Origin: Deltaproteobacteria bacterium
GTDB lineage: Bacteria; Myxococcota_A; Polyangia; Fen-1088
Reading direction: 5' to 3'
Assembly (NCBI GenBank): GCA_033763315.1
Contig: JANRKS010000005.1
Coordinates: forward strand, 288,001-352,000
DNA length: 64,000 nucleotides
A program made the translations under genes and the position numbers. Positions 1 to 64,000 of the stretch are shown piece by piece; positions within the stretch are counted from its first letter, which is position 1; every line of letters starts with the position of its first letter. The notes under the pieces were generated by a model. It was given only the letters and a program-made list of their open reading frames with translations. It was not told the DNA's origin and did no database searches.

Positions 1-536
1 CTGCGTCCATAGACGCGTTTGAACGCTTCACCCACGTCATTGGTGGGGGTCACCGCCCCGGTTTGCTTTGGCTCACTCCATGAGATCAACAAGCGCGAGC
101 CGGAAGAGACCTTTTGTCCCAGAACCAACGGCTCTTGTTTGAGTTGCCGTGCGATCAACCAATCGGCCGAAGGCGAGCGGGGAATATAAAAGCCTCCATC
201 CTTGTCGGAGCTGCCGCGGCCGGTGAGCACGGCGGTGTTGCCACCTTGATGGCCATACCCCTTTTCAAGCCCCGCGCCGAGTCCGCCCACGATCAACATC
301 CGTCCTTTGTGCGCCTGCAGCGGCGCCAACACACCGGTCAGCGAGCCGAGCGCGCCTTCGCCAGGCCAATACCCTGAGGTGTTGGGCGTGCCGTGCGGGA
401 AAAACACGAACGCCACCTTATGCGGCACCGCGTTCGTGGCGGCCAAGCTTTGCAACTGATCAAAGAACGGTGCCAGCAAGGCGCCGGCGCCCGCCACTCG
501 CAAAAACCGTCGTCGTGTCTTGAGGATGGAATTCAT
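1..536 (-). CDS. DUF1552 family protein with Tat-like signal (3' end outside window)
   Basis: Not in the ORF track. Manual translation from ATG 536: MNSILKTRRRFLRVAGAGALLAPFF...KVAFVFFPHGT...GYGHQGG...SADWLIARQL. Twin-Arg motif, ATGA overlap with the upstream DUF1592 gene, same layout as 41301-42665. Confidence 0.85.
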   Translation of the reverse strand, partial: MNSILKTRRRFLRVAGAGALLAPFFDQLQSLAATNAVPHKVAFVFFPHGTPNTSGYWPGEGALGSLTGVLAPLQAHKGRMLIVGGLGAGLEKGYGHQGGNTAVLTGRGSSDKDGGFYIPRSPSADWLIARQLKQEPLVLGQKVSSGSRLLISWSEPKQTGAVTPTNDVGEAFKRVYGR

Positions 537-2293
537 AGTGATGTGCTCCGGGTAACAAACGCATCAGAGGTGACGAGCAACAGCGCCAAGGTTTTCAAGT
601 CACCTTTCGCCGCCATCCACGCCGCATGAATGTCGTTTACGTGGCACAGGTCGCCTTGCGTTTCGATGCGGCCGCTGACGAAGCGAAAGCCGTTAAGCGC
701 GAAGCATTCTTGTGCTTGCGACGACTTTGACAACTGGGCCGCCAAGCCCGCTAGATCGGAGAACATCCCGTTTGCATCGCGCGTGTCAACGATCTCACCC
801 GAAAGCTTCACGGGCGCGCCATTGTCCATCGTGCGGTAGCGGCCTTGTTCATCGAAGGCCTCAAAGGCATAACCCATGGGGTTGAACAAACGATGACAGG
901 CATTGCACGTGGAGGGTGCCATCGTCTTTTCATAGACGTCCCTGTTGGTCACCACATCGGCGCTGCGTGGCACCGTTTCCTGTTTGATGTTGGGTGGTGG
1001 CGGTGGCACAGGTGAACATAAGAAATTCTCGCGAACCATCACGCCGCGTTTGACGGGTGATGGATGATCCGTGCCGGCGTTTGCAAAATTTACGGCGCCT
1101 AAACTCAAGAGCCCCGCCAAGCCGCTCGGCAACGTGACGTTGGCCATTGTGGCGCCAGTGGCGGTGCCCAAATTGCGGAACTTGGCAGTGTCATTCGCAA
1201 CCGACAAAGACGTGTTGGTGAGCATCTGCGCGAACGTCGCCCCATTCTTTGTCAGGCCGCCGGCATAGTTTTGAAATTCTTCGCTAAGCGTGTTCATCAC
1301 TGTGCCAGCGTTCGCCACATCGTCTGCGCCTTCACGAGAGGCTATGCGAGAAGCGCGGCTTAAATCTGCCAACATGCCAACATAAAACCGCGCGAACCGC
1401 GCGTCGCCCATCATGCGCTCGGCTTGCGCTTTGATGTCGTCGCTCGTGTTCAGCTTGCCTGCGGCCGCCGCTTGCAATAGCTCTGCATCGGGGCCCGTTT
1501 GCCACAAAGTGAAAGCCAACGCCGTGGCCGTTTCGTTCGGCGTAAGACGTGCCACGCCGGTTTTTCCCGCCACCGGCGTGCCCAGTTCGCTGCGGTAAAG
1601 AAAATACGGCGACAACAGCATCGCATTGAGAACCGCCTGCGCGGCCTTCTCACCCGTGCCTCCGCTGGCGCTGATCGTCAGCGTGTAAAGCTTTTGATAA
1701 CGGGCTTGTTCAGCGTCATTCAACTTGCGGCGGAACAACGCGTTCGCCGCAAACTGAACCACCATGGGCGCGCAGGCCGCATCCAGTGTGGCGCACAAAT
1801 TCGCCGTTTTGACGGAAGGCACGGCTGCCGCCGCAATGTCTTTGGCCGCCAATTGCCACGATTCGGCGTCGGCTTTGCGAATCCGCAGCGAGGCGGCGTC
1901 GTTGTTAAACAGCAGGCCAGCTCCGTCGTTAAATGAAGCGAGCTGCGCGGCCGTTAAGTCCACAGCGAGCGCATCCTTTAAAGAGTTGCGAAGTTGATCG
2001 CGCGACAGACGCCACAACCGCGCGGGGCCCCAGGTGCCTTTCGAGCACATTTGCGCCAACGGCGCCGTGGATAAATCGGATAGGACCACGGGTGCGTCCG
2101 CACCGCCGGCCCCCCCGGCGGCTTGCTGGCCGCCTTGCCCGCCGCTGCCGCGACCACCTTCACCGTCGTCCACGGCGTCGGCCGTCACGGCGCCAGAGCA
2201 ACCGGAAGCGGCGATGGCCAACGCCAGAACGTGAGTTCTGGGGAATTTGACGCACGCTCGCTTGTTTGTCCTTGAACGACCTAAGAACCACAT
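533..2293 (-). CDS. DUF1592/DUF1588/DUF1595-type lipoprotein with one c-type heme motif
   Basis: Lipobox-like AASGC, Gly/Ala linker, RLSRDQLRNSL, MLLSPYFLYRSE, SPVKRGVMVRENFLC, PPPPP, CNACH, GYAFEAFD. Confidence 0.9.
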   Translation of the reverse strand: MWFLGRSRTNKRACVKFPRTHVLALAIAASGCSGAVTADAVDDGEGGRGSGGQGGQQAAGGAGGADAPVVLSDLSTAPLAQMCSKGTWGPARLWRLSRDQLRNSLKDALAVDLTAAQLASFNDGAGLLFNNDAASLRIRKADAESWQLAAKDIAAAAVPSVKTANLCATLDAACAPMVVQFAANALFRRKLNDAEQARYQKLYTLTISASGGTGEKAAQAVLNAMLLSPYFLYRSELGTPVAGKTGVARLTPNETATALAFTLWQTGPDAELLQAAAAGKLNTSDDIKAQAERMMGDARFARFYVGMLADLSRASRIASREGADDVANAGTVMNTLSEEFQNYAGGLTKNGATFAQMLTNTSLSVANDTAKFRNLGTATGATMANVTLPSGLAGLLSLGAVNFANAGTDHPSPVKRGVMVRENFLCSPVPPPPPNIKQETVPRSADVVTNRDVYEKTMAPSTCNACHRLFNPMGYAFEAFDEQGRYRTMDNGAPVKLSGEIVDTRDANGMFSDLAGLAAQLSKSSQAQECFALNGFRFVSGRIETQGDLCHVNDIHAAWMAAKGDLKTLALLLVTSDAFVTRSTSL

Positions 2294-2301
2294 GAGTATG
2301 T

Positions 2302-2329
2302 TCGTGATAGATCTTTCGCTGTTGTTTCA
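2302..2329 (-). promoter_or_regulatory. Candidate ECF promoter TGAAACAA-N15-CACGA upstream of the DUF1592 gene
   Basis: Same motif and spacing as 3248-3275, upstream of the neighbouring ECF sigma gene. Confidence 0.45.
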
Positions 2330-2359
2330 GACGGGCCACTATTTTTTTTTCGAGCCGCC

Positions 2360-3232
2360 ATGGTGTCGACGTTGTTTGTTTTTTCCGCGTGGCTGTTTCA
2401 CCTTGCCGCGGTGACGGTTGAGGGCAGCACCGTGTGCCCCCCACCGGAGGCGGTGCAGGGGCTTGTGGCCGCGATGCTGGACGGCCAGCCGGTCCCGTCC
2501 ACAGGGGCCCGACGGGCGTCGCTCTCACAAAACAATCGTGGGCTCTTGGTGACTTTGCGAGGCGCAGATGGGGCCGTGCTGGCGGAAAAACAATTTCTTG
2601 CGTCTGCTGGATGCGACGATTTGGCGTCAGCTGCGGCGGTGGTGATCGCTACGTGGTTGGGCGAGCTCGCTGGCGAAACGGACTTAACGCTGCAAGCCTT
2701 GCCACGTGAGCCCGCCCCGCCTGTGGCCGTGGTACGGCCTTGGGAATGGCGGTTGTCGGCCGCGGCGGCGCTCACGCGCGCGGGCAGCTCATTGGCGCCG
2801 GGCTTATGGATAGACGCTTCTGCGGGGCGCGGCGCTCTCTTGCAAGGCGTGGCCGCCGCCTTTGTCGAAGGCGCTCACGAACAGACGCTGGGCATAGGCC
2901 AAGCGGGGTGGCAACGCACTGGCTTAGGTGCGGGGCCGCGGTTGCTGTGGCAGGCGCATCATTTGTGGGTGGGTGGGGATGTGTTGGGACACGTGGCGTG
3001 GTTACGTCTGCGCGGTGAAGGCCAGCCACAAAACGTCAAGGATCAGGCGTTCGACATGGGCGTGACGGCCGCCCTGCGCGTCGGTTGGCAGATGGGGTCG
3101 TGGTCGCCTTTCTTGTCGTTTCTTGGGGGGCGCTCGTTGGTTAGTCGTACCTTAGCGGTAGAACCTGCTGGCGAAGCCCACATGCCGGCCACCCTGCTGG
3201 CCCTGATGGCCGGGTTTTCGTGGCGTCTGTAA
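2360..3232 (+). CDS. Exported protein with probable C-terminal outer-membrane beta-barrel (ECF cassette partner)
   Basis: Signal-like N-terminus, CPPP...C domain, amphipathic Trp/Gly-rich strands ending AGFSWRL. Confidence 0.6.
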   Translation: MVSTLFVFSAWLFHLAAVTVEGSTVCPPPEAVQGLVAAMLDGQPVPSTGARRASLSQNNRGLLVTLRGADGAVLAEKQFLASAGCDDLASAAAVVIATWLGELAGETDLTLQALPREPAPPVAVVRPWEWRLSAAAALTRAGSSLAPGLWIDASAGRGALLQGVAAAFVEGAHEQTLGIGQAGWQRTGLGAGPRLLWQAHHLWVGGDVLGHVAWLRLRGEGQPQNVKDQAFDMGVTAALRVGWQMGSWSPFLSFLGGRSLVSRTLAVEPAGEAHMPATLLALMAGFSWRL

Positions 3233-3247
3233 TTTTTGTCGGCACAA

Positions 3248-3275
3248 TGAAACAATCTTTGGGGCCGCGACACCA
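3248..3275 (+). promoter_or_regulatory. Candidate autoregulatory ECF promoter TGAAACAA-N15-CACCA
   Basis: Lies just before ATG 3282; second copy at 2302-2329 on the minus strand. Confidence 0.45.
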
Positions 3276-3281
3276 GATCCG

Positions 3282-3917
3282 ATGACGGCACCGCGCCGCC
3301 AGGAGATTGTGGTGGTGGCCTTTTGTGAACAGCTTTGTGTGCAGTTAATGGATCGGGATCGCGAGCGGGAGCTTGGCTTGGTGACACAAGGCGATCGCCC
3401 TGCGGGCATCGCGGAGCTTTACCGCGCGCACGGCAAACAAGTGACACGGTGGGCCGCTCGCCTGGCGGGCCCGTCGCTTGAAGTGGACGACATTGTCCAA
3501 GAAGTCTTCCTGGTGGCACATCAACAGCTGGCGACGTTTCGGGGCGACTCACAGTTAAGCACGTGGCTGTTTGGCATCACAGCCAATGTGGTTCGTCACA
3601 GGCGACGAAAAGAGCGCGTGCGGCGTTGGTTAATGGGGCTTGTTTCTGCTGAACCTGTGCCCATGCCTTCGCGCCCCACGCCCGTCGAAGTGTTGCTTCG
3701 CAACGAAGCCTCCGCCACCGTTTACCGCGCGCTGCAAACGCTGCCCGACAAATACCGCACGCCGTTTGTGTTGTTTGAACTGGAAGGTCTTTCGGGGCAG
3801 CAGATCTGCGAGCTCACAGGCATCAACCCAAGCACCTTGCGCGTGCACCTGCTGCGCGCGCGGCAACGTTTCGCCGAGGCCGTGCGCGCCTTGGCGGCAA
3901 AGGAGCCGCAATCATGA
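3282..3917 (+). CDS. ECF RNA polymerase sigma factor
   Basis: Region 2 DDIVQEVFL...FRGDSQLSTWLFGIT; region 4 LPDKYRTPFVLFELEGLS...LRVHLLRAR. Alternative start at 3348. Confidence 0.93.
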   Translation: MTAPRRQEIVVVAFCEQLCVQLMDRDRERELGLVTQGDRPAGIAELYRAHGKQVTRWAARLAGPSLEVDDIVQEVFLVAHQQLATFRGDSQLSTWLFGITANVVRHRRRKERVRRWLMGLVSAEPVPMPSRPTPVEVLLRNEASATVYRALQTLPDKYRTPFVLFELEGLSGQQICELTGINPSTLRVHLLRARQRFAEAVRALAAKEPQS

Positions 3918-4876
3918 TCTCACGAACCCCCGATGCCATGCTCGGTGCCCGATTGCGTGACGGTGCCGAAGGCGATCCGGCCCGGCCTGCGAACGGCGAC
4001 GTGGCGCAACTTTTGTTTTTGGCGTCACAAGAGCCGATGCCGCGCGAACCAAGTTGGTCAACCATCGAGCGGAACGTTCTGCCTCAGCCGCTGCATAGGC
4101 GCGGGCGCTGGGCGTGGCCCGCGATCGCGCTGACGTCGATTGTGATGGCGGCCTCCGCTACGGCCGGTCCGGCTCTGTGGCGTTGGCTGCGGCCCGACGT
4201 TCCCGAACTCACGCCTGTGCCAACCGTGCGACCCTACCGCGCGGCCGCTCCAACACCTGGTTTGCTGCGCCAAAGCAGCAACGAGGTTGGCGCTGTGATG
4301 GGGCGGCCGGCGCGCGCGGCGAAGCCTCGGCCACGTGCCGTCGCTATGGTGCAAGCACGCTCTGTGGTGCCGGCTGAACCCGCAGGCCCCTCATCGTTGG
4401 CGCAGGAGTCGCGCCTCTTGGGCGAAGCGATCACAGCGTTGCGCAAAGACAACAGTCCCACGCTGGCTTTGCAGCGCCTCGACGAATACGCACAGCGTTT
4501 TCCCGCCGGCGAGCTGGGGGCTGAAGCACGGCACACAAAAGTGCAAGCGCTCCTCATGCAAAAGCGCACGGCCCCGGCGCTGGCGTTGCTTGATGAGATG
4601 ACCTTCTCGTCGCGTGCGCGCGACATGGAAGCGCTGACTCTGCGTGGTGAGTTGCGTGCACAGGCGCATCGATGCGCCCAGGCCGAAGAAGACTTTGCAA
4701 CGGTTCTTTCGCGCACAGGCACGGGCGCGCTTGCCGAACGCGCTTTGTTTGGGCGCGCTACGTGTTTGCGCGAGCAAGGCCAAACCGCTGCCGCGCGCGC
4801 CACACTCGAAGAGTATCTGCAACGCTTTGCCGCAGGCGCCCACGTGGCGCAGGCCAAACGAGCTTTGGGTCGCTAA
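3914..4876 (+). CDS. Putative transmembrane anti-sigma factor with C-terminal TPR-like helical domain
   Basis: ATGA-coupled to the sigma gene; one TM segment, Pro/Ala linker, LAQESRLL...LDEYAQRFPAGEL and EEYLQRF repeats. Confidence 0.75.
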   Translation: MISRTPDAMLGARLRDGAEGDPARPANGDVAQLLFLASQEPMPREPSWSTIERNVLPQPLHRRGRWAWPAIALTSIVMAASATAGPALWRWLRPDVPELTPVPTVRPYRAAAPTPGLLRQSSNEVGAVMGRPARAAKPRPRAVAMVQARSVVPAEPAGPSSLAQESRLLGEAITALRKDNSPTLALQRLDEYAQRFPAGELGAEARHTKVQALLMQKRTAPALALLDEMTFSSRARDMEALTLRGELRAQAHRCAQAEEDFATVLSRTGTGALAERALFGRATCLREQGQTAAARATLEEYLQRFAAGAHVAQAKRALGR

Positions 4877-4887
4877 GCTTGGCGTCC

Positions 4888-6237
4888 ATGAGATGGGCGC
4901 TCGTTGTGACGATGCTGGTGTGCGCAGCTTGCGATGCACGTCACGTGCTTGGACGCGCCACCCGCGAAGCCCCGTGTGGCAGCTTCGTGGCGGGCCCCGA
5001 TTTGGCCGTATGCTCCGCTGGATTCGTTGGCGCTGAGGCACCCGCTGTGGCCGTGGGCGCCGATGGTGCCCTGGTGCTGGCCATGCAAGATCTCGCCGGC
5101 GTGAGCGGCGGCACCTCCCACTTGATCGCCGTTGGCAAGGCTGGCTTTGTCCGTGTTTTGCCGCGCACGCGGCAAGTGTTGTCGCGCACGATCTTGGGCG
5201 ATGTGGTGTTCGATTTAGAAGTCTCAACGCAACAAGGGTTTATCGCTGTCTTGGGCGCGCCCTGGGGCGTGGCGCTGTTTGAGGCCGATGGTGCCAAGCC
5301 ACTATTCACAGCGCCGATTCAAGCTTCACGCATAAGCGTGGGTGATGACGGTACCGTGGCTGTATGGGACAACGCTTCGGCCGCGATCACGGTTTTTGAT
5401 CGCACCGGCAAAAGGCTTGGCAGCTTCAGCTCGCGCGCCGTGGCAGGTGAGGGCGACGTTGCGGTGGACAGCGCAAACCGCCTGGTGGTGGTGGCAGGCC
5501 AAAGCGACGGCCGTCCGGTGTGTGATGCAATTGATTATCAAGGCAACCCGCGATGGAAGAACTATGATTGGCCCGCGGGTCTCGCCGAAAGCGAGGAACT
5601 AAGGGCTGTTTCAAAAGGGGTCCGTATTCACGTCGGCCGCGACGGAGCGCTCTATTTGTTGGGTGAGAGCAACGGCGGCAACACCGTGTTTAGCCGCGAC
5701 CCACGCGTGTTCGCAGAGCCAGCCCCATCCGTGAGTTACGACGAGTTCAACACCCCCTACAACACCAGCAAAGCGATCACCTTCGTCGGGCGCTTCGCGC
5801 CTCGCACGGGTGAGCTCATGCTTGGCCAATTGTTGCTTGCACGCGCCGAAGGCCCAGCGCCACGCAAGGGCGTGGCCACTATGGCCAGTGATATCGCGGC
5901 AGATGAACAGGGCCAGGTTATGGTGGCCGTGGCGCACCCTTGTTGCGGGCCTGCTTTCAAAGAGCGCAAAGTGGCGGGACGCACGTTGATCGCGTCGTCG
6001 TCAGATTTCGCGGTCGTGATCTTGGGTCAAGACTTTCGCATCCGTGCCTTGTGGACGACCTTCGGCACGGGCGGCGCCTCCGTGGCTGCGGGCGTGGCCT
6101 TCGGCGCCGGCGTGGCTGCAGTGACAGGTCTGCAAGGCGCGGTCGAAAGCGGGATGGGGCCTTTGGTGACCCAGCAACCGCTGTTTCCGTCAATCGCAGC
6201 CAACGGCGGTTATGTCGCGTTTTGGCCGGCGCCTTAA
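4888..6237 (+). CDS. Lipoprotein, probable beta-propeller
   Basis: Start refined to MRWALVVTMLVCAAC (lipobox); repeated VAVxxDG-like blade motifs. Confidence 0.65.
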   Translation: MRWALVVTMLVCAACDARHVLGRATREAPCGSFVAGPDLAVCSAGFVGAEAPAVAVGADGALVLAMQDLAGVSGGTSHLIAVGKAGFVRVLPRTRQVLSRTILGDVVFDLEVSTQQGFIAVLGAPWGVALFEADGAKPLFTAPIQASRISVGDDGTVAVWDNASAAITVFDRTGKRLGSFSSRAVAGEGDVAVDSANRLVVVAGQSDGRPVCDAIDYQGNPRWKNYDWPAGLAESEELRAVSKGVRIHVGRDGALYLLGESNGGNTVFSRDPRVFAEPAPSVSYDEFNTPYNTSKAITFVGRFAPRTGELMLGQLLLARAEGPAPRKGVATMASDIAADEQGQVMVAVAHPCCGPAFKERKVAGRTLIASSSDFAVVILGQDFRIRALWTTFGTGGASVAAGVAFGAGVAAVTGLQGAVESGMGPLVTQQPLFPSIAANGGYVAFWPAP

Positions 6238-6238
6238 G

Positions 6239-6586
6239 CTAAGAGTCGCTTTTCTTCTCGCCGTAAGGGCCGGTATCCACGCGGATGAGGCGGCCATTCT
6301 CGAAGACCACATATCTGATCAATCGGTTGGTGCCAAAGTCATACGTCCACCGTTCGTACTTGACCTCAACGGTGCGTTCGACCCAGAGGTTCCCCTCCTT
6401 CACCCTGACGGAGCTGTATTCCACCCAGGTGGTCGCGTCGTCGGGTTGACCGCAACGCGCTTGAACGAGATACGTCGAATCGCCAGTAGACACCAAGCGC
6501 GTTCCGCAGCGCAGGCCGTCCGCGCGAGCCGCACTCAATCCGCTCAGCATCACACATAGGGCGCCTACGCAAACCAATGTCTTCAT
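6239..6586 (-). CDS. DUF2845 family protein
   Basis: Signal peptide, then LRCGTRLVSTGD...ARCGQP...ERWTYDFG...FENGRL. Confidence 0.85.
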   Translation of the reverse strand: MKTLVCVGALCVMLSGLSAARADGLRCGTRLVSTGDSTYLVQARCGQPDDATTWVEYSSVRVKEGNLWVERTVEVKYERWTYDFGTNRLIRYVVFENGRLIRVDTGPYGEKKSDS

Positions 6587-6613
6587 GGCGTTTGGTTCCT
6601 TGATGTGATGTTA

Positions 6614-6707
6614 CGCAACAAGGTTGCGCCGGGGCGAGGGCATTTTCGCCCGCCCCCCTGCGACAACCTTGGCGCAAGCCTGGGCGGATCTGGCGCAACC
6701 GGCTGCG
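6614..6707. promoter_or_regulatory. Repeated palindromic sites, candidate enhancer-binding-protein UAS
   Basis: CGCAAC-AAG-GTTGCG (6614-6628), TGCGACA-ACCT-TGGCGCA (6659-6676), CGCAACCGGCTGCG (6694-6707), upstream of a sigma54 site. Confidence 0.5.
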
Positions 6708-6756
6708 GCCCCCTGCGCGCAACGTTCGAAAAAACCAGGGCTACTTGCAGATTGGG

Positions 6757-6773
6757 TTGGCCTGCCTCTTGCT
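6757..6773 (+). promoter_or_regulatory. sigma54 (-24/-12) promoter
   Basis: TTGGCCTGCCTCTTGCT: GG-N10-GC with TGGC and TTGC flanks, just before ATG 6787. Confidence 0.7.
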
Positions 6774-6786
6774 GTGGTGACGGCTC

Positions 6787-8430
6787 ATGCCGTTGACCAG
6801 AAGTGCAGTTCTATTCTTGGTGATGGGCTTTGCGCCCTCCGCGTTCGCCGCAAAAATCAGCGTGGACTGGAACAAGCCCACGGGCGCTGAATCCACGTCG
6901 GCGCAATATGGCCTCAATTTGTTTAAGGTCTATAACCCAAGCGTCTCGCAACAGAACCCAGCGTACAAACGCGAGCTCGCACGCATGGCGCCCGGCATGC
7001 TTCGCATCCACTCGTGGAACATGATGGGCGATTCGGCCAGCGGCGATGGCTGGATCCGCGATGGCGTCAAAGCCTCCTACGCTTGGGACGAAACGAAGAT
7101 CGTCGCGGCGCTCAAAGACGTCACGCCAGTGGGCTCGCTTGCCATGATGAACATCCCTGCGTGGCCAAGTTTCTTGGGTTCGTCAGATAAACCTTTGGAC
7201 CCGAGCAAGCTCGATGCGTTCGCCGACTTCTGTGCGCAGCTGGTGCAGATCGTAAACGTGAAAGCCAAATACGGCATCAAGTATTGGGAAGTCACCAATG
7301 AACGTGATGGCGTCTACAGCGGCAAAGGCGCCGACTTGGCGGCGGTGGTGTTGGCTGCGGCGAAGGCGATGCGCAAAGTTGATCCCACGATCAAAGTGGG
7401 CGGGCCGGCGTTCACGCAACCATGGCACCAAACGGTTGGCGACTTTTTAACGGCCTCGGTCGCGCAGTTGGATTTTATCTCCTATCACACGTATTCCACG
7501 GGCGATGGCAAGGCGCCTTTGCAGGGCTTGTTTGACAGTGCCGCAGGCTTGGGCGGCATCGCCAAATACATGCGTGGCGAAATCGCCAAGCGAACCACAC
7601 GCAAGCTTGAAGTCTTTCACAACGAATACAACATTTCGTGGGCGCCTCCCGACGCGCGCATGAACGGCGTCGAAGGCGCGGTGTTTGACGCCTTGGCATT
7701 GATGAGTTTCGCGGGCTCGGAAGTTGCGGGCAGCGCCGCGTGGAATGAAGCGGATGGTTGGTACGGTAAGTTGGACGGCGAGCTGAATCCGCGCCCCGCC
7801 TCATACGTCTTCGAGCTATTCAATCGTCTCGCCGTAGGTAAGGTCGTGAAGGCGAGCAGCGACGATGACAAAACGGTAAGTGCCATGGCTGTAAGCAGGG
7901 GCGATGCAAAGGCCTTGTTCCTCGTCAATCGAACAACGGCGGCCGTGATGGCGGATGTCACCGGTTTCGATGATCGTCAAACAAGCGCCATGCAGGTGAC
8001 GAAGGATGGCCGCGCAGCGGTGACCGTGGCGCGCACGGGCGCCGTGAACTTGCCCCCGCTGTCGCTGACGGTGTTAACCGCTGGGCAAGCCTCGTCGGGA
8101 GCGGGCGGGCAGGGCGGCATGGCACAAGCGCAAGGTGGTGCGGGCGGGGCCGTTGTCACAGGCACGGCGGGGGCGGGCGGGGCCGCATCTGCGTCCCAGG
8201 GGGGAGACGTGGGCAATGCTCGCGGAGGCAGCAGTGGCGGGGCGGCGGGGGCGTTCGCCGCTGGTGCAGATGCGGGCGGCGCAGGCGGGGCCGACGAGGG
8301 CGAGGCTGCGGACACCGAAGGTTCCGCATCTGGTTGTCTGTTTGCGTCACACGTGCCGCCGCAGGGGGGCTTGGCGTGGCTCACGCTTGTTGCTCTTTTG
8401 CTCTGGCGTGGCACACGCCGCCTGCAGTGA
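6787..8430 (+). CDS. GH39-like (clan GH-A) glycoside hydrolase with Gly/Ala linker and MYXO-CTERM-like anchor
   Basis: Signal peptide; YWEVTNE (acid/base), IKVGGPA, DFISYHTY, HNEYN (nucleophile); tail SGCLF...GLAWLTLVALLLWRGTRR. Confidence 0.8.
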   Translation: MPLTRSAVLFLVMGFAPSAFAAKISVDWNKPTGAESTSAQYGLNLFKVYNPSVSQQNPAYKRELARMAPGMLRIHSWNMMGDSASGDGWIRDGVKASYAWDETKIVAALKDVTPVGSLAMMNIPAWPSFLGSSDKPLDPSKLDAFADFCAQLVQIVNVKAKYGIKYWEVTNERDGVYSGKGADLAAVVLAAAKAMRKVDPTIKVGGPAFTQPWHQTVGDFLTASVAQLDFISYHTYSTGDGKAPLQGLFDSAAGLGGIAKYMRGEIAKRTTRKLEVFHNEYNISWAPPDARMNGVEGAVFDALALMSFAGSEVAGSAAWNEADGWYGKLDGELNPRPASYVFELFNRLAVGKVVKASSDDDKTVSAMAVSRGDAKALFLVNRTTAAVMADVTGFDDRQTSAMQVTKDGRAAVTVARTGAVNLPPLSLTVLTAGQASSGAGGQGGMAQAQGGAGGAVVTGTAGAGGAASASQGGDVGNARGGSSGGAAGAFAAGADAGGAGGADEGEAADTEGSASGCLFASHVPPQGGLAWLTLVALLLWRGTRRLQ

Positions 8431-8513
8431 ATTCGTGGGTCATATCGAGCGTCGCGACAGCCGTAGGCTAGGCCCGGCTTGAACAAAACTTGGCGCCATG
8501 TTTATCCTCTCGT

Positions 8514-9131
8514 ATGCCTCGCTTGCGTTCATGCCTTTGTCTAACTTTGATCGGTGTTTCCGTCTTTCAGTGTCTGCCTGTCTTGGCGGCGGATGAACCA
8601 GAAGCAACTTCGGCGGAGGCGCCGCCGCCTCCCCCTCCGGCCGCCGACCCCGCGCCCCCATCTGGGGGCTGGAAGTGGAAGGGAGCCACCCGTGAGTCAA
8701 CGCGCTTATCCCTGCTTGAACGCAGCAAAAGCTTGCGTGAGCAAATTGAAGACCTTCGGCAAGAGCGCGCTCAATACGGGATCGCCGGCCCCATTGTTCT
8801 ATTGGGCATTGGTGGTGGCCTGATGTTGACGGGCCTCGTCTTCTATTCGGCGGCCACTGATTGCCAGGACGCTTATAACTCAAGCTACGATTCAGGATGT
8901 TCGGGTGCTGACGACGTGAAAACGTTCGGGGCCGTGTTGGGCATCAGTGGCGTGGTGCTCGGGACCATCGGTCTCATGAAGATCAGCGAACGCTCGGGCC
9001 CCCGTCGCGAATTGGGTGAGCAGATCAAGTCGAAGCGTGCGGAACTGCGATCCGTGGAAGAGAGCCTGCGCTTCTCGGTGATCACGGGCCCGCACAACAC
9101 GCGCGGTTTATCGTTGGCGTTGCGCTTCTGA
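8514..9131 (+). CDS. Exported/membrane hypothetical protein
   Basis: Signal peptide, Pro-rich linker, coiled coil, two hydrophobic segments flanking a Cys pair, C-terminus GLSLALRF. Confidence 0.65.
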   Translation: MPRLRSCLCLTLIGVSVFQCLPVLAADEPEATSAEAPPPPPPAADPAPPSGGWKWKGATRESTRLSLLERSKSLREQIEDLRQERAQYGIAGPIVLLGIGGGLMLTGLVFYSAATDCQDAYNSSYDSGCSGADDVKTFGAVLGISGVVLGTIGLMKISERSGPRRELGEQIKSKRAELRSVEESLRFSVITGPHNTRGLSLALRF

Positions 9132-9145
9132 TCCGGCGCGGCCGC

Positions 9146-11581
9146 CTAACGACAAACGCCATTGCTGCACGTTTGGCCGCCGCCACAAGTGGTGCCGCAC
9201 GCGCCGCAGTGCTTGGCGTCGGTGCTCAAGTTGATGCACGTGCCGCCACAGTCTGCCGTGCCGGGCGGGCATGACGAGCAACACCGAAAGCCCGTGTCAA
9301 CGAAGGCAAAGTCTTCACCCACCACGGTGGCTGTGAAGTCACATTGCAAAGCGCGCGGGATGCTAAGGTATGAGCCCCCGCGCAGCGTGTGCGTCTTGCG
9401 GCCGTCCGCGAGAACCCCGCGGCAGTCCTCCGTCCATTCTGCGACGTTGCCGCTCATGTCGAAGGCTTGTTGCGCGCCCGCCGCCGCATCCAGATCGGGC
9501 GAGACGCATTGAGAAAACGAACCCGTGACCGCCACTTCGCCGGTTGCCACATCGGCTCCATGACACGCGGCCGCATCATACGTGCATGCGTAAGGGTAAG
9601 GTTGCGCGGTGTTGTTGGGGCAGATGAGGCCGGTGGCACAAGCCCAGCCCCATTCATCGTTCGTGGCAACGCTTGATGAACAAGACGTGGCGCGCGTCGT
9701 TTGGCACAGACGCATGCCCGCGCCTTCACAGGCACGCTGCGCTTGCAGGTGATTCACCGACGTCCACGGGCGTTTGCCCGCCGAAGCGCACGCCCGCGTT
9801 TCCCTGCTGCCCGTGTCTGTGGCCGTGGCATCGCTACGAGCCGCCTCGTATTTGTAGATGTAGTAATCGTACCCGCCGGTGGTCACATGCACCGCCTCAT
9901 CGCGGGCGCCTTCGCAGGGCACGCCACCGCACGTGGGCAAGGCGCCGCCTGCGGGGTTGTCCCATGATTCATCGGTGAGGCCGTCGCAGTCGTTGTCTTT
10001 GGCGTCGCACGTTTCATGGGCCGCCACATGGTTCGGCGCCGCGCTTACGTCACACGCGGGAGAAAGGGTGCGATCGGCCTGGCAGCGCAACACGCCTGTC
10101 TTTTGACATTCGCCTAAACCATCGTCTTTGCAAGCGGAGCCGACGCGCGGTTGCGTGTGTTCGTCCACCTCGCCGTCACAGTCGTTGTCGAGCCCATCGC
10201 ACCACGACTCTTGCCCCAGCACTTGGTTGGGGGCAAACAACTGCACGCTCGCAGGATAATTGCAGTACCAGTCGGGCGTGGCCGCTCCTGGCGCGGTGGT
10301 GCACACAGGAAAGCTGCCGGCGTTGGGATAACGAGACGAGCCCCCTGCACCTTGGCCGCATTCACCGATCTGCAAGCAGAAGTTGTTGGGAGGAAACTTT
10401 AAGTCATTGTCCGCTTCGTCGGTTTTGCCATCACAGTCGTTGTCTTTGCCATCGCACACTTCGGGGCCATCCGGCGTGCACGCATATTCACAACCGTTGA
10501 CCGCCGCGCGATCCAAATCCACGAAGCCAGCCTTGCAGAACGCCACCGTGCATTGGCTTTGCGAACAGCCGTTGATGGCGTTGGGCAACGCGCACGTGAT
10601 GCCGCAACCGCCACACCAGCGCGGATCGTTTGCAAGATCGAAATCTTCATCCGTCTTGCCGTCGCAGTCGTTGTCTTTGCCGTCGCACACGTCGGCCTCG
10701 GGCAACTTCGCGTTCTGGCAAACCAGGCCGCCAGGCAAGCAAGCCCATGTGCCAAGCGCGCAGCCGCCCCCGCACGCGCCCGTTTGTGGGTTGCAGCCCA
10801 CAACGCCGTCGGGGAAACACGCTTTGCCCGCCAACGGATCGCTTTCATCGGTTTGCCCATCGCAGTTGTTGTCTTTGCCGTCGCATACTTCCACCCCAGT
10901 GCCGCCTGGCACACAGCCATATTCACAGCCGTTTTGTGGCGCCTTATCTAGATCGATGAATCCTGCTTTGCACGCCTGCATCTGGCATGTGGCCGCGGCG
11001 CACGTGGCGCCGGCATTTGCAAAACTGCACACCTGGCCGCAACCGCCGCAGTTTTGCGCGTCCACTTCAAAATCGAAACCTTCGTCCGTCAGGCCGTCGC
11101 AGTTGTTGTCTTTGCCGTCGCACAGCTCTTGGCCTGCGTTGGTGATCTGGCATTCGCATCCGTTGACGTCCAAGCGATCTAGATCCACGAAACCGGGCGC
11201 GCACTTGTTGAGCTTGCAGCGGGCCGCAGAGCACAACGTTTCACTGCTGGGGAAACCACAAACGTTGCCGCAGCGGCCACAGTTAAGTGGATCGGTGTTG
11301 AATTCAAAGTCTTCGTCGATCAAGCCGTCGCAGTCGTCGTCTTGCCCATTGCATTCTTCTTTGCTGGGCACACACCCGGCCGGCACATCTACGGTTCCCA
11401 CCTCAGTTGGCAAGGTGTCGCGCGCGGACACATCCGGCCCGGCTTCGCGTGTGCTGCCGTCGGGGCGCCCTTGTGGCAGAGGCTCGGCACCGTCGGGCAG
11501 CTCGGGATAGAAGGAATAGCTGCGCATCTCACAGCCAGCCAGCGCCAATAGCAAACAAGGCAGCCACAAGACGCGGTTCAT
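9146..11581 (-). CDS. Cys-rich repeat lipoprotein with C-terminal FGE/sulfatase-modifying-factor (C-type lectin fold) domain
   Basis: Start refined to MNRVLWLPCLLLALAGC (ATGA overlap with upstream gene); 7 CDGxDNDCDGxxDE-type repeats; FDMSGNVAEWT, LRGGSY, GFRCC. Confidence 0.85.
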   Translation of the reverse strand: MNRVLWLPCLLLALAGCEMRSYSFYPELPDGAEPLPQGRPDGSTREAGPDVSARDTLPTEVGTVDVPAGCVPSKEECNGQDDDCDGLIDEDFEFNTDPLNCGRCGNVCGFPSSETLCSAARCKLNKCAPGFVDLDRLDVNGCECQITNAGQELCDGKDNNCDGLTDEGFDFEVDAQNCGGCGQVCSFANAGATCAAATCQMQACKAGFIDLDKAPQNGCEYGCVPGGTGVEVCDGKDNNCDGQTDESDPLAGKACFPDGVVGCNPQTGACGGGCALGTWACLPGGLVCQNAKLPEADVCDGKDNDCDGKTDEDFDLANDPRWCGGCGITCALPNAINGCSQSQCTVAFCKAGFVDLDRAAVNGCEYACTPDGPEVCDGKDNDCDGKTDEADNDLKFPPNNFCLQIGECGQGAGGSSRYPNAGSFPVCTTAPGAATPDWYCNYPASVQLFAPNQVLGQESWCDGLDNDCDGEVDEHTQPRVGSACKDDGLGECQKTGVLRCQADRTLSPACDVSAAPNHVAAHETCDAKDNDCDGLTDESWDNPAGGALPTCGGVPCEGARDEAVHVTTGGYDYYIYKYEAARSDATATDTGSRETRACASAGKRPWTSVNHLQAQRACEGAGMRLCQTTRATSCSSSVATNDEWGWACATGLICPNNTAQPYPYACTYDAAACHGADVATGEVAVTGSFSQCVSPDLDAAAGAQQAFDMSGNVAEWTEDCRGVLADGRKTHTLRGGSYLSIPRALQCDFTATVVGEDFAFVDTGFRCCSSCPPGTADCGGTCINLSTDAKHCGACGTTCGGGQTCSNGVCR

Positions 11582-14500
11582 TGCGCACCTCCTTTGGCTT
11601 GGAGGGCTCGCCGTCTGCGTAAGCGCGCCACTGCCAGCAGCGTGATGCCGCTCGGCAACCACAATCCCTGTGGTGGCTGCGCTTGGCTTGCCAATGAACA
11701 CGTGCACCCGCCACCGCCCGCGGCGGACACACGGCCGTAAGGCTTGATGCCGGGCAGCGACTCGGGCGCCAGACACTCGGCCACGCCATCGTCGTGCACA
11801 AAGCACACGTCTTTGCCTTTGCACACTGTGGCTAAACACGGGTCGGGAACGCACGCGGCCTTGCTGGGCACGCATGTGAGGCCACGCAGACACCGAATCA
11901 GGACGCATGGGTTGGGTTCACAGCCCCCCGTCGCCGGTTGGCAAAAGCCCGTGGGTGCACACGTCACGCCGGAACACTTATCGGCCACACATTGACCGAG
12001 GCGGCAGCTTTGTGCGTTGCCGCAAGACACGCCCGTGCACGAAGGCACGCACGCGCCTCCGCTGCAATAAGTGTTGCTGTTGCACGTGACGCTCAAGCAC
12101 GGATCAGGTTCGCACGTGTTGCCGCGGCAAAGTTGACCTGCGGGGCAACCATCCACCTGGCAGCTCACGCACGAGCCGTTGTCACATCGGAACCCTTCAT
12201 CGCATTTGACCCCCTCACAGCGGTCCACGCAGCCGCGTTTGAAGTCACAGCGGAAGCCCGGGTCGCACGGCGTGCGCACGCATTCGGTTTGCACGCACAA
12301 ACCGTCTTGGCACACGCGATCTGAGGCGCATTCGAATTCGCCGCCACGGCAGCGTGGGGCACATTCTCCAAATGCGCAGCCAAATCCGTCAGGGCATGGT
12401 GCTGCGTTGTCAATCACGCCGTCACAATCTTGATCTTTGCCGTCGCATATTTCGGCCACGGGACCCACGCCGCCTTTACACATCCATGCGGCGCCACCCA
12501 TGCCGTCGCTCACGCACATGTTGGCGCCGGGGCGACATTCGCCTTTGACACCTGCGCTGGCCGATAAGCCCGGCGGGGGGCACATGCCAGGTGGGTTGAT
12601 GCTTTCGTCGGTCTGCCCGTCGCAATCATCGTCAAGCGCGTTGCAGCGCTCGAAGCTCGGCATCACGCTGTCATCGCAGCGAATGCCGCCACCCAAGCAC
12701 TTAAGCATTCCCTTCCGGCACACCCCTTCGGCGACGCCACACCCGGTGGGCACAACCAACTCCGCATCCATCGGCTCGTCATCCGTTTGGCCATCACAGT
12801 CGTTGTCCTTGCCGTCGCAATATTCGGGCCTCGGACCGTTCGCTTGTTCGCACACAGGCACAGCGCCTTCGCAGCGCCACGCGCCCGCTTTGCACTCGCC
12901 CTTGGTGGGGCCACACGCGCCCTTCAAATTATCTGTGACGCCGTCGCAGTCATCGTCTTGCCCGTTGCACACTTCGTCCTTGGCAGGCACGCTGCCTTCG
13001 CACGACAACGCGTTTTGCACGCATCTAAGCACGCCTGCACGGCACGAGCCGACGCCGGCTTTTTCGGTGCCACACGCTTGCCCTAAGCCAAAGCCTTCGT
13101 CTGTCTGGCCATCGCAATCGTTGTCCAATCCATCGCAAGCGACTTCGGTTTGCGCAGTCACGGCGTTTACGCAAGCACCACAGCTGCCAGCCTCACACGT
13201 CAATACGCCCGTTTGGCAGATCCCCAGGCACGTCCAGGCGGTTGCGGGGGCGGCTTGGCAGGCGAGCGGCGTCTCGTTGCGTGTGCAACCCGCCGCGGCC
13301 GGAAAGCAAGACAAACCAAAGCCGTCGGTGATGCCATCGCAATCGTTGTCTTTGCCGTCACACAATTCAGGTGACGACGCTGTGCCGCCCACACACACGG
13401 CCTTTTTGCCGCCGTTGCCATCGTCCGCGCATTGCAGCTGCCCGGGTTTACATTCACCGATTGAAAGCCCACACGATGTGGGTGGAATGTCGTCGATGGT
13501 GCCGTTGCAGTCGTCATCCAAGCCATTGCACACTTCAGGTTTCGCGGTGCACGAACACGATAGGTTCTCATCCACCAAACCGTCGCAGTCATCGTCGGCG
13601 CAATCTTCCGCTGTGGGCGCCAAGCATCCAGGGCTCGATCCACATCGCTCTTCCACCGCGCCGCCCATTTGCACCACGGTGGCGGGGCACACGCCTGCAG
13701 GCGTCGACGAACACGCCACGCCTGAGCCATCGGCTTTACACGCCAACACGCCTTGACGTTTGCATCGGCCCACGCCCACGCTGCACACCTGGCCTTTGCT
13801 GGGGAACGTTTCATCGATCTCGCCGTCACACGTGTTGTCTTTGCAATCGCACTTCTCGTTGGGGATCGACGCCGCGATGATGTCGCCCAAACGCGCCGTC
13901 AGTTCAGCGCGGTTGTTCGCCAACAAGGCGGAACCCGTGCCACCAGAGGCCGCGATGGCGTTGAGTGATGGGTCGTTGACGGTGAATCCAACCACGTACG
14001 TTCGCACTTTGATGCGACGGGTGTTGGCCGGCGAGCCGCTGCGTTCGCAGCGCGCATCGACAGGATCCCACAGGCCACCGTTGGTACATGCAAAATACAG
14101 GTTCTCCGCCGCCGCGGCGCCGTTGACCCCGCAGTTGTTGGTGCAGCTGGCCGTTTCGATGCCGTCCGTGATCAGGATGACGTTATAGGACCGACAATCC
14201 ACTTGGGCGTCGCGGTTAAGGACACCGGGGGTTGGCCCAGCGGGGCTGGCGTCGTTGATCAACCAATCGCGAACGGCGTTGAGCGAGCCACCGATGGGCG
14301 TGATGCCCACCGCGCGCAATTCTTTGTTGCCGCCGCCGGGAAACGTCTCATCGCCATCGATCCAAGAAAGCAGTTGGCTTTGGTTGCCGGTGTTGCCGTT
14401 GGGAAAGCTTACCAACACGTCGCCTGCCATACCAAAGCCGTTCGCCTTCGGATCGCTGCCCACGCAACACAGGTTGCCGTTGTAGAACACAGCTGTGGGA

Positions 14501-14985
14501 TCGTTGTCTGGATCGGCGCACCTGACACAACCATTGCCCGTGGCGCTGCCGTTGCGGCATTCGTCGTAATCTGGATTCAGCGCTGGCACGTCATACGAAC
14601 ATAGATTGCCCGCGCACGAGTTCGCCGAGCTGTTGCTGCCCACGCAGTCGCTTTGCGACACACACGCCCCGCCAAGTTCGTTCTGGTGGTACCGAGCCAG
14701 CGAAAATTCGGCCGCGCCAAACGCTGCGATGGTGTCGTTCAAAGCCGCTTTGGCTTGGAAGAGCTTGCTGTCGTCAAAGGATCCGTTGTTGTCGAGGTCG
14801 CATCCTGGGTGCAGCTTAGACCCATCGCCATGCGTTTCTACGCGCGACGCGTTTTCAGACATCGACCCCGACGTATCCACCAGGATGACGAAGCGGGGCT
14901 TGACGGGAGCTGCCCACGCCTTGGGGGCAATACCCACAGCACCCACGCATAACAAGCAAAGGTAGGCAAGGTAGGGGAAGCGCAT
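11578..14985 (-). CDS. VWA-domain surface protein with Cys-rich repeats and MYXO-CTERM
   Basis: Signal peptide; MIDAS motif DTSGS, TPIG, ILITDG; about 9 CxGxDxDCDG repeats; tail GGGCTCS...LLAVARLRRRR. Confidence 0.88.
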   Translation of the reverse strand: MRFPYLAYLCLLCVGAVGIAPKAWAAPVKPRFVILVDTSGSMSENASRVETHGDGSKLHPGCDLDNNGSFDDSKLFQAKAALNDTIAAFGAAEFSLARYHQNELGGACVSQSDCVGSNSSANSCAGNLCSYDVPALNPDYDECRNGSATGNGCVRCADPDNDPTAVFYNGNLCCVGSDPKANGFGMAGDVLVSFPNGNTGNQSQLLSWIDGDETFPGGGNKELRAVGITPIGGSLNAVRDWLINDASPAGPTPGVLNRDAQVDCRSYNVILITDGIETASCTNNCGVNGAAAAENLYFACTNGGLWDPVDARCERSGSPANTRRIKVRTYVVGFTVNDPSLNAIAASGGTGSALLANNRAELTARLGDIIAASIPNEKCDCKDNTCDGEIDETFPSKGQVCSVGVGRCKRQGVLACKADGSGVACSSTPAGVCPATVVQMGGAVEERCGSSPGCLAPTAEDCADDDCDGLVDENLSCSCTAKPEVCNGLDDDCNGTIDDIPPTSCGLSIGECKPGQLQCADDGNGGKKAVCVGGTASSPELCDGKDNDCDGITDGFGLSCFPAAAGCTRNETPLACQAAPATAWTCLGICQTGVLTCEAGSCGACVNAVTAQTEVACDGLDNDCDGQTDEGFGLGQACGTEKAGVGSCRAGVLRCVQNALSCEGSVPAKDEVCNGQDDDCDGVTDNLKGACGPTKGECKAGAWRCEGAVPVCEQANGPRPEYCDGKDNDCDGQTDDEPMDAELVVPTGCGVAEGVCRKGMLKCLGGGIRCDDSVMPSFERCNALDDDCDGQTDESINPPGMCPPPGLSASAGVKGECRPGANMCVSDGMGGAAWMCKGGVGPVAEICDGKDQDCDGVIDNAAPCPDGFGCAFGECAPRCRGGEFECASDRVCQDGLCVQTECVRTPCDPGFRCDFKRGCVDRCEGVKCDEGFRCDNGSCVSCQVDGCPAGQLCRGNTCEPDPCLSVTCNSNTYCSGGACVPSCTGVSCGNAQSCRLGQCVADKCSGVTCAPTGFCQPATGGCEPNPCVLIRCLRGLTCVPSKAACVPDPCLATVCKGKDVCFVHDDGVAECLAPESLPGIKPYGRVSAAGGGGCTCSLASQAQPPQGLWLPSGITLLAVARLRRRRALQAKGGAQ

Positions 14986-15167
14986 AGGCCGCTATATTGA
15001 CACCAAGCGCCAGCTTTCAGGAAGTCGCCTTTTGGTGAAAAGCGAGGACGCCTTGCGCTGCAGGGGGGTGATGGAGGTACACAAAGGCCCAGGACGGAGA
15101 CAAAAGCTCCCTCAAACGCCTTTCTGCATCCAAGCGGAACCCCGCTGGGCCGGGGGGCCCCTGGCGG

Positions 15168-15941
15168 CTAGGAGGCCGGCCTAAATTTCATGCGGCCCGG
15201 GGCACGCAGCACCTTGGCGATGAGTTCGCCTTGCGAGTGCACACCGAGCTTGCGGTAGATCGCTTTTACGTGGTTGCGGGCCGTGTGAACGCTGATGAAG
15301 AACATATGTGCCAGCTCACGCGGCTTCTTGCCAGCGACGATGGCGCGCAGCAGTTCCTTCTCACGGCGCGAAAGTTCGCCGGCTTCTTCGGCGCTCAACA
15401 TGGCCACCGGATCGTTTTCATCTTCGCTGGCGTTGACCGAAGGCACCTCTTGCGTGCTCAACAGGCCCGCGATGGCGGGATCAGGCGAGGGGCCGGCTTC
15501 GCGATCCAATTCATCAACCAGCACCGCTTGACGCCGCGATAGATGTACCAAGCGTTGCGTGACTGATTTGACGGCGTGGCGGCGGAGGGCATCGCGGATC
15601 GCCATCGACAGCTCGGAGGTATCGCAGGGCTTTTGTAGCAACCGAAACACGCGGCCTTCGTTGATGCTGCGCACGGCAAGCTTCAAATCCGCGTGGCCCG
15701 TCAACATGATCTTCGGCAAATGCGGCTGCTCTTTGGCCAGCTCGACGAGAAATTCTGAGCCCGACTGGCCTGGCATCCGTTCGTCGAGCACCAACGCCCC
15801 GATCGGTTCACGCGCCAACACCGCGCGCGCTTCTTCAACGGAGTGTGCACCAACAATTTCATAAGGCTCTTTGCGCAGCGCCAACTTCAGCCCTTCGATG
15901 ACCTCGGGCTCGTCGTCTACCACTAAAACCTTGTCGTACAT
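15168..15941 (-). CDS. Response regulator (receiver + LuxR-type HTH)
   Basis: VLVVDDE, VLDERMP, MLTG, LQKP; LSRREKELL...ISVHTARNHVKAIYRKLGV. Confidence 0.93.
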   Translation of the reverse strand: MYDKVLVVDDEPEVIEGLKLALRKEPYEIVGAHSVEEARAVLAREPIGALVLDERMPGQSGSEFLVELAKEQPHLPKIMLTGHADLKLAVRSINEGRVFRLLQKPCDTSELSMAIRDALRRHAVKSVTQRLVHLSRRQAVLVDELDREAGPSPDPAIAGLLSTQEVPSVNASEDENDPVAMLSAEEAGELSRREKELLRAIVAGKKPRELAHMFFISVHTARNHVKAIYRKLGVHSQGELIAKVLRAPGRMKFRPAS

Positions 15942-16001
15942 TCTTGGTGTCCTTGTGCGCGCAAAATGTGGCGCCGTTTGTCTCTACAACGTTCTGTTTG
16001 G

Positions 16002-16028
16002 TCATCGGCACTTATGTTTTAGCCTTTA
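16002..16028 (-). promoter_or_regulatory. sigma28 (FliA)-type promoter for the response regulator
   Basis: Minus strand TAAA-N15-GCCGATGA versus consensus TAAA-N15-GCCGATAA. Confidence 0.7.
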
Positions 16029-16060
16029 GCCCTTATTCGTCCCTGGTTGGTCCAGGGGCG

Positions 16061-16088
16061 TCAAGATGGCCCATGGTTCAGCCGATGA
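16061..16088 (+). promoter_or_regulatory. sigma28-type promoter for the histidine kinase
   Basis: TCAAG-N15-GCCGATGA, 13 nt before ATG 16102. Confidence 0.6.
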
Positions 16089-16101
16089 GGCTGGTGAACT
16101 G

Positions 16102-17016
16102 ATGGCTACGAAGAAGAATACGCCGGCGCGCGCAGCGTCAGAGCGCGGCCACGCACGCCGCACACCTTCCACGGAAGAGCGCCTCAATATTGATATGCGT
16201 CACGCGCAGAAGCTGCAAGCGTTGGGCTTGTTGGCCACGGGCATTGCCCACGAGATCAGCACTCCAGTGCAGTTCGTGGGTGACAGCATGACGTTCTTGC
16301 GCGGCGCCTTCTGCGATCTCGAGCGCTTTGCGGTGGCCGTGCAAACGTTGGTGGATGACGAGAACGTGCAGGATGTGGCCGCGGTGAAACTGCGGCTGCG
16401 CGACATGCTGGCCGAATCAGATGTGGACTATGTGATCGCGCGCATGCCTCGTGCTGTGGATCGTGTCATTGATGGTTTAAGCCGCGTGTCTTCCATTGTT
16501 CGCGCCATGAAAGACTTTTCGCATTTGGACCAACGCGAAAAGCAGCCCGCTGATCTAAATGATGCGATCGATAAAACTTTGATCATCACCAAGGGCGAAT
16601 ACAAACACGTGGCCGACGTGATCAAAGAATTGGGCGCGTTGCCGCGCGTGCGTTGCCACGTGGGAGACATTCAACAGGTGTTGGTCAACTTGGTGATCAA
16701 TGCCTCGCACGCCATCGAAAGCAAGGCCGCCGAAGAGGGCAAACGCGGCCTGATTCGCGTGCGCAGCTTCGTCGAGGAACACTCTGAAAAGCCTTACGTG
16801 GTTGTGGCCGTGCAAGACAATGGCGGTGGCATCCCAACAGATGTGGCCGCGCGTGTGTTTGAACCGTTCTTCACCACGAAGGAACCAGGCCGGGGAACGG
16901 GGCAAGGTCTGCCGATTTCGCGAGAAATCGTGGTGGATCGTCATGGCGGCTCGCTGGAGTTTGATTCAGTGCCAGGCGTGGGCACGACGTTCTACGTGCG
17001 GCTTCCCGTTGTCTAA
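16102..17016 (+). CDS. Cytoplasmic NtrB-like histidine kinase lacking a sensor domain
   Basis: GIAHEISTP H-box, NLVINA, QDNGGGI, FEPFFTTK, GTGQGL; about 30 aa before the HisKA helix and no TM. Confidence 0.92.
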   Translation: MATKKNTPARAASERGHARRTPSTEERLNIDMRHAQKLQALGLLATGIAHEISTPVQFVGDSMTFLRGAFCDLERFAVAVQTLVDDENVQDVAAVKLRLRDMLAESDVDYVIARMPRAVDRVIDGLSRVSSIVRAMKDFSHLDQREKQPADLNDAIDKTLIITKGEYKHVADVIKELGALPRVRCHVGDIQQVLVNLVINASHAIESKAAEEGKRGLIRVRSFVEEHSEKPYVVVAVQDNGGGIPTDVAARVFEPFFTTKEPGRGTGQGLPISREIVVDRHGGSLEFDSVPGVGTTFYVRLPVV

Positions 17017-17093
17017 CGTCGCGTGCGATCGCTATTGAGCCACGCCGCCCGTTAGGTGCCAAGGCTCATCGCCCTGACACCTGCGAACCCGCC

Positions 17094-20000
17094 TCACTGC
17101 TCGACGCAGTAAATCGGCCGTGCCGTCGAGCAAGACGTGGCTTTGATGATCCCCGGGTTGTAGAAGAACGTCGATTGAGTGGAGCTGCTGTGCCCCAAAA
17201 CAGCGCCGTTGAGCAGCAGGCCACCCGCCCAGTTTTTGCACGTGGAAGCCGAGTCACCGTTGGCTGTGACTGATGTGGCGCCGGTATACACGTTGGCCGG
17301 GCCCACAAAGGTGTTCAACGAAGTTTCCCAAATGCCGGTGAGCAACGAGGCTTTCAAGATTTGATCGCCTTGACCAATGCGCTCGCCTGAAGGCGTGACG
17401 TAAAGTTCCTTGGGGTTGATCACGCCCGCAGCGCTGCGTCCGTCCTGCGCCAGCAACGCACGCACCGCCACGGCGCCCTTGGGTGCATTGGCGGCGCACA
17501 CGGCGTCTGCGTCAGCGATGCTGCCGCCGGGTGTGAACAACTTGCCAACCGAAGCGTCGCCACTGATGTAGATGCGTTTACCTTTGGCCCCCGAGTGAGC
17601 CAACGTGACTGCCTTGCTTTTGCCAAAGCAGTAGATACGGTTGCGGGTGCCGCAGTTGGTGCCCACGCCGCCATTGGTCCACCCGCCAGGTCCGAAGGTG
17701 CGATCGCCTGCGGTGGGAATCAGCGTCGCGTCCGCGGTAGACCATTCTTTGCAGGTGCCCGTCAGTGACGGATCGCCGTTGCTCAACGTCCCAGTCATCA
17801 CAGCGTTGCTGCCACCGTCGTTGCCGTATTCGTCCAATAGGATGGGGTTCCAGATGCCGTTGGCATTTAGAAGAGCGTCCATGGTGGCCGCCACGGGCAC
17901 ACCATCCAATCGCCGCCAGCCGCTTGCACCATCCAAGCGCTTGTAGGGCACCGAGCCCGCGTCAGACATCCACGCCACGTAGCCAAGGTTGTCTTTCGTG
18001 TTGATGCCTGCCTTGCTGGCCAGCTCGTTGCAAACGCTGTCGTATTTTCCAGCGGAGCCATAATCGGACGGAAAGGCCTGCGACGAAACGAACACCAAGT
18101 TTGCGTCCATGACGTTGAAGTTGGCAGAGGCGTTTACGGGCGCTGTGGATAGCGTGACGCCACAGGAAGCTCCGGGGCCCCCACAACCTGGCGCGGTGAA
18201 TCCGGTAAAATACGAATCGCTGCCATTCTCGGTTGAGGCGTTAAGGGTAACGGTGGTGCCAGAATCGTAAACGCTCGAGCACGTGCCAGGGCAAGAGATG
18301 CCGCTTGGTGCACTGACCACTGTGCCTTTGCCGCTACCTGTGGTTGCAACCGTCAAGCGGTAACCGCCGCGACCCGACAACGCCAACTGCGCTGTGCCGC
18401 CTGGTGAGGCCGTGGCGCTCAAGGTGTAGTTCTGCGCGCCACCGCTCGTAGGTTTGAACGAGACGAGCACATCACAGCTTTGGCCGGGCGCGATCGCCGT
18501 GCCGCAATTGTTGGTCACCAAGTAGGCGGTCGGTATGTTGCTGGAGAGCGCGGGCACGCCCGTGGAAACGCCACCCACGTTGGTGAGCTTCCAGGTGAAC
18601 GAAGCGCTCGATGTGCCCACCTCCACCAAACCGAAATCTTTGGACGAGGCATTGGCTTGCATTTGCCCTTGCGCGAGGCCGGCTCCGTCCATATTCGCGC
18701 TCTTCGCGCCGCCCGGCGACGCAGAAACGTTGAGTGTGGCTGTACGAGCTCCGACAGCGCCCGGTGTGAAACGAACACGCAGTTGGCATGAGGTGATGGT
18801 GCTGTCCAAACGCGTGGTGGCCATAATGCAGTCACCGGCCGCGCCCGCGAGGATCGCAAACTCGCCCGCTTGTGCGCCAGTGACGTTGAATCCCAACGTG
18901 CCTGTGGCCACGTCACCGGTGTTGGTGACGGTGAAGGTTTTGTCCACGCTGCCGCCCGTCACAACGCTGCCGAACGCTTGGCCCGCAGGCGACAAGGAAA
19001 GCGCGGCGGGCGCCAAGCCCACGCCGTTCATCTGTGCCGTGACGCTGCCTCCCGGTGACGCCGATACTGCGAGACTCGCCGAGCGCGTGCCCGCCACCGC
19101 GGGCTGCAGCTGAATCACGATCGTGCATGTTTCATTGGGTGCCAGCGCCTTGTTCGCGCAGTTGTTGGCCGCCACGGGGAACTCGGCCGTGGCCGAGCCC
19201 GTCAACATGCCCGTCAACGCTCCTGTGCTGGCGCCGCCCGCGTTTTTCACCGTGAACGTTTTGGTTGCGCTCTTGGCGCCTACAACAGTGGGATCGAAAT
19301 TTTGGGATGATGGCGTGATCTCGAGGCTGCCTGGCAAAAGGCCCGTGCCCGACAACGCGGCGCTGGTTTTCAAACCGCCCACCGTTACGTCAAGCGTGCC
19401 TGTAAAACCACCCACATCACTTGGCGCGAACACCACTTGAATCGAGCATGTTTCAGTCGGCGCCAGAGCCGCCGTGCAGGTGTTGGTGCCCAAGATGAAG
19501 TTTGGATCGGTGATCGTCGCGACCGGAATGGCCGAAGTCACGCCGCCTTTGTTGGTGAGCACGAACGCTTGAGCGCCGCCTTTTTGACCTTTGACGACGC
19601 TGCCGAAGTTGTTGGTGTCGGGCGTGATCTGCACTGCGGCGGGCGCCAGCGCTTTGCCATCCAAGCTGGCCACCGCCGTGCCGCCGGGCATACCCGTCAC
19701 GGTCAATGTCGCCGTCTTGTTGCCTTCGCTCTTCGGCGAGAACTTCACCGCCACTTTACAGGTACCGGTGCTGGGCACCATCACGTTGGAACACGCGTCC
19801 GCCGCGATCTTGAAGTCTTGAGCGTCGCTGCCCGCCAACGCGACAGCCAACACACCCGTAGGCGTCCCGCCGGTGTTGGCAATCGTGAATTCGAAGTCAC
19901 CGCTCGCTTTGTCTTTTTCTAGGTCAGCAAAGCTGTGCATCGCTGGGCTGACTTGCAGTGCGCCTGCGGCCACGCCCGCGGCGGCCAAATCAATCTTTAC

Positions 20001-20771
20001 CTTCCCACCCGGCATGCCTTCCACCAGTAGTGCACCTGTGGCGCCGCCCGCGGCGTTCGGCGAGAACACAACGCCGGCTGTGCAGCTTTCTTGCGGCTTT
20101 AGACCTTTGCCGCTGCATACGTCGTTCGCGGTTTGAAACGCGAGGCTGCCCGTCAAAGAAACGGCCAAAGAGCCCGACACGTCGCCACCGTTGTTGGTGA
20201 TCTTGATGCTCACCGTGGGGCTGTTCATGCCCACCACCGTCGCGCCAAAATCCACCGATGCGCGGTTGGCCACCAAGAAGGCAACGCCAGGCATTGGCAT
20301 GGTATCGAGTTTGGCGTCTGGTGCCTTCATCGCGTCTGGGCCGTCGCCGTTTGTGGGCGCGTCGGCCGTTGGGTCCGCATCAACGGCACCGCCATCTGGG
20401 CCCGGCATCATATTTCCGTTGGGGCTCAGCGTGATGGTAACGGTGCGTGTTTCACCGCGCACGATCGCCGTGCTGCCCGCGCCTTGTGCCACTTGCAACG
20501 CGCCCGCATAAGCGGTGCCCGTCGCAACCAGATCCCCTGCGCCCGTTCCAATCTCAAACGCGGCGGTCAGGGGAAACGTCAGCGGTGTGCCGCCATTGGT
20601 AAGCTCGCGGTTTGCGCCTTGCCCCGCAAAGGCCAACGCCAAATCCACCTTGGTGATTCCTGCGGGGGCCGTTCCCTGCTCGATTTTCACAAGCAAGTAT
20701 GTGCCATTTTCGCCGCTACACGCAGCCAACGCCAAAATCGCTGCCAGCGCACCCCAACGTCGTGTTGTCAT
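17094..20771 (-). CDS. Large lipoprotein: tandem Ig-like (ASH/choice-of-anchor-D-like) domains, B-repeat-like domain, two C-terminal DUF1554-like lectin-fold domains
   Basis: MTTRRWGALAAILALAAC; about 6 repeats of FG-x-V...FTxxNxGG...C...L-x-P...C...F-x-P; GISCPGTCS; YDSVCNELA...RIYCF and ADAVC...IYCVEQ. Confidence 0.8.
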   Translation of the reverse strand: MTTRRWGALAAILALAACSGENGTYLLVKIEQGTAPAGITKVDLALAFAGQGANRELTNGGTPLTFPLTAAFEIGTGAGDLVATGTAYAGALQVAQGAGSTAIVRGETRTVTITLSPNGNMMPGPDGGAVDADPTADAPTNGDGPDAMKAPDAKLDTMPMPGVAFLVANRASVDFGATVVGMNSPTVSIKITNNGGDVSGSLAVSLTGSLAFQTANDVCSGKGLKPQESCTAGVVFSPNAAGGATGALLVEGMPGGKVKIDLAAAGVAAGALQVSPAMHSFADLEKDKASGDFEFTIANTGGTPTGVLAVALAGSDAQDFKIAADACSNVMVPSTGTCKVAVKFSPKSEGNKTATLTVTGMPGGTAVASLDGKALAPAAVQITPDTNNFGSVVKGQKGGAQAFVLTNKGGVTSAIPVATITDPNFILGTNTCTAALAPTETCSIQVVFAPSDVGGFTGTLDVTVGGLKTSAALSGTGLLPGSLEITPSSQNFDPTVVGAKSATKTFTVKNAGGASTGALTGMLTGSATAEFPVAANNCANKALAPNETCTIVIQLQPAVAGTRSASLAVSASPGGSVTAQMNGVGLAPAALSLSPAGQAFGSVVTGGSVDKTFTVTNTGDVATGTLGFNVTGAQAGEFAILAGAAGDCIMATTRLDSTITSCQLRVRFTPGAVGARTATLNVSASPGGAKSANMDGAGLAQGQMQANASSKDFGLVEVGTSSASFTWKLTNVGGVSTGVPALSSNIPTAYLVTNNCGTAIAPGQSCDVLVSFKPTSGGAQNYTLSATASPGGTAQLALSGRGGYRLTVATTGSGKGTVVSAPSGISCPGTCSSVYDSGTTVTLNASTENGSDSYFTGFTAPGCGGPGASCGVTLSTAPVNASANFNVMDANLVFVSSQAFPSDYGSAGKYDSVCNELASKAGINTKDNLGYVAWMSDAGSVPYKRLDGASGWRRLDGVPVAATMDALLNANGIWNPILLDEYGNDGGSNAVMTGTLSNGDPSLTGTCKEWSTADATLIPTAGDRTFGPGGWTNGGVGTNCGTRNRIYCFGKSKAVTLAHSGAKGKRIYISGDASVGKLFTPGGSIADADAVCAANAPKGAVAVRALLAQDGRSAAGVINPKELYVTPSGERIGQGDQILKASLLTGIWETSLNTFVGPANVYTGATSVTANGDSASTCKNWAGGLLLNGAVLGHSSSTQSTFFYNPGIIKATSCSTARPIYCVEQ

Positions 20772-20818
20772 AAGAATCAAGCTCCTGTCGAAACGAAAAA
20801 ACGCCGCGCAGGGGGCGC

Positions 20819-21454
20819 TCAAAACACTTTGGTCACAGGGAAATCAGCCTTGGGGGCAGCGCTGCCGCCGCCCGAAGAAACGGCAATCACGGCCACGGTT
20901 CCAAGCGCCACAGCGCCTATCGCGGTCCAAAACCACCACTGCTTATAGATGGGTGCATCGCCCGTGGGCGTGGCCGTATCTTTTAACGTTGTGCCATCGG
21001 TGGGCTCAGGTGGTGCCACGGCCATAGGCAAAGGAGGCGGTGGGGTTGTGGGGGCCGCGGTCACGGGCGCCGCGTTGATGGGCTCTGGTTCCTGCTTCTG
21101 CGCGCTTTGTTTATCGAGCTCGGTTTGCATCTCCGCGATCCGGCGCTCAACTTCAGGGCGGTTGGGCGCTTCGGGCAGATTCCGCAGAAACGATTTGTAA
21201 AAGAAGATCGCTTTATCGGGCTTGTTCCACAGGCGGTAGGCCTGAGCGATGTTAAACAAGAACACCGGATCGGGCTTCGCATCATACCCGCTCTTGTATG
21301 CGGTGACGGCTTCCTCGAACTCACCCAAATTGTAGTGCTTGGTGCCCTCTTTATAGAGGCGTTTGCTATCGGCTTCGGGGTCAGCTGCGTGTGCCACAGA
21401 CGACGCTGCCAACCACACCAATACAAGGCAACTTAGAAACTGTTTCAGGCCCAT
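20819..21454 (-). CDS. Exported TPR protein with C-terminal hydrophobic tail
   Basis: Start refined to MGLKQF; YKEGTKHYNLGEFEEA...FLFNIAQAYR; tail PIYKQWWFWTAIGAVALG. Confidence 0.85.
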   Translation of the reverse strand: MGLKQFLSCLVLVWLAASSVAHAADPEADSKRLYKEGTKHYNLGEFEEAVTAYKSGYDAKPDPVFLFNIAQAYRLWNKPDKAIFFYKSFLRNLPEAPNRPEVERRIAEMQTELDKQSAQKQEPEPINAAPVTAAPTTPPPPLPMAVAPPEPTDGTTLKDTATPTGDAPIYKQWWFWTAIGAVALGTVAVIAVSSGGGSAAPKADFPVTKVF

Positions 21455-21578
21455 GATCTCGCGCTCGGGTTTGCGCCGAAAATACGGCTTTTCCCAAAGC
21501 AACGGCTCTCTGCGCCAATTTCTTGAGCGCGGTCGCGCATTTGGCACCCACACAGGCGGTGCAGGTGCGCAAAGTCGC

Positions 21579-22787
21579 TTAAGCGGATTGAGCGGCTTCT
21601 TCAGCCGCGATGGCGCGCCACTTGTCGATTTTGTTTTTGGCACCCAAAGCTTCGATGAGCTCCGGGTCCAAGTGCTCTTGTGGCTCAAGCCCAGCCGTCA
21701 CGGTCATCTGTGCATTCGCCAACGCACTGGCGATGTGAGTGATGGTGCACAGGTCAAGCGCCGGATCCATCGTGCGCGGCAAAGGCCACGGGTCGTCATG
21801 GGTGGCCACGGCCTCCATTAGCTCTAGCGGCAAACCCCACAGGCCCAACAAATACGCACCCGCTTGCGCGTGCGTTGCGTGAATCACCTCGCGTTCGGCG
21901 GCGATGAGTGGGATTTTTTTCTGCTGCGCCACCTCGATGGCCTTGGCCATGTCACGTGCGTCGCCCACGCCAAGCACCAGCAGGCCGATCTCGTGCAGAA
22001 CGCCTGCCAAAAAAGCGGCTTGCCCCGGCACGTCCGGCGGGCAGATGCGGCTCGCGATGCGCCCGACCAAAACGGCATGGCGCCGAAGCTTGTCGACGTT
22101 GAGCCCCGAACTCGCGGGCAGCGGATCTGTGGATTCGAACACCTCGACGGACAGCACCAAGTTGCGCACGGTGAGAAAGCCCAGGTGAACCACAGCTTCC
22201 TCGGGCGTTTGAATCTTGCGCGCCAACCGGAAGAACGACGAGTTTGCCAGTTGCAACAGCTTCGCGGCCATCGCCGGCTCGCTCGCGATGATGTCGGCGA
22301 TGTCTTTGGCGCTGGCGTCGCCCATCTCAATCGCGCTCACCAACGAGGCGTATATTCGCGGCGCCGGCGGTAAACGTTCGATCCGGCCGACGCAGGCCCG
22401 GACGTTTTCTTCGGGCAGCAACGCGCGGATGCGCTCGGCGCGCGAGAGCACATCTTCTAAACGGCCACGGTCGCATGGTTTCAGGATCATTTGCTGCGCC
22501 ACTGGCAGCAAGCGCTCGGCCGATCGCACGTCGCTTTGCCCCGTGAGCACCGCGCGCATCACGTGCGGGTGGCGAAGCCGAAGTTCCGTCAACAGCTGTG
22601 CCCCATCCATTTGGGGCATCCGCATGTCGGTGATGACCATGTCGATGTTGGAACGTTCCAATATCTCCAACGTCTCTGCCCCGCTGCTCGCAAAAGACAA
22701 GCTCCACCGGTGCCGGAAGGGACGCAACATGTCCCGTAGGGCTTCTAGAACATAGGGCTCGTCATCGACGAAAAGGGCTTTGAGCAC
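21579..22787 (-). CDS. Response regulator with HDOD domain
   Basis: LFVDDE, ITDMRMP; LPPAP...AAKLLQLANSSFF...AGVLHEIG...THAQAGAYLLGLWGLP. Confidence 0.93.
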   Translation of the reverse strand: MLKALFVDDEPYVLEALRDMLRPFRHRWSLSFASSGAETLEILERSNIDMVITDMRMPQMDGAQLLTELRLRHPHVMRAVLTGQSDVRSAERLLPVAQQMILKPCDRGRLEDVLSRAERIRALLPEENVRACVGRIERLPPAPRIYASLVSAIEMGDASAKDIADIIASEPAMAAKLLQLANSSFFRLARKIQTPEEAVVHLGFLTVRNLVLSVEVFESTDPLPASSGLNVDKLRRHAVLVGRIASRICPPDVPGQAAFLAGVLHEIGLLVLGVGDARDMAKAIEVAQQKKIPLIAAEREVIHATHAQAGAYLLGLWGLPLELMEAVATHDDPWPLPRTMDPALDLCTITHIASALANAQMTVTAGLEPQEHLDPELIEALGAKNKIDKWRAIAAEEAAQSA

Positions 22788-22880
22788 GGATTTCTTAATC
22801 CTTTTGGACTATCGCCTACTTCGTACAGGTCAATGGTCCCTGCGCGCAACCCCCCATTGCTCGAAACGTGGCAAAAAGAG

Positions 22881-22908
22881 ATCTCGGCGGGTAATCGGGG
22901 TTCCTTTA
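22881..22908 (-). promoter_or_regulatory. Weak sigma28-like promoter for the HDOD gene
   Basis: Minus strand TAAAG-N15-GCCGAGAT. Confidence 0.4.
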
Positions 22909-23056
22909 GGTCACCACTGCGAAACGCAACCGCCCAGGCAACCGTGCCGTCCCGGGCAGCTCACAAGGCGTTACACTTAGGCGGATAGACCATCTTTGTT
23001 AAGCTCACTGTGAGCTACCCCCCAGGATTCTTTGAGCCCTGGCCAGCTTCTGCCCC

Positions 23057-24145
23057 TCACACCGTTGTTTCGAGGCGGGCCCGCTGGCTGTGCCGGTCGC
23101 GCGCCAGCTTGATGAGCTGGGTCACCAACTGGGTTTGAGACACGCCGCCCGCTTCCCACATCTTTGGGTACATCGAGATGGCGGTGAAGCCCGGCAGTGT
23201 GTTCACTTCGTTGAGGTAAACCTCGAACGTGCCGCGCTCGACGAAGAAATCCACGCGCGCCAAACCCGCCAGATCGAGAATGGCAAAGATCTTCACAGAC
23301 AGATCTTGAATGAGCTCCAACACTTCATCGGGCAGGGGCGCGGGAATTTGCACGTGCGAGCCAGCGGCGTCGATGTACTTGGCTTCGTAAGAGTAAAAGC
23401 CATCCTTGTGGGTCACGATGACTTCTCCGGGCACGGAGGCCTTCGGGGTCTCGTTGCCCAGCACGGCGCATTCCACCTCGCGCGCGTTGATCGCGGCCTC
23501 CACCAACACTTTGGTGTCGAAGCGAAAGGCCAGCGCCAGGGCTTTGTGCAACTCGTCCGGCTTGCTCACGCGTGAAACACCCACAGACGAGCCCGCGTTC
23601 GCCGGTTTCACGAACATCGGGTAGGCCAGCGACGCCGCGTTTCGCGCCACTTCGTCGGGCGCTTCTTTGTATTGATGGGCCGTGATGCACTGCCACGGGA
23701 CCACAGGAATGTCCGCCTGGGCCAAGAGGCGCTTGGCCACGTCTTTGTCCATCCCCATGGCCGACCCCAACGCGCCCGATCCCACGTAAGCCACGCCCGC
23801 CATATCCAGCAACCCTTGCAGCCGCCCATCTTCCCCGTAGGCGCCGTGCAGAACAGGGAACACCACCGTGTCCCCCCCGAACAAGCCATCATCGCTCGGA
23901 CACACGGGCACCATGGCTGGCGGGCTGCCCTCCGGCAATTTCAATGTGCGCGGATCACCCGTGGCCGAAAGCAAAAACGCCTCTGATTCGTGTCGCCAAC
24001 GGCCCTGCTTGTCGATGCTCACCAGCACCGGTTCGAAGCGTTCGCGGTCAAGCGCCACCAAAACGTTGCGCGCCGACAGCAATGAAATCTCATGCTCTGT
24101 TGAACGACCACCAAACAAAATCACGACGCGGGTTTTGTGGCTCAC
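23057..24145 (-). CDS. ddl: D-alanine--D-alanine ligase
   Basis: FGGRSTEHEIS, FPVLHGAYGEDG, VKPANAGSSVG, NEVNTLPGFT, SMYP. Confidence 0.97.
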   Translation of the reverse strand: MSHKTRVVILFGGRSTEHEISLLSARNVLVALDRERFEPVLVSIDKQGRWRHESEAFLLSATGDPRTLKLPEGSPPAMVPVCPSDDGLFGGDTVVFPVLHGAYGEDGRLQGLLDMAGVAYVGSGALGSAMGMDKDVAKRLLAQADIPVVPWQCITAHQYKEAPDEVARNAASLAYPMFVKPANAGSSVGVSRVSKPDELHKALALAFRFDTKVLVEAAINAREVECAVLGNETPKASVPGEVIVTHKDGFYSYEAKYIDAAGSHVQIPAPLPDEVLELIQDLSVKIFAILDLAGLARVDFFVERGTFEVYLNEVNTLPGFTAISMYPKMWEAGGVSQTQLVTQLIKLARDRHSQRARLETTV

Positions 24146-24169
24146 GGGGAAAATCCTTTGCGGGGCGGG

Positions 24170-26320
24170 TTAAAGGCCAAGTTCCGCGAACAAGAACGCA
24201 AGTTCGTCCACATATTGGGCCAAGACCTTCGACAACGGCTTACCAGCACCATGACCTGCCTGGCTTTCCAGACGCAAGAAAATGGGGTGTTTCGATGAAT
24301 TTTGGGCCTGCAGCAGGGCCGTCATTTTGCGGGCGTGCATGGGATCCACCCGCGTGTCCGACGCGGCCGTCACAAACATGGTGGCGGGATACGCCGTGTT
24401 CGGCCGTGCGTTGTGGTAGGGCGAGTAAGCGCGCAGCCAGGTGAACTCATCAGGCTTTTCGGGATCGCCGTATTCAGGCACCCAAAGCTTGGCGATTCGA
24501 AACTTAGGGTAGCGAATCATGTCGAGAAGCGGCACGCCGCAAATGGCGGCACGAAACAGATCGGGCCGCTGCGTGATGGCGGCGCCCACCAGCAGGCCGC
24601 CATTGGAACGACCTTCGATCGCCAACCGATCGGCTGCCACCAACTTCTGCGCGCGAAGATATTCGGCCGCGGCGATCACGTCATCGAACACGTTTTGTTT
24701 TTTGCCAAGCATGCCCGCTTGGTGCCACGCCTCGCCATATTCACCACCCCCGCGCAGGTTGGCAACAGCAAACACAACGCCCTTTTCAAGCAAGGGCACA
24801 GCGTGTGCGTTGAACCAGGGGCTCAGGCTAATGTTGAAGCCGCCGTAACCATAAAGCACAGCGGCGTTGCGACCATCGGGCGGCGTGGATTTCTTGTGCA
24901 CCAAGAACAACGGGATCTTGGTGCCATCTTTAGATGCATAGAACTCTTGCCGCACCACAAAGTCATTGGGGTTGATCGGCATGTCCAGCCGCGCCCACTC
25001 CTGGGGCGCCTGGTGAGGCTGCGCTTTTGCGCGCAGCTTAAAGATCGTGTTGGGCGCCACGAACGATGAATAGCTATAGAACACTTCGTCGCTGCGCGGA
25101 TCGCCGGTGATGCTGCCAACCGTGCCAAGCGCGGGCAACACCACTTCACCCAACGCCTTGCCGTGCAGGGAATACACACGCAACCGCGAGGCCGCGTCGG
25201 CCAGAGTTTGCGTGATCAAAACGCTTTTCGTCACAACCACCGTCTCAAGCGTCTCGTTCGTCTCGGGCAGCAACAAGCGCCAATCGGCGCGCGCGGGCTT
25301 GGCCGCATTGACCTCGAACACGCGGTAGCGAGGCGCACCCTCATTCGTGATCACATAAAAGCGATCGTTGGTCATCTCAACAATGCTGTAGATGGCGTCT
25401 TGGCCGGTGACCATCGCCTGCAAGCCTCTTTCCGGACGCCGCCGATCCAACAAAAACATCTCGGACTTTGACCAGCCTTGCGACACCACAATGCCGAGAT
25501 ACCGGCCGTCGGGCGAGATCGAAACATTCGGCCAATCGGTCATGTCGCGCGCGTGAGCGGGCGTGGGGAACACCAGCGCGTCGGCGCTGGGATCGGCACC
25601 GATGTTGTGCAGGTAAACGCTGCGGTGGTATTGATCTTCGCCTTTAGGCAGCGTGCCCGGTGCAGGGTAACGGGTGTAGTAGAAGCTCTTTTCGTCGGGC
25701 AGCCACGCGATTGAAGCGGCGCGCGCGTAAGGGATCTCGTCAGGCAGATCAACGCCCGTCTTTACATCACGCACACGCAGCACCGAGTTTTCGCTGCCGT
25801 CCGCCGAAACGCCATACGCCAAGCGGGCGCCGCTGTCCGAAGGTGTCCACCAATCAAGTGATCGCGTGCCGTCTTTGGCCAGCGTGTTCACGTCGACCAG
25901 CACGCGCTCGCCCTTGGCGTCGCGCACGTAAAGCACGGGTTGATTCTGTTGCCCCTGCCGACGCGTATAGAACAGCGGCCGGGTTTTGCCTTTGCCGCGC
26001 GCCAACGGCGTGCCCAAGGATCCTGCGTCGAACAGCGACTTGAGCCGCGCTTCGATAGCCTCGCGGCCGGGCAGCTTTGACACCACTTGCTCCGTCAAAG
26101 CGTTTTGCGCCGCCGTCCAGTGCTTCACCTCTTCCGCATCGCCGTCCTCAAGCCAGCGGTAGGGATCGGCCACGGCCTGGCCATGCAGTTTTTCAACGAT
26201 GTTTTCGCGCCGGGTGGGCACGGGGACGGAATCGGGGGTTGATTTGTTCACAGGAGGCACAAGGGGAGGGGGGCCGCAAAGAACACCAAGCACAATGGCA
26301 AGCCACATGAGGTTCATCAT
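24170..26320 (-). CDS. Prolyl oligopeptidase (S9A)
   Basis: DPYRWLED, YGYGGF, GRSNGG (catalytic Ser), DTRV, AGHG. Confidence 0.96.
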   Translation of the reverse strand: MMNLMWLAIVLGVLCGPPPLVPPVNKSTPDSVPVPTRRENIVEKLHGQAVADPYRWLEDGDAEEVKHWTAAQNALTEQVVSKLPGREAIEARLKSLFDAGSLGTPLARGKGKTRPLFYTRRQGQQNQPVLYVRDAKGERVLVDVNTLAKDGTRSLDWWTPSDSGARLAYGVSADGSENSVLRVRDVKTGVDLPDEIPYARAASIAWLPDEKSFYYTRYPAPGTLPKGEDQYHRSVYLHNIGADPSADALVFPTPAHARDMTDWPNVSISPDGRYLGIVVSQGWSKSEMFLLDRRRPERGLQAMVTGQDAIYSIVEMTNDRFYVITNEGAPRYRVFEVNAAKPARADWRLLLPETNETLETVVVTKSVLITQTLADAASRLRVYSLHGKALGEVVLPALGTVGSITGDPRSDEVFYSYSSFVAPNTIFKLRAKAQPHQAPQEWARLDMPINPNDFVVRQEFYASKDGTKIPLFLVHKKSTPPDGRNAAVLYGYGGFNISLSPWFNAHAVPLLEKGVVFAVANLRGGGEYGEAWHQAGMLGKKQNVFDDVIAAAEYLRAQKLVAADRLAIEGRSNGGLLVGAAITQRPDLFRAAICGVPLLDMIRYPKFRIAKLWVPEYGDPEKPDEFTWLRAYSPYHNARPNTAYPATMFVTAASDTRVDPMHARKMTALLQAQNSSKHPIFLRLESQAGHGAGKPLSKVLAQYVDELAFLFAELGL

Positions 26321-26353
26321 GAACCAAGGCGGGCCTGATGCGAACCTTTGTGA

Positions 26354-27004
26354 TCACGACTTTGTTGGTGGCGCGCCCGATTCGATGCCACCCAGCAGGT
26401 GCTTTACCAGGGACCGCGTCATGGCCTCGGCGGTGACCGCTTCGCACAACGGCGGCGGCAGCGCGCGATCGCTTAACAACATGCCAAAACCGTGCACCAT
26501 CGACCAACACGACAGCGCCATTTCATCCACATCGCCCGCGCGAAACGCGCCCGCGGCCACGCCATCGGCCACCAGGGTGCGCAACACGCCATATGCGGTT
26601 TCGCCGGCGATGCGCAGGCTTTGCGGTGCGTGCTCTTTATCCACCACCCCGCCGAAGATCACGCGCAGATACGCAGGGTGGGCTAGGGCAAAGTTTACGT
26701 AGGCAACCGCCATCTCTGCCAGCCGCTTTGCGAAGGCGGCTGGTGTGGGCGGCGTTGAGGCTTGCAAGGCGGCGGTCAGCAAGGCGAACCCCTCTTCGGC
26801 GATGGCCGCCACCAGGGCTTCTTTGTCTGCAAAGTGCCGGTAGGGGGCCGCGTGGCTCACACCCGCCAGTTGGGCGGCCGCCCGCAGGCTGAGGTTGGCG
26901 ACGCCCCCTTCGGACAACAAGCGCAGCCCGGCTTGAATCAGGGCGTGTCGGAGGTTGCCGTGCTGATACGCATGCGCAGGTTTTTTGGGAACTCGAATCG
27001 CCAT
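26354..27004 (-). CDS. TetR family regulator (WHG-type C-terminus)
   Basis: YQHGNLR...LSLRAAA...VSHAAPYRHF; WSMVHG. Confidence 0.93.
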   Translation of the reverse strand: MAIRVPKKPAHAYQHGNLRHALIQAGLRLLSEGGVANLSLRAAAQLAGVSHAAPYRHFADKEALVAAIAEEGFALLTAALQASTPPTPAAFAKRLAEMAVAYVNFALAHPAYLRVIFGGVVDKEHAPQSLRIAGETAYGVLRTLVADGVAAGAFRAGDVDEMALSCWSMVHGFGMLLSDRALPPPLCEAVTAEAMTRSLVKHLLGGIESGAPPTKS

Positions 27005-27021
27005 GTCTTTGAAATCATAGC

Positions 27022-27084
27022 ATGTTTTCAGTGTCTACAAATAATGTTTGCGATGTCTACATAATATGTGTACGGTGTAAACAT
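27022..27084. promoter_or_regulatory. Three tandem 19-bp palindromic operators with a 22-bp period (TetR sites)
   Basis: ATGTTTTCAGTGTCTACAA (27022), ATGTTTGCGATGTCTACAT (27044), ATGTGTACGGTGTAAACAT (27066), between divergent genes. Confidence 0.8.
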
Positions 27085-27104
27085 AATCAACCAAGGACAC
27101 CACG

Positions 27105-28094
27105 ATGATGAAGAACCCGCACGAGACCACCTTTCAGGCTTTGTGGCGCCAGGCTTTGCAGGGCAGCCGTTTGTTGATGGGCGTGGCAGCCAGCTCAAGT
27201 CTGCTGTTGGCGGTCTGCCTGGCGATGCAAATGTTGGACGCCCGTATGATTGACGGTGTTTCAGTCTGGGCCAAGCCGGCCAAGTTTGCCGCCAGCGTGG
27301 TTGCGGGTGCGCCCGTGTTGGCGTGGATCTTGTGGCTGGTGGGGCCGCAGACAAAAGGCCGACGGATCATGTCTTCCATCTTCGCGGGGGCCTTCGTGTT
27401 GGAGCTTGTGCTCATCACGATGCAGGCCGCGCGTGGCGTGCCGAGCCACTTTAACGTGGCGACGCGTTTTGACGGGTTCGTTTTCACAGTGATGGGGGCC
27501 GCCATCACACTGTTCTGGTTAACCCAGCTTTGGTTGACCTACAAAAGCTTTAGGCACACGTTCGCAAACCGCGTGATCGGTTGGAGTGTGCGCTGGGCGT
27601 TGTTGATCGCGAGCCTTGGCGCCGCGGTGGCGTTCGCGATGCCTCAACGTGTGAGCCCCAAGCAACAAGAAGCCGTTCTTGCTGGACAGGCCACGACGAT
27701 TGGCGGCCACGCGGTGGGTGTGGAAGATGGTGGGCCAGGGTTGCCGGTCACGCGCTGGAGCGTCAAAGGCGGCGATCTGCGCGTGCCACATTTCCTCGGC
27801 CTGCACGCTTTGCAAATTCTGCCGCTGCTTGGCTGGGCGGTGTCGCGTCGACGTCCGCGCAAGGGCGTGCGCATCGTCAATGGTATTGGCGTGGCTTACC
27901 TGGGCCTTGTGGTTACCACGTTTGTTCAAGCCCAACGGGCGCGTCCACTTCATGCACCGGATGCCGTCACGCTGTGGCTGCTGGCCGCCGTTGTGGCGGT
28001 CGCCGCGGCCGTGCTGTGGTGGCCTCGGCGGCGTGCGGAGCTAAGGCAGGAACTTCGAGTCGATGATCACCGTGTCCATGATTTGGTCGCTTAG
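27105..28094 (+). CDS. Polytopic membrane protein, TetR-regulated
   Basis: Multiple TMs; WAKPAKF, QAARGVPSHFN, GGDLRVPHFLGLHALQ. Confidence 0.8.
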   Translation: MMKNPHETTFQALWRQALQGSRLLMGVAASSSLLLAVCLAMQMLDARMIDGVSVWAKPAKFAASVVAGAPVLAWILWLVGPQTKGRRIMSSIFAGAFVLELVLITMQAARGVPSHFNVATRFDGFVFTVMGAAITLFWLTQLWLTYKSFRHTFANRVIGWSVRWALLIASLGAAVAFAMPQRVSPKQQEAVLAGQATTIGGHAVGVEDGGPGLPVTRWSVKGGDLRVPHFLGLHALQILPLLGWAVSRRRPRKGVRIVNGIGVAYLGLVVTTFVQAQRARPLHAPDAVTLWLLAAVVAVAAAVLWWPRRRAELRQELRVDDHRVHDLVA

Positions 28095-28706
28095 GCTCAC
28101 TTCGTCGTGCTTGCAAGGCCCGCCCACTTTCACAGATCCAGGCGGTTCGTTGCCTTCTTTGGCGACGCCTTGGGGATCCGTGACACGCACTTGATGTTTT
28201 GTGACAAAGATGTTCACGCGGGTGGTGTCGTGCTGGTGCATCGGAATGTTGTCGCCGGGGTTAACCAACGCGCGCACCACACGGATCTTCTTGTTCTCAA
28301 ACAGCGTCTGATAGTGCTTGTGGTCAATCGCCACGGGATCTAGGTCAGGAAACCGCTTCAGGCGTTTGGCGCCTACCCGATCTTTGATCTCAACCTCGAA
28401 GAAGGACAACGGCGCGGCGCCCAGGTTCTCGATCACATCTCGCGTGCCCGCGGGCCGCCACAGCACGTGCGACACATCGTGGTTTAACGTCAGTGGGCGT
28501 TGCTTTTCGCCGCTTACGCGAACGCTGCCCGTGCTCAGGAAAACGAGCAGGGTGTCGAAGGTCCGGTGCCGTGGCTCCGAACGGGTGCCAGGCTCTTGGC
28601 CTTGTACTTTGGAAATGCGGAACTCGGGCACATCAATGTGAAGTTTGGCCTCGGCGGTCACCACGGGTGAGGCCAAGAGGGCGAGAACAAGCGGCAAGGC
28701 AAACAT
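28041..28706 (-). CDS. Exported protein with duplicated cupin domain
   Basis: Signal peptide; FENKKIRVVR...PGDNIPMHQH; N-terminal degenerate copy. Confidence 0.7.
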   Translation of the reverse strand: MFALPLVLALLASPVVTAEAKLHIDVPEFRISKVQGQEPGTRSEPRHRTFDTLLVFLSTGSVRVSGEKQRPLTLNHDVSHVLWRPAGTRDVIENLGAAPLSFFEVEIKDRVGAKRLKRFPDLDPVAIDHKHYQTLFENKKIRVVRALVNPGDNIPMHQHDTTRVNIFVTKHQVRVTDPQGVAKEGNEPPGSVKVGGPCKHDEVSLSDQIMDTVIIDSKFLP

Positions 28707-28839
28707 GAGTCAAGCTTAGTCAATAAAGGGCCACGCTCCCGCTGGGTGAATCGATGGTCCGAGTCCCTGCGTTTGCAGGTTCAGGATTACCGAGGAAACT
28801 CGGTTCTAATGGCCGCGCAGAAACCCGCTGTTGCGCGGC

Positions 28840-29772
28840 CTAGGGAGACGCCACGCGGCGTTCTGCCGCACGCGCGATCTTGGCGATGTGGCCGCGCAAA
28901 AAGCGGGCGGCGGGATCATCGTTGCTTGCGCTTGGCCAAAGCAGTTCAAGCGGCGTCTTATGCAACTTGAAGGGCAGGCGGCTGGTGCGAAGGTGGGGGT
29001 GTGTTGCCACAATCTGGTGAGCCACAATGGCGGGCACGGTGGCGACCAAAGGCCCGCCCTGCACCAGCAACCCTAACGTAGCGAAGTTGGGCAGTGAACA
29101 CCGCACTTTCCGGCTTTGGCGCAAAACATCCTCAACCACGCCCCGAAGGTCGCCGTTATAAGAGACGATGACGTGCTCCTCGGCAAAATACTGTTCGAGC
29201 GTGATGTGCTTCGTCTTCACGTGGACGTGACGGGGATCGAAGAGGCACACAAAACCGCCGGAAAATAGGGTTTCGCGCATGACCGTCGAAGGCAAATCAT
29301 CTGCCACCGTGACAGCCGCATCCACCCGCCCTGCAGACAACGCTTCGCTCACCGTGCGAAACTGAACCCCAAGCACGATGAGCTGCATGTGGGGCGCTTC
29401 GCGCCGGCACACCTTGAGCAGCGACGGCAGCAGCCAGCCTTCAGTGGCGTCTGACAGGCCTAAACGGAATGTGCGCGTGCTGGTTGCCGGATCAAACCCC
29501 GCTGGGTGCAACGCCGCCGCCAGTAAGGCGTCGAGGTGCGGCCGCGTCTGTTCGAGCAACGCCCTGCCACGTGCGGTGAGTGTGATGCCACGTCCTTGGC
29601 GCACGAACAAGGGCGCGCCAATGGCGTCCGTCAGCCTCCGCAGCGCTGCACTCACCGCTGACTGGGTCAAGTAGAGCTTGGTCGCGGCCGCCGTCACGGT
29701 CTGGCTGTCGGCCACCACGGCGAACACGCGGAGAAGATTTAGATCCAGGTTTATCCCATCAATCTGGTTCAT
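28840..29772 (-). CDS. LysR family regulator
   Basis: LDLNLLRVF...TQSAVSAALRRL...LFVR; divergent from the aldo/keto reductase. Confidence 0.95.
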   Translation of the reverse strand: MNQIDGINLDLNLLRVFAVVADSQTVTAAATKLYLTQSAVSAALRRLTDAIGAPLFVRQGRGITLTARGRALLEQTRPHLDALLAAALHPAGFDPATSTRTFRLGLSDATEGWLLPSLLKVCRREAPHMQLIVLGVQFRTVSEALSAGRVDAAVTVADDLPSTVMRETLFSGGFVCLFDPRHVHVKTKHITLEQYFAEEHVIVSYNGDLRGVVEDVLRQSRKVRCSLPNFATLGLLVQGGPLVATVPAIVAHQIVATHPHLRTSRLPFKLHKTPLELLWPSASNDDPAARFLRGHIAKIARAAERRVASP

Positions 29773-29844
29773 GCTTTGTAGTTATCTTATTCGTTGGATT
29801 CATTGGTTGCACGCCCCTAGTCTTGGTTCCGAGGCAAACATCAG

Positions 29845-30840
29845 ATGAAACACGTACAAATGTCCCCCACCTCGCTTGGTGAAACTGGGCCGCTCGTTTC
29901 TCCCTTGGCTTTAGGCTGCATGGGCCTGTCAGGCATGTATGGCCCAAGCCGCGACGACGTCGGCATCGCGACCATCCAGGCGGCACTCGACGCCGGCATC
30001 ACACTGTTAGATACCGGCGACTTTTACGGCATGGGCCAAAACGAGATGTTGATTGCCAAAGCGATCGAAGGCCGCAGGCAATCCGTCCAGTTGTCAGTCA
30101 AGTTTGGCGCCCTGCGCGCGCCCGACGGCAGCTTCGTGGGTGTCGACAACCGGCCAGCCGCCGTAAAAAACTTCGCCGCGTACAGCCTGAAGCGTTTGGG
30201 CGCAGATGTGATCGACATTTACCGGCCGGCGCGGCTCGATCCCAATGTGCCCATCGAAGACACGATTGGCGCCGTTGCAGATCTGGTGAAGCAGGGTTAT
30301 GTGCGGCACATTGGTCTATCCGAAGTTGGTGTGCAAACCGTGCAGCGGGCGAACGCGGTTCATCCAATCTGCGACGTCCAAATCGAATACTCTTTGGTGA
30401 GCCGCCGGCCGGAAGAAAGTCTTTTCCCCGCTTTGCAGGCCATGGGCATCAGTGCCACGCTCTATGGCGTTTTGTCGCGCGGCCTCCTAAGTGGACGCGC
30501 GCCGACGGGGCCCGGCGACTTCCGCGCGCACCTGCCCCGCTTCAGCGGCGACAACGGTGCACAGAACCAACGCTTGGTGCAAAGCGTTCGGCAATTCGCG
30601 GCTGACCGTGGGCAAACCGCCGCCGCGTTGTGTTTGGCATGGGCGCTTGCCAAACAGCCAAACTTCGTGCCGCTTATCGGGCCGCGGACGCCGCAGCAAC
30701 TGGAGGAGTTGCTGGCAGCTCTCGCCAAGCCACTGACCACCGGTGAGGTGCAGGAGCTTGAAACGCTGGTGCCGGCCGCCGCCATCGCAGGCAGCCGCTA
30801 TGCCGAAGCCCACATGGCACATCTCGATAGTGAACGTTAA
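29845..30840 (+). CDS. Aldo/keto reductase
   Basis: LGCMG, LDTGDFYG, SLKRL, IGLSE, QIEYSL. Confidence 0.95.
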   Translation: MKHVQMSPTSLGETGPLVSPLALGCMGLSGMYGPSRDDVGIATIQAALDAGITLLDTGDFYGMGQNEMLIAKAIEGRRQSVQLSVKFGALRAPDGSFVGVDNRPAAVKNFAAYSLKRLGADVIDIYRPARLDPNVPIEDTIGAVADLVKQGYVRHIGLSEVGVQTVQRANAVHPICDVQIEYSLVSRRPEESLFPALQAMGISATLYGVLSRGLLSGRAPTGPGDFRAHLPRFSGDNGAQNQRLVQSVRQFAADRGQTAAALCLAWALAKQPNFVPLIGPRTPQQLEELLAALAKPLTTGEVQELETLVPAAAIAGSRYAEAHMAHLDSER

Positions 30841-30864
30841 CGCCACCATCTTGAGGTTTGCTGT

Positions 30865-32433
30865 TCACCAAGAGTCCACTTTCAGCGCCGCCTCCAAGCG
30901 TGCCAACGCCAAAGCGTAGACATTCAATACCCGTTGCTTTTCTGCGGCGCTTGCGAAAACCCCCGTGGTCGCAACCTTCATCTGTTGCCCGAGCAGTTGC
31001 TTGCGAATGAACTCCGCGTCTGCGCGCACGAATGTCTTTCGGCCGGCGACGTTGACGTAGACGGGGCTCGTGTGTGCAAACAGGGGCGCGCCCAACTCGT
31101 TCTTCAGCACGCCAGCCGTGGTGCCGGTGTTCGGGGGCACGCGTGCGGTGAGCCACGATGATTCTGCGATGTCCACAGCGGCGTTGAACTCGGCAACAAA
31201 AGTGTCGCCTTGCTTGCTTGCCGCGACGCTGGCGATCACTTTGCCATTGCGGATCACCTCAAGCGCTCCAAAGTCCATCCGAGCCACGGCCTTCGCGCGC
31301 ACGGGAACAGACGCGTGCGCCGCGAGGTCAAGCGTGTCACCGATGGTTTGGTCGCCCACGTGTAAAGACAAGAGGGCGCCGTTGGTAATGAAGCTGCGGC
31401 CTTCGGTCAATGGCTTTAACCAATCGCCCGCATCACGCATGTCAGGCACGTGCACATAAACGCGTGAAAAGTCGTACAAGAACCAATCGGTGCCAGTGGA
31501 AAAGGGCACGCGCAAACCGACGTTCAAAAAGCGATAAAAGGTATCGGCGTAAAGGCCATGCTCCGCCGGATCGCCGTCGAAGATGTTCACTGCCTGCGCT
31601 CGTTCCAAAATGACGCTTGCCACGCCTTCAGTGCCCTGCGTGTTATGACACCAAAGCACGGTGGCCCCTTGCTCACGTGCCATGTCAGCGCCCGTCTGCA
31701 GGGGCCAGCCGTCCGTGCCCCACTTCATGATGCCCGGACCAATGCTCACCGGTCGAATGAGTTTGCGTACGTTCAGGAACAACTGGTGACCATAACCTTC
31801 GCCGAAGGATGAGAAGTTGTGGCGTTGTTCTTCGCCGCTTCCGAAGATCACTCCCGTGCTATGGGTGAGCTCAGCCAGATCCGCATCGCTGTAACCATTG
31901 GTGACGTAATCGCGGTCCACGTCAGCGCGCTCGAGGTAAGAAAGAAACAATACCTGCAACCCATCGGCCGCGGGAACCTCCTTTAGATAACGCTCGGCCT
32001 TGCTGCGCGAAAGCTTCTGCAAATGCAGATGTGTGTTGCCCGCGCGCCAACCCTCGGCTGTCACATTTGAGAAGAATGGCAGTGGAATCTGGAGCTTTGC
32101 GGTGTGCCCAGGCCGCAGGGCCGTGCGGGCTTGCGTGAGGTGCGATTCCACTCCCGCGATGGCCTCAAAAACGACCGGTCCGCACGGCAGTCGGATGATG
32201 GAACGCGCCGGTAGCACAAACCATTGACGTGCTGGGTGTGCCGCCTCCAACCCCTCGCCGCGAGAAAGCAACCCGGAAATTTCTAGGGGTTCGCCTGCCG
32301 TGTTCTTTGCACGAAGGAGCCCGGGTATGCTTTGCCTGGTCTCCGCATTGACGATCTCGACGTTGGCTTCACAACCCGCTGCGGGGCCAACCGCTTGCGC
32401 GAAAGTGCTTAAAAATAGAGCAAAAGCGATCAC
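30865..32433 (-). CDS. CehA/McbA-like (PHP-fold) exported metallohydrolase
   Basis: Probable GTG start (IAFALFLSTFAQA); GNTHLH, GEEQRH, YGH, WCH, STGTDW, GRSFITNG, AHTSPVYV. Confidence 0.75.
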   Translation of the reverse strand: MIAFALFLSTFAQAVGPAAGCEANVEIVNAETRQSIPGLLRAKNTAGEPLEISGLLSRGEGLEAAHPARQWFVLPARSIIRLPCGPVVFEAIAGVESHLTQARTALRPGHTAKLQIPLPFFSNVTAEGWRAGNTHLHLQKLSRSKAERYLKEVPAADGLQVLFLSYLERADVDRDYVTNGYSDADLAELTHSTGVIFGSGEEQRHNFSSFGEGYGHQLFLNVRKLIRPVSIGPGIMKWGTDGWPLQTGADMAREQGATVLWCHNTQGTEGVASVILERAQAVNIFDGDPAEHGLYADTFYRFLNVGLRVPFSTGTDWFLYDFSRVYVHVPDMRDAGDWLKPLTEGRSFITNGALLSLHVGDQTIGDTLDLAAHASVPVRAKAVARMDFGALEVIRNGKVIASVAASKQGDTFVAEFNAAVDIAESSWLTARVPPNTGTTAGVLKNELGAPLFAHTSPVYVNVAGRKTFVRADAEFIRKQLLGQQMKVATTGVFASAAEKQRVLNVYALALARLEAALKVDSW

Positions 32434-32544
32434 GCCCGCACCATAGCCGATGTTCGCGACGCAATCACGTGCGACGCTGACGGTAAGAGAGGCGTCTAAC
32501 TTTGTTGTGGCTGCTTGTGGGCCGGTGTCGCAACATTCGCCAGC

Positions 32545-33681
32545 GTGAGCTCCAAGAAGATAAACGTCGCATTGGTTGGTCTTGGCTTTGGCGCCGAGTT
32601 CATTCCGCTTTACCAGCGTCACCCGCACGCGCGCCTCGTGGCCGTGTGCCAGCGGTCGCCTGAAAAGCTGGCCGCCCTAGCGAAGCAATTCGAGGTGGCG
32701 AAGCAATACACAGATTATGCGGCGTTGCTTGCGGATCCCGAAATTGATGCGGTCCACATCAACACGCCCATTCCCGATCATGCGGCGCAATCCATCGCTG
32801 CGCTCAAGGCAGGCAAACACGTGGCGTGCACGGTGCCGATGGCCACCAGTGTAGATGACTGTCGCGAAATCGTGCAGCTTTGCCAAAGCACAGGCAAGCG
32901 CTACATGATGATGGAGACTGTTGTGTATGCGCGGGAGTTTCTATACGTCAAGGAGCTTTACGAAAATGGCACGCTTGGGCGTCTGCAATTTCTGCAGGCA
33001 AGCCACCAGCAAGACATGGATGGTTGGCCGGGGTACTGGGAGGGGCTGCCGCCCATGCACTATGCCACCCACTGCGTTGGCCCATGCTTGGCCTTGGCGA
33101 ACGCCAGCGCCGCGGAAGTTGCGTGCGTAGGCTCGGGACGCATCGATGATGCGGGCGCCTCGAAACACGGCTCGCCTTTCGCCGTGGAAACCTGCCACAT
33201 TCGTTTCGCCAACTCAGATCTGGCAGCACGCGTGTATCGCTCGCTGTTTGCCACCGCTCGCCAGTACCGGGAAAGCTTCGACGTTTATGGGTCGAAGGCC
33301 TCGTTCGAGTGGCCTTTGGTGGAAGGGCAGCCCCCGATTCTGCACACGAAGGGCCTGCCCGAAGCGCAGATTCCCGCAGCCGTGAAGGTGCCGGACTACG
33401 CACACCGGTTGCCCGAGGCCTTGCGACCATTTACGACACACGGCGTGTACAACGAAGGCGACAACCTGCATCTTTCGTTCACGCAAGGCGCCGGGCATGG
33501 CGGCTCGCACCCGCACTTGGTGCACGAGTTTATCAGTGCGCTTGTGCAAGATCGCGAACCCTTTCCCAACGCGCGCCAATCTGCCAACTGGACCTGCGTG
33601 GGCCTTTTGGCCCACCTGTCCGCGATGCAAGGTGGAAAGCCAATGGCGCTGCCCGATTTCACGTTGCCCCAGCGCCCATGA
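32545..33681 (+). CDS. Gfo/Idh/MocA family oxidoreductase
   Basis: VALVGLGFG, GKHVACTVP, MHYATH; start refined to GTG 32545. Confidence 0.9.
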   Translation: MSSKKINVALVGLGFGAEFIPLYQRHPHARLVAVCQRSPEKLAALAKQFEVAKQYTDYAALLADPEIDAVHINTPIPDHAAQSIAALKAGKHVACTVPMATSVDDCREIVQLCQSTGKRYMMMETVVYAREFLYVKELYENGTLGRLQFLQASHQQDMDGWPGYWEGLPPMHYATHCVGPCLALANASAAEVACVGSGRIDDAGASKHGSPFAVETCHIRFANSDLAARVYRSLFATARQYRESFDVYGSKASFEWPLVEGQPPILHTKGLPEAQIPAAVKVPDYAHRLPEALRPFTTHGVYNEGDNLHLSFTQGAGHGGSHPHLVHEFISALVQDREPFPNARQSANWTCVGLLAHLSAMQGGKPMALPDFTLPQRP

Positions 33682-34538
33682 AGTTCGGTATGAATCTGTT
33701 GTTGTGGACCACGGACGCAACAACTGAAGCCTCCTTGCCGCTGTTGGAACGCCTTAAAGCAATGGGCTTCGATGGCGTTGAGGTGCCGGTGTTTGATCTT
33801 CAGCCCGATAGGTTCGAACGACTGGGGCGGCGCTTAGACGAGATCGGCTTGCTTCGCACCGCCGTGACTGTGCGAGGCGTGGCAGACAATCCCATCAGCG
33901 CAGATGAAACGGTGCGCGCGGCCGGCGTGGCAAAAACAAAGCTCGCGTTGCAGTGCTGCCAAGCTCTGGGTGCACCCCTGCTGGTGGGACCTGTTTACGC
34001 AGCACTTGGCGTGTTCAGTGGCACCCCGGCCACCACCGATGAATGGCGTTGGGGTGTGGATGGTGTGGCGGCTGTGATGGATGAGGCCGAACGATGTGGC
34101 GTTGACGTGGCCATCGAGTATTTAAACCGCTTTGAGATCTATCTTATCAACTGCGTCGCAGATGCACTTCGCTTCGTTCGTGATGTGAACCACCCCCGTT
34201 GCAAGTTGATGCTCGATACCTTCCATGGCCACATTGAGGAAAAGGATCTGGGTGAGGCGCTGCGCGCTTGTGCATCGGCTTTGTGTCACATGCACATGTC
34301 AGAAAGCGACCGCAGCACCCCGGGCAGCGGTCAGTTGCATTGGGGCAAGGTCTTCGCTGCACTCAAATCCCTTCGCTACGACGGCTGGCTGACCATCGAA
34401 GCGTTCGGCCAAGCGCTGCCCGAGTTGGTGGCGGCCACAAAGATATGGCGCCCGATGTACCGCGACGAGGACGGGCTGGCGCGCGAAGGCCTCGCGTTTC
34501 TCAAGCGATCATGGGCAACGGCGCCCGAGGCCCTCTAA
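33678..34538 (+). CDS. Sugar phosphate isomerase/epimerase (ketose 3-epimerase-like TIM barrel)
   Basis: ATGA-coupled start MKFGMNLLLW; EYLNRFE, LDTFHGHIEE, HMSESDR, TIEAF. Confidence 0.9.
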   Translation: MKFGMNLLLWTTDATTEASLPLLERLKAMGFDGVEVPVFDLQPDRFERLGRRLDEIGLLRTAVTVRGVADNPISADETVRAAGVAKTKLALQCCQALGAPLLVGPVYAALGVFSGTPATTDEWRWGVDGVAAVMDEAERCGVDVAIEYLNRFEIYLINCVADALRFVRDVNHPRCKLMLDTFHGHIEEKDLGEALRACASALCHMHMSESDRSTPGSGQLHWGKVFAALKSLRYDGWLTIEAFGQALPELVAATKIWRPMYRDEDGLAREGLAFLKRSWATAPEAL

Positions 34539-34584
34539 GCCAGCGATTCCCAGTTCTCGGTCCGCGATTGGCAGGCCCACTTGT

Positions 34585-36939
34585 TTAAACCAAGGCCCAC
34601 GAACCTTGATTGTAGCGAAGCGCTTGTGCGCCCTCGAGTGCGATCAAGTGGATCCAGCCGTTGTGGAACAACTCGCGCACCTGAGGTTGGGCGGCGAGCA
34701 CATCGTCGATGCGTTGGTGGTCCACATCGATGACCACCGTTAACCGCCGCGGCTCATGCACGAAGCGTTGGCCGTCGTGAATGGATTGCAGCGGCAGCCC
34801 CACCCGCAAGTCGCCGCCGTTGCCTTCCCATACGCCCACGCCACCCACGACGTTGTGCAACACCTTGTTGCCGCTGCCGTAGAGCTCCGGATCCACCCGC
34901 GATGCGTAGTATTGCAGGTTGATCCAGCTGGCCACCACGACCGGTGCGCACAAAATCAGCGTCAGCACGCTGTTGTCTGTGTCGGCGCTTGCGTTGTAGT
35001 CGTGCAAGAACACGCGGCCTTGCAGGTTCAACGCTGACGTTCGGCTGCGCGGGGCTGCAATTAGGGCTGCGTTGTTTGCCAACGCCCATTCGGGCCGCAC
35101 TTGCGAGGTGTCGGTCGCTTGCTTCTGCACCGCTTGTTCCAAATCTGCCGCGTGGCTTAACCCCAGCCGCGGCGCCCGCTCGACCCGGGCGTTCATGCCT
35201 GCCTGTTGCAAGGACGTCTGCAAAGCCAACAGATCCTTGTTGTGCGAAGCCGGCACTTGCTCAAGGTCAAACAAGATGACGTTGTCGGTGGTTGTGTTGT
35301 GCAACCCGGCGATGAACACCGTATCGTCGGGGATGGCGATCCCTGCGCTGGCCAGGCCCGCCCGCACTTGCGCGTTGTTGAGGGTTGATGCTGCCAGCCT
35401 CGCGTTCACGTCGCCGGCGTGACCGCCGCACGCGCCGCAATCCAAAGCCGAGGCATAAGGGTTGTTTGCGCTTTGGCTGCCGTGCCCACACAGCAACACC
35501 AACCGAGCGAAGTTTTGCGTGAGGCCCATGTTGCGCAAGGCTCCTTGTGCCATGCCTATGCGCGTTGTCAGGGGTACGTCCGCAGCAAAGGCCGGGGCGC
35601 CTTGCCGTGCCTTGGCCCCCTTACGTCTTGCGGCTAGCGCCGCAGCAAAGCCTAAGCCTGCTGTTTCAACGAATGAGAAGCATGAAGTGGCAGAGTTGGA
35701 GAACGCTTTCCATGCGCCCGCTTGCAGTTTGTGTTGCGTGTGTCGTTGCGCTTGCTCCGCAGGGAGGGCCTCGTGTGTGGCCACCGGTGGAACTAGCAGC
35801 ACGGGGCAGCGCGCGCCGGCCTCGCTGGCCACGGGGTTGTGATGCACCGGGAAACCAAAGAAGCCTGCGAACCCAATCGTCTGTGACCCCGCGCTGGCCG
35901 CTTCAAGGTGCCGCCGAAACACTTCTGACCTGACGTCGATGCAAAACACCGCCTGCAACGTCGGCCGTTCACTCAGCTGATGCGATGGTTGCGCCGCGAG
36001 CGTGCGTGCGAGGTTGCGCTGGTATCCCGCTTCATAAGCCAGCTGCCACCGGCATAAGGCACCGATTGAGTGGGTGTCCACCACCGGGCCCCTAACGTTG
36101 CGCCAGTCGCTTTCCCGCTCGCTGCCTTGCACAAAGACGGCCCACAACGCTGCATCATAAGCCAAGCGAATGGCCAGCAGCTCATGCAAAGCGGGGTTGC
36201 TCTTTCCCCGCAGTTTGTCCTCGCGCACCAAGTATTGAACGTAGCCCGCCCACCCGGCGATGGAGGCAAGTTGCCGATGCAGGAAATCTTGCGTGCTCAC
36301 CTGCCGCGGTGCCAGCAAAGCTAGGCACGTGGCAATGCATGCGTCTGCGTCTTGAGGCAAGGTCTTGATGAAATCTCGGAAACCCTTAATGCCGAACGCT
36401 TCAGGGTTCCGATCGTGTGGCGCCGCTTGCCGCCACGCTGCGAACGGGCCCAGATGCTTCCAAGGCGAATTCCATGTGGTTTGGTTGTCGTCGTAGGTGA
36501 CCGCGCACCATTTCGAAATTTCTTCCACGATGAAGTTTTTCAGACGCGCGCGCGGATGAAATTCGTCGACAAAATCAGCCACCGTCAGTATTGGTTGGCC
36601 TTTCGCCGCGGCGGGCGTGGATGTGATCCACTGCAGCAGTCGTTCACTATTCCAGGTGGCGTCGGCTGCCGTAGCCACATCCTCCAAAGTTATTTGGCCA
36701 GCGTCGAAAGCTGCGAGGTATTCATGTGGCTGCAACAGCGGCGCTGCGCCCGTGGCCTTCTGCAACAGGGTGCAGGCTTGTGAAAAGGGCAGGTGAAGCA
36801 AGCCTGCGAAGGGGTTCACGGCCACAAAGTGTTTCAGTGGCCACAGTGGCGGTATGCGGGAAAGCGCATCGTCAAGGGCCTCTGGGCTAATGGTTGGAAC
36901 CGCTTTAAGAGCGACGTCTTGTTTTGATGCAGAAAGCAT
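34585..36939 (-). CDS. dabA: DabA (DUF2309) inorganic carbon pump catalytic subunit
   Basis: IPPLWPL..FVAVNPF, FCIDVRSE, CGHGS, CGACGG, RPEW, SWINLQYY, HEPRRL. Confidence 0.93.
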   Translation of the reverse strand: MLSASKQDVALKAVPTISPEALDDALSRIPPLWPLKHFVAVNPFAGLLHLPFSQACTLLQKATGAAPLLQPHEYLAAFDAGQITLEDVATAADATWNSERLLQWITSTPAAAKGQPILTVADFVDEFHPRARLKNFIVEEISKWCAVTYDDNQTTWNSPWKHLGPFAAWRQAAPHDRNPEAFGIKGFRDFIKTLPQDADACIATCLALLAPRQVSTQDFLHRQLASIAGWAGYVQYLVREDKLRGKSNPALHELLAIRLAYDAALWAVFVQGSERESDWRNVRGPVVDTHSIGALCRWQLAYEAGYQRNLARTLAAQPSHQLSERPTLQAVFCIDVRSEVFRRHLEAASAGSQTIGFAGFFGFPVHHNPVASEAGARCPVLLVPPVATHEALPAEQAQRHTQHKLQAGAWKAFSNSATSCFSFVETAGLGFAAALAARRKGAKARQGAPAFAADVPLTTRIGMAQGALRNMGLTQNFARLVLLCGHGSQSANNPYASALDCGACGGHAGDVNARLAASTLNNAQVRAGLASAGIAIPDDTVFIAGLHNTTTDNVILFDLEQVPASHNKDLLALQTSLQQAGMNARVERAPRLGLSHAADLEQAVQKQATDTSQVRPEWALANNAALIAAPRSRTSALNLQGRVFLHDYNASADTDNSVLTLILCAPVVVASWINLQYYASRVDPELYGSGNKVLHNVVGGVGVWEGNGGDLRVGLPLQSIHDGQRFVHEPRRLTVVIDVDHQRIDDVLAAQPQVRELFHNGWIHLIALEGAQALRYNQGSWALV

Positions 36940-36956
36940 TGAAGTGTCTCCAGGAG

Positions 36957-38516
36957 TTAGGCTACAGCCACAGGCAAAGGGGGTTGCGCGTTCGAGTGCT
37001 GCGGTGGCCACAAGCGGCCAAGCAACCGGTTACCCAACGTGCCGACGTAAAAGCCATTCAAGGCGTGCACATAGAGGCGCTGCCCTAGCTTTCGGTGGCC
37101 CATGCGCCACAACAACGTTTGAAAGAGGAACAAGCCCGCGAAGAGCGCGCCCACAACCGTGATGACCGTTGTCGAAGGTGTTAGGTGCGGTGTGTGCACG
37201 AAGAACCGCTGGGCTCCGGCGTGAAGGCCGAGGCCCAGCAAACAAAACACTTGCGTTGTTGCAAGTCCGAGCAACACAGCCTTGGGTTGCACGGACCATA
37301 ACCTCGCCAGGCCGTATCCCATCGCCAACACAAACACCAATCCCAATACGCCCAGCTCCAAGTGGGCTCCAAGCGTGTTGAGTGCCGTTGTATGCGCGAC
37401 GAAGGTGGCGGCGGCCGTGGCCAATCCCAACACAAGCGCGCCTGTGCGCAGCGGCGCCGCCTTGCGGGGCACAGCGCCGATGGTGGAGCCCGCCGTTAAA
37501 AACGCGTGTGCCTTGTAGAGCGAATGCGCCACGATATGCACGGTGGCCAAAGCAAAGGCGCCGAGGCCGCACTGCAAAAGCATGAAGCCCATCTGCGCGA
37601 TGGTGGAGTAAGCAAGCGCGCGCTTGACGCTTGGTTGCGCCAGCATCACCACGGCCCCAAATCCCGCCGTGACGGCACCCACCAGCGCCAATACGGAGAG
37701 CACGTGCGGTGCGTGCACGAACAGTGGCGACAACCGAATCACCAAAAAACCACCGGCGTTGATGATGCCCGCGTGCATAAAGGCGGACACCGGCGTGGGC
37801 GTCTCCATTGTATCGGGCAACCATCCATGAAATGGGAACTGCGCTGATTTTAAGGCGGCGCAGGCCGCGATGAGCGCGCATGGCAGGCTGAGGCCTTGCG
37901 TTTGGCCCGCGTCGACGGCGGCAAACATCTGTGTGACGTCGAAGGTGTTGTATTGCTCCTGCAGCAAGACGATGGCTGCCAGCAAACACAGGTCGCCCAT
38001 ACGGCTGATGACGAACTTCTTGCGCGCTGAAAACACGGCGCCTGCGCGGGTGGGGTAAAAAAGAAGCAACTGGTGCAGGCACAAGCTGGTGGCCACCCAA
38101 GCCACCCACAACAAGAGCAAGTGGCCCGCGCTCACCAACAGCAAGACCGCGGCCAGGGTGTTGCTCAACCAAGAGAAGAACCGTGGCGCCTCTGCATCGT
38201 TGCCTAAGTGGTTGCGGGAGAAACTCATCACTGACGCGCCGACGAAGGAAACCAGCACCAGCATGACGGCTGACACTTCGTCAAGCCGCAGGCTCACCGC
38301 CCAGGCGCCATGCAGGTTCGGACCCGCACCCAGCGTGGTGATGTGTCCGTGAGTTGTCAGAAGCACCGCCGAAACAATCGCCGCCACGCACGCGCTCAAG
38401 GCCGCCGCGATGGTGAGCGAAACCGCGCTCTTGGCGCGCAGCAAGCGCGGCAGGCACCCCGCGACGAAGGGAAGAAGCGGCACGGCAAATAGTGTGAAAG
38501 CTGCCAAGGAAGTCAT
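36957..38516 (-). CDS. dabB: DabB, NuoL/ND5-like proton-translocating subunit
   Basis: KSAQFPFHGWLPDTMETPTPVSAFMHAG, AYSTIAQMGFM, AHSLYKAHAFL; directly upstream of dabA. Confidence 0.92.
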   Translation of the reverse strand: MTSLAAFTLFAVPLLPFVAGCLPRLLRAKSAVSLTIAAALSACVAAIVSAVLLTTHGHITTLGAGPNLHGAWAVSLRLDEVSAVMLVLVSFVGASVMSFSRNHLGNDAEAPRFFSWLSNTLAAVLLLVSAGHLLLLWVAWVATSLCLHQLLLFYPTRAGAVFSARKKFVISRMGDLCLLAAIVLLQEQYNTFDVTQMFAAVDAGQTQGLSLPCALIAACAALKSAQFPFHGWLPDTMETPTPVSAFMHAGIINAGGFLVIRLSPLFVHAPHVLSVLALVGAVTAGFGAVVMLAQPSVKRALAYSTIAQMGFMLLQCGLGAFALATVHIVAHSLYKAHAFLTAGSTIGAVPRKAAPLRTGALVLGLATAAATFVAHTTALNTLGAHLELGVLGLVFVLAMGYGLARLWSVQPKAVLLGLATTQVFCLLGLGLHAGAQRFFVHTPHLTPSTTVITVVGALFAGLFLFQTLLWRMGHRKLGQRLYVHALNGFYVGTLGNRLLGRLWPPQHSNAQPPLPVAVA

Positions 38517-38572
38517 AGACGTAACGTAGCGACCCCCAGGCTTTTACGGAATTACATGTTTTAGAAGGTCAT

Positions 38573-38589
38573 GTTAAGTTTAATTTAAC
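38573..38589. promoter_or_regulatory. LysR-type operator
   Basis: GTTAA-GTTTAAT-TTAAC inverted repeat (contains T-N11-A) between dabB and the divergent LysR gene. Confidence 0.6.
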
Positions 38590-38593
38590 GACG

Positions 38594-39508
38594 ATGCCGT
38601 TCTTGAATTACCACCACCTGCGCTATTTTCGCGTGATTGCGAACGAGCTAAATCTCACCCGCGCGGCAAAGAAGCTTAACCTTTCGGCGCCCGCGCTGAG
38701 CATCCAGCTCAAGCAACTTGAGGAAAGCTTGGGGCATTCCCTGTTTGATCGCGGGCGTGGCGGTTTGCGGCTGACCGAGGCTGGGCGGTTGGCTCTGGAT
38801 TACGCGGAAACCATCGGGCGCGCCGGCGAAGAGCTCATGGATGTGATGCAACACCAGGGCGTGGGCGGGCGGCAGGTTTTGCGGGTCGGCGCGGTGGCCA
38901 CTTTGTCTCGCAACTTCGTCACCCAATTCTTGCGGCCGGCGTTGCATCTGCCGGACGTGGAGGTTGTGGTGCGCTCAGGCGCGATGCGTGAACTGCTGCC
39001 CGCTCTGCACACACACCAAGTGGATCTCATCTTGTCCAACCAGCCGGCCCGACGTGATGCCGAAACACATTGGCATAGCCACCTGCTTGCGGAACAGCCC
39101 GTGAGCTTGGTGGGGGTGGCGGCGTGGAAGAAGAAGCGGTTGGTGTTTCCGCAAGATTTCCGCGACGTGCCTGTGATCTTGCCCAGCCTTGAGAGCAACA
39201 CACGCGCTGCGTTTGATCGCATCACCGCCGCGGCCATGGCGCGGCCGCGCATCGTGGCAGAGGTGGACGATATGGCTTTGCTGCGCTTGTTGGCCCTGGA
39301 AGGGGAGGGGTTGGCACTGGTGCCGCCCGTGGTTGTGCGCGACGAAATCAAATCGGGGGCGCTCGTGCAAACCCACCGCATCCCCCAGATCAAAGAAACG
39401 TTCTACGCCATCACGCCCAGCCGTCGCTTTCCCAACCCTTTGGTGGCAAAGCTGGTGAACCACACTTTGTCGGCGAAACAATTGGGGGTGCAGGCAAAGG
39501 CGTCATGA
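38594..39508 (+). CDS. LysR family regulator (NhaR-like), probable dabBA regulator
   Basis: LNYHHLRYF...LSIQLKQLEE; AEVDDMALLR. Confidence 0.92.
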   Translation: MPFLNYHHLRYFRVIANELNLTRAAKKLNLSAPALSIQLKQLEESLGHSLFDRGRGGLRLTEAGRLALDYAETIGRAGEELMDVMQHQGVGGRQVLRVGAVATLSRNFVTQFLRPALHLPDVEVVVRSGAMRELLPALHTHQVDLILSNQPARRDAETHWHSHLLAEQPVSLVGVAAWKKKRLVFPQDFRDVPVILPSLESNTRAAFDRITAAAMARPRIVAEVDDMALLRLLALEGEGLALVPPVVVRDEIKSGALVQTHRIPQIKETFYAITPSRRFPNPLVAKLVNHTLSAKQLGVQAKAS

Positions 39509-39573
39509 AAGTGGCGTGCGGTTCGCGGGGACCGCTGCAAAGTTTCTGATTTTATTTTGTCGCGAAGCCGTCG

Positions 39574-41304
39574 GTGGCTGGTCAACAAGAAGAGGAGCTC
39601 TTCTTGCGCGCACAGCTGTTCACTGCGTTAATCGTCACAACCTTGGTCTCAGGGTGCTCCGGCGCGGCGGGGTCCCCATCTGAGGGCGACGAGGCCGACG
39701 GCGGATCCGGTGGCGGCGCTTCCGGCGGCACCACAGCGCCGCCGCCCGAGGTGGTGCCAAAGCCGCGTGATTCTGCGTGTGCCGGCGCCGCGCCCAAGCC
39801 CGGCATCGCGGGCTTGCGCAAACTAACGCCATTTGAATACGACAACACTGTGGAAGAGTTGCTGCGCGCCACCACAAAACCTGGCGCCTCGTTCCCCGCA
39901 TCGCAACTTGTGCTTGGTTTCGACAACAACGCCGACGCTGTGAACGCCTCCACCTTGGCCGTTGAGCAGTATCAATCGGCCGCCGAAACGCTGGCACTGG
40001 CCGCCGTCAAAGATCTGCCGAAGTTGATGGGGTGCAACGGTGGTTCCGCGGCCGCCGAAGACACGTGCGCCAAAAGTTTTATCAAGTCGTTCGGCCTGCA
40101 CGCGTTTCGCCGCCCGCTGACCACGGCAGAGCTCGATCGCTTCACGCGCTTCTATATGGACAGCAAAGCGCCGAACGGATTCACAGACTCGGTGCGCATG
40201 CTCGTCGAAGCGTTCTTGCAGTCTCCGCATTTTCTTTACCGCGTTGAAGGTGCAGCGAAAACGGGCTCTGTGGCCGCGCCTTATGCATTGGCTTCGCGGC
40301 TTTCGTATCTCATTTGGAGCAGCATGCCTGATGAAACGTTGTTTGCTGCGGCAGCCTCTGGCCGCTTGAAGGGCGCCGGCGACGTGGCGTTGCAAGCGCA
40401 GCGAATGTTGGCCGACGATCGCGCCAAGCGCGGGGTGAATAACTTCTTTGGCCAGTGGCTTGAGTTGTCGCGCGTGCAGCGTCTTGAAAAGGATGCGGAA
40501 GCCAACCCCACGTGGACGCCGGCTATCGCCGGATTGTTGCGCCAAGAGACAGAAGCGTATGTGCAGGATCAGGTGTTGGGCGGCAAAGGCAACTTGAAAT
40601 CGCTACTCACCGACCCCCATAGTTTCATCAACGCAGATCTGGCGAAATTCTATGGCCTCCAGGCGCCTGCAGGGAGCGGCTTCGGGCGTGTAAATTTGAA
40701 CCCCAAGCAGCGTGCCGGATTGCTCACGCAAGGCGCCTTGTTGGCAGCGGCAGCCAAGCCTCGGCAAAGCTCGCCCGTGGCTCGGGGCTACTTCGTGCGC
40801 GACCGGTTGTTGTGTTCGCCGCCACCGCCTCCACCAGCCAACGTGAATGCCAAATTGCCCGAGCCCGACGGAACGGCCACCACGCGGCAACGCCTTGAAA
40901 GCCACCGCACGGATCCAAGCTGCAGAGGGTGCCACGAGCTTCTTGATCCCGTGGGTCTTGGTTTTGAACACTACGACGCCGTGGGCCTATGGCGCGATCA
41001 GGACGAAGGCAAGCCGGTGGATGCGACGGGCAAGATCAGCAGCGCCGGTGACGCCGACGGCGCGTTCGATGGCGCCATCGAACTTGCAACGAAACTGGCA
41101 GGCAGCCAAACGGTGCAGGCCTGCTTTGCCAAACAATTCTTTCGCTTCGCTTTCGCACGCGGCGAAACCGACGACGACGCATGCACGTTGGATGCCCTGA
41201 GTGTGGCCCTCGGTGGCAATGACGCCACATTCGCGCGCTTCATCGCTACGCTGACACAAACAGATCCATTCATGTACGAAACACAGGCAGGAGTTGGCCA
41301 ATGA
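39574..41304 (+). CDS. DUF1592/DUF1588/DUF1595-type lipoprotein with one c-type heme motif
   Basis: LVSGC lipobox, KLTPFEYDNTV, LQSPHFLYR, LASRLSY, SPVARG, PPPPP, CRGCH, GLGFEHYD. Confidence 0.92.
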   Translation: MAGQQEEELFLRAQLFTALIVTTLVSGCSGAAGSPSEGDEADGGSGGGASGGTTAPPPEVVPKPRDSACAGAAPKPGIAGLRKLTPFEYDNTVEELLRATTKPGASFPASQLVLGFDNNADAVNASTLAVEQYQSAAETLALAAVKDLPKLMGCNGGSAAAEDTCAKSFIKSFGLHAFRRPLTTAELDRFTRFYMDSKAPNGFTDSVRMLVEAFLQSPHFLYRVEGAAKTGSVAAPYALASRLSYLIWSSMPDETLFAAAASGRLKGAGDVALQAQRMLADDRAKRGVNNFFGQWLELSRVQRLEKDAEANPTWTPAIAGLLRQETEAYVQDQVLGGKGNLKSLLTDPHSFINADLAKFYGLQAPAGSGFGRVNLNPKQRAGLLTQGALLAAAAKPRQSSPVARGYFVRDRLLCSPPPPPPANVNAKLPEPDGTATTRQRLESHRTDPSCRGCHELLDPVGLGFEHYDAVGLWRDQDEGKPVDATGKISSAGDADGAFDGAIELATKLAGSQTVQACFAKQFFRFAFARGETDDDACTLDALSVALGGNDATFARFIATLTQTDPFMYETQAGVGQ

Positions 41305-42665
41305 AGTTCCGGCAGCTGTCACGACGTGCGTTGCTTCGCGGTGCAGGCGGCATCAGCATCGCGCTGCCATGGCTTGACATCATGGCGCCGCGCCGAGCTT
41401 ACGCCGCGGACCCGAAGCGCTTCATTGTGGTGTTTACTCCGAATGGCACGAACAACTACGAGCAGTTCACTCCGAAGGGAACTGGCGCGAACTTTACGCT
41501 TGGCACCGAAACGGCGCCATTGTTGCCTTGGAAGAACAAGATGCTCGCGCTCTCGAACGTCAACGCCGTGAGCGCTTTGAACTCCGAAGGCGATCAGCAT
41601 GGCGTGGGCATGGCCGAAGTGCTTACAGCCACGCGTTGGGCAAAGGGGCCCGCGGTGGATGACGTTCCGATCTGGGGCGGCGGTATTTCCATCGATCAGC
41701 GGATCGCCCAAGACGTGGGCAAATCCACCATGTTTCCTTCGCTGGAGCTTGGCGTGCAAACCACCTTGGGTACAGAGGGGTCGGGCGTGCACCCATTTAG
41801 CCGCATGGTCTATAAGAGCGCCGCCACACCCGTGCCGGCGATCGAAGATCCGCGCGAGACTTTCAAGCGTTTGTTCAGCAACCTGGCACCAAGTGGCGCC
41901 GGTGCAGACACCTCGGGCCTGGACAAAGCCCGGCTGCAACGCAAAAGCGTGCTTGATTTTGTGAAGGAAGACTATCAACAGCTGGCGCCTCGTCTCAGCA
42001 CGAAGGACAAGCAAAAGATTGATCAACACTTTACGGCCATTTCAGAAATCGAGAAGCGTTTGGGTGGCGCAACCACTGTAACGCCGGCTATGGGGTGCAA
42101 CAAACCGGCTGAGCCATCACCCACTTTGGATGTGAAAAATCCCGCGAACTTTCCGCAAATTGGGAAATTGCAAACCGACCTGTTGGCTGTAGCGCTGGCG
42201 TGTGACTTAACCCGTGTGGCCACGTTGCAGTGGTCTTGGGCACGCTCAGATGTGGCCCTGCAGTGGATTGGCGTTAAAGATTCGCATCACGATCTGAGCC
42301 ATGGTGCCGCGTCCGCCACGCTTTCGTCGATCAATAAGTGGTACGCGGAACAAGTGGCATACTTGTGCAAGACGCTGGATGGCTTTGACGAAGGCGGAAA
42401 AACCTTGCTCGACAACTCAGTGTTGTGGTGGACAAGCGATGTTTCGTTCGGCCCCACCCATTCTTTCACAAACATACGCGCCCTGTTGTTTGGCTCATGC
42501 GGCGGCTACTTTAAAACCGGGCAGCACATTGATTACGGCAACGCCAGCAAGGTCACCAACAATCAGCTGATGGTGACGTTCATGCGGGCGATGGGCATAC
42601 AGGCCGCTCAATTTGGTGAGGCATCCGCGGCACAGGGCCCCCTGCCTGGGCCGATCACGGCTTGA
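41301..42665 (+). CDS. DUF1552 family protein, Tat substrate
   Basis: SRRALLRG, FTPNG, SIDQRIA, ALACDLTRVATLQ, HHDLSH, TLLDNS; ATGA-coupled to the DUF1592 gene. Confidence 0.92.
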   Translation: MKFRQLSRRALLRGAGGISIALPWLDIMAPRRAYAADPKRFIVVFTPNGTNNYEQFTPKGTGANFTLGTETAPLLPWKNKMLALSNVNAVSALNSEGDQHGVGMAEVLTATRWAKGPAVDDVPIWGGGISIDQRIAQDVGKSTMFPSLELGVQTTLGTEGSGVHPFSRMVYKSAATPVPAIEDPRETFKRLFSNLAPSGAGADTSGLDKARLQRKSVLDFVKEDYQQLAPRLSTKDKQKIDQHFTAISEIEKRLGGATTVTPAMGCNKPAEPSPTLDVKNPANFPQIGKLQTDLLAVALACDLTRVATLQWSWARSDVALQWIGVKDSHHDLSHGAASATLSSINKWYAEQVAYLCKTLDGFDEGGKTLLDNSVLWWTSDVSFGPTHSFTNIRALLFGSCGGYFKTGQHIDYGNASKVTNNQLMVTFMRAMGIQAAQFGEASAAQGPLPGPITA

Positions 42666-42667
42666 AC

Positions 42668-43468
42668 TTAGCGGTTGCGGCCAAGCGCGAAGCGTTTCTG
42701 CATTTGCGTCTCGCTGAGCGCAAACGTAAACAAGGCACCTCGCGACAGACGCAGTTGATCCAGATCTTCGCTGCCCAACCTGATCACCGCGTTCACATCT
42801 TCCATGGACCACTGCAAAGTTGAGGATACGGTTGGTTTGTCATTGGCCCACGCCAAAACAGGCTTGCCATCCAGGTAAAGCGTTAACAATGCGGTAAGCC
42901 CCGGATGAAAGGTGATGCCAAAGTGGTGCCAGCCACCGTCGGTGGTCCACGGGTACGTGAGGTCAATTTCGCCCGAGCTTGTGTTGGCAAAAACGGTCAA
43001 AGACGTACCAGAGACGTTCACATTTATGGCGGGCGTCAACAGGAGTTGCCCCGGCTGGCTGCCGGGCGGCAGCTTCATCCACAATTCAAAAGAAAATCCG
43101 CCACCTGCTTTTGTGATGGCCTCGCCCATGAGGCGGCTTGCGGCGGCGGTGGATTCCCCAACCAGATCCCGCATCCATAAGGCTTTTTCTTGCACCAAGC
43201 CCGCTGTGCTTGTCATGGGGGGCTTCAGCATCAAGGCAACGTCCGGCTCCGCCTTCGCGGAATCAGCGATCAGATGCGCCGCAATCTCGGCAAAAAACCA
43301 TTCGACCGCGGGCGTTTCGGTTTGTGCGATGGCCATGTCGGGAGCGGCGTCGGGCGATTGCGCATCAACGCCGCCGCGCAACGAATCCCAGTCGAGGCAT
43401 CCTGTGCCCAGCCACACGGCCATGAAATAAGGCGCGAGACCTGATAGGCATTGTGAAGCGAGTCGCAT
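42668..43468 (-). CDS. Lipoprotein with LamG/ConA-like domain
   Basis: LGTGC lipobox; FSFELWMK, WHHFGITF, LYLDGK, ALSETQM. Confidence 0.75.
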   Translation of the reverse strand: MRLASQCLSGLAPYFMAVWLGTGCLDWDSLRGGVDAQSPDAAPDMAIAQTETPAVEWFFAEIAAHLIADSAKAEPDVALMLKPPMTSTAGLVQEKALWMRDLVGESTAAASRLMGEAITKAGGGFSFELWMKLPPGSQPGQLLLTPAINVNVSGTSLTVFANTSSGEIDLTYPWTTDGGWHHFGITFHPGLTALLTLYLDGKPVLAWANDKPTVSSTLQWSMEDVNAVIRLGSEDLDQLRLSRGALFTFALSETQMQKRFALGRNR

Positions 43469-43470
43469 GG

Positions 43471-44220
43471 TTAGAAGTGACCTCGCCACTGCAGATGCAG
43501 GCCTTGTTCGGGCAACAAAACTGCGGCAAAGGTTGAGCGTTCACCTTCGGCTCCCGCAGGCCACCACCACACAGCCAAAGCCGCGGCCACGGTGACGCTG
43601 CCGGCTGCCATCATCGCGTAACTGACGTTGGTGGCTGCTTGCCAACCATCGATTGTGTCATCGGGGCACGGGCACTCGTTTTTGAGTTCGTTGAACCGAA
43701 GCCGCGCGCGTGTGTAAAGGCCTGCGCCTCCCAGAAAAACCACGGCCCCTGCTCCCGCCGCCCATAGCGGAATGTGAGAGCGCGGCTTTGGCGCACGAGG
43801 GTGCGCTGCCTCGGGTGCCGGTTCCGGCGCCATGGTTTGGCGCTCTTGCTCGACGCAAGCACGCATCGCCTTGATGTACGACTCCACTTCAGCACGTTCA
43901 GCCGCGCGTGGTTCGGCGGCCAGATACAATTCATAGTGGCGTAGCGCTGACGCGCAATGGGGAGGCACCCGCAAGCGATTGGCTTGGGCGATGTTGAGCA
44001 ACAACGCGCCCGCAGGCTCAATGTCATAAGCGGCCTGGAAGGCCTTTATCGCGTCGTCGTACCGGCCTTGCCGGTAGTGTTCCGCGCCTTGCTCGAAATA
44101 AGAACGGGCTTTCGCGCGGCCCGCGGCGTCAACCTTGGTTTCGGCGTGGCAGGGTAGGCTGTGCGCAAGCCAACACGCCGCGATCGCCATCGCGACACAA
44201 CGATGCCAGGGTGAAATCAT
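43471..44220 (-). CDS. Exported TPR protein with hydrophobic C-terminal hairpin
   Basis: FEQGAEHYRQGRYDDAI...LLLNIAQANR...YELYL; C-terminus LQWRGHF. Confidence 0.82.
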   Translation of the reverse strand: MISPWHRCVAMAIAACWLAHSLPCHAETKVDAAGRAKARSYFEQGAEHYRQGRYDDAIKAFQAAYDIEPAGALLLNIAQANRLRVPPHCASALRHYELYLAAEPRAAERAEVESYIKAMRACVEQERQTMAPEPAPEAAHPRAPKPRSHIPLWAAGAGAVVFLGGAGLYTRARLRFNELKNECPCPDDTIDGWQAATNVSYAMMAAGSVTVAAALAVWWWPAGAEGERSTFAAVLLPEQGLHLQWRGHF

Positions 44221-44230
44221 CTCAGGGCGC

Positions 44231-45691
44231 CTAACGCGCATAAGGGTCCTTTATACCGTTAAGCAATGGCCGCGGTGGACTGTGTTCCACAGGTTCGGCT
44301 TTCGGTGTGGCGGATCTTGGTTTCGGCCGCTGTGTCGCACGCTTGGTGCGCCTTGAAACGGGCTTCACAGGCGCGGGCGCTGCAGCGGGAGGCGTCGTTG
44401 CCGAAGGTTGAACGTCCACAGGCGCCGGGGGGATCACCCTTGCCGTCGGCGGAGGCATCGCCACGAGGGGATTCTCCTGCTTTGCCTTGGGCGTGCGTTG
44501 CACAAGCACCGTCGCCACAGTTGCGATCGCCAGCGCCGCCCCCGGCAGCCACAAAAGACGGCTTTGACGCTGCGAGCGCGCTGGTCTTGCCGGCTGCACG
44601 ATGTTTTGCAAGGCCGTCAGCAGTGTGGCCATTGATGCAAATCGATCTTGCGGCTGCAGCGCGAGTCCCTGCGCCAAGATTCGATAAAGGGCGCCTGGTA
44701 CTTTGGTGTCCTTGGGCGCGGGTCTTAGTTGACCTGAGAGCACGGCACGCGCCAGCGCCGAGAGATCGCGCTCGCCATCGGAAGCAAAGGGCCTCTGCTT
44801 GTAAAGCGCGACATAAAGCGAAGCGCAAAAATTAAACTGATCCGTCGACTGATCGGCGCGTGCCCCGCGAAATTGTTCCGGCGCCATATACGCGGGTGTG
44901 CCGGCAAACGCGGCCGCCTCCGTCAGCGTCAATAAAAACGAACGCACACCTGTGATGGAAGTTGTGGTGCCTGCCACGCCATCAGGGTGATCGCTGTCCC
45001 CCGCGTGGGCCGCGCGCGCCAACCCAAAATCAGTGACGCGCGGCCGCCCGTCGGCGCCCACCAGAACGTTCTCGGCCTTGAAATCGCGGTGAACCAGCCC
45101 CGCCGCGTGCGCTGCCACCAACCCCTGGCCCGCGGCAATGAACTGGGCCACCACGTCTTGCCAAGCCGGTTTGTGCCGTGAAAGCCAGCGGGCCAAGGTC
45201 TGGCCTTCAATAAGCTCCATCGCGATGAACACGCCGTCTTTGAACGTGCCGGCATCGTAAACAGCCACGACAGACGGGTGAGACAACTGTGCCATGGCAC
45301 GTGCCTCGCGTAGCAACCGATGCGCGTCTGTCGCCGCCTGCGCGCCCGCACGATCGGGACGCACGATCTTCAATGCGACCCGGCGGCTCAGCTGTGGATC
45401 GAAAGCCTCATAAACCAGGCCTGCCCCTCCTGCGCCCAGCAGGCCACCGATTTCATAACGGCCTACGGTGGCGCCATGCTCAAGCTTGATGGGCTCGCTG
45501 TCGTGGTCGTCGACGGTGGCGCCGATCTCTGGCTCGTCCAAACTGGGGGGCAACGCCTTGCGGGTTTGCGCCACCAACACGCGGCACCGACTGCATGTGC
45601 CCAGGTGATCGATGATGGCCGGTCGATCGGGACCCGCGGTGCCCCCGCCGACAAACAAGAGGATCTCGTCGTCATTGAGGCAGGGGCGCAT
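44231..45691 (-). CDS. Transmembrane Ser/Thr protein kinase with N-terminal zinc-finger (anti-sigma-like) domain
   Basis: CLNDDE...HLGTCSRC; GAGGAG, VALK, HRDFKAEN, DFG, GTPAYMAPEQ; TM; Pro-rich tail ending KDPYAR. Start uncertain (45691-45730). Confidence 0.92.
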   Translation of the reverse strand: MRPCLNDDEILLFVGGGTAGPDRPAIIDHLGTCSRCRVLVAQTRKALPPSLDEPEIGATVDDHDSEPIKLEHGATVGRYEIGGLLGAGGAGLVYEAFDPQLSRRVALKIVRPDRAGAQAATDAHRLLREARAMAQLSHPSVVAVYDAGTFKDGVFIAMELIEGQTLARWLSRHKPAWQDVVAQFIAAGQGLVAAHAAGLVHRDFKAENVLVGADGRPRVTDFGLARAAHAGDSDHPDGVAGTTTSITGVRSFLLTLTEAAAFAGTPAYMAPEQFRGARADQSTDQFNFCASLYVALYKQRPFASDGERDLSALARAVLSGQLRPAPKDTKVPGALYRILAQGLALQPQDRFASMATLLTALQNIVQPARPARSQRQSRLLWLPGAALAIATVATVLVQRTPKAKQENPLVAMPPPTARVIPPAPVDVQPSATTPPAAAPAPVKPVSRRTKRATQRPKPRSATPKAEPVEHSPPRPLLNGIKDPYAR

Positions 45692-45763
45692 GCCGTTCTC
45701 GTTCACACGTGAATTTTCCCAGTGTATCATGAGGTGTGAACGATTCCCAACGCCGGCCTTAGC

Positions 45764-46696
45764 ATGTCCGGAGCGTCGCATTTACCCGTTTTACCGCAAG
45801 GTTTCCTGCCGCAGGATGTTCTGGCGGCCTACCTGCAGGCGGGCGGCGCCGCGGGCTTGGACGCCACGCGGTTGAGCGAGCTTTTGGTTCAGCTGTTTGC
45901 CAAAGCAAGCCTGCGGCATTCCACCTTCGTGGTGACGCCAGTGACGTTCGCAGCCGCTTTGGCGGAACGCACCGCCGGCGAACCCGATCCGTTGGTCACC
46001 CTGGCTTCTTTGCATGTGGAGGATCTGTATTTGGCGCAGGCCTGCGTCTTGGGTGACGCCGTGGCGTTGCGCTGCCTCAATGAAGAATTCCTTCTGCCTT
46101 TAGGCCAGCAGGTGCGCCGCGGACCGTTTGCGAACCATGCCGATGAAGCGCAACAGATGCTGCGCGTGCGCCTGCTGGTGGGGCATGACGGTGAGCCGGC
46201 GCGCTTGTTCGGTTATCGTGGCACGGGACCCCTGGCAGCGTGGCTGCGCCTCACTCTAACGCGACTGGTGCTGAACCTTCACAACGCAGCCGCGCGCGAA
46301 ACAAGCTTGGATGATCACCTCATCTCCGTCAGTGCGGGGCAAGGCGATCCAGAACTTTCATACCTTCGGGATCACTACCGCGATGTGGTGTTGCAAGCTA
46401 TGCGTGAATCGATTGAGGTGCTATCCAGTGAAGAGCGCGCAATTTTGCGCATGCATTTCATCGATGACTTGTCAGCGGCCGACATCGGCTCATTGTTTCA
46501 AGTTTCGGGCCGCACGATCCAGCGGCGCATTGCGGACACGCGCCGCCAGATTGTCGAGCGCGTCAAGGAAATCATCGGCCGCCACGTGGGGTTGAATGGG
46601 AGCCAGCTGGAAACCATCATGCGCCTGGTGCAAAGCGATTGGAACCTTTCGCTGCACCGTCTGCTCGCTGCGCCCACGGAGCCGTCTGGAAAATAG
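45764..46696 (+). CDS. Myxococcales-type sigma-70/ECF-like factor
   Basis: EDLYLAQAC, YRGTGPLAAWLR, DPELSYL, LRMHFIDDLS..DIG; this type is commonly next to zinc-finger kinases in myxobacteria. Confidence 0.85.
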   Translation: MSGASHLPVLPQGFLPQDVLAAYLQAGGAAGLDATRLSELLVQLFAKASLRHSTFVVTPVTFAAALAERTAGEPDPLVTLASLHVEDLYLAQACVLGDAVALRCLNEEFLLPLGQQVRRGPFANHADEAQQMLRVRLLVGHDGEPARLFGYRGTGPLAAWLRLTLTRLVLNLHNAAARETSLDDHLISVSAGQGDPELSYLRDHYRDVVLQAMRESIEVLSSEERAILRMHFIDDLSAADIGSLFQVSGRTIQRRIADTRRQIVERVKEIIGRHVGLNGSQLETIMRLVQSDWNLSLHRLLAAPTEPSGK

Positions 46697-46701
46697 AAAG
46701 C

Positions 46702-46730
46702 TTTGTCCGCTTTCGGCGCCTGCGGCATAG
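46702..46730 (+). promoter_or_regulatory. ECF promoter motif copy 1 (TTTGTCCG-N16-CATAG)
   Basis: Upstream of the ECF sigma gene at 46764; two more copies at 49862 and 50458. Confidence 0.75.
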
Positions 46731-46763
46731 CCCCGTCACAAGCAAGCTTTTCCTCGACTACAC

Positions 46764-47351
46764 GTGACAGACAAAGACGTCCCCACGTCCGCGACGCTTT
46801 TGGCTCAATTTAGGGCCGGGGAACGCGCGGCCTTTTTACAGGTATATGAACTGTTTGCCGACAAAGTGGGCGGGGTGGCGCGTCGGTATTTCAATACGGC
46901 CTTTGATCAGGAGGAGGCCATACAGGAGATTTGGCTCATGGTGCACTGTCAGTGCGCGCAATTTGATGGCAGCAAAGGTGATCTGGGAGGCTGGCTGTGG
47001 ACCGTGGCGACCAACCGTTGCAAGGAGCTGTGGCGCAGCCGTTCACGTCGCCCAGAGGTTCTGCCCGCTGATGCAGCAGATGATTCACCCACGCTATCTT
47101 TTGATCCGCCCGAGCTGCATGTGCAGACGCAGCGCTTGGCGGCTGCCATGGCTGCTTTCGCCGCTCGCCTTGACGCCACCGAGGCGCGTGTGTTTCAGCT
47201 TTCGTGCCTGGAAGAGCGCACGCACGATGAGGTGGCTGCCTTGACCGGCATGACAGCGAGGCAGTGCAAATACCTGCGTATGAAGCTTCTGGCACGCGCC
47301 GCCGCCGACGCCGAGCTTGCGAAAGCCGTGCAAGAGGTGACGCACCCATGA
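46764..47351 (+). CDS. ECF RNA polymerase sigma factor
   Basis: EEAIQEIW...FDGSKG.LGGWLWTVATN; region 4 EERTHDEVAALTG. Confidence 0.9.
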   Translation: MTDKDVPTSATLLAQFRAGERAAFLQVYELFADKVGGVARRYFNTAFDQEEAIQEIWLMVHCQCAQFDGSKGDLGGWLWTVATNRCKELWRSRSRRPEVLPADAADDSPTLSFDPPELHVQTQRLAAAMAAFAARLDATEARVFQLSCLEERTHDEVAALTGMTARQCKYLRMKLLARAAADAELAKAVQEVTHP

Positions 47352-48118
47352 GCTTATGGCGGTACCGCCACAGAATCGCGCGCGCGGTGGCCGGCGATCT
47401 GCCGGCGAAGGCGGAGCTGAAGCTGCGCGCACACTTGCGATCTTGCGAGGCCTGCCGGGCGCACTACAACGTGCTTTCGCAAATGGCGAGCGTCAGCGAT
47501 CCCGCCACAGCGAAGCAACGCCAACGCGCTCGGCTTGAAGCTTTGTTGCCTGCGCCGGTGGCAACGCCCGTGCGAGCCACGCGCCGGTGGGTTTGGGCGC
47601 TGCCCGTGCTAGTGCCTGCGATGGTGGCACTTGTGTGGATGCGATCGCACCCGCCCACTCTTGAAGAAGTGCAATGGCGTGGTGGTGCGGAGCCCGCGGC
47701 GTGGCCGCTGTCGCTTGTGATGTACGAGTTTGCGCATGGCCCGCAGGGGCCCGCGGTTGTTTTGGGCGAGCTGCCATTTTCGCGCGGCGTACGTGTGGCG
47801 CGTGAGGCTTTGGTGCAATTCGCTTACGCCAAGCTGCAAAAGCCCACGTTCTTGTTCTTGGTGGGGCAACAAGAAGGCAAAGCGGTGGTGCTTTTCCCGC
47901 GGCGTCCACAAGACGAGGGGCAGCTTGTGCCAGAGCCACGCGCGAAAGCTTTGGGCACGTCGTTGAACCTGCATGCCGCCTTCAACCCAGGCTTGCTGCG
48001 GCTAAGCGTGGTGCTTTCCGCACAGCGGCTCACGGCGGACCAAGCCACGGCAGCCGTCACTTCGGGCAAGCTCACTGGCTTACAAGTCTTTGGCGAAACG
48101 GTTAGGCTGCTCCCCTAA
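47348..48118 (+). CDS. zf-HC2 transmembrane anti-sigma factor with periplasmic (DUF4384-like) domain
   Basis: Start refined to ATG 47348 (ATGA overlap); HLRSCEAC, TM, then QWRGG and a beta-rich domain with VVLFP. Confidence 0.82.
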   Translation: MSLWRYRHRIARAVAGDLPAKAELKLRAHLRSCEACRAHYNVLSQMASVSDPATAKQRQRARLEALLPAPVATPVRATRRWVWALPVLVPAMVALVWMRSHPPTLEEVQWRGGAEPAAWPLSLVMYEFAHGPQGPAVVLGELPFSRGVRVAREALVQFAYAKLQKPTFLFLVGQQEGKAVVLFPRRPQDEGQLVPEPRAKALGTSLNLHAAFNPGLLRLSVVLSAQRLTADQATAAVTSGKLTGLQVFGETVRLLP

Positions 48119-48123
48119 GCGAC

Positions 48124-49851
48124 ATGTTCAAGTTGGTGCGGCTCGCTCTGCTTCTCACCCTGGTGATTCCACCACTGCAGGCGCACGCCCAGGGGGGGCG
48201 GGAGCGTGAGTTCGGGCAAACGCTCGTTTTAATCGTGGGCTGGAACGGCGGCGGCTTTGGGCTTCCGCCGCTGCGCTATGCCGACGACGACGCACTTCGC
48301 TTTGCTGCCACTTTGGGGGCCGATTCTTCAGGCCTCTTACGACCCAAGATGGTGGTGCTCACGCAGCTTGACGCGGAGACAGCTGCGCATGCGCCGAATG
48401 CGAATGTTGTTTCGGGGCCGCCGACGCGCGTGCGGTTGCGCGCCGCGATCGATGATTTCGTGCGTGACTTGGCCGCATCGAAGAAGCGGCACCGCGTGTT
48501 TGTGATCTACGCCGGCCACGGCCTCACCAATCGGCTGTTGCTTGCCCCTTCGGATGGCCAAGACGAAACTTTCTCTGGATACGAATTGCGTTCAGCGGTG
48601 ACCCAGCTTGCACAGGCCAACGCGCACGCTGAGATCTTCGTGTTCATCGACGCTTGCCGCTCGCAGAGCCTGTTTACAACACGCGGCGGATTGGACGGGC
48701 CCGATTTGAGCGCCGTCATAGACAACCTTGAACAACAACCGTTGGGCACGCAGGTGGGTGTGTTGACGGCGGCCACCAGCGCCAAGCCCGCAGGTGAACT
48801 GCACAGACTTGAATCAGGTTACTTCAGCCACGTCTTGCTCTCGGGCATTGTAGGCGCGGCGGATGCCGATGAGGACGAGCACGTCTCATTCGGGGAATTG
48901 GCAGCGTTTGTGAGCTTTCACACGCAGGCGATGATGGGGCAACGACCCTGGTTTAGCCCGCCGCATGGCGATCTAGGCAGCGTTCTGTTTGATCACAGCC
49001 GCGACAATCATCGCCTGGTGTTCCCGCGCGGCATGGATGGACACTTCGAGGTGCGGGCCGCGCAAGGTCGACCGCTGTTTGCTGAGCTGTTCAAAGACAA
49101 GAACCAGCGCATAACGCTGTCGTTGCCGCAAGGCCAGTATCAAGTGCTGCAGACTTCACCAGCGCAAGGCACACGGCAGGCGGCTGTGGAATTGGCCGCG
49201 CGGGGCAGCGTGGATGTGCAAACATCGGCTTGGCAAGTGGCAGGCGAAGCTTCGCGTGGTGAACAGGATGGCGTTGACGCGGACACTTTGGGCTTTCGCG
49301 CGCCATTTTCCAGCGACGTGGTCGCCACGCTCAGAAGCGGTTACGACAGTGGCCGCATGTCGGCGGTGAGCCCATCGGTCGAAGCGCGGGATGCGTTTGC
49401 CCTCGGCGCGGCCGCTGGCAGCATGCCCTTGTCCCTGGGCGGCGTAAGCTATGGCGTTGCTCTTGCGTATAGGCACTTGTTTTCGCATTGGTTCGTGGGT
49501 GTTGGTGGTTCGTTTCTGCGCGCATCACACGACTTGCCAGATGAGTCTTACACGCTGGTACAGCTCCCAGTGCAAGCGCAACTCGGTGCTTGGCATGCCT
49601 TTACGCCGGCATGGTGGGCGTCCACGTGGTTAAGTGGGGGCTCAAACAGCTTGTGGCGCATAGGATCAGAAACGACAGGCGATCGCTTGTTGCCACGCGT
49701 TGGCGCTGGTGTGTCAGTTTATCGACGGCTACAAGGGGCGTGGTTCTTGGGCGTGTCGCCGGCGCTGCACAGTCAATGGATTGCCGTTGATGGACGAGCG
49801 CAGGCAGATAAGGGAATGACGATCAATTTTGAGGTGAGCTATGTGCGTTGA
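48124..49851 (+). CDS. Exported caspase-family (peptidase C14) protein with probable C-terminal beta-barrel
   Basis: Signal peptide (AHA); LRYADDDA, YAGHG, FIDACRS dyad, ADADEDEHVSFGEL; amphipathic strands ending INFEVSYVR. Confidence 0.88.
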   Translation: MFKLVRLALLLTLVIPPLQAHAQGGREREFGQTLVLIVGWNGGGFGLPPLRYADDDALRFAATLGADSSGLLRPKMVVLTQLDAETAAHAPNANVVSGPPTRVRLRAAIDDFVRDLAASKKRHRVFVIYAGHGLTNRLLLAPSDGQDETFSGYELRSAVTQLAQANAHAEIFVFIDACRSQSLFTTRGGLDGPDLSAVIDNLEQQPLGTQVGVLTAATSAKPAGELHRLESGYFSHVLLSGIVGAADADEDEHVSFGELAAFVSFHTQAMMGQRPWFSPPHGDLGSVLFDHSRDNHRLVFPRGMDGHFEVRAAQGRPLFAELFKDKNQRITLSLPQGQYQVLQTSPAQGTRQAAVELAARGSVDVQTSAWQVAGEASRGEQDGVDADTLGFRAPFSSDVVATLRSGYDSGRMSAVSPSVEARDAFALGAAAGSMPLSLGGVSYGVALAYRHLFSHWFVGVGGSFLRASHDLPDESYTLVQLPVQAQLGAWHAFTPAWWASTWLSGGSNSLWRIGSETTGDRLLPRVGAGVSVYRRLQGAWFLGVSPALHSQWIAVDGRAQADKGMTINFEVSYVR

Positions 49852-49861
49852 GCGCAACCGG

Positions 49862-49890
49862 TTTGTCTGGTGCCAATGGATCTCGCATAG
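49862..49890 (+). promoter_or_regulatory. ECF promoter motif copy 2 (TTTGTCTG-N16-CATAG)
   Basis: 7 nt before ATG 49898. Confidence 0.75.
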
Positions 49891-49897
49891 AGGATGC

Positions 49898-50419
49898 ATG
49901 CGCCGTTTTTTTACGTTGGCTTTGACGCTTATCAGCGCGTGCAGCGTGCCGCCCCTGACCACTGAAGATCTCACAGGTGGCAAACGTGACGCTTCGAGCG
50001 TCGTGGCTGATGCGGCGCCTGCGAAGGTTGATGGCCCGTCTGACGCTGGCGTGGCGCCTGACGCATCCGAGCCGCGGCTGGATACCGCCCCTATGCTTGA
50101 TGGCGTTCTCAGCGGCATTGTGGTGGATGCCTGCACCGGCAAGGCGATCAATGCTTTGGTAGGCATCGCCGGTAAGCACTTATGTTCCTTTGCCGGCAAG
50201 GGAGGCTTCTATTTCACAGGCTTGCCCACGGGCATTGAACTCGAGTTGGCCAGCGCCGCTCCTGGTTACCAGGCATTTGGAAAAGCTGTGGTTATTTCGG
50301 CCGCCGGCACCACCGTTAAGATCGTTTTGGATCGTGTCGACGCGAGCTCGGAGGCGCCGTGCGGTGTGCCCGAACCACCGGAGCCGATGTGTTCGTGTCT
50401 GCAGCCGGGCTGCATCTGA
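49898..50419 (+). CDS. Lipoprotein with carboxypeptidase-regulatory-like (Ig/transthyretin-like) domain
   Basis: MRRFFTLALTLISAC; LSGIVVDACTG..I.ALV...GGFYFTGLP...APGY. Confidence 0.78.
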   Translation: MRRFFTLALTLISACSVPPLTTEDLTGGKRDASSVVADAAPAKVDGPSDAGVAPDASEPRLDTAPMLDGVLSGIVVDACTGKAINALVGIAGKHLCSFAGKGGFYFTGLPTGIELELASAAPGYQAFGKAVVISAAGTTVKIVLDRVDASSEAPCGVPEPPEPMCSCLQPGCI

Positions 50420-50436
50420 GGTGGGCCTTCGTGTTG

Positions 50437-50460
50437 AAAAGGCTGAAGCAACAGCCTTTT
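50437..50460. terminator. Hairpin/intrinsic terminator
   Basis: AAAAGGCTG-AAGCAA-CAGCCTTTT perfect inverted repeat after stop 50419. Confidence 0.65.
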
Positions 50461-50486
50461 GTCCGGAAACGAAGCGATGAACATAG
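50458..50486 (+). promoter_or_regulatory. ECF promoter motif copy 3 (TTTGTCCG-N16-CATAG)
   Basis: 7 nt before ATG 50494. Confidence 0.75.
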
Positions 50487-50493
50487 AACAGGT

Positions 50494-51600
50494 ATGCTCC
50501 AATCTCTTGCGCATGCTTTTCTGGGTTTGTGTCTAGCTTTTGGCGTCGCGGCCTGCGAAGCCGGATCGGGTGCTGACACGGATGCCACACCGCCAGACGC
50601 CGCCGCAGACACTGTGTTGCCGACTGCTGTTTCCCTCGGCAACGTACTTCTGCTGGCCGCCGCTTCTCACGCCGGGTGGGCGGTGCTGGCGCATGCCCCG
50701 ATGAACACCTCGGAGGCACCCGGCCAGCTGGTTTGGCTAAACAACGCGGGTAAGGCAGTCGGGGCACCACAAGCTTTGGCCGGGCGACCAACGACCTTGG
50801 CCACAGATGGCGAGCAGGCCATTGCTTGTTGGGATCGCGGCGGCGCAGTCACGTGCCAATGCCACGCGCGCGGCGGACAGGCGTCGCGTCTCACGTTTGA
50901 GGTCGCAGGGTCAAAGCCCTCGCTGGTTTTCGGCAACGAGACTTACCTGCTGGTTTATGTGGGGATCGACAAGCAGGTGCGTCTGCAACGGGTTGCTGCT
51001 GCGTGCGAACCCGTGGGAGAGACCGCGGTCTTGCATCAGGCGTTTCTTGAACAATACGGATATCAAATTCCCGTAATCTCGACCATGGGAGGATGGCTGG
51101 TGGCGGCGGGCGATCCCGTGCACTTGCACCGCTTAGGGCCGGATTTCACAGCCCTCCAAGCGCCCGTCGATCTGAAGATGCCCCCTTGGTTCTATGGCAG
51201 CCTCGCCGCAGTTGATGATGACTTCATGGTGTACCTGGCGAAGCCGTACGGCGGACAAATATTCCTGGTCCAAGGTGCGAAGGTCACCGAAGGATCCGAA
51301 ATAACGGCGGGAGGTAAGCAGGGGGCCGACGTTTTGTTGGCCACCGAGGGACGCCACGCTTTGGCTGTGTGGAACAGCGGAGGCTCACTTCAACAACACG
51401 AAATGGGCGCCGTTGCGGCCACGATGTTTGCCGCTGGGGACGCCACCACACCGAAGCCGCTGGGAATGCAGATGGAGGACTGGTCGCGTTACGCTCTTGT
51501 GAAGATAGGTGACCAGCAAAGACTGGCGGCCAGAGTGGAGGGCGAACTGAAACTGTTCAACTTGCACGGCTTCGAGCCGTCGCACTTAGGTGAGCGCTAA
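50494..51600 (+). CDS. Lipoprotein, beta-rich (propeller-like), unknown function
   Basis: Start refined to MLQSLAHAFLGLCLAFGVAAC (lipobox). Confidence 0.7.
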   Translation: MLQSLAHAFLGLCLAFGVAACEAGSGADTDATPPDAAADTVLPTAVSLGNVLLLAAASHAGWAVLAHAPMNTSEAPGQLVWLNNAGKAVGAPQALAGRPTTLATDGEQAIACWDRGGAVTCQCHARGGQASRLTFEVAGSKPSLVFGNETYLLVYVGIDKQVRLQRVAAACEPVGETAVLHQAFLEQYGYQIPVISTMGGWLVAAGDPVHLHRLGPDFTALQAPVDLKMPPWFYGSLAAVDDDFMVYLAKPYGGQIFLVQGAKVTEGSEITAGGKQGADVLLATEGRHALAVWNSGGSLQQHEMGAVAATMFAAGDATTPKPLGMQMEDWSRYALVKIGDQQRLAARVEGELKLFNLHGFEPSHLGER

Positions 51601-52580
51601 TCTGAATGCGTTGTCGTAGGTGATGCCTCGGCGAACCTATCAAGCGCCTCGAGCAGCGCCTTTCGTTTTGTGATGCTTGGCAAGTGCCCCGTGTCATCGA
51701 TCGTGTAAAGGCGAGAGCCCACCCATGCGCGGGACAGGGACCAGGCGGTCTCAATGGGACAACTCAGGTCGTGGCGACCATGTATGAGCACGCCCGCAAT
51801 GCCGAACAGCTGGTGGGCGTCGCGAACCAGCGCGCCTTCTTCAAGCCAAGCCCCATGTTGAATGTAATGGGTGCAGATCCGCACGAGAGCGATCATCGCG
51901 GCCTCGGGTAGATCGCTATACACGTTGTAATGGGAGTTCGGTTCAAGCGAAAGCACCGCGTCCTCCCAGGCGCACCATGCACGCGCGGCAGCCAGGCGCA
52001 CCGCCTCAGTGGGGCTCTGCAACCTGCGGGCATACGCGGCGACGAGATCTTGGTCGACGTTTACTTCGCTCACGTGGTCGCGAAACCTCTGCCACGCCTC
52101 GGGAAACAAACGCGCGACGCCACCGCCATACAGCCACGCAGCTTCGCTTCGACGCGAGGTCGTCACATCGGTGAGCACCATCTGAGTAACACGGCTAGGG
52201 TGGCGCTGCGCGTATGCGAGCGCCAGGGTTACGCCCCACGAACCTCCGACCACCAACCAGCGCTCGATGCCCAGATACAAACGCAAGGCCTCCATGTCCT
52301 GTACCAAGTGCGATGTGGTGTTTGCGGCCATATCGGTGGTGGGATCGCTTGCGTGCGGCGTCGAGCGGCCGCACCCACGCTGATCAAACAGCACAATTCG
52401 ATACCGCGCAGGATTGAATGCCTGACGCATCCGCGGCGCACAACCTTGCCCCGGACCGCCGTGCAAAAGGACGGCTGGCTTGCCATGCGGGTTGCCGCTC
52501 ACTTCCCACGCAATGCGATTTCCTTCGCCCACGCTTAACATGCCATGGTCGTAGGGCTCAATCGGCGGGTAAAGATCCAT
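51597..52580 (-). CDS. pip: Prolyl aminopeptidase (proline iminopeptidase)
   Basis: LHGGPG, FDQRGCGRSTP, GGSWG, HGRHD, TGH. Confidence 0.95.
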   Translation of the reverse strand: MDLYPPIEPYDHGMLSVGEGNRIAWEVSGNPHGKPAVLLHGGPGQGCAPRMRQAFNPARYRIVLFDQRGCGRSTPHASDPTTDMAANTTSHLVQDMEALRLYLGIERWLVVGGSWGVTLALAYAQRHPSRVTQMVLTDVTTSRRSEAAWLYGGGVARLFPEAWQRFRDHVSEVNVDQDLVAAYARRLQSPTEAVRLAAARAWCAWEDAVLSLEPNSHYNVYSDLPEAAMIALVRICTHYIQHGAWLEEGALVRDAHQLFGIAGVLIHGRHDLSCPIETAWSLSRAWVGSRLYTIDDTGHLPSITKRKALLEALDRFAEASPTTTHSD

Positions 52581-52718
52581 CAGGTCAACTCAGGTGGTGG
52601 GACCTTCACACATAGGCATCAAGCCCGCAAGAGAACCGCAAAAAGACACCAGGGCCTGAACGCAGGTGCTTGGTGGTTTGGGGTATCCTGGTCGTGAGAC
52701 TGCGGAGGGGGTGCCGCG

Positions 52719-53318
52719 ATGAAACCAACGAAGCCGGCACAAGAAATCACGAAGCTTGAGGTTAAATCTCGAAAAGAACTGCGGCGTTGGCTGCAGAAAA
52801 ACCACGCACAATCCAGAGGCTGTTGGGTGATCACGTTCAAAAAGCATGTGGGCAAATGGCAAACCACCGCTGAAGAAGTGGGTGAGGAGGCCCTTTGTTT
52901 CGGGTGGGTAGATAGCAAAGTGGGTAAGGTGGATGCCGATCGGTCGATGCTGTTGATCACGCCTCGAAAGCCAAACAGCCGGTGGTCCCGCACCAATAAG
53001 CAGCGCATCGCAAAACTTGAGCAGGCGGGCTTGCTAGAGCCCGCGGGCGCGGCAATGGTGGCGCTGGCCAAATCATCCGGAACATGGAGCGCGCTTGATG
53101 CCGTTGAGGATCTGGTGTTGCCGCCAGATCTCAAAGCGCGCTTCAAGCTGGAAGCCAAGGTGGCGCTGCAAAACTTTGATGCTTTCCCACGCTCCGTCAA
53201 ACGCGGAATCTTGGAATGGATTCTCACCGCCAAGAAACCTCAAACGCGGGCCGACCGCATCGAACAAACGGTTACCATGGCGGCGCGAAACGAACGCGCC
53301 AACCAGTGGCGGCCGTAG
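52719..53318 (+). CDS. YdeI/OmpD-associated family protein
   Basis: EALCFGWVDS, PRKPNSRWS..NK, AKKPQTRADRI. Confidence 0.9.
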   Translation: MKPTKPAQEITKLEVKSRKELRRWLQKNHAQSRGCWVITFKKHVGKWQTTAEEVGEEALCFGWVDSKVGKVDADRSMLLITPRKPNSRWSRTNKQRIAKLEQAGLLEPAGAAMVALAKSSGTWSALDAVEDLVLPPDLKARFKLEAKVALQNFDAFPRSVKRGILEWILTAKKPQTRADRIEQTVTMAARNERANQWRP

Positions 53319-53399
53319 GGGATTTGTGGATTGCTTCGTAGCACGTGTGGTGGGCCAAGCGGGTGGTAGTGGCGCCGCGTTGCTCTCCCCGCTGAGCGC

Positions 53400-53876
53400 T
53401 CACGGAAGCGGCATCCACATACGCTCAACGCGGGTACCAAACCCCAGCTTCATAAACGCGCGTTTGGCGTCGGAGTTGAACGAATACACATCAAGATGAA
53501 GTTCTGTAATGCCTTCGGCCTCGGCCGCGCCTCGCATCGCTGTAACCAGCGCACGAGCAATGCCTTCGCGCCGTCGTTCGCTCTTCACGAAGATTTGATC
53601 GATGTAGAGCCAGTGATAAGCAAAGGCCATTTCTCTTTGCTCACCCTCCTTAACGGTGCCAACCACATAGCCCACCGTCTCGTCGTCGCTTTTTGCCACG
53701 AAAGCACGTGTATCGGGGGCCGAGAGCTGGACAGACATGATCTTGCCCAGCTGTTCAGGCGACACGGAACGAAAATACCATCCCACGTGTGCCACGTGCA
53801 TCTCGTGAACAAACGTTTGCAGCCGACCAATGGCCTCGGCGTCTTTGATCGTGGCGACCGCAATGTGCATGCGCAC
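53400..53876 (-). CDS. GNAT family N-acetyltransferase
   Basis: IFVKSERRREGIARAL, LDVYSFN..A..F..LGF. Confidence 0.88.
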   Translation of the reverse strand: MRMHIAVATIKDAEAIGRLQTFVHEMHVAHVGWYFRSVSPEQLGKIMSVQLSAPDTRAFVAKSDDETVGYVVGTVKEGEQREMAFAYHWLYIDQIFVKSERRREGIARALVTAMRGAAEAEGITELHLDVYSFNSDAKRAFMKLGFGTRVERMWMPLP

Positions 53877-54156
53877 CTACTGTACACGTCGTAGTGCGCC
53901 GCGGGCAAATGGGTGACCTTTGGGGTTTTTCGTATTTGCGGATCAGGTGACACAGCTGGGTGAAGAATTTGCAGTCGTCCAAATAAGCGCAAGCAGACGC
54001 CTGCGAGCAAGAAGGGTAGGGCCAGAAACTTTCCCGGCCACACTCCCATTATGAACCCCCACGCGGTCACGGCGACCTTACCCACGACGAGCACCGCCAA
54101 CGCCAAACTATAAGCACCGTTAGCTCAGCTTTGAATGATGGCCCAGCATTTGCGGC

Positions 54157-54212
54157 AAGAGAACCTGCCCTTGCGATTCGCTGTGAGCAATACAACGGGC
54201 ATAGGTTCTCTT
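54157..54212. other. Long hairpin directly downstream of the toxin gene
   Basis: AAGAGAACCT-GCCC ... GGGC-AT-AGGTTCTCTT inverted repeat overlapping the stop codon. Confidence 0.55.
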
Positions 54213-54870
54213 AACGACCCATGGACTGATCTCGTCGCCAAAGCGAGACACCCTTTTCGAGTTCTTTCTTCACGATTGACCATGATCGCTCATACCCCTC
54301 GGGAGACGGATCGCGTTCTGCATCCATGAAATATGTAAGCGCCAAGGCGACCTGGCTCGGCGCTAGAGGCAAGTTCTTTGCGGCGTGGTCAATGAATCGG
54401 CCAAGTGACCACCCCGGTGACTTGGATATCTCAAGGACATCTATCAGGTCTCGCTTCGTTCCTCTGTCATGAACGGCAGCAGCCTTCATCACAGCGAGCA
54501 TTTCAAGCTTTGCAACCGGAATCGCAACGGCCCCTATCTTGATCGGCGCCACCTTCGGGGGCACCTGCCGATAGGCGATGAAGCTGGTTTCGAAATTGCC
54601 GTAGTAGGCCCGCACCGTATGGGCGCTGTTTTGGGCAATACTTGTTGGCTTCTCACCCAGGGCACTTAGCTCCTTCTTCAACGCTTCTGCGTCAAATGCC
54701 TGCGCGGTGAACCAATCCAAATCGCGGGAAATGCGGTGCTTGAGCAGCAGCCCCATGGCCGTGCCGCCCGCAAGAAAGAAACCCTTCTTCTTCACAAGGT
54801 CCGCTTGCAAGCCAATGATGCGGATCTTCTCCGCATCGAGGATCTTCTTCTTCGTCGTCAACCCGCCCAC
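54211..54870 (-). CDS. AbiEii/AbiGii-family nucleotidyltransferase (type IV TA toxin)
   Basis: FFLAGGTA...HRISRDLDWF, MKAAAVHDRG.KRDLID. Confidence 0.9.
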   Translation of the reverse strand: MGGLTTKKKILDAEKIRIIGLQADLVKKKGFFLAGGTAMGLLLKHRISRDLDWFTAQAFDAEALKKELSALGEKPTSIAQNSAHTVRAYYGNFETSFIAYRQVPPKVAPIKIGAVAIPVAKLEMLAVMKAAAVHDRGTKRDLIDVLEISKSPGWSLGRFIDHAAKNLPLAPSQVALALTYFMDAERDPSPEGYERSWSIVKKELEKGVSLWRRDQSMGR

Positions 54871-55334
54871 TCAAATCCAAGAAACGCGCGCTCTGGCACG
54901 TCTTGCGTTGTAAGTAAGTAGCGCTTCCGCAAAAGCTTTCTCTCGGGCTCGTTAAATCCCGCCCCTGCGTATTGTCGCAGCAATTCACGCACGCCCGTTT
55001 CTGAAAGCATTCCCTTAAGCCACCTCCGAGCCGGCCGCGAACCCCTACGAACTATCTCTCGCACAATTGCGTAACGATGGTCCTGCTGCATCCAATCAAG
55101 CTTCGCCACGTCGTAGGTCTTCAAAAGCTGCGCCACCGGCAGCGGCAACGGCACGTTCGCCGGGGGCTTAGCTTTGGATCTAACCGTGCTCCAGCGCTTC
55201 TGAGCAGCCAGCTGCGCAATTTCTCTACGCCGTTGAGGCGACAACGACAAGGCGCGCGCACGCCCGCCCAATGGGCCTCCCTTAAGGCCCCCAAGCCGGC
55301 CCAATGCCACTGCATGAGGATTCTTCGTCGTCAC
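54858..55334 (-). CDS. Putative antitoxin: basic KGG-like N-terminal module fused to a DUF6922-like domain
   Basis: KNPHAVALGRLGGLKGG...RRREIAQLAAQKRW, then TYDVAKLD...IVREIVRRG...RWL; overlaps the toxin start. Confidence 0.72.
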   Translation of the reverse strand: MTTKNPHAVALGRLGGLKGGPLGGRARALSLSPQRRREIAQLAAQKRWSTVRSKAKPPANVPLPLPVAQLLKTYDVAKLDWMQQDHRYAIVREIVRRGSRPARRWLKGMLSETGVRELLRQYAGAGFNEPERKLLRKRYLLTTQDVPERAFLGFEWAG

Positions 55335-55351
55335 TCATTGATGGTACCACC

Positions 55352-55373
55352 ATACTTAGTCCGGTTCAAGCAT
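55352..55373. promoter_or_regulatory. Imperfect palindrome upstream of the TA operon (candidate operator)
   Basis: ATACTTAGTCCGGTTCAAGCAT, 14 of 22 positions self-complementary, centred on CCGG. Confidence 0.35.
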
Positions 55374-55540
55374 ATGGTAGGTCCTGTAGAACATGGAGTT
55401 GCGGAGGGACTTCGGTGAAAGGACCTCAAAATAGACGCCTTCGCTGGGCGAGAGAACCGGCAGGGTGGAGGGACGGCCCCATCACGATTGCATTGATTTC
55501 GGCGCCGCGGCGTGGATAGTAGGCGTTGCGGTCACATTGC

Positions 55541-55960
55541 ATGCAAAGCCAGCTCCTTCTTTTTAGTGTTCCCGCGATCACCGCCGTGGCCGGCATTGTC
55601 ACAATTGCAGTCGTGAACGGAGGAGGGCGAGGCTTCTTCGATATCGGGCGGCCGGTGATAGTGATGGTGTTCTTTGTCTGGGCCTTGATCACCATCGCGT
55701 GGCTAACTGTGATCGGTTTGCTGCACAGGGGATCGATAGGCGCGGGGCGACTGGCATACCTTCTCGGCGCCTGGTTGTTGGTATTTGCGTTGCCTCTGAT
55801 TGATCGGGTGGTCAGCGCGCAGCAGATCGATGGTGATTCTCAATCGATTCTGCACTGGGTTGAAGCCATGATCGTCGTTCACGGCCTCCTTGCAACCTGG
55901 CACTTGGTTCTTCGTCGGCGCCGAAACGAGATGACCTCCTTGAGAGGACGCGAGTACTAA
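55541..55960 (+). CDS. Small membrane protein (about 4 TM)
   Basis: Four hydrophobic segments and a basic C-terminus. Confidence 0.55.
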   Translation: MQSQLLLFSVPAITAVAGIVTIAVVNGGGRGFFDIGRPVIVMVFFVWALITIAWLTVIGLLHRGSIGAGRLAYLLGAWLLVFALPLIDRVVSAQQIDGDSQSILHWVEAMIVVHGLLATWHLVLRRRRNEMTSLRGREY

Positions 55961-55980
55961 CCCATACTTGTGTTGAAGCT

Positions 55981-56322
55981 ATGGCGGTACCAGACTTGGA
56001 AAGGCAACGGGTCACGCGCGCTTTGACAAGGGTATGTGACAAGGTTCCCTTGCATGTGCGATCCCAGTTGAGCCATCATTTTCGCTTCGTGGGCTCTGCA
56101 GTCGAATTGTTCGAACGCCGGACAGGGTACTCCGACGAAAAGGGGCCCATCGAACATATCGTGGCAAAGTTCCGCTACAACGCCCGCAAGGGCAGCTGGA
56201 CCTTGTACTGGTCAGATCGCAACTTGAAGTGGCATGAGTATGAGGGCTTCAAGGACCGTCGAAATGTTCTGGAACTCATCGCTGAAGTGGAACGAGACCC
56301 TACGCACATCTTCTTCGGCTGA
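55981..56322 (+). CDS. DUF3024 family protein
   Basis: VPLHVR.QL...VAKFRY...WTLYWSDRNLKWHEY...DPTHIFFG. Confidence 0.88.
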   Translation: MAVPDLERQRVTRALTRVCDKVPLHVRSQLSHHFRFVGSAVELFERRTGYSDEKGPIEHIVAKFRYNARKGSWTLYWSDRNLKWHEYEGFKDRRNVLELIAEVERDPTHIFFG

Positions 56323-56604
56323 GGGGCACGAACCCGCACTGTGTGTGTTTTGATCGCGGAGCGTACCGTTGGGCCGCAGGCTCGAGGGACGGCCTGCCGC
56401 GCACGCCAACTCAGCACCTCAAAGCACAAGCTAGGCTTGGCTTGCGTAGCTTGTGCGCCGTCTGGCCTTTCAGCCGTGGCCCAGGATCATGTTTGTGGAC
56501 ACGCGTGGCGTGCGTGCAGGTTAAAGCCCATTGCTGGTGAGGCGGCGCTAGGACGACGCAACGAAAAAGGCGTTCATGGCGCGAGCCACTTCGGCCCCGA
56601 CGAA

Positions 56605-57102
56605 TCATTGATCTTCCTTGGCCGCGTCCATGCTTGCATCATCGTCGCGAAGTGAGTCAGGACTTGAATCAGACCGAACGTCAGGTCTCAACAAGCACGA
56701 CACGGGCTCCGACCTGACCCGATCGATCATGTCGCATCCTCGGCTATCCTTCACGATCACGCGGTTGTTGTACGTCTGGTCGGCATATCTGGGGCAGGAG
56801 CCATCCGGCTGACGTGCCCCACCGATCCGACCACCGTCGCACTGGTAATAGTCGATGGGGCAGCATGGCGATGGGGCGTCGGCCGCATCGGGCGCTTGGC
56901 TGCCTCCCGCGTCGCACGCTGGACTCAAGCTTAAGGGCGCTCCCAAGGCGACAAGCGCCGCAATGCGGCACCAACGCGACGTGATCAGGGCTCGAATGTC
57001 GCGATAGCGCCGTGAACCTGTGCTGAACGCACGCTGAAATGGCATTTCATCGGTTTCAGCAAAGATCGGACCACGGCGCGTAAAGCTGGGTTTCAAGCCC
57101 AC
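56605..57102 (-). CDS. Small Cys-rich putative lipoprotein (start uncertain)
   Basis: ALVALGAPLSLSPAC followed by a 6-Cys domain. Confidence 0.45.
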   Translation of the reverse strand: MGLKPSFTRRGPIFAETDEMPFQRAFSTGSRRYRDIRALITSRWCRIAALVALGAPLSLSPACDAGGSQAPDAADAPSPCCPIDYYQCDGGRIGGARQPDGSCPRYADQTYNNRVIVKDSRGCDMIDRVRSEPVSCLLRPDVRSDSSPDSLRDDDASMDAAKEDQ

Positions 57103-57137
57103 ATCGCCTTTGGCTTACCGTTGTTCTTGATTGGCGC

Positions 57138-58079
57138 CTACGCTTGCGTTGGCAGCAGGGCTTCTAGCTTATCGAATGAGCCCGTCCAGCCTTGTGTCAT
57201 GCCGGGCTTGCCTTGATGGAACGTCTCGCGTTCAACGGCTGTGGCTTCGCCGTGCACTTGCCATTGCACCGTGACCCGCGTGCGATTTGGTTCTTCTTCC
57301 GTTAACGTCACGGTGGTCAGCATCTCTGCGGGCCACGTCGGCGCCAAGGGATGGCGTGCCGGTTGTTCGTCTTTGTCGCAGAAGGACTGCGTGTAGACGA
57401 TAAGGTTCGGCTTCTGAATTTTCTGGTAGTTGCCTCTGCCGTACATGGTAAGACCATTGCCGCTCATGCAAAAGAAGGAGCTGCCGCCTGGCCTGATGTC
57501 AGCGCGCAGATACTCCATCGTCATGCCTACGGGCGGCAGCCACTGCGCGAAATGCGCAGGATTCGTCCACAGATCGAACATCGTGTTGATGTCTGCATCG
57601 AAGGTGCGATTGATCACGAACTTATCCGTGGGGGATAGATACTCGGCCAACCGATCCCAGGTGCTATCGCCACCAACCTGCTTGATAAACTTCTTTGTTT
57701 CCTTGGCGGCCTGCTCAGTTGCCAAAGCCATGGTCATCTCCATCAGCGTTTTGTTGCCAACCTCCTTGAAGTTGACCGTGACACGAAAGAGCGGCGGCCG
57801 ATCTTCGTAACCGCCATGGTCGTACACAAGCCGCGCATACTCTTGCACTTCTAGAAACTTGGTGTGGTTCGGATAATCGGTGCCATCAGGGCCGTGCATG
57901 ACGTATTTCCACGAGCCGCCCGTTCGAACGTCCTTGTACTCGTTGGTGATTGTGAACCCACGCGGGCCCCACCACTGCGCCACCTGCGCGGGATCTGTCC
58001 ACGCTTCCCACACCATCTTCACGGGCGCGTCGAAAAGGCGCTCGATGTAAAGTTCGTTCGGCTTACTTTTGGTTGCCAT
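57138..58079 (-). CDS. Tandem SRPBCC/AHSA1 domain protein
   Basis: Two repeats of R.FDA....W..WT.P....QW..P.G. Confidence 0.92.
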   Translation of the reverse strand: MATKSKPNELYIERLFDAPVKMVWEAWTDPAQVAQWWGPRGFTITNEYKDVRTGGSWKYVMHGPDGTDYPNHTKFLEVQEYARLVYDHGGYEDRPPLFRVTVNFKEVGNKTLMEMTMALATEQAAKETKKFIKQVGGDSTWDRLAEYLSPTDKFVINRTFDADINTMFDLWTNPAHFAQWLPPVGMTMEYLRADIRPGGSSFFCMSGNGLTMYGRGNYQKIQKPNLIVYTQSFCDKDEQPARHPLAPTWPAEMLTTVTLTEEEPNRTRVTVQWQVHGEATAVERETFHQGKPGMTQGWTGSFDKLEALLPTQA

Positions 58080-58473
58080 CTTGGCTTCCCTTCTTCTTGT
58101 TCGTTTTGTTGGTGCGCTTTGGGGCTGCGCTCGTTTTGGCTTCAGCGTTTTTGAGCCGCATCTGCTGCTTTAAATACGCGTCGAGTTGATCGAAGCGTTG
58201 CTCCCAGATCGTTTTGTATTCGTCCACCCAGTCTGCGATCTCACGCAACGCCGCCGGTTCGATGCGGCAAGGGCGAAACTGGGCGTCGCGGCTGCGCGAA
58301 ATCAGCCGGGCGTTCTCGAGCACCTTTAGGTGTTTGGTGATGGCCGGGGCTGAGATCGCAAACGGCTTCGCCAGATCCTTCACGGTGGCTTCTCCTTGCG
58401 CCAATTGCGCCAGGATGGCTCGACGTGTGGGATCAGCCAGCGCGAAGAACGTCAGCGTCAGCGTGTCTTCCAT
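58063..58473 (-). CDS. ArsR/SmtB family regulator
   Basis: FFALADPTRRAIL...AITKHLKVLE.A.LI. Confidence 0.95.
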   Translation of the reverse strand: MEDTLTLTFFALADPTRRAILAQLAQGEATVKDLAKPFAISAPAITKHLKVLENARLISRSRDAQFRPCRIEPAALREIADWVDEYKTIWEQRFDQLDAYLKQQMRLKNAEAKTSAAPKRTNKTNKKKGSQDGNQK

Positions 58474-58496
58474 GGCGACGAACTATGCCAGTTGGT

Positions 58497-58518
58497 TAAT
58501 TAACCCGCAAGTTAATTA
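58497..58518. promoter_or_regulatory. ArsR operator
   Basis: TAATTAAC-CCGCAA-GTTAATTA perfect inverted repeat upstream of the arsR start. Confidence 0.75.
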
Positions 58519-58652
58519 TAAGTTTAACGCCGGGATCGCTGCAGCGGTGCACCCTTGCGCCTTATCAGGGGTGCCCATATCATAACAATCTATAACAAGA
58601 AGCCGGGCCACCTTTGACGGGTGAGCCGCTGGCCAGCGGGAAGAAGGACTCC

Positions 58653-59462
58653 ATGCAGTTTCGGAGCGTTCGCAGCCATATTTTTCGTGCAGGCGTATGG
58701 GCCACCAGCACGGGCCTGTTGCTCGGTTTGACGTTGGCTTGTTCCAACGAAGCCGCAGAAAGCCAAGCGCAGTCGAATACCGCTGGCGAAGGTGGAGAGG
58801 GCGCAGAAGGCGGCAGTGGGGGCGGTGACGATCGCGTCCCGATGGGAGGCTCTACCGAGCCCTCACCGGTCATGGTTGACGCCTCCATTGCGGACTCGGC
58901 GGCCGACGCGGGTGGAGAGGATGCGAAAGAGGCAGGAAACCTTGTCCCTGCAATCATGGGCGCCGGTTACGGAGGCATCCGCACAATTTCTTTCGACGAC
59001 GGTCTCACGTGGAAAACCCTGGCGATCGCCAACCGGCGCAACGCAGATGACGAGAACTTGATCCGTGGGGTCGGCTATGTGGGCGGCGTTTGGATCGCTG
59101 TGGGCTGGAAGGTGTTTCGTTCAGTTGATGGTCGCCAATGGACCGAAGCGGATCTGCCCGGCGGTTGGTACGACTGCGTAAGTGAAAGCAACGGAAAGAT
59201 CATCGTGAAGACAATCCGATCCGATTATGGCGGTCAAAACGGCGACACGTTGTCGTCAAGCGATCAGGGAAGAACGTGGCAAGAGGTTAGAGCTAACAAA
59301 CCCGTTTGCAACTACACTCCCAAACCCTTTCCCGCGGGCAACGCGCTCGTGCGTGGCCGCGGCGGCATCGAGCGCTCCACTGATCAAGGCAAAACGTGGA
59401 AGAAAGTGTTTGAAGACTGCTGCTGGGTGGAAACGTTCGCTGCGGGCCGCGCCGCCCGTTAG
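58653..59462 (+). CDS. Lipoprotein with BNR/Asp-box repeats
   Basis: LTLAC lipobox; SFDDGLTW, SVDGRQW, SSDQGRTW, STDQGKTW. Confidence 0.78.
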   Translation: MQFRSVRSHIFRAGVWATSTGLLLGLTLACSNEAAESQAQSNTAGEGGEGAEGGSGGGDDRVPMGGSTEPSPVMVDASIADSAADAGGEDAKEAGNLVPAIMGAGYGGIRTISFDDGLTWKTLAIANRRNADDENLIRGVGYVGGVWIAVGWKVFRSVDGRQWTEADLPGGWYDCVSESNGKIIVKTIRSDYGGQNGDTLSSSDQGRTWQEVRANKPVCNYTPKPFPAGNALVRGRGGIERSTDQGKTWKKVFEDCCWVETFAAGRAAR

Positions 59463-59482
59463 GTGCAACCTTACGGGCGTCG

Positions 59483-59620
59483 TTAGTCGACGTAGAATGT
59501 GAAGCTGTCGATCACTTGGCCGCTTACGTTCTTGAAGTAGCCGGTGCCTTTTTTGGGATTGCCATCCACATCCCGAATCTTTGTGTAGCCCCAACCCAAG
59601 TTTTCGTTGGCGAACCGAAG
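59483..59620 (-). pseudogene. Probable C-terminal remnant of a metallophosphoesterase-like gene
   Basis: Manual translation ...NLGWGYTKIRDVDGNPKKGTGYFKNVSGQVIDSFTFYVD*; protein-like end with no plausible full-length N-terminus. Confidence 0.4.
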
Positions 59621-59721
59621 AACAAGGTCAGGCCGCCGAAGTCTGAATCCTTTTTTTGCGACGAGGTGGGTGAGACAGCGTCAACGGTCGCAACAACATC
59701 GATTCACCGAAGGATGATGTC

Positions 59722-61326
59722 ATGAAAACGAAGTCAGTTATGTTGAGCTCTTTTGCCGCTCTCCTTGGCGCTTGCTCTGGCGTGCCAACATTCGACGAGG
59801 AACCACTAGGAGCGGACGTGCAGCTGCGACAAGAGCCGCTCGATGGCTTACCCGCCAAGGCAGGCGGCCCGCCCGGCGATGACGTTGCTATGACCAGGCA
59901 ATTTATCCTGGATAGCCTCTCGAAATACGTCCCGGCTGACATCAAGGCTTTGGGAAAGGCCGCCAACGATTTGGGCACCGTGTACAGCAAAGCAAAGACC
60001 ACCGTCGAGGTGGCCAGAGCACTGGGGGAAGCTGTAGGACTATTGCAGAAGCGGCAATCAGCCGAGGAGGGCATTGCCGAGATCCAAAAGCGCCTTGAGT
60101 TCGTGATTCAACAGGTCGAGTTGCTGGGCGTTCGGCTGGACGGGCGGGAATCGGCACGAGATCGTGCCAACCGTCTAGGAATGGCGCTGCGGGCGGTGGT
60201 GACTGCCCAGCAGGCCATCGCCTCGGGTCAGAACTTCAACCCCGCCTGGCCGGCCGCCGAGAACTCTGGCCTAGCGGCGACGCAAGTCATGATGCCAGTG
60301 CAGTTTGAGTCGATCTATTCTCACCAGTCGGTTGCCGGCGAATGGGACAAAATGGTTAGCAGAAGGGCTGCGTCGCCGGGGGGGATCGCTTACGACTGGC
60401 GACTGGGTGTACCAGCCATGCTTCAGATCATCGCGGCCCGCATCAGCGTCATTGCGGCTCTGGACGCATCGTTCAAGACCAGCGGCATTTATAGGAACGA
60501 GCTTCTCGACTACCGAGCGAATATCCTCTCTCACATACAGAGAATGAACAGCGGTATCGAGTGTGGATGGGCGCCGGGGCCCGCAAACACAAACACGATC
60601 CGCGTAGGATGTGCGGACATTCATTCGGGTCTTGCCTCGTACCAGACCTTTGAAAACCCCGCAAACTTCTGGCTGTGCCTCGATTTGCGCACGGGACGGT
60701 TCAACGAGGATTGCTATCGGCAGGAGCACGCCAAATGGTTGGCGTTCCACCAAAATGAAGTTGCCACGTCGAAGATATTGCTCAGAGCCGAAGTCGCGAA
60801 ATCGATGCCGATCTTCGAGATGCAGTCGCTGGCCGACCAGTTGTACTCGTACGCTTTCAACTCGCCAGAGCTCACGACGAGGAACCGGCGGATTCAGTCG
60901 AATAGCAACCCCAACCTATGCATCGATGTCCAGTGGGGTAACCCCGGCCGTGGCACACCGGTATGGCTGTGGCCCTGTGACGGCAACAACGCGCAGCAGT
61001 GGGTTTATGATCGGCGATCGGGCCTCATCCGCAACCCAGCCTACGACAAATGTCTTGATGTCCAATGGGGTAGGATCACCCCGGGGGCCCCGATTTGGAC
61101 ATGGGACTGCACGGGCGATCCAGCCCAGACGTGGACTTGGGATCCCGAAACGGGGCAGCTGCAAAATGCCTTGGGCACCGTAGCGGCGTTCAATCAGCCA
61201 ACACAAGCCGATTTGCTCTTCACAGAAAACAGATACACCCCAGTCGGCCCGAAGCAACAGTGGATCGAGATGTTCACAGACTCCGACTCTTCGGCACCTC
61301 CCAAGATAAGCGGACTGAAATTCTAA
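59722..61326 (+). CDS. Lipoprotein with helical N-terminal domain and C-terminal ricin-B lectin domain
   Basis: LLGAC lipobox; CIDV...WPCDGNNAQQW, CLDV...WDCTGDPAQTW (QxW repeats). Confidence 0.85.
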   Translation: MKTKSVMLSSFAALLGACSGVPTFDEEPLGADVQLRQEPLDGLPAKAGGPPGDDVAMTRQFILDSLSKYVPADIKALGKAANDLGTVYSKAKTTVEVARALGEAVGLLQKRQSAEEGIAEIQKRLEFVIQQVELLGVRLDGRESARDRANRLGMALRAVVTAQQAIASGQNFNPAWPAAENSGLAATQVMMPVQFESIYSHQSVAGEWDKMVSRRAASPGGIAYDWRLGVPAMLQIIAARISVIAALDASFKTSGIYRNELLDYRANILSHIQRMNSGIECGWAPGPANTNTIRVGCADIHSGLASYQTFENPANFWLCLDLRTGRFNEDCYRQEHAKWLAFHQNEVATSKILLRAEVAKSMPIFEMQSLADQLYSYAFNSPELTTRNRRIQSNSNPNLCIDVQWGNPGRGTPVWLWPCDGNNAQQWVYDRRSGLIRNPAYDKCLDVQWGRITPGAPIWTWDCTGDPAQTWTWDPETGQLQNALGTVAAFNQPTQADLLFTENRYTPVGPKQQWIEMFTDSDSSAPPKISGLKF

Positions 61327-61515
61327 GGTGAATCTCGGAGTGTCGCCTCGATTCGAATTCCCGTTTCAGAATGACTGAGGGCATTGTGCATGTCTGGCGG
61401 GCACGGAAAGGCGGGGCGGCCTGATGCAGCTTTTCGCGAACGCTGCGAATGCCGCTTGAGAGCGGCAGCAACGAAGGGGGGCGATGTCTGCACAACCCTT
61501 CGTTGTGCCTTCGCG

Positions 61516-62154
61516 CTATTCGGTCTTGAAGCCCACCTTGTTGTGAGTGCCGTCGCAATAGGGTTTGTTCGCTGACTGGCCACAGCGGCAGAGGGCGGTT
61601 TTCTCAACCCGGTTCAGGGTTCGGCCGGTGCCCGAACAGATTTCAAGATTGCCGCTCACAAGCAGTGGCCCATTCTTGAGCGGCGTGATGGTGAGCGGTC
61701 CGCCCCGCGTTGCCAAGGGTTGCGAGGGTGCGGTGGCAGGCTCCCCCGTTGCGGTGAAATTCGCAGCGCTGTGGCTGCCATCGCAAAATGGCTTGTTGTT
61801 CGAGGCACCGCATCGGCACAACGTGGCACGCAGCGCAGAACCGTGTCCGTCGATCGAGATCTCGGCGTGAATGGCGACGGGGCCATTCTCTCGCACGCGC
61901 GCAACGTTCACCAAGGGCGCTGATTCGCCCGGGGTTCCATCCAAGGGTTCAAACGTGATGGCGCCCGACGGGCAGTTGCGCGCGATTTCGGCGAGCTCTG
62001 GGACGCTGGCGTTATCGGGATGTATCCACGCGCCTTGCACGTTAGGCACGAAGACATCCGGTCGATCCAAAACGCAGTGTCTTGAGTGGATGCACTTCTT
62101 TCCTTCAAAACGAAGGATCGCTTTTTGCCCCGTCACCTCTTCGATTTTGCTCAT
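61516..62154 (-). CDS. Iron-sulfur protein: divergent 4Fe-4S domain plus two CDGSH domains
   Basis: CIHSRHC...CPSGA; LCRCGASNNKPFCDGSH; LCRCGQSANKPYCDGTH. Confidence 0.93.
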   Translation of the reverse strand: MSKIEEVTGQKAILRFEGKKCIHSRHCVLDRPDVFVPNVQGAWIHPDNASVPELAEIARNCPSGAITFEPLDGTPGESAPLVNVARVRENGPVAIHAEISIDGHGSALRATLCRCGASNNKPFCDGSHSAANFTATGEPATAPSQPLATRGGPLTITPLKNGPLLVSGNLEICSGTGRTLNRVEKTALCRCGQSANKPYCDGTHNKVGFKTE

Positions 62155-62252
62155 GGTGGAAGAATTGCTTTTCTGCTCGCGAAGAGCAAGTCCCGTATTC
62201 GCCCGCGATTTCGCGCCTTCGGGATGTCCGGCTATTGGCTGGCCTCGGCCGC

Positions 62253-62396
62253 ATGAACCAAGAGGCTTCCCTCCGGCAGATTCGTGCCAGCGAACTCAAG
62301 GCGATGCGTGACCAAGGTTTGCCGCACGAGCTCTTTGATGTGCGTACCACCGCAGAGCGTGCGCTATTTGCAGAAGTGCCTGCGGGTGGGAGTTAA
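62253..62396 (+). pseudogene. Truncated rhodanese-like fragment
   Basis: IRASELKAMRDQG..HELFDVRTTAER is a rhodanese N-terminus; it stops after 47 aa, before the active-site Cys. Confidence 0.55.
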
Positions 62397-62422
62397 GCTT
62401 CCAGATTGACATCGCGCCTTGG

Positions 62423-63598
62423 CTACCGAAGAAACAGGATGTCCAACGCGTCAGTTCGGCGGTCAATCGGGCCGGCGGAGATCTCGGTGCGATTCGCGAG
62501 CAACACGGTCGCGATGCCGCGGGAAGGGTAGATTCGCACGTTGCCGTGAAAGCCCAACCCGCCGCCCTGCTTTCCGAAGTAGGACTGGCCGGCCAACTTG
62601 CCGATCACCCAGCCGAGCGCGCCGGCAGGTTGTCCATTCGTCGTGTGCTGTCGTGCGAACAACTTCGCTTTTGTCTCCGCACGCAGCAGCACCGAATCGC
62701 TGCGGAGCAGGTCTGCAAGCACACGTCCCGGCGCTTGTGCCGTAACGAAAAGGCCGCCGTACGCACGGCCGTAAGGCAGGACGCGCGAGCTGCTGCTCCA
62801 CGGGCCGCGTGCGTCGCCCCAGTAGCGCGCTGGCGTCATGAGCCGAAGCATCCAAGTGAGGGGGCTGAACCGACGAGCGTATCCCACTGCCAACGCGCCG
62901 GGCCCGTCTATCGCGAAACGCGCCGACGCAGCCGTGAGGCCCAAGGGTCGGAACACGTGGTCGTCGACATAGGCCGCGTAGTCCTGGCCGGAGGTGCTTT
63001 CGATCACCTTCTCCAACAGCCAGTAGCCGAGGTTCGAATAGCCGTACTTCTGCCCAGGTGCGTGGCGAAGGCGCGGGTGCTTCCCGAGGATCCGCTGGAT
63101 CTCTCGGTCGCGATCGAACGACTGGCCTTGGACCACGAACCAATCGAGCGGCATTGGATCGGGCACGCCCGAGGTGTGAGCCAACAGCTGACGAATCGTG
63201 ACGTCGTCGCCATACGGGTGGCGCTTGAAATACTTCTGAAGGGGCGCGTCCAGCTTGATTCTTCCCTGTTCCACCAGCTGCATAACGGCGATGGCGGTAA
63301 TCACCTTGGTGGTCGAATACGCCATTAGGATCGTGGCCTCATTCATCGGCGTTGCGGAGCCGACGTCGCTCACGCCGGCCGTTGCGGAAAACAGCACGCC
63401 CTTTGGACCGACGACCACGTACTGGATCCCAGGCACCTCTCCTGATGAGACGAGCTGTTCCAAAGCCAGCCGCGCCCGCGCGGCCGGGGCTCCCTGGGTT
63501 ACATCGGTGGCTGTACAACTTGGCATGGTCATCGATACCATCAGGACAGCCAAGGCGTGCGCGAGGAACGAGCCGATCTGCTTGGCGCCGGGGTTCAT
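62423..63598 (-). CDS. Serine hydrolase (beta-lactamase class C/PBP-like)
   Basis: STTK (SxxK), LLAHTSG, YSNLGY, KQG at the triad position. Confidence 0.9.
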   Translation of the reverse strand: MNPGAKQIGSFLAHALAVLMVSMTMPSCTATDVTQGAPAARARLALEQLVSSGEVPGIQYVVVGPKGVLFSATAGVSDVGSATPMNEATILMAYSTTKVITAIAVMQLVEQGRIKLDAPLQKYFKRHPYGDDVTIRQLLAHTSGVPDPMPLDWFVVQGQSFDRDREIQRILGKHPRLRHAPGQKYGYSNLGYWLLEKVIESTSGQDYAAYVDDHVFRPLGLTAASARFAIDGPGALAVGYARRFSPLTWMLRLMTPARYWGDARGPWSSSSRVLPYGRAYGGLFVTAQAPGRVLADLLRSDSVLLRAETKAKLFARQHTTNGQPAGALGWVIGKLAGQSYFGKQGGGLGFHGNVRIYPSRGIATVLLANRTEISAGPIDRRTDALDILFLR

Positions 63599-64000
63599 CG
63601 CAACGGCTCCGACGTGACCGCGACGTGGTCATTGGGCTCAGGGGAGGTATGGAACCGTGCGCACGTCATGCGGCGCAGGCTCTCATCGCGGTGCTCGGCC
63701 TCGTCGCGGGCGATCTGGCGAAACAACGCCGCAAGCGTCGCGTGCGCACCGTAGTCTTCGGCGAAGATGCTGATCCAGGGCTGCGATTCAAGCTCGGGGT
63801 GGCCAGCGACAAACGCCAAGTATGAAACTTCGGCGTGATCCTCGAAGTCGGCGTTCAGTGCGTAACTCCAGCGCGGGTTGAGCACGTATAGAAGCCAGCT
63901 GACGTGGTAGTAGACAAGCGCCAGCAGCTGCGGGATCGCGCGGCCGAGCAACCACGATGTTCGTTCGCCACTTTTCGAAAGCAGCTCGTCCACGATCAGG
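63595..64000 (-). CDS. Alternative-oxidase-like di-iron ferritin-fold protein (5' end outside window)
   Basis: YALNADFEDHAEVSY and IARDEAEHRD match the third and fourth iron-ligand helices of AOX/PTOX. Confidence 0.72.
   Translation of the reverse strand, partial: LIVDELLSKSGERTSWLLGRAIPQLLALVYYHVSWLLYVLNPRWSYALNADFEDHAEVSYLAFVAGHPELESQPWISIFAEDYGAHATLAALFRQIARDEAEHRDESLRRMTCARFHTSPEPNDHVAVTSEPLR

Follow-up and report, generated by a model that had tools for sequence, protein, structure and literature searches.

An operon encoding an ECF sigma factor, an anti-sigma factor and a caspase with a signal peptide was analysed, and the three genes were found to form a conserved, translationally coupled module in Myxococcota. 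Tentatively, the best reading of this module is a trans-envelope proteolytic switch of the sigma factor with the caspase as presumed site-1 protease, because non-metazoan C14 proteases cut after Arg or Lys and could thereby cleave the anti-sigma factor. The features on which this reading is based are listed in Table 1. All positions refer to the window, i.e. the whole 64-kb stretch of DNA that was analysed.

Table 1. Features of the operon, its proteins and the adjoining genes
Feature	Position	Strand	Basis
Predicted ECF-type promoter P1, TGTCC-N16-GCATA, upstream of sigma gene	46704..46729	+	motif match
ECF (group 4) sigma factor, 195 aa	46764..47351	+	Sigma70_r2, TIGR02937
Class I (zinc-finger) single-pass anti-sigma factor, 256 aa	47348..48118	+	zf-HC2
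Anti-sigma cytoplasmic domain, residues 1-66			
Anti-sigma membrane helix, W81-M98	47588-47641	+	by eye, RATRR before helix
Anti-sigma disordered linker, residues 100-121			
Arg111-Gly112, candidate site-1 cleavage site in juxtamembrane linker	47678..47683	+	
Anti-sigma periplasmic beta-sandwich, residues 122-254	47711-48109	+	
Caspase (C14), predicted periplasmic and outer-membrane-anchored, 575 aa	48124..49851	+	Peptidase_C14, structure model
Caspase signal peptide, residues 1-22, AHA/QG			by eye
Caspase domain, residues ~30-290	48211-48993	+	
Catalytic His132 (YAGHG)	48517..48519	+	invariant 27/27; kept 76/76 ORFs
Catalytic Cys178 (DACRS)	48655..48657	+	invariant 27/27; D-[AS]-C in 76/76 ORFs
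Ig-like sandwich, caspase residues 296-372	49009-49239	+	
Caspase disordered tether with helix 397-410			
Arg378-Gly379, candidate autoprocessing or autoinhibitory site in tether between Ig-like domain and barrel	49255..49260	+	
Predicted 8-stranded barrel, caspase residues 423-574	49390-49845	+	
Predicted promoter P2, TGTCT-N16-GCATA, ends 8 nt before gene 4 start codon	49864..49889	+	motif match
Gene 4, Cys-rich lipoprotein, 173 aa, lipobox LISAC, predicted direct sigma target	49898..50419	+	
Predicted promoter P3, TGTCC-N16-ACATA, ends 8 nt before gene 5 start codon	50460..50485	+	motif match
Gene 5, lipoprotein of unknown family, 368 aa, lipobox VAAC, predicted sigma target	50494..51600	+	

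Organisation and recurrence of the operon

All three ORFs lie on the + strand, and the tight coupling described in the initial annotation was reproduced with its coordinates. The sigma gene extends from a GTG at 46764 to a TGA at 47351, and the ATG of the anti-sigma gene at 47348 overlaps this stop codon as ATGA. While the longest anti-sigma ORF begins at 47264, all 28 aligned homologues begin at MSL..., matching 47348. The stop codon of this gene ends at 48118, and 5 bp separate it from the ATG of the caspase gene at 48124. The operon is surrounded by chromosomal housekeeping and envelope genes.

The initial annotation had also suggested surveying the conservation of the triad. By tblastn, the sigma and anti-sigma genes were found directly 5′ of the caspase gene in 40 of 43 close Myxococcota loci, with sigma orthologues of 38-53% identity. 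The exceptions are L032, in which tblastn detected only the sigma gene, and L033 and L034, which were counted as misses and in which the sequence 5′ of the caspase gene spans only ~450-700 nt. Sigma and anti-sigma genes overlap by 4 nt in 39 of the 40 loci, anti-sigma and caspase genes in 29. Given this recurring gene order and the overlaps, the triad is a non-random arrangement. A distant set comprised 40 caspase loci with 27-35% identity, 39 of which had upstream ORFs to scan; here, the ORFs preceding the caspase gene included an ECF sigma gene at 15 loci, a zf-HC2 ORF at four and a DUF4384 ORF at two.

Domains and conserved sites of the encoded proteins

The sigma factor matched Sigma70_r2 with 46.5 bits (cut-off 24) and TIGR02937 sigma70-ECF with 64.6 bits (cut-off 42.9), and Sigma70_r4_2 reached 21.6 bits, below its cut-off of 25.7. 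For the anti-sigma factor, zf-HC2 was matched with 23.7 bits (cut-off 22.2) as well as in 28 of 29 family members, and H29, C33 and C36 are invariant in the family alignment. The AlphaFold model of this protein has a mean pLDDT of 87.3, with residues 100-102 and 104-113 below 50. Residues 114-256 matched Atlas clusters structurally (TM by query 0.67-0.75) in which DUF4384 is combined with zf-HC2, Peptidase_C1 or Peptidase_C14; Pfam DUF4384 directly matched 2 of the 29 family members (best E 3.2e-4). Judged from the model, the sensor domain is of the DUF4384-type fold. As evidence in favour of the proposed switch, this fold, elsewhere fused to C14 and C1 proteases, links the anti-sigma factor to a protease. 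DUF4384 is also described as the C-terminal domain of one Csx30 group; Csx30 binds RpoE and is the substrate of the caspase-like Csx29 (preprint 10.1101/2022.08.17.504292).

The caspase matched Peptidase_C14 with 27.2 bits (cut-off 21.4), and its model (mean pLDDT 83.3) ends in eight long strands. Foldseek matches were MALT1 caspase-Ig3, metacaspase 9, Yca1 and legumain, and for the C-terminal part OmpA, Ail, NspA, OmpX and OmpW. According to the model, the final ~150 residues are an OmpA/OmpX-like outer-membrane beta-barrel, which had been overlooked. The initial description as an exported caspase agrees with the signal peptide but is incomplete, as the modelled barrel would tether the protease to the outer membrane. 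Both ends of an even-stranded OmpA/OmpX-type barrel face the periplasm, and the caspase domain should therefore be periplasmic. Protease and anti-sigma sensor domain are thus both extracytoplasmic, as annotated, and the outer-membrane tethering alters the geometry of any signalling model.

The His-Cys dyad, likewise annotated as intact, was invariant in all aligned homologues. His132 aligns with YSGHG of Arabidopsis metacaspase 9, and the region of Cys178, including the invariant Asp176 two residues before it, aligns with D-S-(C147) of the same enzyme. Together with the dyad, Asp176 and Asp54-56 are kept in 76/76 caspase ORFs, and from this conservation the protease appears active. In sequence, the caspase resembles solved C14 structures only weakly (best PDB E 0.11), which counts against the proposed switch. 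An EF-hand-like DxDxDxxVxFxE loop was seen by eye within the caspase domain. At the position of the C14 specificity-pocket Cys, the family presumably has Ala (motif comparison). In the review PMC5756287, this Cys (Cys92 of TbMCA2, Cys29 of AtMC9) is described as important, and a His-Cys dyad by itself is not taken as proof of activity; both points likewise count against the switch.

Two basic-Gly sites are conserved in disordered segments of the module. Across 29 anti-sigma sequences averaging 30% column identity, G112 never varies, and R111 is present in no fewer than 90%. Of 41 close anti-sigma factors, 40 have an RG dipeptide no more than 30 residues behind the membrane helix (shuffles: mean 8.7, max 16), and so do 22 of 27 distant ones (shuffles: mean 5.4, max 13); Arg111-Gly112 lies within a segment of pLDDT below 50. 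Like the DUF4384-type fold, this linker site favours the proposed switch. In the caspase tether, where residues 377-384 are also below 50, at least 90% of 27 sequences retain R378, and the same holds for G379. At the respective alignment column, 70 of 76 caspase ORFs have [R/K]-G; the six that lack it, L008, L047, L049, L067, L073 and L080, count against the switch.

Cleavage at such sites would be in agreement with the review PMC5756287, according to which all characterised C14 members except animal caspases cut after Arg or Lys, through an acidic pocket. Proposed S1 residues of TbMCA2 include Asp95 (helix alpha1) and Asp211 (loop L4), and Asp163 on alpha1 of gingipain RgpB binds the P1 Arg, as described in PMC4357240. 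In the caspase analysed here, Asp54-56 are located at the start of the first caspase helix (H53-65 in the model), and Asp176 aligns with the Asp ahead of the metacaspase 9 catalytic Cys. The family therefore seems to retain acidic residues at the S1-pocket positions of Arg-specific clan CD enzymes, which points to a corresponding predicted specificity; the S1 residues were assigned by sequence position. For the tether site, a parallel can be drawn to Arg183 in the autoinhibitory motif of metacaspase 9, a residue reported to be buried in the S1 pocket of that enzyme (PMC10235996).

The two sites changed in a matching way in L038 (Lys-Gly in both) and in L047 and L049 (Arg-Ser in both). Mismatches were found in L059 and L062, with Lys-Gly in the caspase and Arg-Gly in the anti-sigma factor, in L074 with the reverse, and in L073 with Arg-Ser in the caspase versus Arg-Gly in the anti-sigma factor, while in L061 and L071 only the anti-sigma factor deviates, with Arg-Ser or Arg-Ala. 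This co-variation is incomplete, which counts against the proposed switch.

Predicted regulon, proposed mechanism and alternatives

The motif TGTCY-N16-RCATA, which had also been overlooked, has exactly three matches in the window, always on the + strand and preceding the sigma gene, gene 4 and gene 5 (0.17 expected; 0 of 100 shuffles reached three). For the relatives, a slightly different pattern was used (TGT[CT]C, 14-18 nt, GCATA). Of 39 close loci, 26 have it in the 170 nt preceding the sigma gene, and the 43 close loci together contain 59 copies versus 2.5 expected; in the distant loci there was no enrichment (2 versus 3.9 expected). Its absence from this region in 13 of the 39 loci counts against the proposed switch, and several of these loci have the motif further upstream, preceding extra genes.

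Gene 4 shares 35-42% identity and six invariant Cys with lipoproteins encoded just 3′ of the caspase gene in 8 loci, where the motif ends 8-9 nt before the start codon, as P2 does; two of these homologues gave weak CarboxypepD_reg matches under the cut-off. For gene 5, no Pfam or NCBIfam family was matched and no relative was found in 80 loci by tblastn. Genes preceded by the motif in the relatives encode lipoproteins, membrane proteins with a Sulfatase domain (PF00884, E down to 2e-45) and a protein with an FA_desaturase domain.

From these data the following mechanism can be proposed. At rest, the inner-membrane zinc-finger anti-sigma factor would hold the sigma factor, with its DUF4384-type beta-sandwich joined to the membrane helix by the disordered linker bearing the conserved Arg-Gly. 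The C14 cysteine protease, with a putative acidic pocket of the Arg/Lys type, would be exported and hung from the outer membrane via barrel and disordered tether. An envelope signal would activate the protease, perhaps by cutting of the tether site or by its release from the pocket, and the active protease would cut the anti-sigma factor after Arg111 as site-1 cleavage, leaving a stub of ~13 residues to be processed by a site-2 protease and degraded in the cytoplasm. The freed sigma factor could then transcribe from TGTCY-N16-RCATA promoters, thereby driving its own operon in a positive feedback as well as neighbouring envelope genes. The predicted output comprises two lipoproteins here, to which the relatives would add membrane-bound sulfatase-fold transferase-like enzymes and a desaturase-like protein. 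Against this mechanism stands that the candidate site is ~13 residues from the inner membrane, whereas the enzyme is anchored in the outer one. For the cut to occur, the enzyme would have to be released or to reach far across the periplasm; a tether of ~50 residues would make this possible. No site-2 protease gene was found among the 52 window ORFs scanned, which is weak counter-evidence because such genes are normally unlinked.

Instead of acting as site-1 protease, the caspase could be a partner or co-sensor which binds the DUF4384-type domain across the periplasm, shielding the anti-sigma factor from a general periplasmic protease or relaying an outer-membrane signal, as RseB does on RseA or a TonB-dependent transducer on a FecR-type anti-sigma factor, with its proteolysis aimed at itself or at other envelope proteins. 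The combination of outer-membrane barrel, inner-membrane anti-sigma factor and ECF sigma factor resembles cell-surface signalling as described in PMC11637429 and PMC5411451, the tight translational coupling suits a stoichiometric complex, and the fusion of DUF4384-type folds to proteases could mean binding rather than cleavage. Nevertheless, we consider such a role unlikely: it leaves unexplained the basic-Gly in the disordered linker, which is the only almost invariant feature of the periplasmic part of the anti-sigma factor, as well as the same dipeptide in the caspase tether, and retention of dyad and acidic residues in every caspase ORF argues for selection on activity.

Equally improbable in our view is a role of the caspase as output rather than as part of the switch, i.e. 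as an effector made in larger amounts after induction, while the anti-sigma factor senses its own signal via the DUF4384-type domain. The caspase would then process or degrade periplasmic, lipoprotein or outer-membrane substrates, comparable to DegP in the sigma-E regulon. ECF operons often include their own target genes, this operon lies behind a predicted autoregulated promoter, and the neighbouring predicted targets (lipoproteins, envelope enzymes) could be substrates or co-workers. However, the other predicted targets vary by locus and have their own promoter copies, whereas the caspase gene is always within the sigma/anti-sigma transcription unit, mostly with 4-nt overlaps. Furthermore, the association persists down to 27-35% caspase identity, unlike promoter motif and targets, and the linker Arg-Gly again has no role.

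In agreement with the initial annotation, no CRISPR, SAVED or CARF feature was detected at the locus, nor a cas, TPR-CHAT, Lon or STAND gene (Pfam, 52 window ORFs) or a repeat array (Tandem Repeats Finder). Among 12 ORFs around the operon, the PADLOC matches were a generic caspase, kinase families (a neighbouring kinase), a weak TAP-like match (hydrolase gene 51597-52580) and AbiEii 4 kb away. A defence or programmed-death module related to the CRISPR-linked cascades or to the EACC caspase conflict systems, in which the caspase kills or arrests the cell after attack by phage or others, is very improbable. In its favour, type III-E systems are known in which a caspase-like protease targets a sigma-binding protein, a proteolytic cascade of type III-B and conflict systems with caspases adjoining ECF sigma genes (PMC8195603) are described, and the caspase weakly matches NCBIfam caspase_w_EACC1 (38.3 bits). 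However, this match is far under the cut-off of 140 bits, PADLOC gave only a generic caspase match for the triad, the protease is exported and predicted to be membrane-anchored rather than cytoplasmic, and the neighbours and predicted targets are housekeeping genes, lipoproteins and lipid or envelope enzymes.

Comparison with known systems

In the literature searched, neither a switch of sigma factor, anti-sigma factor and outer-membrane caspase nor a C14 site-1 protease was found. The analogy to CRISPR cascades drawn in the initial annotation is real as far as Craspase (Cas7-11/Csx29 TPR-CHAT/Csx30/Csx31/RpoE) is concerned. In both cases a clan CD protease gene adjoins genes for an ECF-type sigma factor and a sigma-binding protein; caspase-like Csx29 is described to cleave the RpoE-binding Csx30 in a linker, and some Csx30 proteins are reported to carry the C-terminal DUF4384 domain whose fold recurs on the anti-sigma factor here. 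The kinship implied by calling the operon a stand-alone version of such cascades was not found: the protease belongs to C14, not to CHAT or Lon, and is exported and by its model outer-membrane-anchored, the anti-sigma factor is of the ordinary class I zf-HC2 type, the locus is devoid of CRISPR, Cas7-11 and TPR-CHAT, and the trigger cannot be target RNA.

A close parallel in regulatory logic is the regulated intramembrane proteolysis of Sigma-E/RseA/DegS/RseP, and also of AlgU/MucA/AlgW, in which an ECF sigma factor is held by a single-pass class I anti-sigma factor with a regulated periplasmic part; the proposed order of site-1 cut, site-2 cut, sigma release and autoregulation would be the same. 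In contrast, the candidate site-1 enzyme here is a clan CD caspase-family cysteine protease instead of a DegS/AlgW serine protease, Prc/CtpA, PrsW or signal peptidase. Its gene is part of the sigma/anti-sigma operon, its presumed anchor lies in the outer rather than the inner membrane, and the candidate site follows Arg. With cell-surface signalling of the FecI/FecR/FecA type, the module shares an outer-membrane barrel with a periplasmic N-terminal module, an inner-membrane anti-sigma factor and an ECF sigma factor. The predicted barrel has 8 strands of the OmpA/OmpX type, unlike the 22-stranded TonB-dependent receptor, its periplasmic module is a protease instead of a signalling domain, and the anti-sigma factor is devoid of a FecR domain.

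Metacaspases, orthocaspases and MALT1 (C14) share with the caspase the caspase-hemoglobinase fold, the His-Cys dyad and the Asp two residues before Cys. A candidate basic autoprocessing or autoinhibitory site would be shared as well, and the Ig-like domain behind the protease resembles MALT1 caspase-Ig3. The caspase of the triad differs from them by very low sequence similarity, the apparent replacement of the specificity-pocket Cys, a Sec signal peptide, the EF-hand-like loop and the predicted C-terminal outer-membrane barrel.

Gene layout and conservation of the triad

The coordinates that the initial annotation had assigned to the three ORFs of the triad, i.e. the genes for an ECF sigma factor, an anti-sigma factor and a caspase, proved exact, including both gene junctions. 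By its domains, the first product (195 aa) is an ECF (group 4) sigma-70 factor, matching Sigma70_r2 (Pfam) with 46.5 bits (cut-off 24) and TIGR02937 (NCBIfam) with 64.6 bits (cut-off 42.9); Sigma70_r4_2 (Pfam) scored 21.6 bits, under its cut-off of 25.7. Also by Pfam, the anti-sigma factor matched zf-HC2 with 23.7 bits (cut-off 22.2) and the caspase Peptidase_C14 (PF00656) with 27.2 bits (cut-off 21.4). Window genes were called with a length-based caller, and GC3 was only ~0.7. A scan of positions 46500-52000 for sigma-70-type promoters returned 0 sites, and terminator-like sites in this range were at chance level (8 vs 6.8 expected).

Features of the triad, of its proteins and of other genes in the window (nucleotide positions refer to the window, residues to the respective protein)
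Feature	Position	Strand	Remark
ECF sigma gene	46764-47351	+	GTG start, TGA stop
Anti-sigma gene	47348-48118	+	ATG overlaps sigma stop (ATGA)
Caspase gene	48124-49851	+	5 bp gap after anti-sigma gene
Gene 4	49898-50419		Cys-rich lipoprotein, 35-42% identical to lipoproteins after the caspase in 8 loci
Gene 5	50494-51600		lipoprotein without known family
P1, predicted promoter	46704-46729	+	before sigma gene
P2, predicted promoter	49864-49889	+	ends 8 nt before gene 4 ATG
P3, predicted promoter	50460-50485	+	ends 8 nt before gene 5 ATG
Caspase: signal peptide			N-terminal hydrophobic helix; AHA/QG cleavage site, read by us from model/sequence
Caspase: caspase domain	residues ~30-290		AlphaFold model
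Caspase: Ig-like beta-sandwich	residues 296-372		AlphaFold model
Caspase: low-confidence stretch	residues 377-384		AlphaFold model
Caspase: helix	residues 397-410		AlphaFold model
Caspase: eight long beta-strands	residues 423-574		pLDDT ~90-97
Caspase: EF-hand-like loop	48856-48897 (residues 245-258)		DADEDEHVSFGE; family consensus DADGDxxVxFxE
Anti-sigma: four cytoplasmic helices	residues 2-66		carry H29, C33 and C36, invariant in 29 sequences
Anti-sigma: membrane helix	W81-M98		one hydrophobic helix, RATRR N-terminal to it
Anti-sigma: disordered linker	residues 100-102 and 104-113		pLDDT <50
Anti-sigma: confident beta-sandwich	residues 122-254		AlphaFold model
Ser/Thr kinase gene	44231-45781	-	head to head with the following gene; 18-nt overlap between the starts of the longest ORFs
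Myxococcales-family-1 sigma-70 gene	45764-46696
Second ECF-type sigma gene	3282-3917		next gene, overlapping it by 4 nt, is a 320-aa ORF that weakly matches TPR (pair 3282-4876)
Two very large ORFs (920 and 1135 aa)	9146-14985	-	many MopE-type metal-binding repeats, one ORF with FGE-sulfatase domain; ORFs overlap as called, boundaries provisional
Planctomycete-type DUF1587/1592/1595/1588/1585 protein, two copies	533-2293 and 39574-42665		a DUF1552 (HXXSHH) protein comes after the second copy
22-nt unit repeated 2.5 times	27032-27087		intergenic, with a TetR-family gene (26354-27004, -) on one side and a divergent ORF (27105-28094) on the other; may be an operator
DabA (808 aa)/DabB-like (Proton_antipo_M) pair	34585-38516		beside a LysR-family regulator gene; putative inorganic-carbon uptake system
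AbiEii-type nucleotidyltransferase toxin gene	54211-54870	-	small ORF just upstream (54858-55334), G+C falls to ~0.57; 54211-55334 resembles a small island with a toxin-antitoxin pair

Relatives of the caspase were collected by scanning one genome per GTDB species; 207 were found and 80 loci (L001-L080) were kept, 43 of them with close family members and 37 distant ones, in which the caspase is 27-35% identical to that of the window. ORF starts in these loci follow a simple rule, so that some gap values are possibly off. The survey of triad conservation, which the initial annotation had proposed, located sigma and anti-sigma homologues directly upstream of the caspase gene in 40 of the 43 close loci. 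The misses are L032, where tblastn detected the sigma gene but no anti-sigma gene, and L033 and L034, which comprise only ~450-700 nt upstream of the caspase gene. Overlaps of 4 nt connect sigma and anti-sigma genes in 39 of the 40 loci and anti-sigma and caspase genes in 29. For the other 40 loci, i.e. the distant ones together with L032-L034, 107 upstream ORFs from 39 loci (L052 has no upstream ORF) were scanned with Pfam. Thereby, an ECF sigma factor was detected upstream of the caspase in 15 loci, zf-HC2 in 4 and DUF4384 in 2, and in several more loci a ~200-aa ORF and then a ~300-aa ORF, both without Pfam match, precede the caspase gene. Since this order recurs in close and distant loci, the association of the three genes is old and wide within the lineage. 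The window itself derives from a member of the Myxococcota. All taxa stated in the source-given names of the caspase homologues are Myxococcota or its subgroups, and the related loci belong to Myxococcota or to bins with a deltaproteobacterial or generic proteobacterial label, with one labelled Bdellovibrionales. Fused anti-sigma/caspase proteins of more than 595 aa were searched for and none was found, which is weak evidence by the search tool's own grading.

No cas, SAVED, CARF, CHAT or Lon gene was found with Pfam among the 52 window ORFs and no repeat array with Tandem Repeats Finder in the window, while PADLOC, applied to the 12 ORFs around the operon, returned only a generic caspase match for the triad. 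The earlier statement that no CRISPR or SAVED gene is present was thereby borne out. The Ser/Thr kinase and the Myxococcales-family-1 sigma factor could be a kinase-regulated sigma pair. As partners of the triad they were rejected, because they are not conserved beside it elsewhere: the sigma gene, which matches the Myxococcales-specific TIGR03001 with 187.9 bits, has no tblastn match in the 80 loci, and the kinase gene was found only in L018, L035 and L075, at other positions.

Domain architecture of the caspase and the anti-sigma factor

The AlphaFold model of the caspase was obtained from 27 homologues and had a mean pLDDT of 83.3. In Foldseek searches against the PDB, its N-terminal part resembled MALT1 caspase-Ig3, Arabidopsis metacaspases 9 and 4, Yca1, legumain and procaspase-1, with E values of 3e-7 to 1e-5 for MALT1, metacaspase 9, Yca1 and procaspase-1; when only the sequence of the caspase domain was searched against the PDB, no useful match emerged (best E 0.92). 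The His-Cys dyad, described as intact in the initial annotation, is formed by His132 and Cys178, and these residues as well as Asp176 and Asp54-56 are invariant in the 27 homologues and kept in 76 of 76 caspase ORFs compared. Judged by modelled fold and dyad, the protein is a peptidase of family C14 with a caspase-hemoglobinase fold. According to a C14 review (PMC5756287), an intact dyad is no proof of activity. Profile searching of 1.84 billion representatives showed the family to be large, with 1,420 clusters (50% identity) at E<=1e-30; the looser limit of E<=1e-10 gave 6,098.

For the C-terminal part, Foldseek against the PDB returned NspA, Ail, OmpX, OmpA and OmpW (TM by target 0.55-0.75), and in the model this part is a small 8-stranded outer-membrane barrel of the OmpA N-domain/OmpX/Ail/NspA/OmpW kind. 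Both ends of 8-stranded barrels lie on the periplasmic side, so that the protease is expected in the periplasm, suspended from the outer membrane. The designation as an exported caspase thus agrees with the signal peptide but is incomplete, as AlphaFold and Foldseek assign the protein an 8-stranded outer-membrane anchor of its own. A C-terminal aromatic residue (beta-signal) is the usual signal for outer-membrane insertion; 21 of 27 family members end with F, W or Y, the window caspase with ...SYVR (49840-49851) and its closest relative with ...SHVQ. The EF-hand-like loop, a pattern spotted by eye, is located between two helices, and its residues D247 and E258 are invariant. PDB calcium-binding matches of the family profile at this spot were non-significant (E 0.14-0.17), and residues 228-275 had no Pfam match even at E up to 10; the loop may be a calcium site.

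The anti-sigma model was obtained from 29 homologues and had a mean pLDDT of 87.3. With its HxxxCxxC zinc motif, one membrane helix and an extracytoplasmic C-terminal domain, the protein is, by sequence and model, a class I (ZAS-type) anti-sigma factor. That it binds and inhibits the cognate sigma factor is a prediction from its family and from the ATGA coupling of the two genes only. The sandwich of the window protein has no Pfam match; DUF4384 (PF14326) was matched in 2 of 29 family members (best E 3.2e-4) and, under the cut-off, in 2 distant anti-sigma ORFs. A structure search of the ESM Atlas with residues 114-256 returned DUF4384-bearing clusters (TM by query 0.67-0.75). Domain combinations in the matched clusters were DUF4384 with zf-HC2 (Myxococcota), with Peptidase_C1 and with Peptidase_C14, as well as protein kinase domains. 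In the PDB, the lipid-binding sandwiches RhoGDI, PDE6-delta and UNC119 were the best matches of the sandwich; these are weak (E ~1e-4, TM by target 0.32-0.46), and the likeness is a lead only.

Conserved basic-Gly sites and predicted promoters

The candidate cleavage site Arg111-Gly112 of the anti-sigma factor is located 13 residues past the membrane helix, within the disordered linker. Gly112 is the sole invariant periplasmic residue in the alignment, where mean column identity is 30%, and at least 90% of the sequences have Arg111, with Lys instead in L038. An RG within 30 residues after the helix was present in 40 of 41 close anti-sigma factors (mean 8.7, max 16 in shuffles of the periplasmic part) and in 22 of 27 distant candidates (mean 5.4, max 13). 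Distant anti-sigma factors without RG have, by eye in the printed segments, Arg-Ser (L047, L049, L061) or Arg-Ala (L071), and that of L074 has only Lys-Gly in the 30-residue span. The counterpart in the caspase, Arg378-Gly379, lies in the disordered stretch that tethers the barrel to the Ig-like domain, and Arg-Gly or Lys-Gly occupies this column in 70 of 76 ORFs (exceptions L008, L047, L049, L067, L073 and L080). Some changes match in both proteins (Lys-Gly in L038, Arg-Ser in the related pair L047/L049), others do not (Lys-Gly in the caspase only in L059 and L062, in the anti-sigma factor only in L074), and in L073, L061 and L071 the two sites differ at the second position. Therefore, statistical co-variation of the two sites is not claimed.

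Characterized C14 enzymes except animal caspases all cut after Arg or Lys owing to an acidic pocket, as stated in the C14 review (PMC5756287). The proposed S1 pocket of TbMCA2 includes Asp95 of helix alpha1 and Asp211 of loop L4, and in the Arg-specific gingipain RgpB an alpha1 Asp binds the substrate Arg (PMC4357240). In the window caspase, the invariant Asp54-56 open the first helix of the AlphaFold model and Asp176, also invariant, corresponds in the alignment to the Asp that precedes the catalytic Cys of metacaspase 9 by two residues, so that by sequence position these residues would be equivalent to the S1 acids of TbMCA2 and RgpB. In metacaspase 9, Arg183 of the autoinhibitory motif is buried in the pocket (PMC10235996), which is a precedent for the tether site. 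The conserved basic-Gly sites thus point to the caspase as the candidate cutting enzyme. Alternatively, the caspase might be a binding partner that shields the anti-sigma factor or signals to it without cutting, or it might be an output enzyme only. Either role leaves the conserved basic-Gly sites unexplained, and we regard each of them as unlikely. Complex prediction with caspase residues 26-375 and anti-sigma residues 100-256 scored 0.01 at a mark of 0.32, i.e. it gave no answer and speaks neither for nor against binding.

A motif of TGTCC (also TGTTC), 14-18 nt and GCATA is present at most 170 nt upstream of the sigma gene in 26 of 39 close loci. The 43 close loci contain 59 copies vs 2.5 expected (max 6 in 100 shuffles) and the 37 distant loci 2 vs 3.9 expected, i.e. 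no enrichment; enrichment in close loci only is as expected if promoter specificity follows the sigma orthologue. On both strands of the 64 kb, TGTCY-N16-RCATA has exactly 3 matches, all on the forward strand (P1-P3), with 0.17 expected and 0 of 100 shuffles reaching 3. The homologues of gene 4 in 8 loci each have the motif at a like short distance upstream. The predicted -10 end is 8-9 nt from the lipoprotein start codon (49889-49898 and 50485-50494 in the window; L001, L003-L006, L010, L014 and L016 among the relatives), and this short spacing suggests that transcripts of the motif-led lipoprotein genes are leaderless or nearly so.

In relatives, the motif also precedes genes for an FA_desaturase-domain protein, for secreted proteins and lipoproteins without known family and for ~600-aa membrane proteins with a Sulfatase domain. 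The latter match models of lipoteichoic acid synthase, phosphoglycerol transferase and phosphoethanolamine transferase only weakly, with scores far under the cut-offs. As lipoproteins and membrane or envelope enzymes are found behind the motif, the predicted regulon would be envelope-directed. A second, divergent copy upstream of the sigma gene, oriented in the opposite direction, was seen in L025, L029, L031, L035, L037 and L039. It precedes lipoproteins of 416-456 aa with a VVHEWGT motif and no known family; in L025, the ORF of this type is ended by the contig end after 91 aa.

Proposed signalling mechanism and relation to known systems

We propose that the caspase, anchored in the outer membrane and with a predicted specificity for Arg/Lys, would be a dedicated site-1 protease that cuts the anti-sigma factor after Arg111, with its own tether site serving to inhibit or to release the enzyme. 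The sigma factor would then be freed by a site-2 protease together with proteases of the cytoplasm, and it would step up the expression of envelope genes as well as of the operon that encodes it. Taken as a whole, this model has in our view slightly less than an even chance of being correct. Candidate signals are an outer-membrane or lipid perturbation acting via the barrel or sandwich domains, a change of the inter-membrane distance, and calcium. No Peptidase_M50 (site-2) gene was found with Pfam among the 52 window ORFs; genes for site-2 (M50) proteases are usually unlinked.

To our knowledge, site-1 proteases are the least understood step of ECF signalling, and we know of none for most ECF groups. 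Functions of bacterial caspase homologues are largely unknown and have mostly been discussed as cell death. If the model is true, a caspase-family site-1 enzyme would bring a new clan of proteases into regulated intramembrane proteolysis, and it would be a clear advance to assign a bacterial caspase homologue a defined substrate and a signalling role apart from cell death. Also, the predicted promoter would be a ready reporter for cultivable myxobacteria. Literature searches yielded no description of the sigma/anti-sigma/caspase triad, and the word caspase is absent from the main text of the 2021 ECF classification (PMC7826278) and from 357,196 characters of its supplement.

A wider reading, which we put forward tentatively and hold to be rather doubtful, joins these elements: the caspase would be both the co-encoded dedicated site-1 protease and a sensor of distance or integrity between the membranes, the tether Arg-Gly a pseudo-substrate or release site, and the DUF4384-type sandwich a dock for the caspase. 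The substrate Arg-Gly would be positioned just above the inner membrane and the enzyme would be hung from the outer membrane, an arrangement suggesting a way to sense envelope state or spacing. Docking of caspases by the sandwich would, if true, explain why DUF4384 is fused to C14 and C1 proteases elsewhere and why some Csx30 proteins carry it. The DUF4384 link in itself suggests a function, open to testing, for a widespread but uncharacterized domain, and it ties the system to the Craspase substrate. In case the sensor reading is true, the triad would be a periplasmic counterpart, possibly a relative, of the CRISPR-linked Craspase/RpoE cascade.

A role in defence or cell death, with kinship to the CRISPR-linked cascades or to EACC caspase systems, is contradicted by location, context and domain content and is very improbable. 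The triad does echo the Csx29/Csx30/RpoE cascade of Craspase, including the DUF4384 on some Csx30 (10.1101/2022.08.17.504292). However, type III-E Craspase and type III-B CalpL/CalpT/CalpS are marked by CRISPR-Cas effector genes, a TPR-CHAT or SAVED-Lon protease and a cytoplasmic location, whereas no cas, CHAT, SAVED or Lon domain was found among the 52 window ORFs and no repeat array in the window, and the protease of the triad has a signal peptide and a predicted outer-membrane barrel. In EACC1/EACC2 conflict systems, the caspase is fused to a constant EACC module and variable effector domains; the triad caspase, with its caspase-Ig-barrel architecture, scored 38.3 bits for NF047832 caspase_w_EACC1 (cut-off 140) and was rejected as a member of this type. 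In its layout, the triad is similar to FecIRA-type cell-surface signalling, which is defined by a TonB-dependent transducer with an N-terminal signalling domain and an anti-sigma factor with a FecR domain, but Pfam matches to TonB_dep_Rec, Plug, STN and FecR, and thereby these defining features, are missing, and the barrel has 8 strands. In its proposed working logic, the triad is like RseA-type regulated proteolysis, from which its candidate site-1 protease differs in class, location and genetic linkage.

Follow-up and report, generated by a model that had tools for sequence, protein, structure and literature searches.

A conserved Arg-Gly motif in a secreted caspase-fold protease and its neighbouring anti-sigma factor suggests a proteolytic switch across the cell envelope of Myxococcota

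In many ECF sigma pathways, the site-1 protease is the step at which the signal is sensed. In the DegS-RseA-RseP and PrsW-RsiW systems, a single-pass anti-sigma factor is cut in its periplasmic juxtamembrane part, after which a site-2 protease acts and the sigma factor is released. To our knowledge, a site-1 protease has been identified for a minority of the many ECF groups. The general scheme of regulated intramembrane proteolysis is also stated in a study of the DdvA-DdvS pair of Myxococcus xanthus (PMC11506125), the closest precedent for the module described here. DdvA-DdvS comes from the same phylum and combines, like our locus, a transmembrane zinc-finger anti-sigma factor with a periplasmic His-Cys caspase-fold protease (PMC11506125). 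A flexible juxtamembrane linker was proposed as the place of the site-1 cut in DdvA, as it is here, and M. xanthus RseP degrades the truncated DdvA that is left after removal of the periplasmic caspase-fold domain (PMC11506125). So far a caspase-fold site-1 step has been a proposal, made for the fused protein DdvA, and its authors call such a mechanism unprecedented (PMC11506125).

We analysed a stretch of 64,000 nt, called the window in the following (contig JANRKS010000005.1 of assembly GCA_033763315.1, positions 288,001-352,000, forward strand). It contains a module of four genes in the order ECF sigma factor, ZAS anti-sigma factor, caspase-fold protease and lipoprotein (Table 1). The ATG of the anti-sigma gene (47348) overlaps the stop codon of the sigma gene as ATGA. 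The lipoprotein carries a CarboxypepD_reg-like domain (E 0.018, below the cut-off of that model). No gene for an RseP-like or other site-2 protease was found within the 64-kb window.

Table 1. Features of the four-gene module. Positions refer to the window; residues are numbered within each protein.
Feature	Residues	Position	Strand	Basis or remark
ECF-type promoter-like motif TGTCC-N16-GCATA		46704..46729	+	35 nt upstream of sigma start
ECF sigma factor	195 aa	46764..47351	+	Sigma70_r2 E 3.2e-12; TIGR02937 sigma70-ECF 64.6 bits (cut-off 42.9)
ZAS anti-sigma factor, single-pass	256 aa	47348..48118	+	zf-HC2 23.7 bits (cut-off 22.2)
Cytoplasmic zinc-finger motif	H29-x3-C33-x2-C36	47432-47455	+	
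Anti-sigma TM segment	81-98	47588-47641	+	hydropathy
Site C, predicted site-1 cleavage site	V108-Q-W-R111-G112-G113	47669..47686	+	conservation, low pLDDT
Anti-sigma periplasmic β-sandwich	122-254 (~135 residues)	47711-48109	+	AF2 model
Caspase-fold protease, secreted	575 aa	48124..49851	+	Peptidase_C14 27.2 bits (cut-off 21.4)
Caspase signal peptide	~1-22			
Caspase domain	30-290	48211-48993	+	
Candidate acidic S1 pocket	D54-D55-D56; D176; E225	48283..48291; 48649-48651; 48796-48798	+	
Catalytic His	H132	48517-48519	+	
Catalytic Cys	C178	48655-48657	+	
Site A, predicted autoprocessing site	F184-T-T-R187-G188-G189	48673..48690	+	start of disordered loop past catalytic Cys
EF-hand-like loop	D247-x-D249-x-D251...E258	48862..48897	+	inside caspase domain
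Caspase-protein β-sandwich	296-365	49009-49218	+	
Caspase-protein linker	366-396	49219-49311	+	
Site B, predicted release site	A376-S-R378-G379-E380-Q	49246..49263	+	in tether
Caspase-protein helix	397-414	49312-49365	+	
8-stranded barrel	423-574	49390-49845	+	
Lipoprotein		49898..50419	+	probable start M20 of ORF 49841-50419; lipobox L-I-S-A-C, read from sequence

Furthermore, we examined 80 caspase loci, both orthologue-like and paralogue-like. In tblastn searches, 53 of these loci had a sigma homologue upstream of the caspase gene at E <= 1e-3, and for 41 the match reached E <= 1e-18. An anti-sigma homologue lies upstream in 43/80 loci and a lipoprotein homologue downstream in 28/80. The genes flanking the module in the window (gmx1 sigma, TPR protein, ORF413 and hydrolase) were found in none of the loci, and the only recurring genes are those for the sigma factor, anti-sigma factor, caspase and lipoprotein. 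The promoter-like motif upstream of the sigma gene is the single match within the window, where 0.27 are expected. A slightly relaxed form of it occurs no more than 130 nt upstream of the sigma gene in 24 of 39 operons, compared to a rate of 0.0058 per 130 nt over all loci.

The N-terminal part of the protease adopts a caspase-haemoglobinase fold in the AF2 model (mean pLDDT 86.7, pTM 0.74), and Foldseek matched it to legumain, metacaspase 9, Yca1, MALT1 and caspase-1/-4 (E 2.6e-06 to 2.5e-05, TMt 0.40-0.62). The Peptidase_C14 match spans residues 34-245 (E 3.9e-06), and the paralogue L052 scores 29.6 bits with the same model. The protein does not belong to the EACC1-associated caspases (NCBIfam NF047832), as its score of 38.3 bits stays below the curated cut-off of 140 for that model. 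In our caspase alignment of 42 rows, G131, H132, G133, D176, A177 and C178 are invariant (42/42). The dyad is also preserved in the loci that were inspected one by one, with A-G-H-S-A as a variant context in L035 and L036. Five acidic residues, D54, D55, D56, D176 and E225, are likewise invariant in all 42 rows. In the model, the first three lie at the start of a helix (53-65) after the strand 30-39, D176 ends the strand 170-176 and E225 is found in the loop after the strand 211-215. In MALT1, the pocket for the P1 Arg consists of D365 on helix alpha-1, D462 where beta-4 ends and E500 in the loop after it (PMC4626109). By analogy, D54-56, D176 and E225, which occupy the three topological places of the MALT1 pocket, may form an Arg pocket here. 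The caspase domain also contains the EF-hand-like loop, in which D247 and E258 are invariant and at least 90% of the rows retain D251, V254, F256 and G257. Matches to known EF-hands are weak (EF-hand_5 at E 0.0015 in the paralogue L052, below the cut-off; calcium-binding proteins at E 2.3), and the loop is a possible Ca2+ switch.

In the initial annotation the protease was thought to sit on an anchor, and the predicted structure bears this out in the form of an OmpA/OmpX-like barrel. Residues 423-574 form eight strands (block pLDDT 89-98), as in the 8-stranded barrels of the outer membrane, and the best Foldseek matches of the C-terminal part are OmpA, Ail, OmpX, NspA and OmpW (E 6e-07 to 1.9e-05, TMt 0.57-0.73). 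In outer membrane barrels, a C-terminal aromatic residue acts as the β-signal for insertion. The caspase ends in F or W in 15 of the 21 alignment rows displayed, and in V-R in the protein of the window. Type Va autotransporters have a 12-stranded C-terminal barrel with a linker helix passing through it. The barrel found here has 8 strands, as have its best structural matches, so the protein is not of this type and the catalytic domain is taken to remain in the periplasm.

The anti-sigma factor conforms to the ZAS type, with a zf-HC2 domain containing H-x3-C-x2-C, one TM segment and a gene directly after that of the ECF sigma factor. H29, C33 and C36 are invariant in our anti-sigma alignment. 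The AF2 model (mean pLDDT 85.1) consists of helices at residues 1-66 and strands at 122-254, and the periplasmic part matched no Pfam family even at E <= 10. It differs from a DdvA-type anti-sigma factor with fused TPR-CHAT in that its periplasmic part is a β-sandwich and the protease is encoded by a separate gene.

Three Arg-Gly motifs had been flagged in the two proteins, and the sequence and its open reading frames confirmed them: W-R-G-G (W110 to G113) at 47675-47686, T-R-G-G at 48679-48690 and S-R-G-E at 49252-49263. Their proposed placements held as well. R111 lies just past the TM segment of the anti-sigma factor (13 residues), R187 nine residues past C178, and R378-G379 in the linker between the β-sandwich and the C-terminal domain of the caspase. 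All three also proved to be conserved together across homologous operons, far more than chance would give. The pair R111-G112 is kept in 39/39 related loci and belongs to the only 10 columns that are invariant in an alignment whose mean column identity is 31%; the motif is also present in 24/24 further database homologues. Position 187-188 reads [RK]G in 42/44 orthologue-like and 33/36 paralogue-like loci, and position 378-379 in 39/40 and 31/36, respectively. In the caspase alignment R378 is kept in 38/42 rows and G379 in 42/42, whereas the commonest residue of the surrounding columns occurs in 4-21 of 42. Exceptions are R-D in L012 and the lack of Gly in L057, L051 and L080 at site A, R-D-G in L006 at site B, and R-D in the anti-sigma factor of L053 at site C.

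The motifs may instead be structural or unrelated to proteolysis, for instance by forming a turn, making a contact close to the membrane or acting in sorting, with their likeness a coincidental convergence in Arg- and Gly-rich proteins. RG dipeptides indeed occur at chance rate, with 4 in the caspase (4.1 expected from its composition) and 2 in the anti-sigma factor (1.4 expected), so that neither protein is enriched in them. The unflagged ones, in comparison, are hardly kept at all: caspase 302 in 0/42 orthologue-like and 0/34 paralogue-like loci, caspase 360 in 0/40 and 4/33, and anti-sigma 146 in 0/39. At site A, where F184 is invariant, the directly preceding segment S180-Q-S-L-F184 also aligns with legumain (E 0.21, not significant). 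Conservation of site A may be partly structural because this structurally conserved segment is common to legumain. Sites B and C, on the other hand, are invariant islands in linkers of variable length that are predicted to be disordered, where a structural constraint is least expected. AF2 gave pLDDT values below 50 at residues 188-205 (site A loop) and 380-383 (tether) of the caspase, and at 101-103 and 105-111 of the anti-sigma factor. The linker around R111 is otherwise unconserved, and its length varies so that the TM-to-Arg distance ranges from 9 to 24 residues (median 13).

The juxtamembrane position itself also speaks against a coincidence. A hydrophobic-x-x-[RK]-G motif falls within the first 30 residues past the TM segment in 49/53 caspase-adjacent zinc-finger/TM proteins, compared to 22/191 of the control windows, an enrichment of about 8 times; the controls are later 30-residue windows of those 53 proteins, and of the 8 proteins classed as 'other' only 2 are truly caspase-unlinked. 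For any [RK]G, the numbers are 52/53 and 45/191. Distant and paralogous caspases are likewise preceded by a ZAS/TM protein with the juxtamembrane motif. Taking these data together with an extended P4-P4′ profile that is common to the sites and a P1′ residue that co-varies between the proteins (see below), we consider a purely structural or unrelated role of the motifs very unlikely.

We compared the three sites in 40 operons. The common profile has a hydrophobic or small P4, a small P3, Arg, Gly and acidic residues thereafter. The anti-sigma site shows P4 V23/I15 (thus V or I in 38/40), P3 T18, R40, G40 and P4′ D17/E10; site A shows F40, T24, E27, R39, G39 and P4′ D19; site B shows P4 T10/V9, P3 A17, P2 E14, R37, G36 and acidic P3′/P4′. 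In several operons (e.g. L008 and L014) the anti-sigma factor reads V-T-E-R-G-G and the caspase F-T-E-R-G-G. Moreover, within one clade the P1′ residues of the anti-sigma site and site B changed together from Gly to Ser: both are R-S in L045, L047 and L073 and both R-G in L049 and L064 (5/5 match). The tree places L073 outside (L049, L064, (L045, L047)), and therefore at least 2 coordinated P1′ changes are required. The replacement of Arg by Lys is coupled less strictly, as both caspase sites of L030 read K-G but its anti-sigma factor R-G; in the L030 clade, Arg is also replaced by Lys at the unrelated conserved position 102.

Another possibility is that a different, trypsin-like periplasmic protease cuts all three sites, the caspase zymogen and the anti-sigma factor being parallel substrates and the target of the caspase lying elsewhere. 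Nothing direct points to such an enzyme; the motif is short, basic-specific proteases are common, and both caspase motifs occur in loci where no adjacent anti-sigma factor was found, such as L054 and L080. The module, however, includes no conserved protease of this kind, and the juxtamembrane motif tracks the caspase gene ([RK]G in nearly all adjacent proteins). The caspase itself bears the acidic residues expected of an Arg pocket, and the P1′ change is coordinated between both proteins of one operon. A third protease therefore seems quite unlikely to us.

The motifs could also be bound by the active site of the caspase and left uncut, as the initial annotation had already considered. Site B would then be a pseudosubstrate inhibitor and the anti-sigma factor a bait, with signalling through binding or conformation. 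A common recognition motif and an acidic pocket suit such an inhibitor and bait just as well, and two competing ligands explain the joint P1′ change of site B and the anti-sigma factor as well as two substrates do. Yet the invariant Gly after Arg, the flexible surroundings and the short membrane stub have the look of a scissile site, whereas a stable inhibitor would more likely have an uncleavable or rigid P1′. In addition, known transmembrane ZAS anti-sigma factors free their sigma factor by proteolysis, including DdvA of the same phylum (PMC11506125), and the activity of the orthocaspase MaOC1 depends on cleavage (PMC5756287). We regard binding without cleavage as unlikely.

The reading that we prefer is that of one specificity for three cuts. 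It had been argued from the background that bacterial orthocaspases and metacaspases cut after basic residues and process themselves just downstream of the catalytic Cys; the source bears this out in general terms, in that orthocaspases cut after basic residues and MaOC1 requires cleavage for activity, but in the part available it does not place that cut just downstream of the Cys (PMC5756287). At our locus we computed the architecture, the conservation of the motifs, the disorder near them, an acidic candidate pocket, a common site profile and the P1′ co-variation, and these agree with the idea of a single specificity. From sequence and structural models we predict that an Arg-specific periplasmic caspase on an outer membrane tether processes itself, comes free and performs the site-1 cleavage of the anti-sigma factor. 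We give this prediction about an even chance of being correct.

In the proposed mechanism, the four genes would encode a switch that works by proteolysis across the cell envelope. The caspase would be exported via its Sec signal peptide and anchored in the outer membrane by the barrel, with the catalytic domain in the periplasm on a flexible tether of ~30 residues. It would be a clan-CD cysteine protease that cleaves after Arg, or after Lys in one clade, in the context hydrophobic/small-small-x-Arg|Gly followed by acidic residues. Upon a trigger, possibly Ca2+ acting via the EF-hand-like loop or a perturbation of the envelope, the zymogen would cut itself after R187, in a loop that may correspond to the intersubunit linker of caspases. 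The active enzyme would then cleave its tether after R378 and leave the outer membrane. Such a release step is required by the model, since an enzyme tethered to the outer membrane would be far from a site 13 residues off the inner membrane. Next, a cut by the enzyme after R111, which lies ~13 residues out from the inner membrane, would strip the anti-sigma factor of its β-sandwich domain. The short stub would be a substrate for an RseP-type site-2 protease, the zinc-finger domain would be degraded and the sigma factor freed. Finally, the TGTCC-N16-GCATA promoter would let the sigma factor drive transcription of the operon that encodes it, resulting in positive feedback.

More broadly, and more tentatively, the module may represent an undescribed and widespread class of ECF signalling in Myxococcota (at least 53/80 loci), although we would put this below even chances. 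An outer membrane-tethered caspase and an inner membrane-tethered anti-sigma 'bait' would act as a trans-periplasm switch, and a three-site Arg|Gly code for self-activation, self-release and the site-1 cut would turn a signal from the envelope or from Ca2+ into a transcriptional response that is irreversible and amplifies itself. If true, this would be the first trans-acting site-1 protease of the caspase family, and the distance between the enzyme and its site would make the module a sensor of envelope integrity. For bacterial C14 caspases, a specific physiological substrate would be defined and their role would be one in regulation instead of cell death; the family would gain an outer membrane-anchored member, and a compact orthogonal protease-to-transcription module would become available. 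Protease and proposed substrate are separate proteins here, and each predicted scissile bond is assigned to one residue pair that dozens of species keep almost without exception; the idea is therefore directly testable.

When compared to known systems, DdvA differs in that a TPR-CHAT protease, for which action in trans inside a dimer was proposed, is fused to the anti-sigma factor (~900 residues), whereas the module described here encodes a separate, outer membrane-anchored protein of the Peptidase_C14 type (PMC11506125). In the available part of that study, cleavage of DdvA was not seen and the motif of its site was left undefined (PMC11506125); here a precise, invariant R-G site is predicted. 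The site-1 proteases DegS and PrsW are inner membrane serine or metalloproteases, while our candidate is a clan-CD cysteine protease that is tethered to the outer membrane and has two matching putative self-cleavage motifs.

The craspase consists of the type III-E effector Cas7-11 and the TPR-CHAT protease Csx29, which cuts Csx30, a protein that putatively serves an ECF sigma factor as its anti-sigma factor. As in the proposed module, a caspase-fold protease thus frees an ECF sigma factor by cutting an inhibitor that is encoded next to it. Craspases have been described as targeting putative anti-sigma factors, and they are cytoplasmic, activated by RNA and cut after Met or Leu (PMC11506125). 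Unlike the module proposed here, the craspase is not known to involve a membrane, a site-2 step or self-processing motifs.

HMMER detected no sequence similarity between MALT1 and the caspase of this locus. Many MALT1 substrates have a Gly after the Arg. In MALT1, an Arg at P1 is near-absolute, with preferences for a hydrophobic residue at P4 and a small one at P2 (PMC3304489). The likeness lies in the caspase fold, the P1 Arg, the hydrophobic P4, the small P2/P3 and the three acidic residues at matching topological places (PMC3304489, PMC4626109). MALT1 is, however, eukaryotic, cytoplasmic and activated by dimerisation, and loop cleavage is not needed (PMC3304489, PMC4626109). Another prokaryotic C14 protease, the orthocaspase MaOC1 of Microcystis, likewise has a basic P1 specificity and must cleave itself to become active, and it cleaves a regulator encoded by a neighbouring gene, an antitoxin (PMC5756287, PMC6426788, PMC7935541). 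In contrast to the caspase described here, MaOC1 is cytoplasmic and has neither a membrane anchor nor a sigma/anti-sigma partner. In the ECF54 context of Actinobacteria, an ECF sigma factor occurs with a carboxypeptidase-regulatory-like protein and a caspase-fold (CHAT) protein, and proteolytic control has been proposed (PMC8999054, PMC7826278). As described in the available parts of these sources, that set lacks an anti-sigma factor and contains a subtilase and a TPR-CHAT protein, whereas our module combines a ZAS anti-sigma factor with a barrel-anchored C14 caspase (PMC8999054, PMC7826278).

The four genes of the module, encoding an ECF sigma factor, a ZAS anti-sigma factor, a caspase-domain protein and a small lipoprotein, are tightly packed on the + strand of the window, and the sigma stop codon is overlapped by the ATG of the anti-sigma gene. 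A homologue of the lipoprotein was found by tblastn 3′ of the caspase in 28 of the 80 related loci that we collected from other genomes; for ECF54 sigma factors, the +1 gene has been described to carry a domain resembling its CarboxypepD_reg-like one. The chromosome is identified as one of Myxococcota by the genes around the module, namely a sigma factor of ‘Myxococcales family 1’, a Ser/Thr kinase gene and numerous regulators. The family 1 sigma and kinase genes are divergent and overlapping, and neither these two nor the other window neighbours are conserved beside the module in other genomes. Elsewhere in the window we found a DabA/proton-antiporter-like pair that probably forms an inorganic-carbon pump, a gene for an AbiEii-type toxin and two proteins of the DUF1585-1595 (PSD/PSCyt) kind, one of them followed by a DUF1552 protein; these features span 34585-38516 (-), 54211-54870 (-), 533-2293 (-) and 39574-42665 (+).

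Features of the sigma/anti-sigma/caspase module and its upstream neighbours, in window coordinates
Feature	Residues	Position	Strand	Evidence or remark
Ser/Thr kinase gene, N-terminal zinc-finger-like C-x2-C		44231-45781	-	domain search
‘Myxococcales family 1’ sigma-70 factor, directly upstream of module		45764-46696	+	TIGR03001 187.9 bits
ECF-type promoter-like motif TGTCC-N16-GCATA		46704-46729	+	35 nt before sigma start
ECF sigma factor		46764-47351	+	Sigma70_r2 E 3.2e-12; TIGR02937 64.6 bits (cut-off 42.9)
Anti-sigma factor	256 in total	47348-48118	+	zf-HC2 23.7 bits (cut-off 22.2)
W-R-G-G, anti-sigma (site C)	R111	47675-47686	+	
Anti-sigma periplasmic beta-sandwich	122-254	47711-48109	+	AF2 model
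Caspase-domain protein	575 in total	48124-49851	+	Peptidase_C14 27.2 bits (cut-off 21.4)
Signal-peptide helix, caspase protein				AF2 model
Caspase domain	30-290			AF2 model
Beta-sandwich, caspase protein	296-365			AF2 model
Linker, caspase protein	366-396			AF2 model
Helix, caspase protein	397-414			AF2 model
Eight strands, caspase protein	423-574			AF2 model
T-R-G-G, caspase (site A)	R187	48679-48690	+	
EF-hand-like loop D-x-D-x-D...V-x-F-G-E, caspase domain	247-258	48862-48897	+	alignment A1
S-R-G-E, caspase tether (site B)	R378	49252-49263	+	
Small lipoprotein, lipobox L-I-S-A-C		49898-50419 (probable start)	+	CarboxypepD_reg-like, weak match E 0.018

When relatives of the caspase were searched, 113 full-length proteins were found at E ≤ 0.001 (8000 candidates scored), and a representative library gave 3461 matches at E ≤ 0.001 and 947 at E ≤ 1e-10. 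The source names of the relatives all indicate Myxococcota. When species genomes were scanned with the caspase alignment A1 (42 rows), 251 stretches matched, and a relative was encoded in 175. From these 175 we kept the best 80 as loci L001-L080 (L001-L044 orthologue-like, L045-L080 paralogue-like), and among them tblastn placed an anti-sigma gene immediately before the caspase in 43 and a sigma gene in 53. The anti-sigma alignment A2 holds 39 sequences with a mean column identity of 31%. L009 was omitted for an internal stop in its anti-sigma gene (1938-2843), which may be a decayed copy or an assembly error, and L037, L069 and L072 were too distant for the anti-sigma alignments and were inspected individually.

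The initial annotation had singled out three R-G motifs as predicted cleavage sites of the caspase, one in the anti-sigma factor and two in the caspase itself. All three lie where it had placed them, with R187 nine residues past C178. As a bare dipeptide, RG is unremarkable in both proteins (caspase, 4 seen versus 4.1 expected from composition; anti-sigma, 2 versus 1.4). The three flagged motifs are nevertheless set apart from the three unflagged RG dipeptides by their conservation. R111-G112 is retained in 39/39 loci and belongs to only ten invariant columns of A2 (M1, L3, G16, H29, C33, C36, Y40, R111, G112 and P143), which include the zinc ligands H29, C33 and C36. Among further anti-sigma homologues from a protein collection, the motif follows the TM segment in 24/24. 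Caspase residues 187-188 are [RK]G in 42/44 orthologue-like and 33/36 paralogue-like loci, and residues 378-379 in 39/40 and 31/36, respectively, so that the co-conservation across homologous operons anticipated in the initial annotation was borne out. The unflagged dipeptides are retained in 0/42, 0/40 and 0/39 orthologue-like loci, and the two in the caspase in 0/34 and 4/33 paralogue-like loci. Because of these conservation counts, a chance origin of the motifs is excluded. The caspase of L041 has G-G at site A and is divergent past the Cys; it may likewise be a decayed copy or an assembly error.

The residues around the three sites were compared in 40 operons. Site C has V (23) or I (15) at P4, T (18) at P3, W (15), E (10) or L (9) at P2, R-G in all 40, G (20) at P2′ and D (17) or E (10) at P4′. 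Site A has F in all 40, followed by T (24), E (27), R (39) and G (39), with A (17) or G (16) at P2′ and D (19) at P4′. At site B we found T (10), V (9) or A (6) at P4, A (17) at P3, E (14) or A (11) at P2, R (37) and G (36), then E (12), G (10) or D (9) at P2′ and acidic residues at P3′ and P4′. Several operons have V-T-E-R-G-G in the anti-sigma factor and F-T-E-R-G-G in the caspase. An RGD-type adhesion motif at site B was ruled out, as R-G is followed by E in 12/37, G in 10/37 and D in 9/37 operons.

The motif is also found beyond the close homologues. Distant and paralogous caspases have a zinc-finger/TM protein directly upstream that carries a juxtamembrane motif such as F-T-A-R-G, F-V-A-R-G, L-V-A-R-G or F-T-P-R-G. 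Of the 53 proteins next to a caspase that have H-x3-C-x2-C and a TM segment, 49 contain hydrophobic-x-x-[RK]-G and 52 any [RK]G within the first 30 residues past the TM, the sole exception being L053 with R-D. Unlinked ZAS anti-sigma factors in the flanks were considered as a negative control, but six of the eight ‘other’ proteins belonged to the same module (a module gene split, shifted or one gene further off). Since only two were left, later windows of the same 53 proteins served as control, and these gave the strict motif in 22/191 and any [RK]G in 45/191. In L058 (1749-2411), L059 (1950-2588) and L054, an extra ORF of ~770-860 codons lies between an F-Q-A-R-G anti-sigma factor and the caspase, and in L078 an anti-sigma-like part and the caspase appear to form one ORF (4221-6605).

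In one clade the P1′ residue agrees between the two proteins. L045, L047 and L073 have R-S both in the anti-sigma factor and at site B of the caspase, L049 and L064 have R-G at both (agreement in 5/5 loci), and site A is R-G in all five. In a quick tree of 72/80 loci (caspase ORF ≥ 480 aa, window left out), L073 lies outside (L049, L064, (L045, L047)) with supports of 97-100, and therefore at least two coordinated P1′ changes are required, albeit in a small sample. The upstream proteins of these five loci are without the H-x3-C-x2-C zinc motif and retain the TM and juxtamembrane motif. In another clade the caspase sites have Lys instead of Arg, as does the anti-sigma site of L037; the three sites of L037 are all K-G, those of L030 K-G, K-G and R-G. 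Co-variation of Lys and Arg was ruled out as evidence, as L030 is not coupled and the Lys clade has also changed Arg to Lys at the unrelated position 102. In our reading, these swaps show no more than that either basic residue is tolerated.

An alternative is that the motifs are structural, and their surroundings in the models bear on this. The AF2 model of the caspase (mean pLDDT 86.7, pTM 0.74) has pLDDT < 50 at 188-205 and 380-383, immediately past R187-G188 and R378-G379. In that of the anti-sigma factor (pLDDT 85.1), cytoplasmic helices 1-66 are followed by the TM helix and a disordered stretch that ends at R111 (pLDDT < 50 at 101-103 and 105-111), and the distance from the TM end to the Arg is 9-24 residues (median 13) in 39 sequences. 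In both the anti-sigma linker and the caspase tether, the columns around the motifs are weakly conserved and contain gaps. Near R378, the most frequent residue of a column occupies only 4-21 of 42 rows, versus 42/42 for G379 and 38/42 for R378.

In Foldseek searches, the N-terminal part of the caspase matched legumain, metacaspase 9, Yca1, MALT1 and caspases, and the C-terminal part the 8-stranded barrels OmpA, Ail, OmpX, NspA and OmpW (TMt 0.57-0.73). Barrels of this type have both ends on the periplasmic side, and therefore the catalytic domain is expected to be suspended from the outer membrane into the periplasm. An autotransporter reading was ruled out by the eight strands of the barrel, and membership of the EACC1 caspase family by family search. 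No Pfam family was found for the caspase C-terminal half or the anti-sigma periplasmic part, even at E ≤ 10. The anti-sigma sandwich gave RhoGDI, UNC119 and PDE6D in Foldseek (best E 8.8e-4, TMt 0.34-0.49), matches too weak for naming a function after these lipid-binding sandwiches; a lipid or lipoprotein ligand is conceivable but unsupported.

The motifs could also be cut by a different basic-specific protease. With regard to the caspase itself, the invariant residues include H132 and C178, the triplet D54-D55-D56 with which helix alpha-1 starts, D176 at a strand end, two positions ahead of the Cys, and E225 in the loop past the next strand. In a modelling study of MALT1, P1 Arg is held by D365 (helix alpha-1), D462 (end of beta-4) and E500 (following loop), and caspase-3 carries Arg at the matching places (PMC4626109). 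D54-56, D176 and E225 are thus candidate equivalents of the MALT1 Arg pocket, matched by topology without superposition. MALT1 needs Arg at P1 and has a strong preference for a hydrophobic P4, with Val taken at P3 and Ser taken at P2 (PMC3304489), and orthocaspases are reported to cleave after basic residues (PMC6426788).

A third alternative is that the motifs bind the active site uncut, as pseudosubstrate or bait. In the orthocaspase MaOC1, activity needs cleavage (PMC5756287). A sequence search of solved structures with the A1 profile gave nothing significant, the best match being legumain (E 0.21), with which the S-Q-S-L-F segment adjoining site A also aligns; this adjacency is the main weakness of site A. 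A complex prediction with caspase 25-372 and anti-sigma 100-256 (score 0.05, mark 0.32), made without controls, counts neither way.

The reading with the best support is a periplasmic caspase, tethered to the outer membrane and specific for Arg/Lys, that would have three functions, for which we infer every cleavage step. The caspase would open its own loop after R187, at the place of the caspase intersubunit linker; caspase-3, with its Cys163, is cut at Asp175. It would also sever its own tether after R378 and make the site-1 cut of the anti-sigma factor after R111. An RseP-type site-2 protease would then have access to the remaining stub of ~13 residues. The anti-sigma factor DdvA of M. xanthus, once stripped of its periplasmic domain, is degraded by RseP (PMC11506125).

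The promoter-like motif is the single match in the window versus 0.27 expected. Its relaxed form, TGT[CT][CT]-N14-18-GCATA, was found upstream of sigma in 24/39 operons, compared with a background over the rest of the loci of 0.0058 per 130 nt. Of the 15 operons that lack it, most are from Polyangia, with an upstream coding region abutting sigma. From these motif counts, the operon is probably transcribed by its own sigma factor, and the motif could serve to define the regulon. As for the trigger, D247 and E258 of the EF-hand-like loop are invariant, and weak family matches were obtained to EF-hand_5 (E 0.0015, in the paralogue L052) and calcium-binding proteins (E 2.3). The loop may be a Ca2+ switch differing from the metacaspase Ca2+ site, and Ca2+ is a candidate trigger because of this invariant loop. 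Envelope damage is the other candidate, because the outer-membrane enzyme is distant from the inner-membrane site.

In the full-text literature searched, we found no C14 caspase described as a separate partner of an ECF sigma/anti-sigma pair, and the accessible part of the ECF-classification supplement does not contain ‘caspase’, ‘Peptidase_C14’ or ‘PF00656’ in its text. Craspases cut putative anti-sigma factors, but in the cytoplasm. The closest precedent is DdvA, in which the anti-sigma factor carries a fused CHAT domain of caspase fold and for which self-cleavage in the linker is only proposed; its authors call the mechanism unprecedented and DdvA the only characterised anti-sigma factor of that kind (PMC11506125). 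As no earlier description was found in the literature searched, we therefore rate the module as a variant of protease-gated ECF signalling, in which the new elements would be a trans-acting, outer-membrane-anchored caspase and three scissile bonds predicted to the residue.
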